Counted from the first letter of the stretch, positions 1-64,000 are shown. The stretch is DNA of 64,000 bases from Mesotaenium endlicherianum (GCA_009602735.1 WELA01002297.1:576805-640804), one strand, 5' to 3'. Notes: generated by a model not told the origin, from the letters alone. A program made the numbers and translations.

Positions 1-742
1 ATCGTTACATGTTACAATTCCTATCGAGATACATGAGGCATCCCCAAGAGAAAAATATATTCCCTTGGTTGACTCTAGGCAGTCTTAGTCATTGAACTAG
101 GTTTTTATGGATGAGGGTATGTGAGGCTCCTCCGTCTACAAATGGTTTTATCTTCCTACCACTCATACAACGCAGTTGAATTGGAGGAACGAACTCTTCC
201 TTATTTTTTGCATTGTTCTCCTTACGTAGCAAAGAAATGTTGGACATTAGATCGAACAAGGCCATCTCGAGTGTGTTCTCTCTAAGAATCTATATTGCTG
301 ATAATTTCCTATACCTAATCGTTAGATATGCATAATTATCCAGTTTAGGAATGCCAATAAAACATGCTAAGGGGGCAGCTATAACTTTACCTCTAGCATC
401 CTCACAGTTACCGAATTGTTGATTAATGCTTCTATTAAAAGACTAATTCTTTTGAATGATCTTAGGCAGGTTATTCTTAGAAGATGCATCTCTATAAAAG
501 TGTCTCTTTGTTGCCAGTGGTAGCAAATCAAGTATATACTAAGGCTAGTCTTGGCTTACATCTGCTACCACCTCTTTCATAAACTGCTCAAGAGTATAAT
601 CGGTGAACTCTAGATTTCATAGCACAATACTCATACTCATAAAAAACCTAATCCTCTTCTTGGTCACCCTCAGCTTGGTCTTCTTTACTTCCATCTAAAA
701 ATCCATGTGGCTTTTTGACAATCTTAGCCACAAACGTACTAC

Positions 743-1831
743 CAAGGTTATGCCATACGGCATATTAGCCCAATTTTTTGCTAATTAAGCGAACTAATTC
801 CGCGTATAGCGTCCTAAGCGAACTTCAATCTATATTGAACACTAAATCAATTCATTTATGCAAAAGGAGGGGAGAGGTTCTTAAAATTTTGTTGTGGAAA
901 TAATGTACCTTGTTCATTCTATAAGCCCATATATTTCTTAAAAATGTCATACCTATATGGATTATACACATTGCAAAATTTAAGGCAAAAAGTGCAGTGC
1001 GTACTTGTAAGGTCATAGGGTTACAAAGTGCATTTTTGAGTTTATTGATGATAGACTTTGAGTGCATGGAAGTGTAGAGTGCATGTTTTTGGTCATTTTG
1101 ATACAAAGTTCATTGAATTTGGCTAAGTATTGAGAAAGTTGAATTTTTGAAGTTTTTTAAGTTTTGAGGTCGGTTGACGACTGTTCTTAATTCGCGGTGA
1201 GCGCGACCGTCGGATTGACTGACAGCGTCGAGCGATCTGGCCCGTTAGAGTGAAAACTTCGACTGACGCGGAGTGCCGACTAGGTCAATTTACCTAGAAG
1301 TTTCAGATTACCCTAGCGAGTCTAAGTTAGTATATTCTAGACATTTTGATGCATGCATGTGGACGTCAAATCGGCTCGACACGTCAGATGAGACTGATCT
1401 GGCCTACTCACAAATATTTTGAAAGGGACGATTTGAAAAACACTAAGGAAAATCCGTTGCTAGGCGGCCCTCCCGCCTAGAGAGGACTTAGGTAAAAAAA
1501 CCATAAATAGGCATAACTTCCTCATTTCTTATTAGTTTTCACTTCTATAAATTTCTACGGGTTTGTAATGACGAGGCCTTATATCCTAGTTCATTTGTGA
1601 GCACTTTTTTACAACTCATAATGTTGAGTAATTTTTGTGAGCTTTCTAAGTGACAGGCCGTTGCACTCTTTAGTATGATTGCAACTAGTTCTTTTCCTCG
1701 TGAGTCACTACGCTTCCACTAGGGCACTCTGCCCCCTTCATTACTAAGCGTAGAAAGCCCTTCTTTTTGTACCAAATTAACAAAGTAGCGTATATATCGA
1801 ACTAAGCATATTAGCGTGCGGGGTAACCCTG
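743..1831. mobile_element. Non-autonomous hAT-like element (MITE-like), about 350 bp once the inserted solo LTR is removed
   Basis: Ends are CAAGGTTATGCC (743) and GGGGTAACCCTG (to 1831), resembling the TIRs of the large hAT. Flanking 8-mers are CGTACTAC and CAAACTAC (6/8). It carries TAAGCGAAC-type subterminal motifs like the large hAT. Confidence 0.55.
1006..1740 (+). mobile_element. Solo LTR, family A
   Basis: TGTAAGGTCAT...CCCCTTCA, homologous to the A1/A2 LTRs. Flanks are GTACT/TTACT (4/5 TSD). No internal domain is adjacent. Confidence 0.85.
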
Positions 1832-3149
1832 CAAACTACTGCGGCACTTGTGGTCAAACTGCTTCTAATCCCAAGCATTTGTAAGTCAAATCATGTCAAT
1901 GAAAACCTCATCTCTATTCTAAAAAAATTGGACTTGAGAATGTAGACTTCAAATCACACCTTAAGTATGCTATGCATATAGCCTATTTTGCCTGCTTCAT
2001 CACGTTCTTCTGAGATCTCTGAGCATACTCAACAACTGAAGTGGTATACTTCAGTGAAAGGTTGATCATCATCTATATAGTCTTCTCCTAAATATCAATA
2101 ATATCAAACTTTTCATGCAACTGCTGAAAAAATTATTCCCACGTGAGATCATTAAATTGTTTAAACTTCCTGTTATCTTTTTTAGAGCCACCAGTCTGCT
2201 GCGTTGCTTGTCCGCAAAGTACCAGTATGCTTAAATTTTTTTAAGTCTTGCTTGCAGGTTAAGATAATTCTCCAAGCACTGTTCAACATTTCTCAAAGAT
2301 TCTATCAGGTATCGCTCGGGATCAAAGTGTCAAGGCGCCTTTGGCTTAGGCCAACTGGGCACTGTGCCAAAGTCACTTTGATCAATTTGAGACCTATTTT
2401 GGTTTCTTCCTTGTAACAAGTCATGCATTTGGTTTCTATCTCCCTACTGAGATTGCCTCACCATTGTCATTTGCCTCTGCAAATTCCTTCCAACACCAGC
2501 ACCTTCAGGGGGCAAATCAGCAACAGCACCATTTAGGCTAGCAGGAGTAGCTTCAATACTTCTTGTTGCTACTGCTTTAGTCATTTTGGTTCCGCTCACC
2601 TGCATGCAAACGGTTGCTATTGCCACATCATGAAGTACAACAAAAGGCTTATGGAGGAATTTGGCCGTGATAGTCGCATCCTCTTCACGTGCTCCAACTA
2701 TTGCCACATGCCTTCCTCCCCGGGTTGCATCCTATTTTGCTCTTGCGAAGTGTTCGCATGTCCTAAGAAGCTCATCCTCAGCTTGCTTGAGTGCCACGGT
2801 GCTAGTGCGGCTATTGCTTTTCCAGTCTTTCTAGCTATCATGGCGGCGTCTTCAGTAAGAGAACCAAAAACATTCTCACTATGATCTTCCACCTTATTGA
2901 TATTGCTACCTTGAGATCTCGTGCTTACCATTCAAAAAATTGTGGGAAAAACTCTTACACCACTAAATTAGATCGACTAACAATAAACTAGTAACTTCTA
3001 CAAATGTTTAATCAACAAGTAATTTCTATAAAGCTTTCTGACTGACTCTCTCAACAGGCAAAACACTACAATAATGTAAGCAACTCTCAGTTGTCAGATT
3101 CAAGTAAGCGAGTATCAATTACCCAATCAATACCCTCATACATAAGCAA

Positions 3150-3900
3150 TGAAAGGGGCAAGATGCCCTAGTGGAAGCGTAGTGACTCACGAGGAAAAGA
3201 ACAAGTTGCAATCATATTAAACAGTGCAGCGGCATATCACTAAGATTGCTTAGGAAAATTACTCAACATTTTGAGTAGCAAGAAATTGCTCACAAATGAA
3301 CTAGAATGAGAGGCTCGTCATTACAAACCCGTAGAAATTTACAGAGGTGAAAGTTGATAAGAAGTGAGGAAGTTATGCCTATTTATAGTTTTCTGACCTA
3401 GGTTCTCTTCTCTAGGCGGGAGGGCCGCTTAGCAACAGATTTCCTAAGTGTTTGTCAAATCGTTCCTTCCAAAATATTCGTGATTAGGCCACATCAGTCT
3501 CATGTAACGTGTCGTGCCAATTTGACGTCAACATGCATGCATCGAAATATCTAGAATACACTAACTTTGACGCACTAAACTCATCCGAAATTCTAGGTAA
3601 ATGGACCTGCTCGGCACTCTGCGCAGCCAAACTTACGTGAAGGTTTGAATTCACTCTAACGGGCCAGATTGCTCAACGCTGTCGGTCAATCCGACGGTCG
3701 CGCTCACCGCGAATTAAAGATAGTCGTCAACAGACCTCAAAACTAATTCCACTTTGGAAATCCATAACTCTCTCGATACTAAACCAAATTTGATGAAGTT
3801 TATATCAAAATGACCACACAAATGCACTCTACTCTACTATGTACTCCAAATTTACTTTCATGGAACTCAAAAATGCACTTTATAAAGCTATGATCTAACA
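3150..3900 (-). repeat. 3' LTR of A1
   Basis: TG..CA termini on the minus strand, preceded by PPT GATATGGGGGATGA. Confidence 0.9.
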
Positions 3901-3959
3901 TCATCCCCCATATCAAAATGCGACGTCCTCGACGCATTCTGCAGGTAAATTCACAACTT

Positions 3960-5652
3960 ACTTTTACAATGAGTCAAGTTGGCCTCCGGCTCCCAAGCGT
4001 TGTCGTCCGTATGGTAGCCTTTCCACTTGACCAGATACTCTTGAACAAACTATTGACCTCGCATGACTCGTCGATCGCCGACAATCGCCTCCACTTCATA
4101 CTCCGATACATCATCAATCTCGACCGGTGGTGGCGGTGTAGGTAGTCGTCCTGGATGTTGTTCATTCGGGTCAACGTATGGCTGCAGGTAATTGACATGG
4201 AACACATCGTGTATACCCCAATGTGAACAAAGTTCCAACTTGTAGGCCACTGGATTCACTTGCTTGAGCACCGAAAATAGACCTGTAAATTGTGCTCGCA
4301 ATTTCCTCTTGCCCTTGAAAGGTAGATTCTCTGTTGACGAGAGTACTTTGTTGCCCACGTGGAATGTCACTTCCCTCCTGTGCTTGTTAGCATGTTTGAC
4401 CTGCTCTTTTTGTGCCTCCCGATTACACGTCTTCACCGTGTCCCAAGTCTTGGCCATCTGCTTCATAAAAGCTTGTGTAGTAGGGAACTGAGTCTCCTTA
4501 GTCTTCTCCAACAAGATGTTTCCAGGATGATATACTTCTCTTCCATAAACCATAGTGAATGGTGACTGCTTGGTTGATCCCTGCATGCTGTTGTTGTAAG
4601 CAAACTCCAACCTTGGCAGCTTCTTGTCCCACTTTGAAGGGTCTTTCGTAGTGAAACTCCTAAGCACCTCTTGCAGAGTTCTGTGGAGCTTCTCACTCTA
4701 CCCGCCTGTCTGAGAGTGATAGGAAGTGCTCACACTCAGCTTGACTGATACAGCTGCAAGGTCACACCTCGTGGATAAAGCATCTACAAGGTTGATCTTC
4801 CCAGGTAAGTACTTGTTCTTGTGGTCAAATTGTTGCAGAAACTCCATCTGCTTTGCTTGTCTTGGTGTCAACGTTGGCTGCGTTATAAACTTCTCCAAGC
4901 TCTTGTGGGCGGTCTTGATGAACACCTTCCTTCCGTCCACATAACATCACCAAATCCTCAAAGCCCGAATAATAGCCAACATCTCCCGCTCGTGTGCTGC
5001 ATAATTCTGCTCAGCAGGACTCAACTTCCTGCTCTCATATGCCACAGGTTGCAATGCTTTGCCCTGGTCCTGGAGAAGAATGGCTCTTACTGCAAAGTTT
5101 GATGCGTCCGTGATGATGGTGAAAGGAAGCTCTAGACTGGCTATTGCCAACACAGGTACTTGTGTCAACAACTCCTTGATCTTCCCAAAGGCTTGCTGCT
5201 CCTTGTCACCCTATAGCCATTTCTCCTGCTTCTTCAACATGTCTGTGAGCGGTGCACACACCTTGGCAAATCCTTCAATGAAACGTCGATAATAATTTGC
5301 CATGCCAAGGAAAGTTCTGAGTTGATGATTATCAACAGGTACCGACCAATCTCTGACTGCTTGCACCTTCTTTTGCTCCATCGTGACTCCTTCAACTCCC
5401 ACTATGTGCCCAAGAAACTCGACCTCTTTAAGACAGAATTCGCACTCGCTCATCTTCCCATATAGCTTTTGATCTCTCAAGACCTCCAACACCTTCTTGA
5501 GATGCTTCACATGCTCCTCCAAGGTCTTCAAATAGATCAAGATGTCGTCGAAAAATACCACCACAAATTGGTCCAAGTAGGGCCTGAAGATACTATTCAT
5601 GAGCCCCATGAATGTAGCAGGTTCATTAGTCAACCCAAAAGGCATGACTGTG
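3960..5652 (-). pseudogene. pol: A1 pol 3' part: RT C-terminus, RNase H, internally deleted integrase, chromodomain
   Basis: Motifs MPFGLTN..FFDDILIY, TDASNFAVRAIL and EFAYNNS, and chromodomain YEVEAIVGDR. Stops and frameshifts are present, plus a deletion of about 640 bp at ~4743 relative to A2. Confidence 0.9.
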
Positions 5653-6163
5653 CAGAGTTACGCCGTTTGCCAAGCTGGCCGACCTTTGTACGCTCAATTA
5701 AGCGAACTGAGTCGCTCGCACGAACTAAGCGAACCAAAAATTATTTACTTGTGTCGGCCGCCCAAGAACGCCTCGACGCGTGCACATCAGGCTCCCCACA
5801 ATTTGTTTAACTTGTGAGTTTGAATGAAGCATTGATCGACGCGATTGAAAACAAAAGTACACTAGCACAAGGTTTTTGAATGAGCAGCGGGAGCCCATAA
5901 GATCAAAAAACTTTGACGAAACTTTGAGACGAATGTTTTGGGATCCTCGAGTATCGCAGCATTCGTTGCACATTCATCTGCCTACCTAGCTGCTCACGGC
6001 ACAGTTAGGACCCCTTTGAGGCAAAACCTGCAACATACTTAAGACCCCTGTAGTGCTTTGTAGTTCATTCTGCACATCTTCTGTCATTGTAAGTTTGTCT
6101 CATCTTTCATTGACGTCTGCACCTTGCTCGCACTTTGCTCTGTACTTTGCTATTTTTGCTGAA

Positions 6164-7151
6164 TGTCATGATTTATTGAGTCGAGGTTGACGTACAAAAC
6201 CAAGCTTTACTTGTGTGAACCATCAACCTAGGAAGACCGACTTTGCATTGACCTTACGCATCTTTATATTGACCTTTTCTAGATTTTCACGTCATCAAAG
6301 TGTAGCGCGTCGAAGCATCTTCCGAATGGCACCAGTTTTGCGTCATTTGGTCAGGTATCGAGCGTGATATTTGCGATCTAGTCCGCGTCACCTACCGGCC
6401 CCTAACGGAAGTTTCCCAAGTGCCAACTTGTGACTCAATGTCCCCAAAGGTGACATTGTTGACTCTTCGTGATTCCAAAAGCCCTAGCTTTGTACGCACA
6501 AATCCGCAAACCCCTTAGACTACATAAGTCTTGCATTTCCATAGTATAAGTGCATCATTGAGGCTATAACTTGGTGACTGCATCACCTACTCAGATTCAC
6601 TTTTGAGGCGCTATCCAAGTAGAATCACCCAAGGTAAGCTCCACCACTGAGAGACACATAGCATATTCTAAGTGCCCTGCTTTGATTGGTTTGAGTTATG
6701 CTTAGCCTATAGGAGTGCTACTACATGCCTTGTACACATTAGTGGATATACGAGAGCCTCCTAGAGTGACTAGATGCATTGGATCCGCCGCATACCACGC
6801 CGGGTTTCCAGGATTATAAGTACTAGAGATGTCCCTAGAGAGACATCATTTTAGAAGTCCTCATTATGCCAGTTGTAAGTAACAGAGATTATGAGTAAAG
6901 CTTACACTTTTATCTCTTGTGTTTTCAGGACCACTTAGTTACTCTCTTGTGAAGAGCAAGCCTTCCTGGCTTCTAGTCACTTGAAGAACTTCACAAGTGG
7001 TGAGCAAAGTCACAGCTTAAACCCTTGCATGGGACTACTCTTGAAGATCATGATGTGCTTCCAATGATCTTTTGGGCCATACTTCATTAGTTGTTTTCCT
7101 ACCAGATTACAGTCTTGAGGTGCTCACTCTGGAGAGAACACACCCCCCTTA
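6164..7151 (+). repeat. Repeat a1 of element B (about 1 kb)
   Basis: Closely matches 17721-18734. It does not end in CA followed by a TGG primer site. The 3' boundary is approximate. Confidence 0.9.
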
Positions 7152-7380
7152 CTTCTAAAAGGATCTCTCTTTGCTTCGCTGACAAGCATCTAGAATGTTC
7201 AACGTATGCTTACCCGTAGTGGGCTATCTTATCAGCCATACTACGAAGGGGTTAGAAGACTCAGACTGAGATCTCAGCACTATCACTAAACCCTCTGGAG
7301 AGGAGCAACCCGCGCTCCAGCGCACGGCAGTTGCTTCTGAGCCACCGTCCCAGTGGGCTCACGACGATTCCTGGTATCCT

Positions 7381-8400
7381 ATGGCAGGTGACCAAGAGGT
7401 CAAGACTAACAGGTTCGCCTATCGCTTCAGCGGCCGGCCAGGCACCTGTGATCTGGAAGATACCATCTCGGAGTTTCAGGCTGACTTCGCAACAGCAAAG
7501 CTCAAGACGCCCACGCTGACGAAGCGCGACGCCTTTGACACGCTTATGCGCTACCTCTCTCACGAGGCCCGCGACACCTTCCGTGAGAAGGAAGCCGAGC
7601 TCCGGACACGTACCGAGCTTGTAGGTGACCCACCAGTGGCGACCACGCTGGCTGACCCAGTGCAAGCCTTCTGGAACATCCTGAAGACAAAGTTCCAGGC
7701 TGCAACTGAAGAAATGGTGTACGAGCTGCACCACTTCTTCCGACGCAAGAACGAGACGATCCTCATGATGTACCGCCGCTTGGTGCACCTACGCCGCGAC
7801 GTCGGCATTGTCACCGACCGGGAGGCCGCGGAGATCTTCTTGCGCGCCGTCGAGCCGCGTCTGAGGGAGAGGGCTGTCGTCCCCCTCATCGACCGCCACG
7901 ATTTAGAGTACTCATTGGAGCAGGCCTACCTCTCCATTGAGAAGCAGAGCTTGGCCGCCACACAGAGCAACATTAGCGATCGTTTGGGCCTCGCATCTAC
8001 GAGCGTGCGCCAGGAGGCCTCAGTGCTTCCATCTTTCATGATGTGCACGACTCTTGCCCGCTTGCCCCAGCAGCAGCAGCAGCCTTAGCACTCTCAACTG
8101 CCCCAGCAGACGCAGCAGCGCAAAGCTACGCGTGGCCGTATTTCCATGGCCGCTACGACAAGTGACCCCTGCTGGTCTTGCGAAAAGACGAGCCACTCAC
8201 GCCAGAACTGCACGCTCGCGCAAAATGTCAAGCCCGACGATTGCACCTACTGTGGCAAGGCCGGCCACCTGCAGATTGTGTGTCTGCAGAAGAAGCGCGA
8301 CGTCGAGATCCGGCGCGCTCGTGACGGTCCTTCGCCTGCAGCAGGACAGCAGGGCGGGCGCAACCCTCGCGCGGGTGTACGCCCTGCGATGACGGCAGCT
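7381..8400 (+). pseudogene. gag: Element B gag with two CCHC zinc knuckles (premature stop at 8086-8088)
   Basis: Capsid-like ORF 7381-8088 continues in frame into CWSCEKTSHSRQNC and CTYCGKAGHLQIVC. Confidence 0.8.
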
Positions 8401-9879
8401 ACGGCCACAACGGACACCGCGCTGACCCCCGGAGCCGACTATTGTAGCTATGACGATATCAGTGACGACCTCGTGGAGGCCAATGCGGGGATCGCAAGAC
8501 TTTGTGGCCTCTTCGACGCCAATAGCTACGACGCGTGCGGAGCGCTCTTTGCACACGCTCCATCGTCCTGCGCCACAGCTCTGACAGCTGGCGCCCGCAC
8601 AGTTCCTGCGCACACCACGCTGACACCTGTCAGTAGCAACAGCACACGCTCTGACAGGCTGCCAAACGGCAGGCTACAGGCCTGCGTTGCCGCACCATCC
8701 CCCGGCGTAGGCACGCCCGCAGACGACACCGCACGCACGCCAGCCCGGGCTCCGACAGAGCCCCTGGCCTGCGCTGCCCTGCTGTCTCCAGCAGGCTTCA
8801 CCTCGACCCGCGCAGCGACATCTAGCACGCGGGAACGAGCTCACTGGACGGCGCGCACGGTTGCCGTTAGCACAGCTGCCGAATCCCTTGTCGTACGCAC
8901 GGCACGACCATGCGCAGACCTGCGCACAGGCAAAAACAGCCGCCCCTTGCTGGCTTTCGCATACAGCAGGTCCCAGCAGAGGCCGCCACTTGTCGCCGGC
9001 ACGACGGGTGGTGTCGCTCCTGTTAACAACAGTGTGCCCGCGCGCGCACTCACACGCACGCGCACGCCGCACATTGCGCTGCCAGACCCGCTGCGCAGCT
9101 GGCGATGCCACGACAGCTCCGTAGCAGCAGCCACAGCAGCGCACGGCAGTTGCGCACAGGTGTTGCCACATGGCGCACGCACGCTGCCCCACACAGTCTG
9201 CGCAGAGACTGCGGTTGCGACCGCCATCTCCAGGCAGGGGGGGGCAACCCCGACTGCGCTGTGTGGCCGGATCCCCGGACAGGGCGCCGACGGCACGCCC
9301 CCAGCTGCGTGCAGCCAGGTGTTTACCCCTGGCGCACACGGGCCACCACTTGGCACGCGCACACAGCTCGGGCCAGCCAGCGATCTGGCGGTCGCGACCG
9401 CCATCCTCAGTCGGGGGGGGGCTACCCCGACGTCGCTGTGCTGCCAGATCGGCGTGCGGGGTCCCGACGGCACCACCACAGCTGCGCACAGCCAGGGCTT
9501 AAACCCTTGCTGCACGCAAAATTTCGGCGACAACGTATTTCGCGCTGCCGGGGCTCCAGCAAGTGGACGCACCAAGGGGAGGGCGCCGCGAGCCTTGCAC
9601 GGGGGAGCCGAGACGGGCGCTGACGCGGGTCTGACGACGTGACCCCACGGCTCCAGGAGCCACCAGGAGGCGCCACGTGGCAGCCTCCCGGCAGCCGCGT
9701 GCTCGCCAGCAGCTGCAACCGTTCCTGCAGCTGCGCACTCGACAGCCGCTGCGCTTCCGGCGGCTACGCATGCGCTTGCGCCTGTAGCGCTTGCGCCTGC
9801 ATCTGCGAGTGTGCCAACGTTTGCACCAGCGCCAGCCGTCATGACAGCGTCAGCCGCCACGCCAGTAGCGGCTAGCCTT

Positions 9880-10075
9880 GGGATCGTGGCAGGCCGCGCG
9901 ACAGGCTTTATGGCAGGCCGCGCGACAGGCTCAGCGGCAGGCCCTGCGGCAGGCTGCGCGCCAAGCCTTGGGGGAGGCTCTACGACAGGCAGCACGGCAG
10001 GTACTGCAGCAGGCCTTGCAACAGGCCTTGCGGCAGACCGCGCACCAGGCTGCGCGGCAGGCCTTGCGATTGCGC
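9880..10075. repeat. Imperfect 12-bp tandem repeat (GCAGGCCTTGCG-like) in the gag-protease linker of B
   Basis: Recurrent gcaggc/acaggc units; one frame translates as QAARQAL repeats. Confidence 0.7.
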
Positions 10076-10236
10076 CAGCAACTGCCATTCTGGCCTACTG
10101 CGCACGCACGCAGCCTCTCGGCAGTTGCCCTGCGGTCGGTCGCGCTAGCTGCGAGCACACGCTCGTGGCACCAGCCGGCCGGCCTGCGGCTTCACAGAAG
10201 CGCGACGGGCCAAACCAGGGATGACGGACGGAGGAA

Positions 10237-10926
10237 GTGTTGCGCCTGCCTCGTTCGTTTTGCGTGCTGGAGACGCCAGTAAAGCCCGCGTCATGCGTGC
10301 TCGCCTCGCCGAGAAGGACGGTGCAGCTCAGCGCCGAAGCCATCTTGCTGGCACTGCATCGCATGCCGGCGGTCTCCTTCGCGGAGCTCGGCGTTTCCAT
10401 GGAGGCAACAAGGCAGGCCGCTCATCTGCTGCTCTGGTCACGCGCAGACACTGTGCGCGCTGCCATTGGCAGGCCTACACCCGATGCCGCAACCGCGATG
10501 CGATCCGCACCAGCGCGCCCTGCGCATGAGCGCAAGATGATCAGCACTCCTAACGTCGCGTTTTTGGATAATTTGCACGGGATTGTGCTCGTCAACACCC
10601 AGGCGCCGCACTGCATGATGTTTGACACGGGCGCGCAGCCGGTCCTCATCAGCCTGCGCAACTTTCGTCGGCTGGGGCTCTCTTTGGCCGACCTGGAGGA
10701 CTCGTCGAGGCGCATCAACACCGCCGCCGGCACCTCCAAGTTCGTCACAGGCCGCACAAGGCTGGCATTGCGGTTCACTCTCCGCCCATGCACTGCAGAC
10801 AAGACGACCATCTATTGGCACGCGCTCGTTACTCCTTCAAAGTCCTTCGATGTTCTACTCGGGCAGGACGTGCTCTTTCCTATCGGCGTTGCGGTCGAGA
10901 ACTGGGCGGAGCGGGTCTTCTATTGA
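10237..10926 (+). pseudogene. Element B aspartic protease domain
   Basis: Catalytic DTG motif in MMFDTGAQPVLIS, and a downstream FDVLLGQD motif. Confidence 0.85.
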
Positions 10927-11170
10927 CCTGATTGGCAATCGGGAGGGATGCGCACGGCACCCTTGCCCCTTAACATCGTCAATCGCTGCCCAGCGGTGTC
11001 TGCTCTCTACGGATTCATGGGGCTGGGCGACGGCCAGCCAGTGGTCTAGACCGATGAGGGAGGGCCCGAGGACGAAGAGATCTCTGTGGGAGAGGACCTG
11101 CTTGAGCCGCAGGATGAGGAGCCGGATCTGCCTAGCGCAGAGCTCCACCTTACACCACATGAGCAAAGAA

Positions 11171-11377
11171 TGTCAAAGAATGTGACCCGGCTGTCAAAGA
11201 ATGTGTCAGCAAGCTGACTTAAGGTGACCTCAGCCTGTTACTTCAGGCCGAGTCATTAAACTTATATTAACTATAAAGTCTGGCAGACTGATCATTAACT
11301 AGAGTTCAGCAGGCTGAACTTATTTAACTATATTATTTAAATGAATATTATGTCAACCAATATACTGATTCATTACA
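11171..11377. mobile_element. AT-rich insertion of about 200 bp in B, possibly a short solo LTR related to 62720-62877
   Basis: Abrupt AT-rich block running TGTCAAAG...CATTACA. It shares GCTGACTT, GAGTCATTA and TGATTCATTA with 62720-62877. No clean TSD. Confidence 0.45.
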
Positions 11378-12753
11378 AGCAGGCAGATGTCCTGGCAGCC
11401 CAGGCCAGGGAGCAGATACGCATCTGCGCAGCGCACCGCGCCAGGATGCGGCAGATGGCGGAGGATACCACCGAGGCTCTTGCCGTTGCCCGTACTGCCG
11501 TTGCTGCCGCAGTCCTTGCTCGTGACACAGCGCACCTGCCCCCTCTTGCAGCGGGCCTTCAGCGAGGACAGACGTCCGCGTACGCCACGACGTACCCGTT
11601 GGCGTGGCCATCCAATACAGTAGGGACCTTGCACCAGGCCGCCTATCCTGGCGAGTCCAACGACCTACCCCTTGACAGCAACGAGAAGGAGGAAGAGCAG
11701 TGGGAGCAGCTTCCCGAGGAATCTGCAAAGGAGTACCTTGCGCAGCCATCGGAGGAGCCTCGGCCACCTACGCCCACGACGCATGTTCGACGCGGGCCTA
11801 CAAGCTCGCCCGGCTTTAGCAACTTGCCGCAGGGGGCCGCGGCCTGGTCCAACCGGGCCACGCCGCCGCAGCTAGAACAAGCCGTCCCATGTCCCATGAC
11901 TGCTCCACAAGCTACGAGTGCCGCGTCAGGCACTTATTCACCTCCGCCCGCGCGGCAGCTGCTCCTTCCAGCACTGCCACGCCTCCGGTACGCCAGCTGC
12001 AGGCTCACAGCAGCATTCGCGACCCGCCGCGCGAAGGCCCGTCTACCTGCGTTCATCCGCCCCTGCGATACGCACACCGCACCAGGCCGACCATTGGGCC
12101 CGCCCGAGAGACCACTCCTCTCCGCGAGACGAGGCGCCCACGGTAGCTCACGCCCCTGCGTGAGGCGCAAGAGGTCACTCCACTTTGCGAGCCGCGATCT
12201 CGCTCCATCACGCCGCCATATGATGACAGGAAGCGCACGCCCCCATACGACGACACTCAGAGCAAGGAGGCACGCCACCTTTTTGACCACTCCCAGACTG
12301 CGACGACACGCATTCCTCCTCGCAGGCGCATTACGCCCTGTACCTTGACCTTGCAGCTCAACGCGCCGACGTCCCCCGCAGCCACATCACAGGCGACGGC
12401 CCCTCGGGATTGCCTCCTCAAAAGGTGGCGCGCACAGGTGACAGGCCGCTTCCTCGCCACCCGTTCCCAGCAGCCACACGAGCAGAGCTCATGCCGCACC
12501 TCCGGCATCCCCGCGTGGAGCTAGCTCCGCGAGGGCAGCCCCGCCCGCGAGTCCAGCTGGCCCCGCACCAGCTCGTTCGGCCATGGCAGAGGGTTGACAA
12601 CCCAGAGCAATCGATTCGCACAGTCCCCGCAGACGCCAGGCGGGAGCGTCTGCGCGCCTACTTTGATCCGCATCCCTATTTGCCTCAGCGGCTCGTTTTG
12701 GACCAGTTGGCCCATGCAGCCTCGCACCAGGACGACCTTGCTCAGCGTGGCCG

Positions 12754-14376
12754 ATGGCAGCAGCTGTGCATTTGCATGGCCCGTCCTCAGGCCCGCGCTG
12801 GCCGCCGGAGGCCTTGCAGGACGCCTACATGAGGTGGCGTTCCTATCAGACCCATGGCCGGGAGGGGCGTACCCTGCCCATTGCGGACCACATTCCAGGC
12901 CTCACGCGCGACTACGTCGAGCGCGCCGTGGCTGCGCTCCGCATGGCGCCACATCAGCACAGTGCCGAGCGTACCTATCCGCCTCTCGCGCAGCCTGGCA
13001 ATCCTGCCATGGGGTGCCGCCCGCTGCCGACACCCATTTGTGTCGACCCGCTCAACGAGCATCCCGGCAGCATCGTGCTCGTGGAGCTCTTCGTTGAAAT
13101 CGCCACATGGCTGCTAGCGACCTTGCAGGCCGGCATTCCCGTACGCCGCCACGTCTATGTGGACCTCGATCTCGAGGCTCAGCAAGTGGCTCGTCGGGAG
13201 ATTGCTCTGTGCCACGAGCGGTTCCCAGACCTCCCTCCCGCGCACGCCTTCCGCCGCGCAGAGACGGACTGGCCCATGGACATCCGCGACATCACCGTCG
13301 AGCATGTCACTTGCCTTGGCCCCATCAATCTTATCATCGCAGGTTGGGAGTGTCAGGGATTTTCCAGAGCTGGGCGTGGCCAGGCACTCAGTGACCCTTG
13401 CACGGCCCTCTTCTGGCACCTGCTCCGCGTCCTCAACATGGTGGAGGACCGTCAGCCATCGCACACTCTTGCATGGGTCCTTGACAACTTGGACGCCCGC
13501 CACGACCACAAGCCCGATGTCAGTGCCGACTTTGCCCTTTGCAGCAGCTATGTCGGTCGTGAGGCCGTCATCGACGTTGCCCAGATTGGCTCATTTGCGT
13601 ATCGCGTCCGCGCCTACTTCACCAAACTGGCGATGCCGAGCACGCTCAAGGCTTTGGCAGCCGCCCATTTGCGCCACGCGCGCAATGTCGACTCCATCCT
13701 CGATGCCCCTCGGCTGGCGCAGCGGGTGACGGTGCTGCCACATCCCTCGCAGGCGCAGTGCGAGGTCCTTCACGCCGTTACTCGCGCGCTCCCTACCTTT
13801 GTCAGCCGCTACGACAGCGATGCCTTTGTGGGTGCTCAGCGCGAGATGGTCATTGATCTGGAGATTGGCATGTTCGACAGGCCCCGCCCGACAGAGATAG
13901 AATGCGCCATGGGCTTCCCGCCACACCTCACAGAGCTGGACGGTCTCACAGAGGTGAATCGTATTCGCCTCCTGGGACAGGCGATTGACGCCAACGTCCT
14001 CACACGGATCCTGCTTCAGACACAGGCCTTGGCCCCTCTTTACGCGGAGGCGCGCCACTCAGAGCTCCCTTGGCCTGCTAACGCTATGGACGAGGACTTC
14101 CCTGCCGATGACGGCCAGGCCCCGTCCGGCACCGCGTGGCATTCTCAGCGCGAGGGGCCTGCCCTGCAGGCGCGCGCACGCCCTCAGTCCCCGCCGCCAG
14201 CCCGTGACACTCCTGGTTCGCTGGGGGGGGACGCAAGAGAGAGGAGGCCTCACAGCGACCTAGGGAGTTCCAATTGTCATTTCTTTTTCCTCGCTCGTGA
14301 CCTCAGGCAGGCGGTGCAGTGTAGCTGGCAGCAGCTGCACAGGAGGAGGCACCCATCCCAGGCAGAGCACAAATAG
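12754..14376 (+). pseudogene. C5 cytosine DNA methyltransferase domain (core about 13072-14010) between the protease and RT of element B
   Basis: MTase motifs occur in order: I VELFVEIATWL (degenerate FxGxG), II YVDLD, III DIRDI, IV IIAGWECQGFSRAG (catalytic Cys at 13351), VI WVLDNL, VIII AYRVRAYF, IX TEIECAMGFP, X RIRLLGQAID. Confidence 0.88.
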
Positions 14377-14549
14377 CTGCAAGGCAGGCGACACCTGCAG
14401 CGCCACCGCTTACGCCAGCAGCAGGGCAGGAGGAGCCGGCTGCAGGGCAGGAGCCCTCACCAGCTGCGCCTACATGGAAGCTGGGGGGGACTCTTACTGA
14501 CGCCCAGGCGACACTGCTGACGACATCGCTGGATGGAAGACGCAGCGTC

Positions 14550-15900
14550 AGCTTCGCGAGCGGCATGCACGACCTCGGGCGCTCCAAGGGGGATCCCATG
14601 CGGATCCCTCTCACGTCCAAGGAGCCTATCTTCCTCAAGAGATATTGTTATAGTCACTCGAGAATGGACTAATCGGCGCACAAACAGGCAAGCTTGAGAA
14701 CAGTCGGCTCATCAAAGAGTCGTCGTCTTGCTATGCCGCGCCAACGGTCATGCCAGCCAAGAAGGATGCCTCGGGCAACTGGTCCGGGAAGAGGATGTGC
14801 TGTGACTATCGTTGACTGAACGAGGTCACTGAGCAAGACAGGTACCCTATGCCGACGCTAGACAAGATCCTCAATGACATTGGCACCTGCACTTGGTCTT
14901 ATTGCTGGACCTGCGCCAGGGCTTCAACCAGATTCCCATCGCCGAGGAGGATCAGCATAAGACGGCGTTCTGGGGGGCACAGTGCCTCTACGAGTGGATG
15001 GTGATGCCTTTTGGGTTGAAGAACGCGCCGGCCACCTTTCAAAGGGTCATGGAGAAGGAGGTGGCGGGGCTTCTCTTTGCCAGGTGCTACATCATTGACG
15101 TGCTCGTCTTCAGTGAGACGTTTGAGGAGCACGTGGCCCACATCATTGCTGTGTTGGAGCGCTCGGAGGCCGTGGGGCTCAAGTGCCATCCCGGCAAGTG
15201 TACGTTTGGGACTCGAGAGGTGGAGTACCTCGGGTATCTGCTCTCTTCGAGTGGTCTAGCGCCGCAACTGGCCAAGATCTCAGCCATCACCGGCATTCCG
15301 CCTCCCACGGATCTCTCGCAGCTAAGGGCCTTCCTTGGCATCGCCAACTACTATCAGCGCGTCGTGCCAGGGTTCAGCAAGCTGGCCAAGCTGCTCAACG
15401 ACTTGTTGCGGAAGGGTGTTGCTTATGTGTGGGGGCCAAAGCAGCAGGCGGTGTTTGACAAGCTCAAGGAGTTGTTGGTGAGCGCGACGGTGCTGCGACG
15501 GCCCGACTACAAGAAGCCCTTCATCCTCCACACCGGCTGGTCGCAGGCAGGGCTCGGTGCGGTGCTGGTGCAGGAGCATGAGGGCTTTGAGCACGTGGTG
15601 GCCTACGCTAGCCGCAGCAACAACCGCGCCGAGAGTAACTATGGCTCTAATGGGGGGGAGTGCCTGGCAGCAGTCTGAGCGATTGTGCACTTCAGGCACT
15701 ACCTCTACGGCACCCACTTCCGCCTGGTCACCGACCATCAGCCACTCAAGTGGCTCATGACGTCGGAGCGCCTGACAGGCAAGTACGCACGATGGGCGCT
15801 CATTTTGCAAGAGTACACCTTCGGCGTGCATCATCGCCCTGGGTCCACTAACATGGACGCCGACGGCCTCAGCCGTAACCCACTTTCATCGTCGAGGGAC
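14550..15900 (+). pseudogene. pol: Element B reverse transcriptase and RNase H (stops and frameshifts)
   Basis: KRMCCDYR*LN..DRYPMP, LDLRQGFNQI, MPFGLKNAPATFQ, YIID (mutated YIDD), FILHTGWS..LGAVL and TDHQPLKWL. Confidence 0.93.
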
Positions 15901-16079
15901 CTAACGGTGGCACGCCATGACGAGGACGAGCCTGTGGCATGGCACGCACCAGCATTCTTGGCCTTCACTGTGGACAGCGAGGTGCGACCTGCAGGGCTCA
16001 CAAGCCTGGCCATGGTGACTCTCAACACGCGACGCTTGGCATTGGCAGCAGCAGAGGAGCAGGACAGCTGGCAGCGGTG

Positions 16080-17350
16080 GCTCAATGACGTTTGGGAAGA
16101 CGCCCCAGTGCTGCAGTACGTTACCTCTAAGGAGATGGTTCCAGGCGTCACCAGGAGGGAGCGCGTGCGCATCCTCAAGCGCAGCCACGACTTCGTCTTC
16201 ATGGAGGGGTGCGTGCGCCGGGTGATGGCGGACGGCTCCGTCCTGGTGGTTCCTGAGCCTGCTATACGCAGTCAGCTTGTGCGCCGGGTACACGAGGCAT
16301 TGGGACACTTTGGTGTCAAGCTCACGCTCAGCCTTCTTTAGGCTGAGTATTGGTGGTCAGGCATGACTAAGGTCGTTGCCGACGTCGTCAGCAGCTGCAC
16401 TCTCTGCAACAGTGTGCGCTCGAGCTTCACAGCCCGCACCGTTGCTCTCAGCCCCCTCCCTATTCAGGGGCTTTTCTACAAGTGGTCGCTCGACTTGGCT
16501 GGAGAGCTGCCCAAGTCTCGCCGAGGCAACCTCTATATCTTGGTGATGATTGAGCACATGTCTAAGTGGATTGAGCTTGTGCCTTTGCCTAGCAAGGCCA
16601 GTAAGAGGATTGCTCAGGCCTTCCTCAAACAGGTCCTTAGCCGTTTTGGCGGCTGCGCTGAGATGCTGACCAACCAGGGCAAGGAGTTCCAGGGCAGCTT
16701 TCAAAAGCTGCTGGAGCACTCTATGATTGACCACCGCACCACCTCCCGCGATCATCCTCAGGCTGACGGCCTTGCAGAGCGTATGGTGCAGACCGTCAAG
16801 CTTGGGTTGCGGAAGTACTGCCTTGCCCACAACAGCACCCACAGGGACGACGCCCTCCCGTGGTTGGCTATGGGCTACAGGTTCAATAAGCAGGCCTCCT
16901 TGGCCTTGCACTCTCCCTACTTCTTTCGCTACGGCCGCCAGTCAGTCCTGCCCGCCGCAGCCAGGACCATGGCTGAGACCGTCTTGGACTTAGACAGTCC
17001 CGAGACGTGGAGCGCTCTTATTGGGCAGCGTGCGCAGCTCTTCTAGCGCTTGATGCCCATGGCCATGGATAACCTCAGCATCGCACAGCATCGCGACACT
17101 CTGAGATATGCCATGACTCGTGGAGGAGCATATCGTCCGCCGGTGTTGCAATTATCCGCAGGTGACTTCGTGTACCTGCGAAGTCAAACGAAGAACACCC
17201 TCGACATCAGCAGCTCGTCGGTCATCCTGCGCGTCAAGCGCGTCTTGGCGTCAGGAGTCCTAGAGCTGGAAGGCGCAGATGACCGTCTTCACAAGGACCA
17301 CACGAAAAACTGTGGACCATGCCACCTTCCAAACCTTGACTTGCAGATTC
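16080..17350 (+). pseudogene. Element B DDE (rve) integrase
   Basis: HHCC motif (HEALGH...CTLC), WSLDLAG (D), LTNQGKEF (D mutated to N) and GLAERMVQT (E). In-frame stops at ~16339 and ~17044. Confidence 0.9.
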
Positions 17351-17376
17351 GTCCCCGCGAGGCGCGCCCGCCCAAG

Positions 17377-17523
17377 GATTGGGCGTGCCAGATCTGCCAC
17401 AGTCGTGGCCAGGAGGCCACGATGCTGCTCTGCGACAGCTGCAAGCTCGGCTTCCACATTGGCTGCCTTGACCCGCCGCTGGCTCGCGTGCCAGCTGGAG
17501 ACTGGTTCTGCAGTGACTTCTTT
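17377..17523 (+). other. PHD finger at the integrase C-terminus of element B
   Basis: CQIC-x11-CDSC-x4-HIGC...WFCSDF fits C4HC3 with the last Cys lost. It includes the typical MLLCD and LDPPL..VP.GDWFC motifs. Confidence 0.88.
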
Positions 17524-17566
17524 GAGCTAGCTTTAGGCAGCGTTCATTGCCCATTAGCTGGAAGCT

Positions 17567-17583
17567 GAGAGCTCGGGGGGGAA
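17567..17583 (+). promoter_or_regulatory. Polypurine-tract-like sequence of B
   Basis: GAGAGCTCGGGGGGGAA lies immediately after the ORF and before repeat b1. Confidence 0.6.
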
Positions 17584-17718
17584 TTATAACATTCGAGACT
17601 TGACTCCCTTTTTGGCTATAAAGCCACATGTGTTATAGACTTCATTGCAGCATAGCTTGCTTGCTTATGATGTGTTGCTTGTCCCTATGTTGCTCACCCG
17701 ACCTCGTAACGCACGACA
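17582..17718 (+). repeat. Repeat b1 of element B (about 135 bp)
   Basis: Matches 18735-18869; both copies end CGACCTCGTAACGCACGACA. Confidence 0.9.
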
Positions 17719-17720
17719 GC

Positions 17721-18734
17721 CGTCATGATTTATTGAGTCGAGGTTGACGTACAAAATCGAGCTTCACTTGTGTGAACCATCAACCTAGGAAGACCGACTT
17801 TCCATTGACCTTACGCATCTATAGGTTGACCTTTTCTAGATTTTCAAGTCACCAAAGTGTGTTGCGTCAAAGCACCTTCCAAATGGCACCGGTTTTGCAT
17901 CATTTGGGCATGTATCGAGCGAGATATTTTGCGATCTAGTCCGCGTCACCTACCGGCCACTAGCGGAACTTTCCCAAGTGCCAACTTATGACTCAATGTC
18001 CCCAAAGGTGACATTGTTGGCTCTTCGTGACCCCAAAAACTCCTAGCTTTATACGCACAAATTTGCGAGCCCCTTAGACTATATAAGTCTTGCATTTCCA
18101 TAGCATAAGTGCATCATGGAGGCTATAACTTGGTGACTGCATCACCTACTCCTAGAGGAAGCTTCCTCAAGTTCCAAATTCACTTTTGAGGCGCTATCTA
18201 GGTAGAATCACCCAAGGTAAGCTCCACCAATGAGAGACACATAGCATATTCTACGTGCCCTGCTTTGATTGGTTTGAGTTCTGCTTAGCCTACAGGAGTG
18301 CTAGTACATGCCTTGTACACGTTAGTGGACATAGGAGAGCCTTCTAGAGTGAATAGATGCATTGGATCCGCCGCATACCACGCCGGGTTTCCAGGAGTAT
18401 TAGTACTACAGATGTCCCTAGAGAGAAAACTTCTTAGAAGTCCTCATTATGCCAGTTGTAAGTAACAGAGATTATGAGTAAAGCTTTCCCTTTTACCTCT
18501 TGTGTTTTCAAGACCACTTAGTTACTCTCTTGTGAAGAGCAAGCCTTCCTGGCTTCTAGTCACTTGAAGAACTTCACAAGTGGTGAGCAAAGTCACAGCT
18601 TAAACCCTTGCATGGGACTACTCTTGAAGATCATGATGTGCTTCCAGTGATCTTTTGGGCCATACTTCATCAGTTGTTTTCCTGCCAGATTACAATCTTG
18701 AGGTGCTCACTCTGGAGAGTACACACCCTCGTTA
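17721..18734 (+). repeat. Repeat a2 of element B
   Basis: Copy of 6164-7151 with about 25 extra bases near 18150-18175. Confidence 0.9.
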
Positions 18735-18869
18735 ATTAAAACATTGAGAGTTGACTCCCTTTTTGGCTATGAAGCCACATGTATTATAGACTTCATTGCA
18801 GCAAAGGTTGCTTGCTTATGATGTGTTGCTTGTCCCTATATTGCACACCCGACCTCGTAACGCACGACA
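18735..18869 (+). repeat. Repeat b2 of element B (right terminus)
   Basis: Copy of b1, followed by TGAA. Confidence 0.9.
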
Positions 18870-19376
18870 TGAATCTTTCAAATCTGGAACTATGTGGTGC
18901 TTGCTTTTGCATGATTTTTGTTCTTGTGTTCGATCTTGGTCTCAGAGTTTTCATCTGCGCTTACATTGCGCTTACCTGCCGTTTCTCTTTGTTGTGTTCT
19001 ATCTCTTCAGGGACGTTGACACGAGAAGGCGGCCAATTTGACACATTGTCATTGGCTTGTAATTTGAGGTGAGTTTGCTTCCCAACCCTTCTATCTTTCC
19101 TCTTAGCTAATCGTGTAGGTTCTCTACTACTTCTATGTCCTGCCTGTTGCATATTTAGTAATGCTATTCTTCCTTTTTTTTGAGTGTTTGGATACTATAA
19201 AGGCATGTGCCAATCCCACTTATGTGTTTGTCTCTTATGTTGCGCTCTTCATTCACTTCGCCTTTACCTTCATCTTTCACGCATCAGAAGCTCTTCTTCC
19301 AAGCATCAAAAGCTCCAGAGGTACTTCTGTAGCAGGTCTGCCTGGTGCCCCAGTGTCCCTGTTTGTTTGCTTGCTT

Positions 19377-20297
19377 TGTAACGATTTGAGCTTTTCAGGC
19401 GTATTTGGGACGTTTTCCCCGATTGCCTGAAATACGTTATACTATTTATCATACATAATATGATAAACGATTGCATCACATTAAATTATGTGCCACGCGC
19501 GTGTGCCGATTAATTCCCGGTCGATTGGCGAAACGATCGAGATACTATTGCAAAAAGTGTCCTAACGTAATTCGACTACTTTGCAAAAGCACGACATAAT
19601 TTTTCATAAAGTTACTTTGATTCGTTATGAGATGATAACTTAAGTAGTCATTGTTTGATCAAGTTATCTTTATTGTCATTATTTTGGGTAATGCACTGTC
19701 ACAAATTTCGAATTTACGACCAATAGTTAATATGAACAAACAGTCGTAAAAGTCAAACGACACATATATGCAAAGCGACTTAGCATCCGAGCGGATTCGA
19801 ACCCGCAACCTGTCGTTTGAAACGTTCACACCTAACCGATTGGCGAAGTAATTTTCCTAACTACCGGTTGATGACAAAAAGCATGTGTACGCAACTCCGA
19901 CAACAGTCGCGACTTTTTGGAAAGTCGCGAGAACGCGAAAAAGCCCGTTTGGCGCGAAACGGTTTTTCGGAAATCGTCAAAAAGTCTCCAAACGGCCAAA
20001 CGGCGCGTTGCGAGCATTCAGCCGAAATGGGTCGTACCCCTTCGCTTGTTTTTGTTGACATGAACCAGTGCCCTAGGTGGTGACTTGAAGCACTTCAATG
20101 CCTCACGTCGTGCAGGTATAAATGCCTGCAGAGTCATTATAAGTGCAACTCTCACAAGCACACATTCTACATTAGTCTTCATTTTCGCTTTCTCGAGGAT
20201 TTGTCAATTTGCACAAGTATATAGATTTTCTTTCCACTTCATTTAAATGTTCCCTGAATACCGAGAAAAGATCCTCTCGAAAAGCAGAAACGTTACA
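19377..20297 (+). repeat. 5' LTR of C1
   Basis: TG..CA termini followed by an iMet-type PBS. Confidence 0.92.
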
Positions 20298-20490
20298 TTG
20301 GTATCAAAGTCGATCTCGGATACTCCAAGGAAATATGTTTTTAGTGGTTGGAAAATATATTTTGGGAAAATATATTTTGGGGCAATTTTTCGTATTGGGA
20401 AGGTCACCCATCCCAATCCTGCCCTAACCCAACGGTCGCGTATCGTGTTTCGACGGGAATTTTTTTCTTGCCGAGGCCAATCATACTGAG

Positions 20491-22325
20491 TTGGCCGACC
20501 TTGTCACTCGCTTCGTTGCTGCCTTGGACACTCACCCTGTGATTGGTCCTTTCTTACAGGCTGCCCAAGGGATGCCGGGCCCATCAGGGACCGCCGGCGA
20601 TAACGCCAACCCACCAATCCCGCCCGCCATCCTTGGGCAGGCCGCGGCACCAACGCCTTCGTACAAGCCTTCACCGCCTGAAAAGTTTCAAGGCGGTCCA
20701 GGTTCTGACGTACGCCGTTTTCTCAAAGAACTCAAAACCTTCTTTGCGTTAGCTAAAGTGGCCCCTACCAACCAAGCCATGATGGCTTCCACTTTTCTCA
20801 TGGGGGACGCATCGCAGTTATGGCATGGGCTTGAGAGGGGGCCGATGACTTTCGAGGAGTTTAGTACTGGGTTACGCAATTCCTGTGGGCGTCACAATTC
20901 ATCAAAGCTAGCTCGTGATAAGTTGCTTCAACTCAAGCAGACAGGCACTATCAAAACCTATGTCAACAAGTTCCGTATCTTAGTCGCCCAGATAGTGGAT
21001 GTTCCAATTGATACTGGGATGCAAATTCACCTCTTTCGCTTGGGGCTCCGAGCGAAATACGCTAATCGTCTCAATGCAAACCCAGTCACCGGTTTGGAAT
21101 GGACAACCATCGCCGATCTCATTCGTTACACCGAGACTTTAGCTCAGGAGTAGTCGGTCGCTACGCCTAAATGTCAGGCAGCTCGTCCATCACGTCCTCC
21201 ATTGTCGTTTCCTAGTTCTAGTAATGCCGCTCCAAAGAGGAACTATCCCAATGGCGCGGGTAGTAGTGCTAGATCCAATGGTCCACCTGCCAAGATAGGC
21301 AAGATAGACAACACAGAAGCTCGCAATCGCATGATGGCAGAAGGGCTGTGTTTTGGCTGTGGGAAACATGGGCATACGATCTCGGCATGGTCTACTAAAA
21401 AGGATTCACAAAACGATCCCAAGGGAAAAGGCAAGGGGCCTTTCAAAGAGTAGCTCTGGAGATAGCCGCAAAGTCTCCTTCTGAGCTATTGACGACACGA
21501 CTTCGTGAGCAAGAAGTTTTAGGTGTTTGTGCGCACGCACCAAAGGTTCTTGTTCAATCTGGCATACCCAATATAAATATACTTCGAAACGAATATATTT
21601 GTATGCAAGTGTTGAGCTTTGTTGAAATTTTGGGACTCGAGTGCATCCATGATACCATGTTCTTGCACTTTCAGCCGCATGATTCTAACCTTGCCAAGTG
21701 ATACGCACACTTATCTCGCTTACGGAAAATGCACCAGTGTCGTGCACCAATGTATATTGCTGCATTTACACATCGACGCGCGCATTCTCACCCGCTAACT
21801 TGGTTTTCCGCGCGGATGGCAATACAAAATGGGATTTTGGTAAAGGACCTCCATATTTCCCACATTCCTCTCAAGGCGAGGACATTGCTAGTGATGCATA
21901 ATGCTTCTTGGGGTTAAGTATGACATTTCAAACAAAAGTTTCAGGCAAATCATGCTTTACAATCATTGATTCAGGCGCATCAGTGAGCTTCATTAGTGCA
22001 CGTTTTGCACAAGGGATGAAGTTGCTTCCAATACTCAAGGACGAGACCCTTCGCCTCGGCGATGGCTCGTTAGCTTGTATTTTTGGAACGATTAAATTAC
22101 GGCTCAGCGTGCAGTTCTTTCATGGGCGTGTACAATTCTACGTAAGTGAATTGCCACATGGAATCGACGCAGTTTTGGGTCACAATTGGCTTACGCAAAC
22201 AAGTGCGTTGCTTGACTTCGGTCAAAAGACATGCATTGTACGCAAAGGGACCAGAAAGATCACTCTTCAGTCCCTTAAGCCCGATATGGCCTTGGAAAGT
22301 CCTTTGAAGACTCTCCTATTGTGCA
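20491..22325 (+). pseudogene. gag: C1 gag (5'-deleted) and protease
   Basis: Gag KPSPPEKFQG..LKQTGTI, knuckle CFGCGKHGH and protease IIDSGAS. It lacks about 300 bp of the gag N-terminus present in C2. Confidence 0.85.
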
Positions 22326-23452
22326 TGAAAGGGGCAAAGCGCCCTAGTGGAAGCGTAGTAACTCACGAGGAAAGGAACTAGTAAAAATCATACTAAAAAG
22401 TGCAGCGGAATATTGCTAAGAGAGCTTAGGAAAATTATTTGACATTTTGAGTGGCAAGAAACTGCTCACAAATGGTGTAGGATGAAAGGCCTTGTCATTA
22501 CAAACCCGTAAAAATTTTCAGAAGAGAAAACTGATAAGAAACAAAGAAGTTATGCCTATTTATAATTTTCTGCCTAAATGCCTCTCTCTAGGAGGAAGCT
22601 ACGGATTTCAATAAGTGTTTGTCAAATTGTCCCTTCCAGAATATTTGTGAGTGAGCCAGATCAGTTTAATCTGACGTGTCGGGTCGAATTGACGTACACA
22701 TACATGCATCGACATTACTAGAATGTTCTATCTTAGACGCGCTAAGCTAAACCAAAAAACTTATAGGTAAATTGACCTAGTCGGCACTCTGCGTCAGCCG
22801 AACTTACGTGAAGGTTCGAGTTCATTCTAACGGGCCAGATCGCTCAACGCTGTCGGTCAATCCGACGGTCGCGCTCACCGCAAAGTAAGGACAGTCGTCA
22901 ACCGACCTCAAATGTAGTGATTTGAGTTATTATATATTAGTATGCATATATTTTAATGTTTTCAAATATATTTGGAGTAGTATTGTGTGGAGTCAAGTGT
23001 GAATAGGTACTCTAGTAACTTGGTTCATGTCCTTTGAACCTTCCAAGGCATTTTCGAAGTTAGAGGAAAGACCTAGAAGAACTCCATGTGGCAAAAGTCA
23101 GATGTGCCATTTTTAGGTCAAAAGGACATGTGTACATTATTCTAGAAAGAGGTGGCAAGTTTTGGGATGTGTTGGGTGCCAACACATCAACATACACCTT
23201 CCTAGAAATTACTTATGTAGCAAGTATATAAACAAGAGCTAGAACATAGAAAGACATTCCAGAATCACTCTTGTACTTGCCAAAATCCAGAAATATATTA
23301 ACTTTCAAGAAGCCATCTCTCTTTCAAGAAGCTACCACTTGTGTTCAAAGATCCTTGTCTTGAATAGATAAAGTATTCTGTTTTACTAAGTACTTTATCT
23401 ATCTGTTTCACTACAGTGGTATCGGAGCTAGGCACTTTGGTAGCACAAGAAG

Positions 23453-24733
23453 ATGGCCGATCCTCAAGACCAACAGCAAGCTTTCGAAGGAAGCCCTTCC
23501 TCTCCAAGACACCCTCCTCCAGCGCCGATGGGAGAGCCCACTCAAGAAAATCTGCAACAACAAGAAGCACCACAAGGAGGAGCACACCCTCCTCCAGCGT
23601 CGATGGGAGAGCCTACTCAAGGAAATCTGCAACAACAAGAAGCACCACAAGGAGGAGCACCGTCAAATCCCGTGGCAGCCGCTATAGCAAAGTTGACCCC
23701 ACCACAAGGAGTTCCCGCAAATGAGTGGGCAGCCTTCCTAATGACCGTCCACAACCAAGTGGGCTTGGCCACCTATGAAGCAACCGTGCAAGCGTCAAGA
23801 GAAGCTATGGCTGCCATGGTTGCCCCTATTGCGAGCAATGCTCAAAATCCAGCCCCGGCTCAAGCGCCTCCACAAGAGCCAACGAGAGCAAGGAAACTCA
23901 TCAAGCCCGGCAAACCCGACACTTTCAACCCCGGGAAAGGTGCCAACCTGAATTTATGGCTCTACCAAGTGGAGACGTACCTCGCGTTCCTTGAAGTACC
24001 CGAGGAGGACTACGTTCCCTTTGCCGTTACCTTACTTAGAGGAGCAGCAACATCATGGTGGCGTAACTATCAAGCGGCTATATATCAAGCTATGGCGCAC
24101 CCCATGCTCGGCCAAGAGCCCCCACCATCATATGCAAGATGGGCAGATTTTCGTGAGGCCCTCAAGAAGCAATTCATGCCCATCAATGCGGAGAAGATTG
24201 CCCGAGGAAAGCTCCACCATCTCAAGCAAACGACGTCCGTTCAAGAGTATACATCCAGATTTCACGCCCTCACTCTTGAGATCCCCAACATGTCTCTCGA
24301 GGAGAAGATTGACCGTTACATCTTTGGCCTCAAACCCAAGGTGGCAAAGGAAGTGGAGTTACGCGACTTGACGGACTTCTCAAAGATCATTGAAGTGGCC
24401 CAAAAGGTGGATACCTTGGATTTCAAGCACTCCGTGCCTTCATCTTCACGGGTACCGACGACGCGGGTGTACGCAGCCCCTTCCACATCCGAATCTGGAC
24501 CCACACCCATGGAAATCGGAGTTATTAAAAGGGACCCCGCGGCTGCCCGGAAGAGTGGAAGACCCTCCAATGACACTTATGATGCAAGAAACCAGCAAGG
24601 AGTGAAAGCAAGACTCTCCCCGGCTGAAAAAGAAGCTCTCATGACGGCTGGACTATGCTTCTATTGCAAGGAAAAGGGCCATCGTGCACTTTCATGCCCC
24701 AAAAAGTTGTCAAAAAACGGACAGCGCCGGTAG
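23453..24733 (+). CDS. gag: D1 Gag (426 aa) with CCHC zinc knuckle
   Basis: Retrotransposon gag motifs ([22 protein letters not shown]) and knuckle [14 protein letters not shown]. Confidence 0.93.
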
Positions 24734-27700
24734 GCCAGGAGCCTACCACCCCAAGACCCACTTCACGAGAAGGCAACACGCCAAGTGAGGTGGAGACCCC
24801 CGTTGAAGACGACGTTCCAGCCCCAATGAGTTTGAGAGGTTACCTTGGAGGAGAGAAGGTCCACATCTTGGTGGATAGCGGAGCTCAAGGCAACTTCATT
24901 GCTGCAGATTTTGCCACCAAGCACGGTATTACTATGCGAACTCTTGACCACGACGAGGAGATTATGATGCCCGATGGATTCTCCTATACTACCCCTTCCA
25001 AGAAGACGTACCCCTTGGCACTCTCTATCAAGTCCTTCAAGGATAGAGTAGTGTTCTCCCCCATGCAATTGGGCAAGTACGACGTCATCCTAGGGACGCC
25101 TTGGTTGACCAAGCACAACCCCCAAGTTGATTGGAGGACCGGTACTATCAAGATCAAGAATGACATCACTTCAAGAATCTGTATTTTGCGCGCAATCCAG
25201 AATATCCAGACCCAAGACATCCAGAAGCCGGCACACGAGATACTATTGTCCGCCCTCCAACTCAAGAGACTTGTGAGGAAGGGACACGAGCTTCTTTTGG
25301 CCTTGATCACGCCAAAAGACATCAAGAAAGACATCGAGAGTCAAGAAGGCAGCCCCGTTCCCAAGGAGATACAAGAAGTCTTTGAGGACTACAAAGAAGT
25401 GTTCTCCCCGGAATTGCCCAAGGGCCTACCCCCCAAAAGATTCGTAGACCACAAGATAGAGTTGGAGCCCGGAAGCAAGCCCATCTCTCGGCCTACGTTC
25501 AAAATGTCATACACGGAGCTAGACGAAGTCAAGAAGCAAATCAAGGAGCTACTGGAGCATGGCTTCATTCGACCTAGCAAGTCGCCATTTGGAGCCCCGG
25601 TGCTATTTGTCAAGAAGAAAGATGGTACCTTGAGGATGTGTGTGGACTATCGCGCCCTCAACAAGATCACCATCAAGAATCGATACCCGCTGCCGCGCAT
25701 GGATGAGCTCATGGACCGGCTGGTTGGAGCCAAGTACTTCACGAAGATTGACTTACGGAGCGGCTACCACCAGATTCGCATCGCAGAACCGGACATAGAG
25801 AAGACGGCATTCAGGACAAGATATGGACATTTTGAGTTCATGGTCCTGCCATTTGGACTCACCAACGCGCCAGCAACTTTCATGACTATGATGAACACCA
25901 TATTTCAGCCCATGTTGGACAGATTTGTGGTGGTATTCATCGATGACATCCTTATCTACAGCAAGACCCTTGAAGAGCATGCGAGACACTTGAAAGAAGT
26001 CCTTGAAGTATTGAAGCAAAACAAGCTGTTTGCGAAGGAGTCAAAATGCGAGTTTGCCAAACAAGAAGTGGAGTTCCTAGGTCTCCACGTGACTGCTGAT
26101 GGCATCAAGATAGACCCCAAGAAGACCACGGTGGTGGAGGAATGGCCAACCCCCACGACCAAGAAAGAACTCCAGTCATTCTTGGGATTTGCCAATTGGT
26201 ACAGAAAATTCATCCAAGGCTTCTCGCACATAGCAGCCCCCCTGACAGATCTACTCAAGAAGGACAGGCTATATACATGGACCGAGAAAGAGGAAGAGGC
26301 ATTTCAAGAGTTAAAGCGAAGATTGACCACATCCCCGGTGCTCACACTCCCAAGTCCAAACCCAGATTGGCCCTTCCACGTCATCACCGATGCATCTTCC
26401 TATGCAATAGGAGCAATCCTGCTTCAAGACCAAGGCAAGGGACTGCAGCCCATCGCCTACGAGTCAAGGAAGCTAAATCCAGCCGAGCAAAATTATACAA
26501 CCACGGAGCGAGAGGCATTGGCGATTGTACATGCCTTGAAGGTTTGGCGCTGCTACGTTGAAGGACGCAAAGTACTGGTCACCACGGACCACGAGGCGTT
26601 AAAGCACCTCCAGACGCAGCCGTATCTCTCAAGGAGACAAGCAAGATGGAGCGGATACTTGCAACAATACAACATCACGATTCAGTACCAGCCCGGCAAG
26701 ACAAACCCGGCTGACCCCCTCTCAAGACTGCAATTAAATGCAGTGATGGTATCCCTGAAGACAGATCTGGAAGCTCGATTTTCAGCCGCCTATGAAAGAG
26801 ACCCTTACTACAAGAACGGAGAAGCAGCCTTGGACCCATGCAAGAAGCAAGAAGGCAATTATTGGGTGAGGCAAGATACGGGCCAGAGATGTGTTCCTAA
26901 TGACTTAGACCTCCGGCTCTTGCTTCTACGAGAAGCACACGACAACCCTCTTGGAGGACACTTTGGAATCCTAAGGACCACGGGCGTTCTAGCTAGGACT
27001 TATTGTTGGCCAGGCATGTCTAAGCAAGTCAAGGAGTACTGCAGGAGCTGTGACACATGCCAAAGAATCAAGCCATCATCGCAAAAGGCGGGAGGACTCC
27101 TCCAACCACTACCAATCCCCGAAAGACAATGGACGGACATCTCAATGGACCTTATCGTGGACTTGCCCGTGACACCTCGAGGCCATAATGCAATACTCAC
27201 GGCGGTGGACAGACTTACCAAGATGGCTCATTTTATTCCCACGACGACTAAGGCTACAGCACCACAACTTGCAAGACTCATCTTTGACAACATCTTCCGA
27301 CTCCATGGACTACCATCAAGAATTGTGTCAGATAGAGATCCAAGATTCACAAGCCATTTCTGGAAAAATCTCTTCAAGAACTTGGGTACATCGCTGGATA
27401 TGTCTACTGCCTACCACCCACAATCAGATGGGCAAACCGAGCGTATGAATCGTACCCTAAAGACCTCTCTAAAGGCCTACGTGTCTACCCTCGAGCAAGA
27501 CTGGGACATGTACTTGACCCCCCTCGAGTTTGCCTACAACAACACTACGCAGGCCTCTACCCAAGAGTCCCCATTCTTCCTCAACTATGGCTTCCATCCG
27601 ACCACGCCACTGAGCTTCACGGCTGGCCATGATGAAGTACCTGCAGCCACAGATTTTATGGAGACATTAGAAGCAGCCCTTACAGCAGCGAAGAAAGCTC

Positions 27701-28320
27701 TACAACACGCGCAAGATGCTCAAGCAAGAGTGGCGAACAGATCCAGAAGAGAAATTACGTACAGAGTGGGTGACAACGTGTTACTATCATCCAAGAACAT
27801 TTCCCTGAACAACAGGCCTGCCGGCAGCAAGTTCTCTCCCAAGTATTTGGGACCCTTCAAGATTATCCAGCAAGTCAACCCCGTTGCTTTCAAGCTAGAA
27901 CTTCCCCAGACTATGCACATCGACCCCGTATTCCACGCTTCCCTCTTCAAGCCATATGTGCAACCCGACAACAAGTTCCCAGGACGTGTGACAACCCCAC
28001 CAGCCCCAACAATAGTGGATGATCATTTGGAGTACGAAGTGGAAGACATAGTGGCTATGAGAAATTTCAGGAGACAGCAGCAATACTTGATCAAGTGGAA
28101 AGGATATCCAGATTCGGAGAATAGTTGGGTGGCGGCGCACTACCTTGACAAAGTTCAGAGAAAGTTGAAGCGCTTCCATGCCGCCAACCCCCATCTTGGA
28201 CCAGCCCCAAGTCTCTCTACTAGAAGCCCGAAGACTTCAGGGAGGCAGCCTGCCACCATCAAGAAGCAGCAGAAGACCCCTTGGAGGCAGCCTGCAAGAA
28301 CAAGAAAGAGGAAAAATTGA
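24655..28320 (+). CDS. pol: D1 Pol: protease-RT-RNase H-integrase-chromodomain, likely expressed by -1 frameshift
   Basis: Uninterrupted 1221 codons with [22 protein letters not shown] and DDE motifs, and chromodomain YEVEDIV...[15 protein letters not shown]. Confidence 0.96.
24712..24718 (+). promoter_or_regulatory. Putative -1 ribosomal frameshift heptamer A AAA AAC
   Basis: Lies in the gag frame (TCA AAA AAC) within the gag/pol overlap. Pol is in the -1 frame, and the heptamer is conserved in D2 (~54843-54849, minus strand). Confidence 0.75.
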
Positions 28321-28944
28321 CATTAGACACTCTTCTCTTCTCGCAGTTTCTGGACAGAAAACTAAAACTGCTACTGGTAATAGGTCTCTGCATAATAAAT
28401 TCTGAAAATTTACCTGGCTGTAGTCCATGAGTAGCCGGTCATTTAGAGTCCAAGTTTGCTCAATTTGGAGCACTGGTGAGAGAGATATGATGCTCTAAGT
28501 AGAAGGGGGTCAGGCTGCTGGCATTGTTAGGACAGAATATGCCTTCTGACATTGTGCCTTCCCCTGAACTTGGAATGCTCTGAAACTCAAGACTCTGGTA
28601 GAACATCTTACAGCGCCCAGTTTGAGACTTAGTTTGCAGAATTTGGAGAAGTATAGAAGGACTTATGATTTTCAGAAGTTTCTGCACAGATTTGGAGGAG
28701 TGCCTACTCTCTCAGCTCTCAACGACACTCCAGAAATGAGAATGCTCTCAAATTTGGTGACCCGGTAGAGTTCTCCGACGCGGTCCGTCTGGCACTCGAA
28801 TTTTCAGATTTGGAGCAGTTCTGTGGCCGCTATGAATTTTTGAGTTCGTGGCAGATTCTGGGCCAACTTGTACAATTTTCTTTATCATTAAGGAGTAGGC
28901 TAGCCAATAAGGTCACACCACCTACGACCTTGCCTAGTCTACCT

Positions 28945-29052
28945 TACATGTGTAGCACCTGACTTGGCGCCTTTGACTAGTCCTCTTCACATGTGTGGCA
29001 TCTGACTTGAAACTGTTGACTAGTTTGCTCCACATGTGTAAGACCTGACTTG
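28945..29052. repeat. Three imperfect ~43-bp repeats (CACATGTGT..CTGACTTG) upstream of the D1 PPT
   Basis: Seen directly; also present in D2 at ~42241-42350. Confidence 0.7.
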
Positions 29053-29799
29053 ACGCGCCGAGACGTCGCTTTTTCTATCGGGGGGGTGATGTAGTGATTT
29101 GAGTTATTATATATTAGTTTGCATATATTTTAATGTTTTCAAATATATTTGGAGTAGTATTGTGTGGAGTCAAGTGTGAATAGGTACTCTAGTAACTTGG
29201 TTCATGTCCTTTGAACCTTCCAAGGCATTTTCGAAGTTAGAGGAAAGACCTAGAAGAACTCCATGTGGCAAAAGTCAAATGTGCCATTTTTAGGTCAAAA
29301 GGACATGTGTACATTATTCTAGAAAGAGGTGGCAAGTTTTGGGATGTGTTGGGTGCCAACACATCAACATACACCTTCCTAGAAATTACTTATGTAGCAA
29401 GTATATAAACAAGAGCTAGAACATAGAAAGACATTGGAGAATCACTCTTGTACTTGCCAAAATCCAGAAATATATTAACTTTCAAGAAGCCATCTCTCTT
29501 TCAAGAAGCTACCACTTGTGTTCAAAGATCCTTGTCTTGAATAGATAAAGTATTCTGTTTTACTAAGTACTTTATCTATCTGTTTCACTACATCAAAACT
29601 TATCAAACTTTGGAAATCCATAACTCTCTCAATACTTAACCAAATTTGATGAACTTTGTACCAAAATGACCACAAACATTCACTCTACACTTCTATGCAA
29701 TCAAAACATACTTTTAAGGAACTCAAAAATGCCCTTTATAAAGCTATGACCTTACATCATCCCCCTCCTCAAGATGCGACGTCCTCGACGCATTCTGCA

Positions 29800-32700
29800 A
29801 ATAACGTCTCAACTTACTCTTACAATGAGTCAACTTGACCTCCGGCTCCCAAGTGTTGTCGTCCGCATGGTAGCCTTTCCACTTGACCAGATACTCTTGA
29901 ACAAGTCGTTGACCTCGCTTGACTCGTCAATCGCCGACAATCGCCTCCACTTCATACTCCAATACATCATCAATCTCGACCGGTGGTGGCGGTGTAGGTA
30001 GTCGTCCTGGATGTCCTTCATTCGGGTCAACGTATGGCCGCAAACAACTCACATGGAACATATCATGGATACGCCAGCTTGAAGGAAGTTCCAACTTGTA
30101 GGTCACGGGATTCACCTGCTTGAGCACCACAAAGGGACCTGTGAACCGTGCCCGCAATTTCCTCTTGCCTGTGAAAGGTAGGTTCTTTGTTGACAAGAGT
30201 ACTTTGTCGCCAACATGGAATGTCACTTCCCTCCTGTGCTTGTTAGCATGCTTGACCTGCTCTTCCTGTGCCTTTTGAATACACGTCATCGCCATATCCC
30301 AAGTCTTGGCCATCTGCTCCATAAGTGCTTGTGTAGTAAGAACCTGAGTCTCCTTGGCCTTCTCCAACAAGATCTTCCCTGGACGATATACTTCTCTCCC
30401 ATAAACCATAGCGAACCGTGACTGCTTGGTCGATCCTTGCATGCTGTTGTTGTAGGCAAACTCCAATCTTGGCAACTTCTTGTCCCACTCAGAAATGTCC
30501 TCCATATTGAAACTCCTGAGCACCACTTGCCGAAATTTGTTGAGCCTCTTACTCTGCCCGTCTGTATGAGGATGATAGGAAGTGCTCATACTCAGCTTGG
30601 TCCCCATCAAAGTAAACAATGACCGCCAAAAGTTGCTAGTAAACCGCGGATCCCGGTCTGAAACAATCACCTTTGGCAACCCATGTAGCCTGAAAATATG
30701 ATCAAAGAAAAGCCGTGCCACATCCGCTGCCGTAGAAGTCTCCTTCATGGGAATGAAGTGAGCCATCTTACTGAGTCTATCAGACACAACCCATACTGCA
30801 TCGTGCCCTTGACCACTGACTGGTAACGATGTGATGAAGTCCATAGCAATCTGCTCCCAAGAATACTCTGAAATAGGCAGGGGCTGCAATGTACCTCCCT
30901 TCTTTTGATTTGGTGTCTTGTGTCTCTGGCACGCATCGCAACTCTTTATCCACTCCTCGATGTCCTTGTCCATATTTCTCCAATAGTACTCTCGCTTCCG
31001 CACGCTTGCCGTCTTCTCGCTTCCAAAGTGTCCAGCATATAAGCAGTCATGATCCTCCGCAAGTAGTAAGTCTCGTAGCTCCTTGATGTCAGGTACCATC
31101 ACTCTCTTGGAATCACCATAATACCATATGCCGTCCTTCTTCTGCGTACTCGCATTTGACTCAGCTGCTCCACCATCAGCAAACTCTGGGTCCTCCTCGT
31201 AACCTCTCTGAAGCTTCTCCTTGAAGTCCATATTCTCCTTGATGACTGAGACAGCTGCAAGGTCACACCTCCTGGATAAAGCGTCTGCAGGGTTGATCTT
31301 CCCAGGTAAGTACTCAATCTTGTGGTCGAACAGTTGCAGAAACTCCATCCACCTTGCCTGTCTTGGTGTCAACGTTGGTTGCGTCATAAATTTCTCCAAG
31401 CTCTTGTGGTCGGTCTTGATGAACACCTTTCGACCGTCCACATAACATCGCCAAATCCTCAAAGCCTGAATAATAGCCAACATCTCCCGCTCGTGTGCTG
31501 CATACTTTTGCTCAGCAGGACTCAACTTCCTGCTCTCCTATGCCACAGGCTGCAATCCTTTGCCCTGGTCTGGGAGAAGAATGGCTCCCCCTACAAAATT
31601 TGATGCGTCCGTGATGATGGTGAAAGGAAGCTTTGGACTTGCAATTGCCAACATACGTGCCTGTGTCAACAGCTTCTTAATCTTCTCAAATGCATGCTGC
31701 TCCTTGTCACCCCATAGCCACTTCTCCTGCTTCTTCAACATGTCCGTGAGCGGTGCACACACCTTGGCAAATCCTTCAATGAAACGTCGATAATAATTCG
31801 CCGTGCCGAGGAAACTCCTGAGTTGATGAATATCAGCAGGCACCGGCCAATCTCTGACTGCTTGCACCTTCTTCTGCTCCACCTTGACTCCTTCAACTCC
31901 CACTATATGTCCAAGGAATTCAACTTCATGAGACAGAAGTCGCACTTGCTCATCTTCCCATACAGCTTTTGATCTCTCAAGACCTCCAACACTTTCCTCA
32001 GATGCTCCACATGCTCTTCCAAGGTCTTCGAATAGATCAGGATGTTGTCCAAAAACACCACCACAAACTGGTCCAAGTAGGGTCTGAAGATACTATTCAT
32101 GAGTCCCATGAAAGTAGCAAGTGCATTAGTCAATCCAAAAGGCATGACTGTGAACTCGAACAAACTATAGCAAGTTCTGAAAGCAGTCTTCTGAACGTCT
32201 CCTTCCACAATCCGTACCTGGTGATAGCCACTCCTCAAATTGATCTTCGAGAAATACTTCGCCCCGACAAGCCTGTCAATTAACTCGTCCACTCGTGGAA
32301 GTGGGTACCTGTTCTTGATGGTGACCTTGTTGAGTGCTCGATAGTTGACACACATTCTCATAGTCCCATCCTTCTTCTTCACAAATAAGACTGGCGCCGC
32401 GAATGGAGACTCGCTGGGTCGAATGAATCCCTTCTCCAATAACTCCGTCAGCTGCTTCTTCAACTCATCAAACTCCGCAAATGATTGTCGATAGGCGGGT
32501 CTCACTGGTGGCTTGCTCCCTGGTTCCAACTCAATCTTGTGCTCCATAGCTCTCTGTGGAGGTAATCCTGCAGGTAGCTCCTCGGGAAACACGCACTTGA
32601 ACTCCTCCAACAGCGCCTTAATTTGGGCAGGCATCTCAGCAGGCTTCTTCTCTTGAGCAGTTGGGCTCTGCTCCTTCTGAGCAAGGGGATCAGACACCAC

Positions 32701-33441
32701 TACTTGCTCCTCCGGCGATGTACATTCGCCCAGGCTGTTAGGATTCACGCTTGCTCCATCTGATGACCTGGCCAGGGCCACCGAAACAAGGTACATCTCC
32801 TTCACCTGATTCGCCCTGCATAGCTTCTTAACTTGCAGGCTCAACAGAAGACAGTTACTTGTGGTCGTATCTACCTCCACCTGTTTCGCTGTCTCCATTC
32901 GACCATCACGCCCTTGGACTTTCACTTGTCCTGTGCTCCAGTGCACTTGAGGGTTGGCTTTCCTTAGCCATGGTCTGCCCAATATCACCTCATGGTGACC
33001 CAACTCTGCCTGCTCCATAACTTCAGTACATTGGTGCCCTGCTACTTCCACGTGAATAGCTTCCGTAGGTGCACCACACTTGAGTCTCTGCCCATTCGCC
33101 AAAATTGCCTCCTTAGGCTCATAATGCTTCTGCACAGGGATTTGCCACTCTTTCACCAGCTTCTTGTGCACAAAGTTTGCACTTGCGCCACTGTCGACCA
33201 TACACTTTGCCTTGTTGCCGTCGACCACTCCTTCCACGATGATAGGCTTGTCAACGTCTCGTCCTTTGCTTCTCGGCAGGCTCCTGGGGATAACCTCCTT
33301 GTGAGTTCTCGTCTTCACGCCAGTANTGTTCACGCCAGTAGACACCCTAGAACGACTTACTGACGTCCTCCTTTTTCCTGTTGTTGAGGCTGCTTCGCCT
33401 TCACATGACAGTCTCGAGCCAGATGTCCAAGCTTGCCGCAA
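29800..33441 (-). pseudogene. pol: A2 pol (PR-RT-RH-INT-chromodomain) with a few frameshifts
   Basis: MVDSGAS, FLDNIL (mutated YxDD), TDAS, integrase VSDRDPRF and chromodomain YEVEAIVGD. Confidence 0.92.
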
Positions 33442-34310
33442 TTATAGCAAGGTCCTCTCGGTTTGAAATTCTGCTGCCTGCGCTGGTACTGCACAAGTCC
33501 CAACTCCATAGGTATTGGACCATGTCCACTTATGCTTGGCGCATGAGATCCAAAGTGTCGATAACCTCCAAAGTTGTGGCTGCCCCACTGCCTCTGACTA
33601 TACTCCGCAGCCTCGACCCTTGTTGCCAATGCCATCATTTCTCCAAGACTGGTAGGGTCCTTGAGCGCCTCTTCCTTGGCCACAGTTGGCTTGAGTCCCC
33701 TCTTGAACTTGTCCATCATCTCCGACTTGTGCATGGATGGACATTGAAGCAACAGCTTATTGAAGCGTGATACAAACTCTTGAACGCTTCCTCGTTGACA
33801 AAGGCGCACCAATAGATCTCGAGCGGCAGCCTCGGGTGCAATAGGTTGAAATTGCCTCTTCAATCCTTCAAAGAGCTGATCAGCAATAGCAGGGACTCCA
33901 GACAGCTGCTCCTGTTGCTCATACCAAGCTCTAGCACTCTTCTGCAGCAAAGTTATGACAAAGGCGACTTGCCTGACGGGCGTGAGCGCAGAATACTCCA
34001 TAAACTTCTTCACTCCAAAAATCCATTGATGAACAGGCGGCGATCCACGCTCTCCAGTATAAACTTCAGGCTTAGGCGCACGCACTCCCGCTGCGGGTGA
34101 AATAACTGGTTGCACCACTGAGTTAACATGAATTGATGGCACAAAAGGTGTCGGTGCTGAACTCGTCGAAGCGGCGTTCCCCATAACCACTCGCACCATT
34201 CTCTCCACCTCCGCGCGCATATTATGTTGAAATTGGGTGTAGACTTTTCCTCCAATTGCATTTGCCATTTGTCTGAGCATCGCCTGCATCTCTTGTTGCT
34301 CTCTAATCAT
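33357..34310 (-). CDS. gag: A2 Gag with zinc knuckle (true start may lie slightly upstream)
   Basis: Motifs PKPEVYTG, LCQRGSVQEF and PIPMELG, and knuckle CYNCGKLGHLARDC. Confidence 0.85.
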   Translation of the reverse strand: MIREQQEMQAMLRQMANAIGGKVYTQFQHNMRAEVERMVRVVMGNAASTSSAPTPFVPSIHVNSVVQPVISPAAGVRAPKPEVYTGERGSPPVHQWIFGVKKFMEYSALTPVRQVAFVITLLQKSARAWYEQQEQLSGVPAIADQLFEGLKRQFQPIAPEAAARDLLVRLCQRGSVQEFVSRFNKLLLQCPSMHKSEMMDKFKRGLKPTVAKEEALKDPTSLGEMMALATRVEAAEYSQRQWGSHNFGGYRHFGSHAPSISGHGPIPMELGLVQYQRRQQNFKPRGPCYNCGKLGHLARDCHVKAKQPQQQEKGGRQ

Positions 34311-35172
34311 CGTCGATACTGCCTGCTGCCTCGCGCGCTCAACATGCTTAACATGTTCGCCTCCTCCAGCTGCCGGCTGCGACTACATAATATAATATGC
34401 AACTAGCCCAGCTCCGATACCAGATGAAAGGACTAGAGCGCCCTAGTGGAAGCGTAGTAACTCACGAGGAAAGGAACTAGTTGCAATCATACTAAAGAGT
34501 GCAACGGCATATTGCTAAGAATGCTTAGGAAAATCACATGACATTTTGAGTGGCAAGAAACTGCTCACAAATGATGTAGGATGAAAGGCCTTGTCATTAC
34601 AAACCCGTAAAAATTTACAAAAGTGAAAACTGATAAGAAACAAAGAAGTTATGCCTATTTATAATTTTTGTCTAAGTCCTCCTTTCTAGGAGGAAGCTAC
34701 GGATTTTCCTAAGTGTTCGTCAAAATGTCCCTTCCAGAATATTTGTGAGTGAGCCAAATCTGTCTAACCTGACGTGTCGGGCCGAATTGACGTCCACATA
34801 CATGCATCGACATTACTAGAATATTCTATCTTAGACGCGCTAGGCTAAACCGAAATTTCTAGGTGAATCGACCTAGTCGGCACTCCGCGTCAGTCGAACT
34901 TACGTGAAGGTTCGAGTTCATTCTAACGGGCCAGATCGCTCGACGCTGTCGGTCAATCCGACGGTCGCGCTCACCGCGAATTAAGGACAGTCGTCAACCG
35001 ACCTCAAAACTAATTAAACTTTGGAAATCCATAACTCTCTCAATACTTAACCAAATTTGATGAACTTTATATCAAAATGACCACAAAAATACACTCTACA
35101 CTTCTATGTAATCAAAACATACTTTCAAGGAACTCAAAAATGCACTTTATAAACCTATGACATTACAGTCCA

Positions 35173-38100
35173 TAAAGCAAGCTTGACGTCTGGCAAAGCA
35201 AAGTTAAAATGTTTTCTATGGAGTACTAAGACCCAATTTCCCAACGACTTCCACTACGCACGTTACGGAAGAGCCGATGTTAGACATTACTGGTCATGAG
35301 GACACACTCACAGTTGAACTTTTTGCTCTTTTGCAAAAGTACAAGACAGTGTTTCCAAGTGAAATACCAGCCGATATTCTGCCTAATAGGGGTATTGGAC
35401 ATACAATCGCTCTCATTCCCGATTCTCGACCGACTTGGCGACCAATTTATCGCCTAAGCCCGTTGGAAATGAATGAAATGAAGGACCAAATTACCGACTT
35501 GCTTGAGAAAGAATGGATTGAGCAGCGCTCTTCTTCATTCGGGGCGCCATCCTATTTGTTCAAAAGAAAGATGGGACGCTTAGAATGTGCATTGATTATC
35601 GTGCGTTGTACAATATAACGGTCAAGAACCGCTATTCGTTGCCTCGCATTAATGATTTGTTTGATTTGCTACAGGGGGCATGCGTGTTCTTCTCGCTTGA
35701 TTTAGCCCAAGGCTATCATCAGATTCGAATCACATTAGAGGATGTGTAGTGATTCGGATTATTATTTATTATTTTGCATATATTTTAATGTTTTCAAATA
35801 TATTTGGAGTAGTATTGTGTGGATTCAAGTGTGAATGGTACTCTAGTAACTTGGTTCATGTCCTTTGAACCTTCCAAGGCATTTTCGAAGTTAGAGGAAA
35901 GACCTAGAAGAAGTCCATGTGGCAAAAGTCAAATGTGCCATTTTTAGGTCAAAAGGACATGTGTACATTATTCTAGAAAGAGGTGGCAAGTTTTGGATGT
36001 GTTGGGTGCCAACACATCAACATACACCTTCCTAGAAATTACTTATGTACCAAGTATATAAACAAGAGCTAGAACATAGAAAGACATTCCAGAATCACTC
36101 TTGTACTTGCCAAATTCCAGGAATATATTAACTTTCAAGAAGCCATCTCTTTTTCAAGAAGCTACCACTTGTGTTCAAAGATCCTTGTCTTGAATAGATA
36201 AAGTATTATATTTCACCAAGTACTTTATCTATCTGTTTCACTACAGGATGTCTCCAAAACAGCGTTTCGTACGCCTATTGGGCACTTCCAGTACAAAGTC
36301 CTAAATTTTGGACTTACCAATGCACCAGCGACATTCCAAAGTACAATGAACGATTTGTTTAGATCTTACTTGGGGAAATTCGTCTACATTTATCTTGACA
36401 ATATCCTCGTCTGTTCAAAGACCAGGGACGAGCATTACAAGCACCTCCAGTTGGTGTTGCAAATCCTTCGTGAGCAACAGCTGTATGCTAAGCTAAAGAA
36501 ATGTTCCTTCCTAAAGGATGAACTTTTGTACCTCGAACATATAGTGGGTTCAAAAGGAGTGCACCTTGACCCAGCCAAGATAGCGTACGTCGCTGACTAG
36601 CTTGTCCCAAAAGATGTACATATTGTACGTTCATTCCTCGGGTTTGCTAACTACTTTTGTAAGTTTATGCAAGGTTATTCAGTGATGGCCGTGCCACTCA
36701 CTGCTCTGACAAGGAAAGATAAGACGTTCATTTGGGATGAGAATATGCAACATGCGTTTGAGCGCGTTAAGTATGCTCTCACTAATGCGCCACTTCTTTC
36801 ATTAGCCGATCCCAACTTGCCTTACGAGGTAGTCGCCGATGCGTCTGGTGTTGGAATAGGGGCTGCTCTGCTGCAGGGAGGCAAGCCTATTAGTTTTAAG
36901 AGTCGAAAGCTGACACCTGCCGAACAAAATTACTCAACGACAGAGCAGGAGCTCTGGGCAGTGATATACGCTTTGAAAACTTGGCGATGTTATTTGGAAG
37001 GTTGCAAGGGTTTGACAGTGGTTACGGACCATTGCCCAACTACCTTTTTTCAAATTCAGCCAACGCTATCGTGGAGACAGACGAGATGGTCTGAGTTCTT
37101 GCAACGATTCCACTTTGAGTGGGCGTATCGCCCAGGCCGCAACAATGTTGCTGATCCTCTAAGACGAATTCCTCATCATCACTTGATGTTGGGGACTGTT
37201 GCGAGCTTGCGAGAACGAAATGGTCAGGTTTCGAGGGCGGCCACCCTTGATTCTGCTGTACCCCCCCAGACGTCTGATCGCAACCAGCCTGGTGATGCGG
37301 GCACACGCGATATGGATAGCATGCATAACTCGGAAGTACTTGACCTGCATCAACTATTTCACGAGGGCTATCTCAAAGATTCGTTTTTCCTAGATCTCCA
37401 GGGTACTGGCTTGAACGGTGTAGCCGCATCGATGGACAGTATGGATAAAAGGAAAAAACACTCAAACTATTCATTTGAGGACGGTTTTGGTGGCACAATG
37501 GGCGCATTGCTGTCCCAGAAGGCCGAGTAAGACATGTGCTACTACGCAAAGCGCATGACTCTCCTTACTGTGGTCACCATGAAATTACCAAAATCACACA
37601 CGCTTTGCGCCGAGGGTACATTTGGTCGTCCCTCAAGCCTGATGTTGCCGAGTACATTGTCAATTGCGCAACATGTCAGAGGAATAAGCCGAGCAATACG
37701 TTGCCAGCTGGGAAGTTGCAACCATTGGAACTTGCATGTGCTCCTTTGAAAAGCATAAGCCTTGACTTTGTCGTGGAATTGTTTACCACCGATAGAGGAC
37801 ACAATGGGGTGTTAACGATCGTGGATCGTTTCACTAAGATGGTGCACTTTGTGGCGACTAAACCATCGCTTGATGCCGTCGAGACCGCGCGTCTCTCGTG
37901 GATCATGTGTTCAAGTTGCATGGCATGCCAAAAGAAATCATAAGTGATCGTGACAATAGATTTACGACCCACTTCAAGCAGGAAGTTTGCTCGCATTTTG
38001 GCACAAAGCTTAAGATGTCCACTAGCTTCCATCCTCAGACCGATGGTCGGACAGAACAACTGAACCGCATTCAGCAGCAGTTCCTTAGGCATTATGTGAA

Positions 38101-38914
38101 TCTTTGCCGAGACAACTGGGACACCCTCCTTTCAGTGGCAGAGTTTGCAGTAAATAATGCTTATCGGCAAAGTGCTAAGGAAACACCGTTTTTTCTTAAC
38201 TATAGGAGACATCCGCACACTCCTCTCACGCGTACGGTACCCGGTGAGGCGGGGATGTCAACCATGAGAGTGCTAAGTGCACGCCTATTTGTCCATTCTC
38301 TTCAAGAGGTGCACAAAATCGCAAAGTTGGCTTTAGTCGCTGCTTGAGATCGTTAGAAAACGTTTGCTGACACGCACGAGACTGAGCTGAGTTTTCAAGT
38401 TGGCAATAAAGTACTTTTGCAAACTAAAAACCTCCAACTCAAGCACCCAGGAAAGCGCAAGCTTCTGCCTTGGTGGGTAGGCCCTTTTATCGTTATCGCA
38501 AAGGTTGGACCTGTTGCATACCGACTGGATTTGCCTAAATCCATGGGGCGAACGCATTCTATGTTCCATGTCAGTTTAATAAAGCTGTTTAGGTCTGATG
38601 GCCGCTATCATCCGCAAGCACCGAAATTTGTACTCGCCAAAGGTGATAAGGCCTCGGATGAAGAGGAGGTCTTAGGACACCGCTACACTCGTCATAAGCC
38701 TCCACGCGTGGAACTTTTGATCAATTGGCTTGATTACGATTCCGGTTGGGACTCGTACGAACCTCAGGACAATATCTTACTTTATTGTCAGGACCTGGTT
38801 CAACAGTATCGGTTACGATTGGCTTTTGCTCAGAAGCTCTGCGCCGAGGCAAGTGTGCTACCAAGCGCTCTTTGTAAGACATGGAACAAACGCAAAAGAG
38901 ACGCGGCCAAATAA
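35173..38914 (+). pseudogene. pol: C1 pol (RT-RH-INT-degenerate chromodomain), fragmented and interrupted by a solo LTR
   Basis: YLDNIL, VADASGVG, TIVDRFTKMVHF and HPQTDG; many stops. Confidence 0.9.
35745..36245 (+). mobile_element. Solo LTR, family D
   Basis: TGTAGTG..CACTACA with perfect TSD GGATG, inserted in the C1 RT. Confidence 0.95.
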
Positions 38915-39054
38915 TTGTTCTTTTTCGTCATTGTGATGATGCATAGTCTAATCGCTCACCAGTGTTTTTCGCTAGTCAAGGCTAGTATTGACACATTCAG
39001 ACTTAAAAGACGTACGCTTACCGCGAACGTTAAGTTCTTTTAAGAGGGGAGGAG

Positions 39055-39976
39055 TGTAACGATTTGAGCTTTTTAGGCGTATTTGGAACGTTTTCCCCGA
39101 TTGCCTAAAATACGTTATGCTATTTATCGTACATTATTTGATAAATGATTGCATCACATTAAATTATTTGCCACACGCGTGTGCCAATTAATTCCCGGTC
39201 GATTGGCGAAACGACCGAGATACTTTTGCAAAAAGCGTCGTAACGTAATTCGACTACTTCGCAAAAGTACAACATAATTAATCATAAAGTTACTTTGATT
39301 AATTATGAGATTATAACTTAATAAATCATTGTTTGATAAAGTTATTTTGATTGTCATTATTCCGGATAATGCGCAATTACAGATTTTGGATTTACGACCA
39401 GTCGTTAACACGAACAAAGAGTCATAAAAGTCAAACAACACATAATATGCAAAGCGACTTTGCATTCGAGCGGAATCGAACCCGCAATTTGGCATTTGAA
39501 ACGTTCACACCTAACCGATTGGCGAAGTAGTTTTTATAACTATGGGTTCATGATGAAAAGCATGTGTACGCAACTTCGCAAACTGGAGCAACTTTTCGAA
39601 AAGTCGCGAGAACGCGTAAACGCCCGTTTGGCGCGAAACGGTTTTCCGGACATCGTCGAAACGTCTCCAAACGGCCAAACAGCGCGTTTTGAGCATTCAA
39701 CCGAAATGGGTCGTACCTCTTCGCCTGTTTTTGTTGACATGAACCAGTGCCCTAGGTGGTGACTCGAAGCACTCCAGTGCCTCACGTTGTGGAGGTATAA
39801 ATACCTGCAGGGTCATTGTGAGTGCAACTCTCACAAGCACACATTCTACGTTAGTTTTCAATTTCGCTTTTCCGAGGATTTGTCAATTTTCACAAGTATA
39901 TAGATTTTCTTTCCACTTCATTTAAATACTCCTTGAATACCAAGGAAAGATCCTCTCAAAAAGAAGAAACGTTACA
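39055..39976 (+). repeat. 3' LTR of C1
   Basis: Homologous to 19377-20297. Confidence 0.92.
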
Positions 39977-39981
39977 TGCTT

Positions 39982-40850
39982 AGGGCTGGCTGGCTTGCTG
40001 AAGTGCTGCAACTGGTCGCCCCCCTGTTGTGTTTCTGCTTGCCCGGGGCGGGTTGGGTGCTGTTGTGCCGCAACTGGCCGCCCCCGTGTTGTGTTTCTGC
40101 TTGCTCGGGGCGGGCTAGCTGCTGCAGTGCTGCAGCGGGCTGACCCAGTGTCCCTGTTTGTCTGCTTGCTCGGGGCTGGCTGGCTTGCTGCAGTTTTGCA
40201 GCTGGCCGCCCCCGTGTTGTGTTTCTGCTTGCCCGGGACGGTTTGGTTGCTGTGTGCTGCAGTGGCCCCTATTTGTTTGCTTTTTTTTTTTCTTTTTTTT
40301 TTTGTTTGTTTGCCTGCCCCCGTACTGCACTTTTTGTGCTTGTTCTTCTTGAGGCGGGCTGGCTGCTGCATTGCTGCAGCTACCCAACCTTGTTTTTCTT
40401 TTTTACAAATCCCGACTGGCTATTTGCTATTTTTTTGTTGCTGTATTACTTGGACGGGCTGGTTGCTGCAGTGCTGCAGCTAGGCGTCCCCGTTCTATTG
40501 CGTTTGTGCTTTAGTCGGGGCGGGGTGCTTGCTGCAGTGCTGCAACTGGCTGCCTTCGTGTCCCTGTTTGTTTACTTGCTCGGGGCTGGCTGGCTGCTGC
40601 AGTGCCGCAGCTGGCCACCCCCGTGTAGTGTTTCTGCTTGCCCGGGGCAGGCTGGCTGCTGCTGTGCTGCAGCTGCCCGCCCCCGTCTGACTTTTTGTTT
40701 GTTGCAACCCTTGTATTCCTATTTTGTTGCTTTCCTGGGGCTGGCTGGCTAGCTGCAGTGCTGCAGCTGCCAGCCCCCGTATCGATGTTTTTTTGCTTAC
40801 CCGGGGCGGGTTGGCTGGTACAGTGCTGCAGTTGCCTACCCCTATGTTGC
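39982..40850. repeat. Imperfect tandem array (about 55-60-bp units) upstream of the hAT transposase
   Basis: Recurrent GGGGCTGGCTGGCT-GCTGCAGTGCTGCAGCTGGC-CCCCGTG units. The array begins left of the C1 insertion, near 19330. Confidence 0.8.
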
Positions 40851-41046
40851 TGTTTTTTTTGCTTGCTCTGCTGCTGCTCTTCCTATGCTTGCCTCTCTTG
40901 CTGTCCTATTGTTGCTCTCTTTGTGCTTGCCCTTGCTGCTGCTCCTATAATGTTGTCTTGACTACTGCCCAGTTGTTGCTCTCTTTACTGCTTATTTTTT
41001 TACTGCTTCATTTATTTCCGTTGTTATTGCAGGTTTCACGCGCATC

Positions 41047-41701
41047 ATGTCTCAAGCATCCACTTTGTGTGGAGCAACGCTTGCTGGAATAAGAGGGGCT
41101 ATTGGAGCTTTAATCGCTTATCTGCCCCCTAGAGCAGGTGCTGCAAGATCTGGTCCAAAGTGGGCCCATGTATCCATCGTTGCGGAAGCCAAGACGAAGA
41201 ATGCACATTCAAAGGTCAAGTGCAACTATTGCTTCGACGAGTTTGTCGCTGGAGTAACCAGGATTCGTGGCCATCTCACGAGAGGACTTACGGATGTTGG
41301 TCAGTGTGAGGAGGTTCCTGATGAGGTTCTAGATGTCATAATTCCTTGTTTTAATGGTTCGTCTAGTGGTGTCTTGGGAAAGCGACGTAGTACAAGTGCC
41401 ATGCAAGCTGCACGAAAGCACGTGTTTGAATGGGGTTCTGGTGCTAGTGGCTCCCCCTCCTTAAGCTGGGAGACTGGACATACCTTCCTTCGTGACATGT
41501 ACCAAAACATGAATGCTGATGCTGTCCATGAGATTGTTGCTCGCTTCTTCTATGGTACTGGTTCATCACTAAATGTTGCTCGCAGCGAGTTCTTTAGAGA
41601 GATGTTGGTTGCAGTTAGTAAATACACCCAGGAAACAGGTGTACTGTATGTCCTAATGAAGGATAAGCCGCTCAGAAGTACCCTACTAAATAGAGAGGTG
41701 T
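41047..41701 (+). pseudogene. hAT transposase N-terminal part with BED zinc finger, cut by D2
   Basis: KWAHV..VKCNYC..GVTRIRGHL..C. Removing D2 and one TSD restores the frame LLNREVLKIEAW into the DGW catalytic motif. Confidence 0.88.
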
Positions 41702-42959
41702 TGTAGTGAAACAGATAAATAAAGTACTTAACAAAGTAAAATACTTTCTTTATTCACGACTAGGATCTTTAAACACAAGTGATAGCTTCTTAAAATAGAG
41801 ATGGTTCCTACAAAATTGATATATTTCTCAAACTTAGCAAGTACAAGAGTGATTCCCGAATGCCTTTCTACGCTCTAGCTATTGTTTATATACTTGCTAC
41901 GTAAGTAATTTCTAGAAAGGTGCATGTTGATGTGTTGGCACCCAACACATCCCAAAACTTGCCACCTCTTTCTAGAATGATGTACACATGTCCTTTTGAC
42001 CAAAAAGTGGCATATTTGACTTTTGCCACATGGAGTTCTTCTAGGTCCTTCCTCTAACTTCAAAAATGCCTTAGAAGGTTCAAAGGACATGAACCAAGTC
42101 ACTAGAGCATCTATTTACACTTGACTCCACACAACACTACTCCAAATATAGTCGAAAGTATTAAAATATATGCAAACTAATATATCATAAGTCAAACCAG
42201 TACGTCACCCTCTCGACTGAAAAAACGACGTCTCGGCGCGTCAAGTCAGGTTTTACACATGTGAAGCAAACCAGTCAACAGCTTCAAGTCATATGCCACA
42301 CATGTGAAGGGGATCAATTAAAGGCGCCAAGTCAGGTGCTACACATGTAAGGTAGACTAGGCAAGGTCGTGGGTGGTATGACCTTTTTGGCTAGCCTACT
42401 CCTTGATGATAAAGAAAATTGTACAAGTTGGCCCAGAATTTGCCACGAATTCAAAAATGTATAGCGTCCACAAAATTGCTTTAAATCTAAAAAATTTAGT
42501 GCCAGACAAAGCGTGTTGGAGAAGTCTTGCGGGTCGTCAAATTTGAGAGCATTCCAACTTTTGGAGTGTTGTTGAGAGCTGAGAGAGTAGATACTCCTCC
42601 AAATCTGTGCAAGGACTTTTGAAAATCATAAGTCCTTCTATACTTCTCCAAACTCTGCAAAGTTAGTCTTCAAATGGGCGCAATAAAGGCTTCTATCATA
42701 ATCTTGATTTTTGGAGCATTCCAAGTTCAGGGAAGGGCACAATGTCTGAAGGCATATTTGCCCAAATAATGTCAGCAGCCTGACCCCCTTCTACTCAGAG
42801 CATCATATCTCTCTTACCAGTGCTTCAAATTGAGATTCTAAATAATTGGCTACTCATGGACTACAGCCAGGTAAAATTTCAGCATTTAATGTGTAGAAAC
42901 TTGTAAGCAGTAGCAAATTTAGTTTCCTGTGCAAAAATTGCGAGAAGAGAAGAGTGTCT

Positions 42960-43862
42960 AATGCCAATTTCTTCTCTTTGTGGTTCTTGCAGGTTGCCTC
43001 CAAGGGGTCTTCTGCTGCTTCTAGATGATGGCAGGCTATCTCCCCCAAGTCTTTGAACTTCTAGTAGAGAGACTTGGGGCTGGTCCTAGATAGGGGTTGG
43101 CGGCATGAAAGCGTCTCAGCTTTCTCTATCCTTTGTCAAGGTAGTGCGCCGCAACCCAACTATTCTCTGACTCTGGATATCCTGTCCACTTAATGAGATA
43201 TTGCTGTTGCCTCCTGAAATTCTCATAGCCAATATGTCTTCGACTTCATACTCCAAATGATCATCCACTATTGTTGGGGATGGTGGGGTTGTCACACGTC
43301 CTAGGAACTTGTTGTCCGGTTGTACACATCGCTTGAAGAGCGAAGCATGGAACACGTGGTCGATGTGCAGAGTCTGGGGAAGCTCTAGCTTGAAAGCAAC
43401 TGGGTTAACTTGCTGGATTATCTTTAAGGGTCCAAAATACTTGGGAGAGAACTTGCTGCCGGTAGGCCTGTTGTACAAAGAAATGTTCTTGGATGATAGT
43501 AACACTGCGTCGCCCACTTTGTACGTAATTTCTACTCAAGTCCTGTTTGCCATTTTTGCTTGAGCATCTTGCGCGTGTTGTAGAGCTTTTGTGGCTGCTG
43601 CAAGGTCTTCTTCTAATATCTCCAAAAAATATGCCGCTGCAGGTACTTCATTGTGGCCAGCCGTGAAGCTCACTGGCGTGGTCGGATGGAAGCTATAGTT
43701 GAGGAAGAAAGGGGACTCTTGGGTAGAGGCCCGCGTCGTGTTGTTGTAGGCGAACTCCAAGGGGGTCAAGTACATGTCCCAGTCTTGCTCCAGAGTAGAC
43801 ACGTAGGCCTTTAGAGAGTTCTTGAGAGTACGATTCATACGCTCTGTTTGTCCATCCAATTG
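42960..43862 (-). pseudogene. pol: D2 integrase C-terminus and chromodomain
   Basis: GQTERMN, EFAYNN and YEVEDIL; homologous to D1, with frameshifts. Confidence 0.88.
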
Positions 43863-44921
43863 TGTGACGTTTCTGCTTTTCGAGAGGATCTTTCCTCGGT
43901 ATTCAAGGAATATTTAATTCAAGTGGGAGGAAAATCTGTGTACTTGTGAAAATTGACCAATACTCGAAAGAGCGAAAGTGAAAACTAACGTAGAATGTGT
44001 GCTTGTCACAGTATTTATACCTGCACAACATGAGGCACTGGAGTGCTTCAAGTCACCACCTAGGGCACTGGTTCATGTTCAACGAAAACGGTCGAAGGGA
44101 CGTGTCCCACTCGATCGAATGATCGAAACGCGCAGTTGGCCGTTTGGAGACTTTTTGACGGTTTCCGAAAAACCGTTTTGCGCCAAACGGGCGTTTTCGC
44201 GTTCTCGCGACTTTCTGAAACAGTCGCAATTGATCGCTGAGTCGCGTATACATGCTTTTGTCATGAACCGGTAGTTTAAAAAGCTACTTTGGCCAATCGG
44301 TTAGATGTGCACAGTTCAAACGAAAGTCGCGAGTTCGAATCCGCTCGGATGCAAAGCGACTTTGCATATTTCGTTTCGTTTGACTTTACGACTGTTTGTT
44401 CGTATTAATGATACGACAGTTTCTTCGTATTGCGACTAGTCGTAATCCGAAATCCGTGATTGTCCATTATTCGTAATAATGACAATCAAAATAACTCAAT
44501 CAAGCAATGATTAATTAAATTATCATCTCATAATTATTCAAAGTAACTTTATGAATAATTATGTCGTACTTTTGCAAAGTAGTCGAATTACGCTACGACG
44601 CTTTTTGCAATAGTATCTCGGTCGTTTCGCCCATCAACCGGGAATTAATCGGCACACGTGTGTGGCGAATAATTCAATGTGATGCAATCATTTATCAAAT
44701 AACTTATGATATATAATATAACGTATTTTAGGTAATTGGGAAAACGTCCCAAATACGCCTAAAAAGCTCAAATCGTTACACTCCTCCCCCCTTAAAAGAA
44801 CTTAACGTCCTCGTTAAGCGTACGTCTTTTAAGTCGTGGATGTGTCGATACTAGCCTTGACTAGCGGAAAACACTGGTGAGCGATTGGACTATGCATCAT
44901 CACAGTGACGGAAAGCAGCGA

Positions 44922-47900
44922 TTACTTGGCCGCGTCTCTTTTGCGTTTGTTCCATGGCTTACGAAGAGCGCTTGGTAGCACACTTGCCTCGGCGCAGAGC
45001 TTTTGAGCATCAGCCCATCCTAACCAATATTGTTGGACCAGGTCCTTATAATTAAGTAGGATTTCGTCCTGAGATTCGTACGAGTTCCAACTGGAATCGT
45101 AATCTAGCCACGTTATTGAAAGCTCCACGCGTGGAGGTTTATGACGAGTGCAGCGGTGTCCTAAGGCCTCCTCTACATCCCAGGCCTTATCATCATCGGC
45201 GAGTTCCAATTCCGGTGCTTGTGGCTGATAGCGGCCATCGGACCTAAACAGCTTCGGTAAACTGACATGGAACACAGGATGTGTTCGCCCCATGGATTTA
45301 GGCAGATCCAGTCGGTATGCATCAGGTCCAACCTTTGCGATAACGATAAAAGGGCCTACCCAGCGAGGCAGAAGCCTTGCGTTTTCCTGGGTGCTTGAGT
45401 TGGAGGTTTTTAGTTTGCAAAAATACTTCATTGCCAACTTGAAAACTTAACTCAGTCCTGTGCGTGTCAGCAAACTTTTTCTGCCGATTTCGAGCAGCGG
45501 CTAAAGCCAGCTTCGCGGTTTTGTGCACCTCTTGAAGAGAATGGACAAATAGGCGTGCACTTGGTACTCTCATGGTTGACAGCCCCGCCTCAGCGTAAAC
45601 GACGCGCGTGAGAGGAGTGTGCGGATGTCGCCCATAGTTAAGGAAAAATGGANGAAAATGGAGTTTCCTTGACACTTTCCTGATAAGCATTATTAACTGC
45701 AAACTCTGCGACTGAAAGGAGGGTATCCCAGTCGTCTTGGCGAGGATTCACATAATGCCTAAGGAACTGTTGCAGAACGCGGTTCATTCGTTCTGTCTGA
45801 CTATCGGTCCGAGGATGGAAGCTAGTTGACATCTTAAGGTCCGTGCCGAAATGCGAACAAACTTCCTGCCAGAAGTGGCTCGTAAATCTACTGTCACGAT
45901 CACTTATGATTTCTTTCGGCATGCCATGCAACTTAAACACGTGATCTACGAAGAGACGTGCGGTCTCGACGGCATCCAGTGCTGGGGTAGTGGCCACAAA
46001 GTGTACCATCTTAGTGAAACGATCCACGATCGTTAGCACCCCATTGTGTCCTCGATCGGTGGTAGGCAATTCAACGACAAAGTCGAGGCTTATGCTTTCC
46101 CAAGGAGCACATGCAAGTTCCAATGGTTGCAACTTCCCAGCGGGCAACGTATTGCTCGGCTTATTCCTCTGACATGTTGCGCAGTTGATGATGTACTCGG
46201 CAACATCAACCTTAAGGGACGGCCAAATGTACCCTCGGCGCAAAGAGTGTGTGGTTTTGGTAATTCCATGATGACCTGAGTAAGGAGAGTCATGCGCTTC
46301 TCGTAGTAGCACATGTCTTACTCGGCCTTCTGGGACAGCAATGCGCCCATTGTGCCACCAAAAACCGTCCTCAAACGAATAATTCGAGTGTTCTTTCCTT
46401 TTATCCATATTGTCCATCGTTACGGCTACACCGTTCAAGCCAATACCCTGGAGATCTAGGAAAAACGGATCTTTGAGATAGCCCTCGCGAAATAATTGAT
46501 GCACGTCAAGTATTTCCGAGTTTTGCATGCTATCCAAATTGGGTGTGCCCGCGCCACCAGGCTGGTTGCGGTCAGACGTCTGGGGGGGTACAGCAGATCA
46601 AGGGTGGCCGCCCTCGAAACTTGACCATTTTGTTCTCGCAAGCTCGCAACAGTCCCCAACATCAAGTGGTGGTGAGGAATTCGACTTAGAGGATCAGCAA
46701 CATTGTTGCGGCCTGGGCGATACGCCCACTCAAAGTGGAACCGTTGCAAGAACTCAGACCATCTCGTCTGTCTCCTCGATAGCGTTGGCAGAATTTGAAA
46801 GAAAGTATTTGGGCAGTGGTCCGTAACCACTGTCAAACCTTTGCAGCCTTCCAAATAACATCGCCAAGTTTTCAAAGCGTATATGACTGCCCAGAGCTCC
46901 TGCTCTGTTGTTGAGTAATTTTGTTCGGCAGGTGTCAGCTTTCGATTCTCAAAACTGATAGGCTGGCCTGCCTGCAGCAGTACAGCCCCTATTCCAACAC
47001 CAGACGCATCGGCGACGACCTCGTAAGGCAAATCGGGATTGGCTAATGAAAGAAGTAGCGCATTTGTGAGTGCATACTTAATGCGCTCAAACGCATGTTG
47101 CGTATTCTCATCCCAAATGAACGTCTTATCTTTCCTTGTCAGAGCAGTGAGTGGCGCGGCCATCACTGAATAACCTTGCATAAACTTACAAAAGTAGTTA
47201 GCAAACCCGAGGAATGAACGTATAGTATGTATATCGGTTGGGACAGGCCAGTCAGCGACACACGCTATCTTGGCTGGGTCAGGGCGCACCCCTTTCGAAC
47301 CAACTATATGTCCCAGGTACAACAGTTACATTCTTTAGGAAGGAACATTTCTTGAGCTTAGCGTACAGCTGCTGCTCACGAAGGATTTGCAACACCAACT
47401 CGAGGTGCTTGTAATGTGCGTCCCTGTTCTTTGAGTAGACGAGGATATCGTCGAGGTAAACCTGGACGAATTTCCCCAAGTAAGGTCTAAACAATTCGTT
47501 CATGGTACTTTGGAATGTCGCTGGTGCATTGGTAAGTCCAAAACTTAGGACTTTGTATTGGAAATGCCCAACAGGCGTGCGAAACGCTGTTTTGGGGACA
47601 TCCTTTGGTATGATTCGAATCTGATGATAGCCTTGGGCTAAATTAAGCGAGGAGAACACGCATGCCCCCTGCAGCGAATCAAACAAATCATCAATGCAAG
47701 GCAACGAATAGCGATTCTTGACCGCTATGGTGTTCAGCGCACGATAATCAATGCACATTCTAAGCGTCCCATCTTTCTTTTGGACAAAGAGGATGGGGGC
47801 CCCGAATGGAGAAGAGCTCGGCTTAATCCAGCCTTTCTCCAGCAAGTCGCTAATTTGATCTTTCATCTCGGTCATTTCCAACGGGCTTAGGCAATAAATC

Positions 47901-49050
47901 GATCGCCAAGTCGGTTGAGAATCGGGAACGAGAGGGATGGTATGTCCAATACCCCTATCAGGCGGAAGCCCGGCTGGTATTTCAGTTGGAAACACTGACT
48001 TATACTTTTGCAAAAGAGCAAAAAGGTCGGCTGTGAGTGTTTCTTCATGACCAATAATGTCCAACATCGGTTCTTGCGTAAAGAGCGTAGTTGAATTTGC
48101 TGGGGAATCGGGTCTCAGTAATCCAAAGAAAACATTTTGACCGTGCTTTGCCAAACGTCGCGCTTGCTTTATGGACAATAGAAGAGTCTTCGAAGGACTT
48201 TCCAAGGCCATATCGGGCTTAAGGGACTGAAGAGAAATCTTCCTGGTCCCCTTGCGTACAATGCATGTCTTTTGACTGAAGTCAAGCAATGCACTTGTTT
48301 GCGTAAGCCAATCATTACCCAAAACTGCGTCGATTCCGTGCGGCAATTCAGTTACGTAGAATTGTACACGCCCATGGAAGGACGGCGCGCTGAGCGGTAA
48401 TTTAAGCATTCCAGTAATGCAAGCTAACGAGCCATCGCCAAGGCGAAGAGTCTCGTCCTTGAGTAATGGAAACAACTTCATCCCTTGTGCAAAACGTGCA
48501 CTAATGAAGCTTATTGACGCGCCTGAATCAATGACTGTAAAGCATGATTTACCTGAAACTTTCGTTTCAAATGTCATACTTAATCCCAAAGAAGCATTAT
48601 GCATCACCAGCAACGTCCTCGCCTTCAGAGGAATGTGGGAAATATGGAGGTCCTTTACCATAATCCCGGTTTGCATTGCTGTCCTTGCGCGAAACCGAGT
48701 AATCGGGTCAAAGTACGCGAATATGTGTGAATGCAGCAATATATATTGGTGCAAGACACTTGTGCATTTTCCGTAAGCGAGATAAGCGTTCGTAACACTT
48801 GGCAAGGTTAGGATCATGCGGCTGAAAGTGCAAGAACATGGTATCATGGATGCACTCGAGTTCCAAGAACTCAGCAAAGCTCAACACAGGCATACAAATA
48901 TATTCTTTTCGAAGTATATTTATATCGGGTATGCCTGAGTGAACAAGGATTCTTGGGGCTTGCGCGCAAACTCCTAGAATTTCCTGCTCACTAAGTCGTG
49001 TTGTCAAAAGCTCAGAAGGAGGCTTTGCGACTAGCTCCTGAGCTACTCTT
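44922..49050 (-). pseudogene. pol: C2 pol (PR-RT-RH-INT-chromodomain-like) in several frames
   Basis: [21 protein letters not shown], integrase ISDRDSRF..TERMN and C-terminal WDVEEALGH..WLDYDSSWNSYE. Confidence 0.9.
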
Positions 49051-50256
49051 TTAAAGGCCCCTTGCCTTTCCCCTTGGGGATCGTTTCTCGAATCCCTCCT
49101 AGTAGGACATTGCGAGATCGTATGCCCTTGCTTCCCACAGCCAAAACACAGCCCTCTGGTCATCATACAATTGCGAGCTTCGGTGTTGTTTATTTTGCCT
49201 ATCTTGGGAGGTGGACTAGTGGATCGAGTGCTAGGGCCCGCGCCATTAGGATAGTTCCTCTTGGGGGCGGGTTTACTTGTACTAGGAAAGGACGATGGAG
49301 GACGTGATGGACGACTCCTCTTGAGCTAAAGACTCGGTATAACGAATGAGATCGGCGATGGCTGTCCATTCCAAACCGGTGACTGGGTTCGCGTTGAGAC
49401 CAATAGCGTATTCCGCCTGGAGTCCCAAGCGAAAAAGGTGAATTTGCATCCCAGTATCAACTGGAACATCCACTATTTGGGCGACTAAGATACGGAACTT
49501 ATTGATATAGTTTTCGATAATGCCTGTCTGTTTGAGGAGAATCAACTTGTCACGAGCTATCTTGGATGGGTTGTGACGCCCAAAAGAATTGCGTAACTCG
49601 GTACTAAACTCCTCGAAAGTGATGGGCCCCCTCTCAGTCCCATGCCATAACTGCGATGCATCCCCCTTGAGAAAAGTGGAAGCCATCATGGCTTGGTCGG
49701 CAGGGGCTACTTTCGCTAACGCAAAGAAGGTTGTGAGTTTTTTGAGAAAACGGCGTACATCAGAATTGGGGCCGCCTTGAAACTTTTCAGGCGGCGATGG
49801 TTTGTACAAAGGCGTCGGTGCCGCGGCCTGCCCAAGGATGATGGGCGGGATTGGCATGTTGGCGTCGTCGCCTGCGGTCCCTGATGGGCCCGGCATCCTT
49901 TGGGCAGCCTGTGAAAAAGGACCAATCGAAGGGTGAGTGTCCATGGCAGCAACGAAGCGAGTGACAAGGTCGGCCAACTCAGTATGAGTGGCTTCAGCGA
50001 GGTTAACACGGTCTTCTGTACGACCAATGACGTCGGACAAAGTACTAAGTGCCGTTGTCATGGTTTGACTGTCAGTCGTCAAGGCCGTGAAGCGTTGTAA
50101 AATGGTTTGCTGGAAAAAGCGCGGCGAGATTGGCTCGGCGAGCAATCCTCCAGCATCGCTGCTGGTGACGACAGGAGCGGGAAGAGCAGCTGCAGCGGCG
50201 GCGACAGCAGCGGCAGCAGCAGCAGCTGTCGCAGCGGCACCATTGTCGCCCTCCAT
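49045..50256 (-). pseudogene. gag: C2 gag (frameshift before the zinc knuckle)
   Basis: Start MEGDNGAAATAAAA and gag core, with knuckle CFGCGKQGHTISQC in another frame. Confidence 0.85.
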
Positions 50257-51489
50257 ATGGAAGCCGAGATAGCGCCGGAAGAGAGAGAAAAAAGTTCCCG
50301 TCGAAACACGATAAGCGACCGGGGGGTCAGGGCAGTACTGGGATGGGTGACCTTCCCAATACGAAAAATTGCCCCAAATATAATTTCCCAAAAATATATT
50401 CCAGCCACTAAAAAACAAAAAATTCCTTGGAGAAACCGAGATCGGCTCCGATACCAATGTGACGTTTTTGTTTTTCGAGAGGATCTTTCCTCGGTATTCA
50501 AGGAATATTTAATTCAAGTGGGAGGAAAATCTGTATACTCGTGGAAATTGACCAATACTCGAAAGAGCAAAAGTGAAAACTAACGTAGAATGTGTGCTTG
50601 TGAGAGTTGCACTCATAATGACTCTGCAGGTATTTATACCTGCACAACATGAGGCACTGGAGTGCTTCGAGTCACCACCTAGGGCACTGGTTCATGTTCA
50701 ACGAAAACGGTCGAAGGGACGTGTCCCACTCGATCGAATGATCGAAACGCGCAGTTGGCCGTTTGGAGACTTTTTGACGGTTTCCGAAAAACCGTTTCGC
50801 GCCAAACGGGCGTTTTCGCGTTCTCGCGACTTTCTGAAACAGTCGCAATTGATCGCTGAGTCGCGTATACATGCTTTTGTCATGAACCGGTAGTTTAAAA
50901 AGCTACTTTGGCCAATCGGTTAGATGTGCACAGTTCAAACGAAAGTCGCGAGTTCGAATCCGCTCGGATGCAAAGCGACTTTGCATATTTCGTTTCGTTT
51001 GACTTTACGACTGTTTGTTCGTATTAATGATACGACAGTTTCTTCGTATTGCGACTAGTCGTAATCCGAAATCCGTGATTGTCCATTATTCGTAATAATG
51101 ACAATCAAAATAACTCAATCAAGCAATGATTAATTAAATTATCATCTCATAATTATTCAAAGTAACTTTATGAATAATTATGTCGTACTTTTGCGAAGTA
51201 GTCGAATTACGCTACGACGCTTTTTGCAATAGTATCTCGGTCGTTTCGCCCATCAACCGGGAATTAATCGGCACACCTGTGTGGCAAATAATTCGATGCG
51301 ATGCAATCATTTATCAAATAACTTATGATAAATAGTATAACGTATTTTAGGTAATTGGGAAAACGTCCCAAATAGGCCTAAAAAGCTCAAATTGTTACAG
51401 ATTGCGGGTGGTAGGTAGAGGACATATCCAGCAATGTACCGAAGTTCTTGAAGAGATATTCCAGAAATGGTTCGTGAATCTCGGGTCGC

Positions 51490-52233
51490 TGTAAGGTCAT
51501 AGGTTTATGAAGTGCATTTTTTGGTTTCATGAAAGTATGTTTTGATTGTATAGTAATGTAGAGTGCATTTTTGTGGTCATTTTGATAAAAAGTTCATCGA
51601 ATTTGGTCAAGTATTAAGAGAGTTATGGATTTTTGAAGTTTACTTAGTTTTGAGGTCGGTTGACGACTGTCCTTAATTCGCAGTGAGCGCGACCGTCGGA
51701 TTGAGCGACAGTGTCGAGCGATCTGGCCCGTTAGAATGAACTCGAACCTTCACGTAAGTTCGGCTGACGCGGAGTGCCGACTAGGTCGATTCACCTAGAA
51801 GTTTCGGTTTAGCCTAGCGCGTCTAAGATAGAATATTCTAGTAATGTCGATGCATGTATGTGGACGTCAATTCGGCCCGACACGTCATATTAGACTGATC
51901 TGGCTCACTCACGAATATTCTGGAAGGGACAATTTGACGAACACTTAGGAAAATCCATAGCTTCCTCCTAGGGAGGAGCACTTAGGCAAACAATTATAAA
52001 TAGGCATAATTTCTTTGTTTCTTATCAGTTTCCACTTCCGTAAATTTCTACGGGTTTGTAACGACAACGCATTTCATCCCAAATTATTTGAGAGCAATTT
52101 TTTGCTGCGTAATATGTTGAGTAATTTTCTTAAGCTTTCTTAGTGATATGCCGCTGCACTCTTTAGTATGATTGCAACTAGTTCTTTTTCTCGTGAGTCA
52201 CTACGCTTCCACTAGGGCACTCTGCCTCTTTCA
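51490..52233 (+). mobile_element. Solo LTR, family A, within the D2 integrase
   Basis: TGTAAGGTC..CTTTCA with TSD GTCGC/GTCGT (4/5). Confidence 0.9.
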
Positions 52234-52238
52234 GTCGT

Positions 52239-55200
52239 GATCAGACACTATTCTTGATGGCAGGCCATGTAATCATAATATATTGTCAAAGATGGGTCTT
52301 GCTAACTAGGGTATTGTAACCTTGGTCGCTGTTGGGATGAAATGAGCCATCTTTGTAAGTCTGTCCACCATTGTTCATATTGCATTATGGCCGCGTGGTG
52401 TCACTGGCAAGTCCACGATGAGGTCCATGGACATTTTTGTCCATTGTCTCTTGGAGATTGGTAGTGGTTGAAGAAGCCCTCCCGTCTTTTGTGATGATGA
52501 TTTGATTCTTTGGCATGTGTTGCAGCTCCTGCAGTACTCCTTGACTTGCTTAAACAATCCTGGCCAGCAATAAGTCCTTGCGAGCACGCCCGTGGCCTTT
52601 AATATTCCAAAGTGACCTCCAAGTGGGTTGTTGTGTGCTTCTCAAAGTAACAAGAGTCGTAGCTCTTGATTGTTAGGCACGCATCTCTGTCCCGTGTCTT
52701 GTCTCACCCAACAATTTCCTTCTTGCTTCTTGTGAGGGTCAAGGGCTGCCTTGTCATTTGTGTAATAAGGGTGCGCGTCATAGGCGGCAGAAAATCGAGT
52801 TTCCAGATCTGTACTCAAGGATGTCATCACTGCATTTAGTTGCAGTCTTGAGAGGGGGTCGGCCGAGTTCGTCTTGCCGGGCTGGTACTGAATCATGATG
52901 TTGTACTGTTGCAAGTATTCACTCCATCTTGCTTGTCTCTGTGAGAGATACGGCTGCGTCTGGAGGTGCTTCAACACCTCGTGGTCCGTAGTGAACAGCA
53001 CCCTGCGTCCTTCAACGTAGCAGCGCCAAACCTTCAAGGCATGAATAATCGCCAATGCCTCTCGCTCCGTGGTTGTATAATTTTGCTCCGCTGGATTTAG
53101 CTTCCTTGACTCGTAGGCAATGGGCTGCAGTCCCTAGCCTTGGTCTTGAAGCAGGAGTGCTCCTATTGCATAGGAAGATGCATCGATCATGACGTGGAAG
53201 GGCCAATCTGGATTTGGACTTGGTTGTGTGAGCACCGGGGATGTTGTCAATCTTTGTTTCAATTGTTGGAATGCTTCCTCCTCTTTGTTGGTCTAAACAT
53301 ATGGCTTGTCTTTCTTCAGTTGATCCGTGAGAGGGGCTGCTCTGTGCGAGAAGCTCTGGATGAATCTCCTTTACCAATTGGCAAATCCCAAGAATGATTG
53401 GAGTTCTTTCTCGCTCGTGGGGGTTGGCCATTCCTCCACCACGGTGGTCTTCTTGGGGTCCATCTTGATGCCATCAGCAGTCACGTGGAGACCTTGGAAC
53501 TCCACTTCTTGTTTGCCAAACTCGCACTTTGACTCCTTTGCAAATAGCTTATTTTGCTTCAGGATTTTGAGCACTTCTTTCACGTGTCTTCCATGCTCTT
53601 CAAGGGTCTTGCTGTAGATGAGAATGTCGTCAATGAATACCACCACAGATCAATCCAGCAGGGGCTGAAATATGGTGTTCATCATAGTCATGAAAGTTGC
53701 TGGTGCGTTGGTGAGTCCAAATGGTAAGACCATGAACTCAAAATGTCCATATCTTGTCCTGAATGCCGTCTTCTCTATGTCCGGTTCTGCGATGCGAATC
53801 TGGTGGTAGCCGCTCCGTAAATGAATCTTCGTAAAGTACTTGGCTCCAACCAGCCGGTCCATGGGCTCATCCATGCGCGGCAGCAGGTATTGATTCTTGA
53901 TGGTGATCTTGTTGAGGGCGCGATAGTCCACACACATCCTCAAGGTACCATCTTTCTTCTTGACAAATAGCACCGGGGCTCCAAATGGCGACTTGCTAGG
54001 TCGAATGAAGCCATGCTCCAGTAGCTCCTTGATTTGCTTCTTGACTTCGTCTAGCTCCGTGTATGACATCTTGACGTAGGCCGAGAGATGGGCTTGCTTC
54101 CGGGCTCCAACTCTATCTTGTGGTCTACGACTCTCCTGGGGGGTAGGCCCTTGCGCAGTTCCCAGGAGAATACTTCTTTGCAGTCCTCTAAGGCTTCTCG
54201 TATCTCCTTGGGAATGGGGTTGCCTTCTTGACTCTCGATGTCTTTCTTGATGTCTTGTGGCGTGATCAAGGCCAAAAGAAGCTCGTGTCCCCTCCCTTAC
54301 AAGTCTCTTGAGTTGGAGGGCGGACAATAGTATCTCGTGTGCCGGCTTCTTGATATCTTGGGTCTGGATATTCTGGATTACGCGTAAAACACAGATTGAA
54401 ATGATGTCATTCTTCATCTTGATGGTACCGTCCCTCCAATCAACTTGAGGATTGTGCTTGGTCAATCAAGGCGTCCCTAGAATGACGTCGTACTTGCCCA
54501 ATTTCATGGGGAAAAACACTACTCTATCCTTGAAGGACTTGATAGAGAGTGCCAAAGGGTACGTTTTCTTGGAAAGGGTAGTATAGGAAAATCCGTCGGA
54601 CATCATAATCTCCTCGTCGTGGTCAATAGTAATACCGTGCTTGGTGGCAAAATCTGCAGCGATGAAGTTGCCTTGAGCTCCGCTATCCACCAAGATGTGG
54701 ACCTTCTCTCCTCCAAGGTAACCTGTTAAACTCATTGGGGCTGGAACGTCCTCTTCAACGGCGGTCTCCACCTCACTTGGCTTGTTGTCTTCTCATGATG
54801 TGGGTTTTGGGGTGGTAGGCTCCGGGCCTACCGACACTGTCCGTTTTTTGACAACTTTTTGGGATACGAGAGTGCACAATGGCCCTTTTCCTTACAATAA
54901 AAGCATAGTCCAGCCGTCATGAGAGCTTCTTTTTCAACCGGGGCGAGTCTTGCTTTCACTCCTTGTTGGTTTTTTGCATCATAAATGTCATTAGAGGGTC
55001 TTCCACTCTTCCGGCCAGCCGCGGGGTCTCTTCTAATAACTCCAATTTCCATGGGTGTGGGTCCACATTCAGATGTGGAAGGGGCTGCGTACACCTGCGT
55101 TGTTGGTACCCGTGAAGATGAAGGCAACGAATGCTTGAAATCCAAAGTATCCACCTTTTGGGCAACTTCAATGATCTTTGAGAAGTTCGTCACGTCGCGT

Positions 55201-56032
55201 AATTCTACTTTGTTTGCCACCTTGGGCTTGAGGCCAGACACAAAATGATCAATCTTCTTTTGGAGCGACATGTTGGGGATCTCAAGGGTGAGGTCATGAA
55301 ATCTGGATGTATATTCTTGAACGGACGTGGTTTGCTTGAGATGGCGAAGCTTTTCTCAAGCAATTTTCTCCGCATTGATAGGCATGAATTGCTTCTGGAG
55401 GGCTTCACGAAATCCACCCATCTTGCATATGATGGTGGGGGCTCTTGGCCGGGTACAGGATGCGCCACAGCTTGATATACAGCTGCTTGATAGTTACGCC
55501 ACCATGATGTTGCTGCTCCTCTGAGCAAGATAACGGCAAAAGGGACGTAGTCCTCCTCGGGTACTTCAAGGAATGTGAGGTACGTCTCCACTTGGTAGAG
55601 CCACAGATTCAGTTTGGCTCCTCTTTCAGGATTAACGTGTGTCGGGTTTGCCGGGCTTGATGAGTTTCCTTGCTCTTGTAGGCTCTTGTGGAGGCGTGGG
55701 AGCCGGGGCTGGATTTGCATTATTGCTTGCAAAAGGGGCAGTTATGGCAGCCATAGCTTCTCTTGACGCTTGCACGGTTGCTTCATAGGTGGCCAAGCCC
55801 AGTTGGTTGTGAATAGCCATTAGGAAGGCTGCCCACTCATTTGGGGGAACTCCTTGCGGCGGGGTCAACTTATTACAGCGGCTGCCACGGGATCTGATGG
55901 TGCTCCTCCTTGTGGTCCTCCTTGTGGTGGCAGATTTTCTTCATTGGGCTCTCCCGTCGGCGCTGGAGGAGGGTCTTTTGGAGGTGTATTGCCTCCTTCA
56001 GAAGCTTGTTGTTGGTGTTGAGAATCGGCCAT
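52239..56032 (-). pseudogene. D2 gag and pol (PR-RT-RH-INT N-terminus), multiple stops and frameshifts
   Basis: Colinear with D1 gag/pol: LVDSGA, FIDDIL and CFYCKEKGH. Confidence 0.92.
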
Positions 56033-56570
56033 CTTCTTGTGCTACCAAAGTGCCTGGCTCCGATACAACTGTAGTGAAACAGATAAATAAAGTACTTAAC
56101 AAAGTAGAATACTTTATTTAGTCATGACTAGGATCTTTAAACATAAGTGGTAGCTTCTTGAAAGAGAGATGGTTTTAAGAAAGTTGATATATTTCTCAAA
56201 CTTGGCAAGTACAAGAGTGATTCTCAAATGCCGTTCTATGCTCTAGCTATTGTTTATATACTTGCTACGAAAGTAATTTCTAGGAAGGTGCATGTTGATG
56301 TGTTGGCACCCAACACATCCCAAAACTTGCCACCTCTTCTAGAATAATGTACACATATTCTTTTGACCTAAAAAAGGAACATTTAACTTTTGCCATATGG
56401 AATTCTTCTAGGTCTTTCCTCTAACTTCGAAAATGCCTTAAGGTTCAAAGGATATGAACCAAGTCACTAGAGTATCTACACTTGACTCCACACAATACTA
56501 CTCCGAATATATTCAAAAGTATTAATAGATATGCAAACTAATATATTATAAGTCAAATCACTACAGGTGT

Positions 56571-58322
56571 TGAAGATAGAAGCTTGGGAGAAGAAACAGA
56601 AGAAGGGACTACCAATGATAGGTTGTAGCATTGTAGCAGATGGGTGGACTGATCCATGCGGGCATCTTCTTTTGAATGTGCTTATGGTTGTGGGAGGCAC
56701 TAAGATGTTCATGGATGCTATCAACACTGAGGGTGAAAGGAAAATGTGTGACTACATTGGGAACCACCTGCTTGCGGCCGTGGAGAAGATAGGCGTCGAC
56801 CATGTTGTACAGCTTTGCACAGTCTCTGCAGCTAACATTGTAGCTAGCTGTAATGTGGTTCGCGAGAAGCACCCGCAGAAGTATTGGACCCCTTGTGCTG
56901 CTCACATTTTGGACCTGCTGTTGAAAGACCTAGGAAAGATAAAAGAGCTAGAGGGCATCATCGATAGCTTCACACTTGGTCCAGCTTGTTGCAAACCACC
57001 ACATACCTCACGCTCTTTACCATGAGCATGGGACAAGGCTAAAAATAAACTAGAGTTGTTGAAGCCAGGACCTACGAGGTTTGCTAGTAACTTCCTTTGC
57101 TTGCAAAGACTCTCATCGTTGTGAGGGATATCTTACAAGCTAGGGTGTGTGACAGTAGGTGGCTTGAGTGGGCGGTAAAGAACGGTTTTGTAGGTGAGGC
57201 TACAAAGGTTAGAGACCTAGTTCGTGACATGAACTTTGGGAGCGAGTGAAGGTATGGGTAGCCGTGTGTGAGCCGATCGTAGTTCTTCTTCGACTAGTCG
57301 ACTCTCCACAACCTTCTCTTGGGAAGATCTAGGCTCGCATGAGTGCCATTAAAATTCATATGCATGAGGTTGGAGGACTCAAACCAACACAAAGAACCCA
57401 AGTTAAGAAGGACGTGAAGGCTCGCTGGGAGCAGCTTCACAGCCCCCTACATTCTGCGGGTAAAAGTATATTTTGTTGTTGCTCACCTTTCTTGCTTGGC
57501 GACTGCTGTTCTCTTGTATGCTTGTTATTGTGTGCCGGTCATTGTCATTGTGCTTGTTATTGTTATTGCTCTCTTTTTGTGTCAAGTGCATTGTGTTGTG
57601 GATCATATACTGAGTTTGCTTATTGACTTTGTGTGGCTACAGGATACTATCTGGACCCCAAGTTCCAAGACCATGAGTCTTGGGCTGTTGAGAAGTATCT
57701 ACTAACCGATTGGTCCGACGTGCGGAATACCCTTGTCGGAGGAGGTGTGGCTGACCGAGCGTTGGTGGATCGAGAGTTGGCGCTCTACCGACAGAGCGGT
57801 GACATTTTTGGCGATGACGTTTGCAAGGCTAATAAGACCATGATGCCTGCTCACGTGTGGTGGGAAACATACGGAAGTCATTGTCCTAATCTTCGGCTTC
57901 TTGCTATGAGAATACTGTCGCAACCTGGTTCAGCAGCTGCATGTGAGAGAAATTGGTCTGAGTACGGGTTTGTTCATAGTCCACTTCGCAATAGTCTGCT
58001 CCCTACTAGAGCAAAGAAGTTAGTGTACGTGCATTCTATGTTGAGACTTCAGGAGAAGAGTTTGGACTTCCTTGGACCAAGTGTTGGCGCAACTCAATGG
58101 GTTGAAAAGGCGAAGTTCTTAGAGACACCTAAAAAGGAGGGTCTCAATCTTGCCATGCACACCTCGTTGAGTGAGGAAGGGGAGATGGAGGTAGAGGAAG
58201 AGGAGGTAGAGGAAGAAGAGGTGGAGGAGCGATCGAGTGTTAGAATTAGCTTGTACTTAGAATTGTTGTCGAACTCATTTTTTCTTTCTAAGCCTTTGCT
58301 CACTCTTAAATGTCGCATTTAA
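56571..58322 (+). pseudogene. hAT transposase catalytic region and C-terminal dimerization domain (decayed, one intron)
   Basis: IVADGWTD, WTPCAAHILDL, PTRFAS, LHSAG|YYLDP and WWETYG..LAMRILSQPGSAAACERNWS. Confidence 0.92.
57460..57642 (+). other. Spliceosomal intron in the hAT transposase
   Basis: GT..AG boundaries and T-rich content. Removing it gives GCG G|GA TAC TAT, i.e. LHSAGYYLDP, the conserved hAT motif. Confidence 0.8.
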
Positions 58323-59361
58323 AAGAATTTCTTACTTATTATACATGCTTGTTAAAAGGCTTAATCTTCTTCACACTTGTTTGTTAAAGCTTATTATACT
58401 CAATGAAGAAGCAAATATCCTCCTCAGCCTCCTGCTGATGTAATTAACTTTATGAAGAAGTACTAAAAACAAGCTCTGCTAAGCAGCCCTCCAAGTAGTT
58501 TCTTACACTTTTTTTCGCTAAGTCTAAATTGTTTTTTTTCACACATGGAGGCAATAAATAAGTACTTCTTCATTCTTATGTGTTTGTTGATTATGAGTGT
58601 GAGTGACTTTATAAGCTTTACTAAAGCTTGTTAGTCTCAGATATGATGAAAAAGTATTCTTACATCTTATGTCTGAACTAACCAAGTCGTTAAAAAGTAC
58701 AAAAAAAAGGCTCTGCTAATCGGCCCTCCCAATTTCCCCTCCCATTTTCCCTTCCAAGTCTTTTCAAAACAGCTTACAACAACAAACCGCCACAATGGTA
58801 AAGACCGCTTTATGGCCCTTTCGTAATGCTGCGCTATTCGCTGTCGGTGGCAAGGGTTCAAGCCCGTCTTCTTGCATCATTGGCACCCAATCGCGTCAGA
58901 CTTCAGTAGTCATTTTTGTCAAACAGACAAAATAATGTAGAGCAGCTTTGTTGATAGTGTTACGTCAACATCAATGAGTCGTACAAATTTGTGTGGCACT
59001 TTGGTAAGTCGACGCCCTCGAGAACCAGTGGCGAGAGTTCAAACCCGTCCGCTTACGTCCGGAGTGAGTGTCAAGAATGAAAATTATTTTTGAGACTCGT
59101 CGCTGCACAGCGGGCAACGAAAACTTTCGAAAGCGCATGAAAAAAAAAACTAACAATTTTGAACGAGAAAACTGTCTGACACGACGTAGTACTTTTACAC
59201 GTGCCACCGACACGGACGTCGACGTTGGAGCTACATGACGTCGACGACATCGCGACTTGGCGCACTAGGCAAACTAAGCTTTTTTTTGAACACCGAACTA
59301 AGCGAACGTGCGCACTTGGCAAACTAAGCAAACAAGCGAACGGCGTAATCCTATGACTATG

Positions 59362-61540
59362 AACTTGAACAAACCATAGTGACACCTGAAGGCAGTCTTC
59401 TGAATGTCTCCTTCCGTAATCCGTACCTGGTCATAGCCACTATTCAAATTGATCTTCGAGGAATACTTCGCTCCAACAAGCTTGTCAATCAAATCGTCCA
59501 CTCGTGGAAGTGGGTACCTGTTCTTGATGGTATCTTGTTGACTGCTCAATAATCGACACACATCCTTATACTCCCATCCTTCTTAATCACAAATTGGACT
59601 GGCGCTGCAAATGGAGACTCGCTGGGTCGGATGAATTCTTTCTCCAATAACTATGTCAGCTGCTTCTTCAACTCATCCAACTCCGAAAACGATTGTTGAT
59701 AGGCGGGTCTCACTGGTGGCTTGCTCCTTGGTTCCAATTTGATCTTGTGATCCATATCTCTCTGTGGAGGTAATCCTGCAGGTAGCTCCTCAAGAAAAAC
59801 GCACTTGAACTCCTCCAACAGCACCTTAATTTGGGCAGGCATCTCAGCAGGCTTCTTCTTCTCTGGCGGCACGCGCTCGCCCAGGCTTTTAGAATGCACG
59901 CTTGCTCCATCAAATGACCAAGCTAGGGCCACCGAAACAAGATACATCTCCTTCACCTGATTTGCCCTGCATAGCTTCTTAACTTGCAGGCTCTACAGAA
60001 AACAATTATTTGTGGTCGTAACTACCTCCACCTGTTTTGCTGTCTCCATTTGACCATCACGCCCTTGGACTTTCACTTGTCCTATGCTCCAGTGCACTTG
60101 AGGGTTGGCTTTTCTTAGCCATGGTCGGCCCAATATCACCTCATGGTGACCTAACTCTGCCTGCTCCATAACTTCATTACTCTGGTGTCCCGCTACTTCC
60201 ACGTGAATAGCTTCCGCAGGTGCACCACACTTAAGTCTCTGCCCATTCACCAAAATTGCCTCCTTAGGCTCATAATGCTTCTGCACAGGGATTTGCCACT
60301 CCTTCACCAGCTTCTTGTGCACAAAGTTTGCACTTGCGCCACTGTCGACCAGACACCTCGCCTTGTTGCCATCGACTACTTCTTCCACGATAATAGGCTT
60401 GTCAACATCTCGTCTTTCGCTTCTCGACAGGCTCCTGGATGTAACCTCCTTGTAAGTTTCCTTCTTCACGCTAGTACACACCCCCGAATGACATAGTGGC
60501 GTCCTCCTTTTTCCTGCTGTTGAGGTTGCTTTGCCTCCGCACGACAGTATCGAGTTGGATGTCCAAGCTTGCCACAATTATAGTAGGGTCCTCTCGGCTT
60601 GTAACTCTGCTGCTGCTTGCGCTGGTTTGGAACAAGTCCAAATTCCATAGAAATTGGACCTTGTCCACTCGTGCTTGGCGCTTGAGATCCAAGGTGTTGA
60701 TGTCCTCCAAAGTTGTGATTGCTCCACTGCCTCTGACTATACTCCACAGCGTCGACCCTCGTTGCTGATGCCATCATTTCTCCAAGACTGGTAGGGTCCT
60801 TGAGCGCCACTTCCTTGGCCACAGTTCGCTTGAGTCCCCTCTTGAACTTGTCCATCATCTCCGACTCGTGCATGGATGGACATTGAAGTACCAGCTCATT
60901 GAAGCGCGATGCATACTCCTGAACGCTTCCTCGTTGACGAAGGCGCACCAATAGATCTCGAGCGGTAGCCTCGGGTGCAATAGGTTAAAATTGCCTCTTC
61001 AAACCTTCAAAAAGCTAATCAATAGTTGCAGGAACTCCAGACAGCTGCTCTTCTCGTTCATACCAAGCTCCGGCACTCTTCTGCACTAAAGTTATGACAA
61101 AGGCGACTTGCCTGTCGGGTGTAAGCGCATAATACTCCATAAACTTCTTCACTCCAAAAATTCATTGATGAACAGTCGGCGATCCACGCTCTCCACTATA
61201 CACTTCAGGCTTAGGCGCACGCACTCTCGATGCTGGTGGAATAAATGGTTGCACCACTGGTTGAACATAGATTGGTGGTATAGCAGGTGCAGGTGCCGAA
61301 GTCGTTGAAGTGGCATTCCCAACAACAACTTGCACCATTCTCACCACCTCCTCGCGCATATTTTGTTGAAACTGGGCGTAGACTTCTCCTCCAATTGCAT
61401 TCGTCATTTGCCTCAGAATCGCCTGCATCTCTTGTTGCTCTCTGGTCATTATTGGTGCTGCCCGCAGCCCCACGCGCTCAACATGCTCGACATGTTCGCC
61501 TCCTCCAGCTACCGACTGCTACTCCACAATATAATATGCA
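59362..61540 (-). pseudogene. A1 gag, protease and RT N-terminus
   Basis: Colinear with A2 32153-34400; LVDSGAS and [10 protein letters not shown]; multiple stops. Confidence 0.9.
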
Positions 61541-61564
61541 AACTTGCCCAGCTCCAGTACCACA

Positions 61565-62376
61565 TGAAAGGGGCGGGGTGCCCTAGTGGAAGCATAGTGA
61601 CTCACGAGGAAAAGAACTAGTCGCAATCGTACTAAAGAGTGCAGCGGCATATCACTAAGAAAGCTTAGGAAAATTACTCAACATATTACGCAGCAAAAAA
61701 TTGCTCTCAAATAATTTGGGATGAAATGCGTTGTCGTTACAAACCCGTAGAAATTTACGGAAGTGGAAACTGATAAGAAATGAGGAAGTTATGCCTATTT
61801 ATAATTCTCTAACCTAAGTCCTCCCCAGGCGGGAGGGCCGCTTAGCAACGGATTTTCCTAAGTGTTTATTAAATTGTCCTGCCGAAATATTGGTGAGTAG
61901 GCTAGATCAGTCTCATCTGACGTGTCGGGTCAATTTGACGTCTACATGCATGCATCAAAATATATAGACTACACTAACTTAGACGCGCTAGGCTAATCCG
62001 AAACTTCTAGGTAAATCGGCCTAGTCGGCATTCCGCGTTAGCCGAAATTACGTGAAAATTTGAATTCTCTCTAATGGGCCAGATCGTTCGACGCTGTCGG
62101 TCAATCCGACAGTCGCGCTCACTGCGGATTTAAGGACAGTCGTCAACCGACCTCAAAACTAAAAAAAACTTCAGAAATTCATAACTTTCTCAATACTTAA
62201 TTCAATGAACTTTGTATCAAAATGACCACACAAATGGAGTCTACACTACTTTGTAATCAAAATTTACTTTCTTGGAATTCAAAAATGCACTTTGTAAAGC
62301 TATGACACACTACTTTGTAATCAAAATTTACTTTCTTGGAATTCAAAAATGCACTTTGTAAAGCTATGACCTTACA
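61565..62376 (-). repeat. 5' LTR of A1, with an internal 64-bp tandem duplication (62243-62306 / 62307-62370)
   Basis: Homologous to the other A LTRs; the duplication is seen directly. Confidence 0.9.
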
Positions 62377-64000
62377 AGCAAGGTAAGGAAGAAGTTCGTG
62401 TAACGACTTGCAATTTTCAGCTCAAATTTTCTCTTAGTAATTTGTATTGAGAGTTGGCCTCGCTTCCAAATGGGAAATCCGATAGCAAATCTAGCATATA
62501 TATATCGCATTGACGATACTGTTTGACGTCATAGCGGTGGCACCGTGTACCTGGGACTTTTTCTCGTCCGACAGATATTGACTTACCAAATTCACAAGAA
62601 TCTCCTATCATTCTGAATTGACATTTGCTTAGAGCGTTATATCGTCATTCATCTAGCATATCACAATAGATGCATCATTAGGCAATTCGCCAGTTTTGCT
62701 TTCAGCGGTTAGGTGACAGTTTAAGAATATGTCAACGAGCTGACTTAGATGGACCTCAACGTGCTGCTCTCGGCTGAGTCATTAGGCTGAAATATAAGTA
62801 AAGATCAACATATTGAATTTAATAAATAAATGCAATTCACTGAGTTAATATCTTTAACAATGTATTGATTCATTATATATTTTTTGCTTATGTGTGGATT
62901 CACTGATTGCGTGATTAATGCTCAATTATTGACATGTGATTGTGAAGTAATACTTGCGCTCATTATGTTATTTTTTTGATATTAAATGAGTGAACCAAGA
63001 ATTCATAAAATGAATTGTTAATCAAAATAGCTCAAACAAGTTGTATGAGTTTATTATTATGTTTTCTCATGGGTAACACAATTTATTGTGATCGTCTAAA
63101 GGTTTTTACTTTCTGAACGACTTTAGAAAGTTTGCTATTTCGGCCATCTGTTGACACCAGGTGTACCAAGCTCCAGCAAAAGAACAATTTATGATTCCAA
63201 GTTATATATTTCTGGAATCCTTATTCACAATTAAGCAAGATAAAATATACATAAGTGGTGTACATATGCTTCTAATCAACACTCAATGTTTTTGTATAGG
63301 TTAAATTTCCTCTTATTTGAAGAACTTGTTGTCTTTTTTTACCTTTCACACGTGTGAAAGTTACGAGAGGATGAAATGCCTTTTTAATGTGTATAAAAAT
63401 GAATATTAAGCTTTTGCATATTACCCAGTGATATTCCTATCATATCCTTTTGATTTCTTTATGTCATGCACTTCAAATAGTAAGAATTAGATTTGTAATT
63501 GACTAGCAACCCTTTGATTGGTCAACACGCTAATCAGGGCGCGAGCAAGATGATGTAAAATGAATTATTGATAAACTTACACATTGCGTTTCTCAAGTCA
63601 ATAACACCCTAAATTTGGTAAGTTGATGAGCAATATGAAAATTATGCTAGTAGAAAATGTTATAAGGGCTTGTGTTTTTACAAAAAATAATTTTACACGT
63701 GAATTCCATTAAAATTGATAACATATATTTCAATAACGTTTGTTAAGTACAATGTACGTTATATTTGGCCATTGGAGATGCGAAGGAAGGTCAAAGGAAG
63801 TGAAATGAACTTCGTTTGTACACAAGGATCTTTTGTCAACCATAGAGCTTAGACCGTACAATTATGTAGCTAGAATGACAAGTGGGATACTATTACTTAT
63901 TTTCTTTGAGTGCGAAGAACATTGGGTGTCGCGCTAAGTTTCATTACTTCTGACCCAATTATTGAAATGAGGTAATCACTTTATCGCCCCCCTCACACTC

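Follow-up and report, generated by a model that had tools for sequence, protein, structure and literature searches.

Positions 6164 to 18869 of the window, by which we mean the whole 64,000-nt stretch of DNA analyzed, hold a Gypsy-type retrotransposon in decayed form, and its sequence assigns it with high confidence to the KnitGypsy-Dnmt3 kind. The element starts with TGTCATG at 6164 and ends with CACGACA at 18869, giving TG..CA termini, and it is flanked by a 4-bp target-site duplication, TGAA, at 6160 to 6163 and 18870 to 18873. A contig of the empty site skips 12,710 nt, i.e., the 12,706 nt of the element plus 4. The bounds proposed by a sequence-only reading of this DNA are thus exact. RNA reads from other copies have varied flanks before 6164. 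An AT-rich, 216-bp insertion of a high-copy repeat, at 11162 to 11377, is missing from other copies, as contigs from three of the four runs join 11161 directly to 11378. Every feature described here lies on the plus strand, apart from this insertion, to which no strand is assigned.

The domain order in that reading, gag-PR-DNMT-RT-RH-INT-PHD, agrees with the Pfam matches. The gag region (7270 to 8285) has two CCHC-like knuckles (about 8170 to 8285), a stop at 8086, and weak matches to relatives, with no Pfam gag match. It is followed by an aspartic protease with DTG (10588 to 10875; PF13975, E 1.3e-9), a DNMT3-type C5 methyltransferase (13045 to 14031), a reverse transcriptase (14690 to 15237; RVT_1, 1.7e-22), an RNase H (15430 to 15816; RT_RNaseH), an integrase (16258 to 17340; rve, 2.3e-13) with an H2C2 region, a DDE core at 16477 to 16758 and a C-terminal part, and a PHD finger (17386 to 17520; PF00628, 45.7 bits, E 6.6e-12). 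The Gypsy set and order PR-RT-RH-INT are present, and homologs supporting the domain order, fold and family form 808 clusters at E≤1e-3 and 53 at ≤1e-30. The Pfam scan, which covered 11 frames, gave no match to a tyrosine recombinase, a chromodomain or DAM in the element. The PHD finger follows the integrase in place of a chromodomain, as had been proposed; membership in the chromoviruses or EpiLTRs was rejected on these grounds.

This copy is inactive, and the lesions named earlier, YIDD to YIID and stops, are present. The reverse transcriptase is broken by frameshifts and a stop, with YIID replacing the DD pair; the RNase H has a stop at 15676 and has lost its first catalytic Asp; and the integrase has stops at 16339 and 17044 and lacks its second Asp. 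The PHD finger keeps seven of eight zinc ligands. The eighth, Cys in 98 of 102 relatives, is Phe here, so the finger is a PHD but not the complete C4HC3 form first described. Motifs I, VI and IX of the methyltransferase are decayed as well.

The methyltransferase domain and its relatives

Pfam placed the DNMT domain just above threshold (DNA_methylase, 22.1 bits against a cut-off of 22; E 1.2e-4). The family profile matched DNMT3A at 8.6e-28 and M.HhaI at 4e-9, and an AlphaFold model (pLDDT 92.5) matched DNMT3A in Foldseek with E 1.9e-19 and TM scores of 0.70/0.81. On sequence and predicted structure, the match to C5 methyltransferases is far beyond chance, and DNMT3 comes first whether matches are ordered by sequence, profile or fold, in keeping with the DNMT3-type likeness noticed in the motifs. 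A word-based protein search with the decayed window domain as query gave no match. In a viral collection, only weak phage and giant-virus methyltransferases were found (best E 2e-9), so a viral donor is not shown.

The domain lies between protease and reverse transcriptase as the sequence-only reading had it, with its length corrected from about 310 to about 325 residues. All five motifs quoted there fall within the open reading frame 12667 to 14376; we place motif I at 13081, IV at 13333, VI at 13474, VIII at 13597, IX at 13882 and X at 13960. The catalytic Cys (13351) is retained, and motifs I, VI and IX are decayed, including loss of the motif I Gly. The sequence GWECQ is no lesion: the residue before the catalytic Cys is Glu in 55 of 98 homologs and Pro in 34, so this is a family variant. 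Whereas the window copy is decayed at these three motifs, the catalytic Cys, motif I Gly, motif VI Glu and motif VIII Arg are invariant in all 98 full-length homologs at about 30% identity, and such conservation over deep divergence argues for catalysis. CpG depletion was considered as a trace of self-methylation and rejected; values of 0.84 to 0.98 in the coding region and 0.68 to 0.79 elsewhere in the window show no stronger depletion in the former, and the comparison does not discriminate. RNA reads over the DNMT region were near zero in all four runs, of which 6 to 24% each was read.

The domain is a feature of the family, not a private insertion. It lies between protease and reverse transcriptase in all 26 relative loci with both domains, a count of integrase-selected loci that includes re-assemblies, and a 91%-identical contig links the DNMT C terminus to the reverse transcriptase. 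A PHD finger is present in 20 of the 26. P0188, the closest intact relative, has the identical domain order and 58% identity over RT-RH-INT. Among relatives with DNMT and integrase, 100 of 134 also have a PHD finger, and 12 with DNMT before RT and an integrase have none, some being possibly truncated. From these sequences the writer-plus-reader pairing is common rather than special, and, given those 12, also dispensable.

Relatives were found in Closterium, in liverworts and Sphagnum (Marchantia, Calypogeia, Sphagnum) and in chlorophytes (Monoraphidium, Chromochloris), with DNMT after RNase H in the last two. Marchantia gene models annotated as methyltransferases, Mp8g17980 among them, are element derived. 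Klebsormidium nitens GAQ93235 (P0051) reads gag-PR-DNMT in that order, and from its architecture we infer that it is one of the copies of the 2018 paper discussed below. The window DNMT joins the "before RT" side, and P0051 lies on the same side of a 99% FastTree split. The DNMT and RT-RH-INT trees give the same main split; both are FastTree trees with a single long-branch outgroup and no host DNMT3, so any root, single DNMT origin or direction of transfer read from them would be tentative. Selgy and Phygy were considered as PHD-bearing clades, and the search gave no support for this.

Split repeats and putative priming signals

The end structure is a more unusual feature than the pairing of DNMT and PHD. 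The ends are not those of a plain LTR element: the layout is A1-coding-B1-A2-B2, with split repeats that went unmentioned in the sequence-only reading. Repeat A1 (6164 to 7150), the promoter-bearing half of the putative LTR, starts with TGTCATG and is about 91 to 93% identical to A2 (17721 to 18733; K2P 0.072). Repeat B1 (17582 to 17718) ends with CACGACA, as does B2 at the right terminus (18734 to 18869), and the two are 93% identical. A G7 run ending a polypurine tract (17575 to 17581) directly precedes B1. Between B1 and A2 there is a 2-nt spacer, GC (17719 to 17720), at the center of a CA-GC-TG palindrome whose T is C in this copy, so that the right CA end abuts a left end. The A2/B2 boundary would be an end-to-end cDNA join.

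The relatives share this arrangement, most of the end-structure data coming from one relative family and the GC spacer of the window element being seen in a single copy. Four A-B-A-B loci are complete. The spacer is exactly 2 nt, as CA-NN-TG, in all 22 relative loci where A follows B (14 distinct insertions) and also in three loci of other families (L079, L086 and L099); a G-run lies immediately 5' of B1 in relatives too. The 4-bp duplication is exact at three of six loci with both ends and one transition off at the other three. The A/B join has six forms among 12 distinct insertions (L106 and L107 counted as one, apart from L059) and differs between supported sisters. Insertions with a single B (21) and with split repeats (14) interleave on the tree, with 10 changes compared to 11.2 to 11.4 when shuffled, and have equal end-branch lengths (p 0.83); this copy tree is star-like, with 5 of 32 branches starred. 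The mirror form, A-B-GC-A-coding-B, was absent: among the 10 loci whose 5' end is visible, none has B upstream of A1. Repeat decay is strongest at CHG (0.21, against 0.16 at CG and 0.06 at CHH), which points to host enzymes and says nothing for the DNMT of the element.

A TATA-like box (6815 to 6820) lies 34 nt before a putative self-primer of the Tf1 type at 6849 to 6858, the presumed 5' end of the genomic RNA, which has a 10-nt Watson-Crick match to a primer-binding-like site directly after A1 (7151 to 7160). That site lacks the TGG start of the tRNA type, and there is no tRNA gene within the window. None of 30 slid controls reaches 10 nt. The window copy and seven of the 10 relatives, together 8 of 11 copies, have a Watson-Crick run of 8 to 14 nt, which the other three relatives lack, with slid controls at 0 to 1 of 30; a control based on energy was not clean, as 8 to 13 of 30 slid windows were as stable. 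The match starts 31 to 34 nt after the TATA box in the seven copies that keep one, and L118 shows a matched change on both sides of the pairing. RNA 5' ends cluster at 6877 in one run and at 6497 in another. Family transcripts starting upstream (5' ends near 6497) splice out a 295-nt GT..AG intron within A (6634 to 6928), and splice joints from 18214 to 6927 and from 18216 to 18512 were seen in all four RNA runs. Six RNA reads extend from A into B, showing that transcripts can continue past A.

The fixed 2-nt abutment of B and A, the G-run before B, the primer site after A and the sloppy join together indicate that the true LTR is likely B-GC-A, and that copies likely insert from a DNA circle opened by cleavage of the internal palindrome.

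A proposed replication cycle and its alternatives

RNA would start in A1, about 33 nt downstream of its TATA box, and the first 10 to 12 nt of the RNA would pair with the sequence immediately 3' of A1 and act as the minus-strand primer, as in Tf1. Elements of that type have ordinary end-to-end LTRs. Here the plus strand would be primed at the G-run before B1, and the linear cDNA would be [B-GC-A]-coding-[B-GC-A]; the integrase sites would then lie within the repeat rather than at its ends. We regard these steps, self-priming and a plus-strand start giving B-GC-A repeats, as probable. Imprecise end joining would then yield the A/B join, and integrase would cut after CA on both strands of the palindrome, with loss of the 2-nt spacer and the observed 4-bp duplication, to give A-coding-B-GC-A-B; for joining and cutting the balance is only slightly in favor. 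The common A-coding-B copies, unable to replicate again, would arise from circles with one repeat or from cDNA cut twice. Against this cycle, the two junctions of such a circle, being equal, predict A-B-GC-A-coding-B copies as well, the mirror form that was absent at the 10 loci.

The DNMT, from the same polyprotein, may methylate the new cDNA, for which we would give a little less than an even chance; this was a hypothesis of the authors of the 2018 paper (PMC5890265). The solved PHD fingers nearest to that of the window are those of KMT2D, CHD4, PHF12, UHRF1, BAZ and KDM5. A tryptophan cage is the criterion for PHD fingers that read H3K4me3. The finger of the element has no such cage, and we suggest with some reserve that it could bind unmethylated H3 tails and steer insertion off promoters. 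In its widest form the proposal is tentative: a Gypsy clade spanning the green lineage would carry its LTR inside out, with CA-GC-TG at mid-repeat, and produce fertile copies only from end-joined DNA cut by integrase in the manner of a restriction enzyme, while its own DNMT3 would mark that DNA and may choose the junction that is spared.

The DNMT fold could instead work mainly without methylating cDNA, either by binding DNA or RNA in the particle or by methylating the palindrome and so shielding one of the two junctions, along with genomic copies, from the integrase that the element encodes. The KnitGypsy DNMT gave no methylation in yeast, a test its authors call inconclusive (PMC5890265), Glu precedes the catalytic Cys in more than half of the homologs, and in L079 and L086 one stop divides gag-PR-DNMT from RT-INT, so that DNMT would be as abundant as Gag; shielding would also explain the use of one junction only. 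However, shielding is speculation, decay at the junction affects cytosines in CHG, a context characteristic of host methylation, and the invariant catalytic core speaks against such a role, which we consider unlikely.

For the repeats, a DIRS-like cycle has a small chance of being correct. RNA would run from A1 into B2, the A/B join would be copied from RNA, and the B1/A2 junction would template both circle ends before integrase inserts the product; its junction chemistry is like that of our model and its reverse transcription is different. The layout is the textbook split-repeat form of DIRS (PMC8969392; PMC5890265, Fig. 4c legend), and the six RNA reads cross the A/B join. Such a cycle does not, however, predict the G-run at the start of B1, the primer site at the end of A1, or six join forms distributed off the tree; DIRS elements have no target duplications and use a tyrosine recombinase, which is not encoded here; and the missing mirror form is left unexplained. 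Quite improbable is a cycle with no free circle, in which integrase cleaves linear cDNA at the left internal palindrome and integrates the two fragments, and host repair then links A to B within the chromosome. This gives the same A-B-A-B product and sloppy join, and the 21 single-B copies follow directly if both palindromes are cut, but two separate pieces of DNA must be held through repair, and the mirror form is again unaccounted for. Finally, a plain element with LTR = A+B, its layout and DNMT being a private rearrangement or captured host gene, is refuted, despite the likeness of A2+B2 to one TG..CA LTR and the private insertion at 11162 to 11377, by unrelated families that share the layout, termini and spacer, DNMT in 26/26 loci, the bridging contig and the main split common to the trees, and we give it almost no weight. 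The model of an inside-out LTR element, with a circle opened by integrase at its internal palindrome, is overall moderately probable.

Comparison with known systems

The 2018 paper of de Mendoza, named in the sequence-only reading, exists and covers this kind of element in Klebsormidium (PMC5890265). KnitGypsy-Dnmt3 of K. nitens has a Dnmt3-type domain in a Gypsy Pol and DIRS-like repeats with Gypsy domains (Fig. 4c legend), and the window element and its relatives have the DIRS-like layout A-coding-B-A-B. The sections of that paper on the element name no PHD finger, termini, target duplication or replication model, and they call the capture lineage specific to K. nitens, whereas the relatives here are wider. 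The literature searched, in the portions bearing on DIRS-like repeats, gave no mechanism for them; the 2018 paper notes them without one. A 2019 review described DNMT3-carrying retrotransposons as absent from land plants such as tracheophytes, and the present family extends them to bryophytes and chlorophytes.

DIRS elements with split repeats (PAT, Ngaro) and SymbioDIRS-Dnmt3 share the A1-internal-B1-A2-B2 arrangement, and SymbioDIRS also has DNMT3 in Pol; DIRS elements use a tyrosine recombinase and make no target duplication (PMC8969392), whereas this element has a DDE integrase, a protease, TG..CA ends and a 4-bp duplication. EpiLTRs (bioRxiv 10.64898/2026.05.21.726589) likewise join a methyltransferase and a chromatin reader in one LTR element, but their DNMTs are described as DNMT4 related and paired with DAM and a chromodomain, neither of which is found here. 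Chlamydomonas Gypsy-7a_cRei (bioRxiv 10.1101/2022.06.16.496473) has a PHD finger in a Gypsy polyprotein and biased insertion, with no DNMT among the domains given for it there. Troyka and the Kuafuorterviruses (PMC12440569) were rejected as matches, with CG..CG termini, a 3-bp duplication, short ordinary LTRs and animal hosts, against TG..CA and 4 bp here. The self-priming elements Tf1 and Tj1 (PMC4600332) are alike in that the RNA 5' end can pair with the sequence that directly follows the 5' repeat, as predicted here, and differ in having no DNMT.

An LTR finder that relies on a pair of equal terminal repeats would overlook such elements or place their bounds wrongly. Retrovirologists have long argued over whether 2-LTR circles can be genuine precursors of integration; the anatomy of this element seems to require cleavage of the junction, and it gives a short, defined substrate. 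A precedent for the junction is that of foamy-virus 2-LTR circles (PMC1180852; PMC1905944), a palindrome with 2 nt, lost on integration, between the two CA dinucleotides, and foamy-virus integrase is reported to cut the palindromic circle junction with loss of these 2 nt (PMC1180852). In the foamy viruses, as described there, the junction occurs only in circles and as a side route, whereas in the present element it is an internal and permanent component.

The element and the state of the window copy

The retrotransposon spans positions 6164-18869, starts with TGTCATG, ends with CACGACA and is flanked on both sides by TGAA. A contig present in sequencing runs X1, X2 and X5 passes straight from 6159 to 18870, leaving out 12706 + 4 nt; its ~22 differences from the element's flanks indicate a paralogous empty site. 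A Pfam search covering 11 frames of the element gave protease, DNA_methylase, RT, RNase H, integrase and PHD in sequence, the order proposed by the sequence-only reading, with a DNA_methylase score (22.1 bits) barely above the cut-off. The C5 methyltransferase identity proposed there is borne out by the best solved-structure matches, DNMT3C and DNMT3A (5e-8), and a 48-sequence family profile compared with known enzymes gave DNMT3A at 8.6e-28, DRM at 1.7e-13 and M.HhaI at 4e-9. The structural comparison suggested in that reading agrees: the predicted DNMT model (pLDDT 92.5) matches DNMT3A/B first (E 1.9e-19), its confidence deriving from the family alignment and saying nothing on the folding of the window copy. 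By these matches the methyltransferase domain is genuine.

The copy itself had been judged probably inactive, and it is dead, with lost catalytic residues, stops, frameshifts and an insertion. Compared with 98 full-length homologues among the 150 matches listed, its DNMT retains the catalytic Cys and has lost the motif-I Gly and motif-VI Glu (each in 98/98) and the motif-IX Arg (in 92). The Glu preceding the catalytic Cys is a family variant, this residue being Glu in 55 homologues and Pro in 34. By comparison with 81 relatives, RT, RNase H and integrase have each lost one catalytic Asp, and the PHD lacks its eighth zinc ligand, a Cys in 98 of 102 relatives. Stops include those at 8086, 10924, 14813, 15676, 16339 and 17044, and frameshifts lie at 14.2-14.9 kb.

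A 216-bp insertion of a transcribed, very high-copy repeat occupies 11162-11377, with a sharp boundary at 11377, and a weak second copy of the repeat lies at 62723-62784. The long Ala-rich gag-protease spacer contains short internal repeats (9211-9515 and 9889-10068), and other copies show deletions within it. Nested chromoviruses occupy most of the window, among them a pol at 24628-28320 with a 1230-aa open frame and a chromodomain. Stretches at 40951-41706 and 56552-58322, which from their translation we take to be hAT-like transposase fragments, are accompanied by a 62-66-nt tandem repeat at ~39966-40860.

Relatives and their hosts

The DNMT query returned 808 clusters at E<=0.001. Among 237 relative proteins, a count that includes cluster members, DNMT lies before RT in 38 and after RNase H in 139, no order could be assigned in 54, and DNMT is absent from 6; a PHD is present in 100 of the 134 having both DNMT and integrase. 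One branch separates the two orders in both FastTree trees, of RT-RH-INT and of DNMT (100 and 99, respectively). Named hosts of the DNMT-before-RT order are Closterium, Klebsormidium nitens, Calypogeia, Marchantia and Sphagnum, and those of the other order are the chlorophytes Monoraphidium and Chromochloris. On the second branch (P0214, P0111 and 72 full-length relatives), DNMT sits between RNase H and integrase. The intact 2358-aa protein P0188 has the domain order of the window element and, among the relative proteins compared, is its closest match for PR, RT, RH and INT.

Nor is the domain a private insertion in this copy, as the earlier reading said it would be if other copies lacked it. 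An integrase-only scan confirmed 525 stretches; the best 80 of these yielded 51 loci of at least 5 kb, and DNMT lies between PR and RT in 26 of the 26 having both. Run X1, from the organism that carries the window, gave 13,122 contig pieces lying on the element, and one 1650-nt contig of this organism (~91% identity) spans the DNMT C-terminus to RT. The window element, itself dead, is a new member of a kind that is already in print but has received little study.

Three annotated Marchantia models, Mp8g17980, MARPO_0008s0049 and MARPO_0084s0073 (P0254, P0257 and P0261), are near-identical PR-DNMT fragments of the DNMT element family, their motifs intact; we found no mention of them in the literature searched. 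Among openly available papers and preprint main texts, no publication was found that places DNMT3-Gypsy elements in bryophytes. At locus L067 (14160-15548) the element adjoins a PPR gene carrying both E and DYW domains, a gene type of land plants.

Expression and the proposed roles of DNMT and PHD

RNA reads from family copies are sense, rise steeply in the bin 6788-7231 and fall almost to zero across DNMT; most are only 85-95% alike to the window, and so come from other copies. Read 5' ends pile up at 6877 (run X10) and 6497 (X15), and fragments end at 7123 and 7146. A spliced intron in repeat A (6634-6928 in A1, 18217-18511 in A2) encloses the TATA box and the putative primer, and transcripts using it begin upstream, near 6497. 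Repeat A thus appears to drive two classes of RNA. In the window copy, the acceptor of the A2 intron is mutated.

At L079 (5083-5091) and L086 (4661-4669), a single in-frame TAG separates gag-PR-DNMT from RT-RH-INT-PHD, followed by CAGTTA or CAATCA, both of which fit the CARYYA read-through signal. Six proteins (P0179-81, P0183, P0184 and P0186) terminate at this motif; L067 and P0188 lack the stop and have a continuous frame. DNMT would be produced at Gag level.

The catalytic residues are invariant, which speaks for an enzyme that is active in the family. The PHD finger resembles those of KMT2D, CHD4, UHRF1, BAZ and KDM5, and by sequence criteria it is a candidate binder of unmethylated H3K4. 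Methylation of the cDNA was proposed by the 2018 authors, whose yeast assay showed activity only for DIRS enzymes (PMC5890265). Three supplements of that paper contain no mention of a PHD; its Fig. 4c may show one. Two preprints already describe a PHD in an algal Gypsy (bioRxiv 2022.06.16.496473) and elements with DNMT plus a reader (bioRxiv 2026.05.21.726589).

Split repeats and a possible replication route

The chief interest of the element lies in its end structure, which suggests a specific, testable replication model; the domain combination alone counts less. Repeats A1 (6164-7150), B1 (17582-17718), A2 (17721-18733) and B2 (18734-18869) are arranged as A1-coding-B1-A2-B2. The B-to-A spacer is exactly 2 nt (GC, AC, GT or AT) in 22 of 22 loci, representing 14 distinct insertions, and also in L079, L086 and L099. 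Every form could derive from CAGCTG by a C-to-T change on either strand. Decay of the repeats is biased to CHG, and this bias and the identity of the relatives suggest a streptophyte host. Even where the repeat interiors of relatives are unrelated, the termini stay the same. At L060 (1805-1929) an inverted piece of A directly follows B, as if one copy had inserted in another's repeat.

A G-run terminates immediately upstream of B1, and the 8-14 nt immediately 3' of A1 are complementary to a segment lying 31-34 nt 3' of a TATA box. The window element shows this pairing, as do 7 of 10 relatives; the other three lack it, and of the eight with the pairing one has lost the TATA box. Slid controls matched the pairing run in 0/30 cases, except at L081 (1/30); a free-energy control was weaker (shuffles 0-10/200, slid windows 8-13/30).

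The replication route is inferred from sequence. Since the primer site follows A and the polypurine tract precedes B, the reverse-transcribed repeat would be B-GC-A; the cDNA ends would then be B's start and A's end, with the integrase sites facing each other inside the repeat. Joining of the cDNA ends, followed by cutting of the upstream palindrome, would give exactly A-coding-B-GC-A-B. The A|B join should then be imprecise and newly made each time. We observed six forms in 12 distinct insertions (0 in four, -2 in four, two different -1, +1 and one larger loss), and L067 and L077, which are starred sisters on the tree, have different joins. Copies of the form A-coding-B would come from one-repeat circles or double cuts; 21 distinct insertions (26 loci, once those where B is truncated or the contig runs out are set aside) interleave on the tree with the 14 split-repeat insertions and are no older. 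B1-B2 recombination after insertion may also have produced such copies. The main result against the end-joining model is the absence of the mirror product, A-B-GC-A-coding-B, from all 10 loci whose 5' end is visible, so the two junctions would have to be used unequally.

No replication model for DNMT3-Gypsy elements was found among the openly available papers and preprint main texts. According to a figure legend, KnitGypsy-Dnmt3 of Klebsormidium nitens has DIRS-like repeats and Gypsy domains (PMC5890265). Foamy-virus integrase is reported to cut such a palindromic junction, with loss of the 2 nt (PMC1180852; see also PMC1905944). The putative primer pairing after A1 has the geometry of Tf1-type self-priming, as described in PMC4600332.
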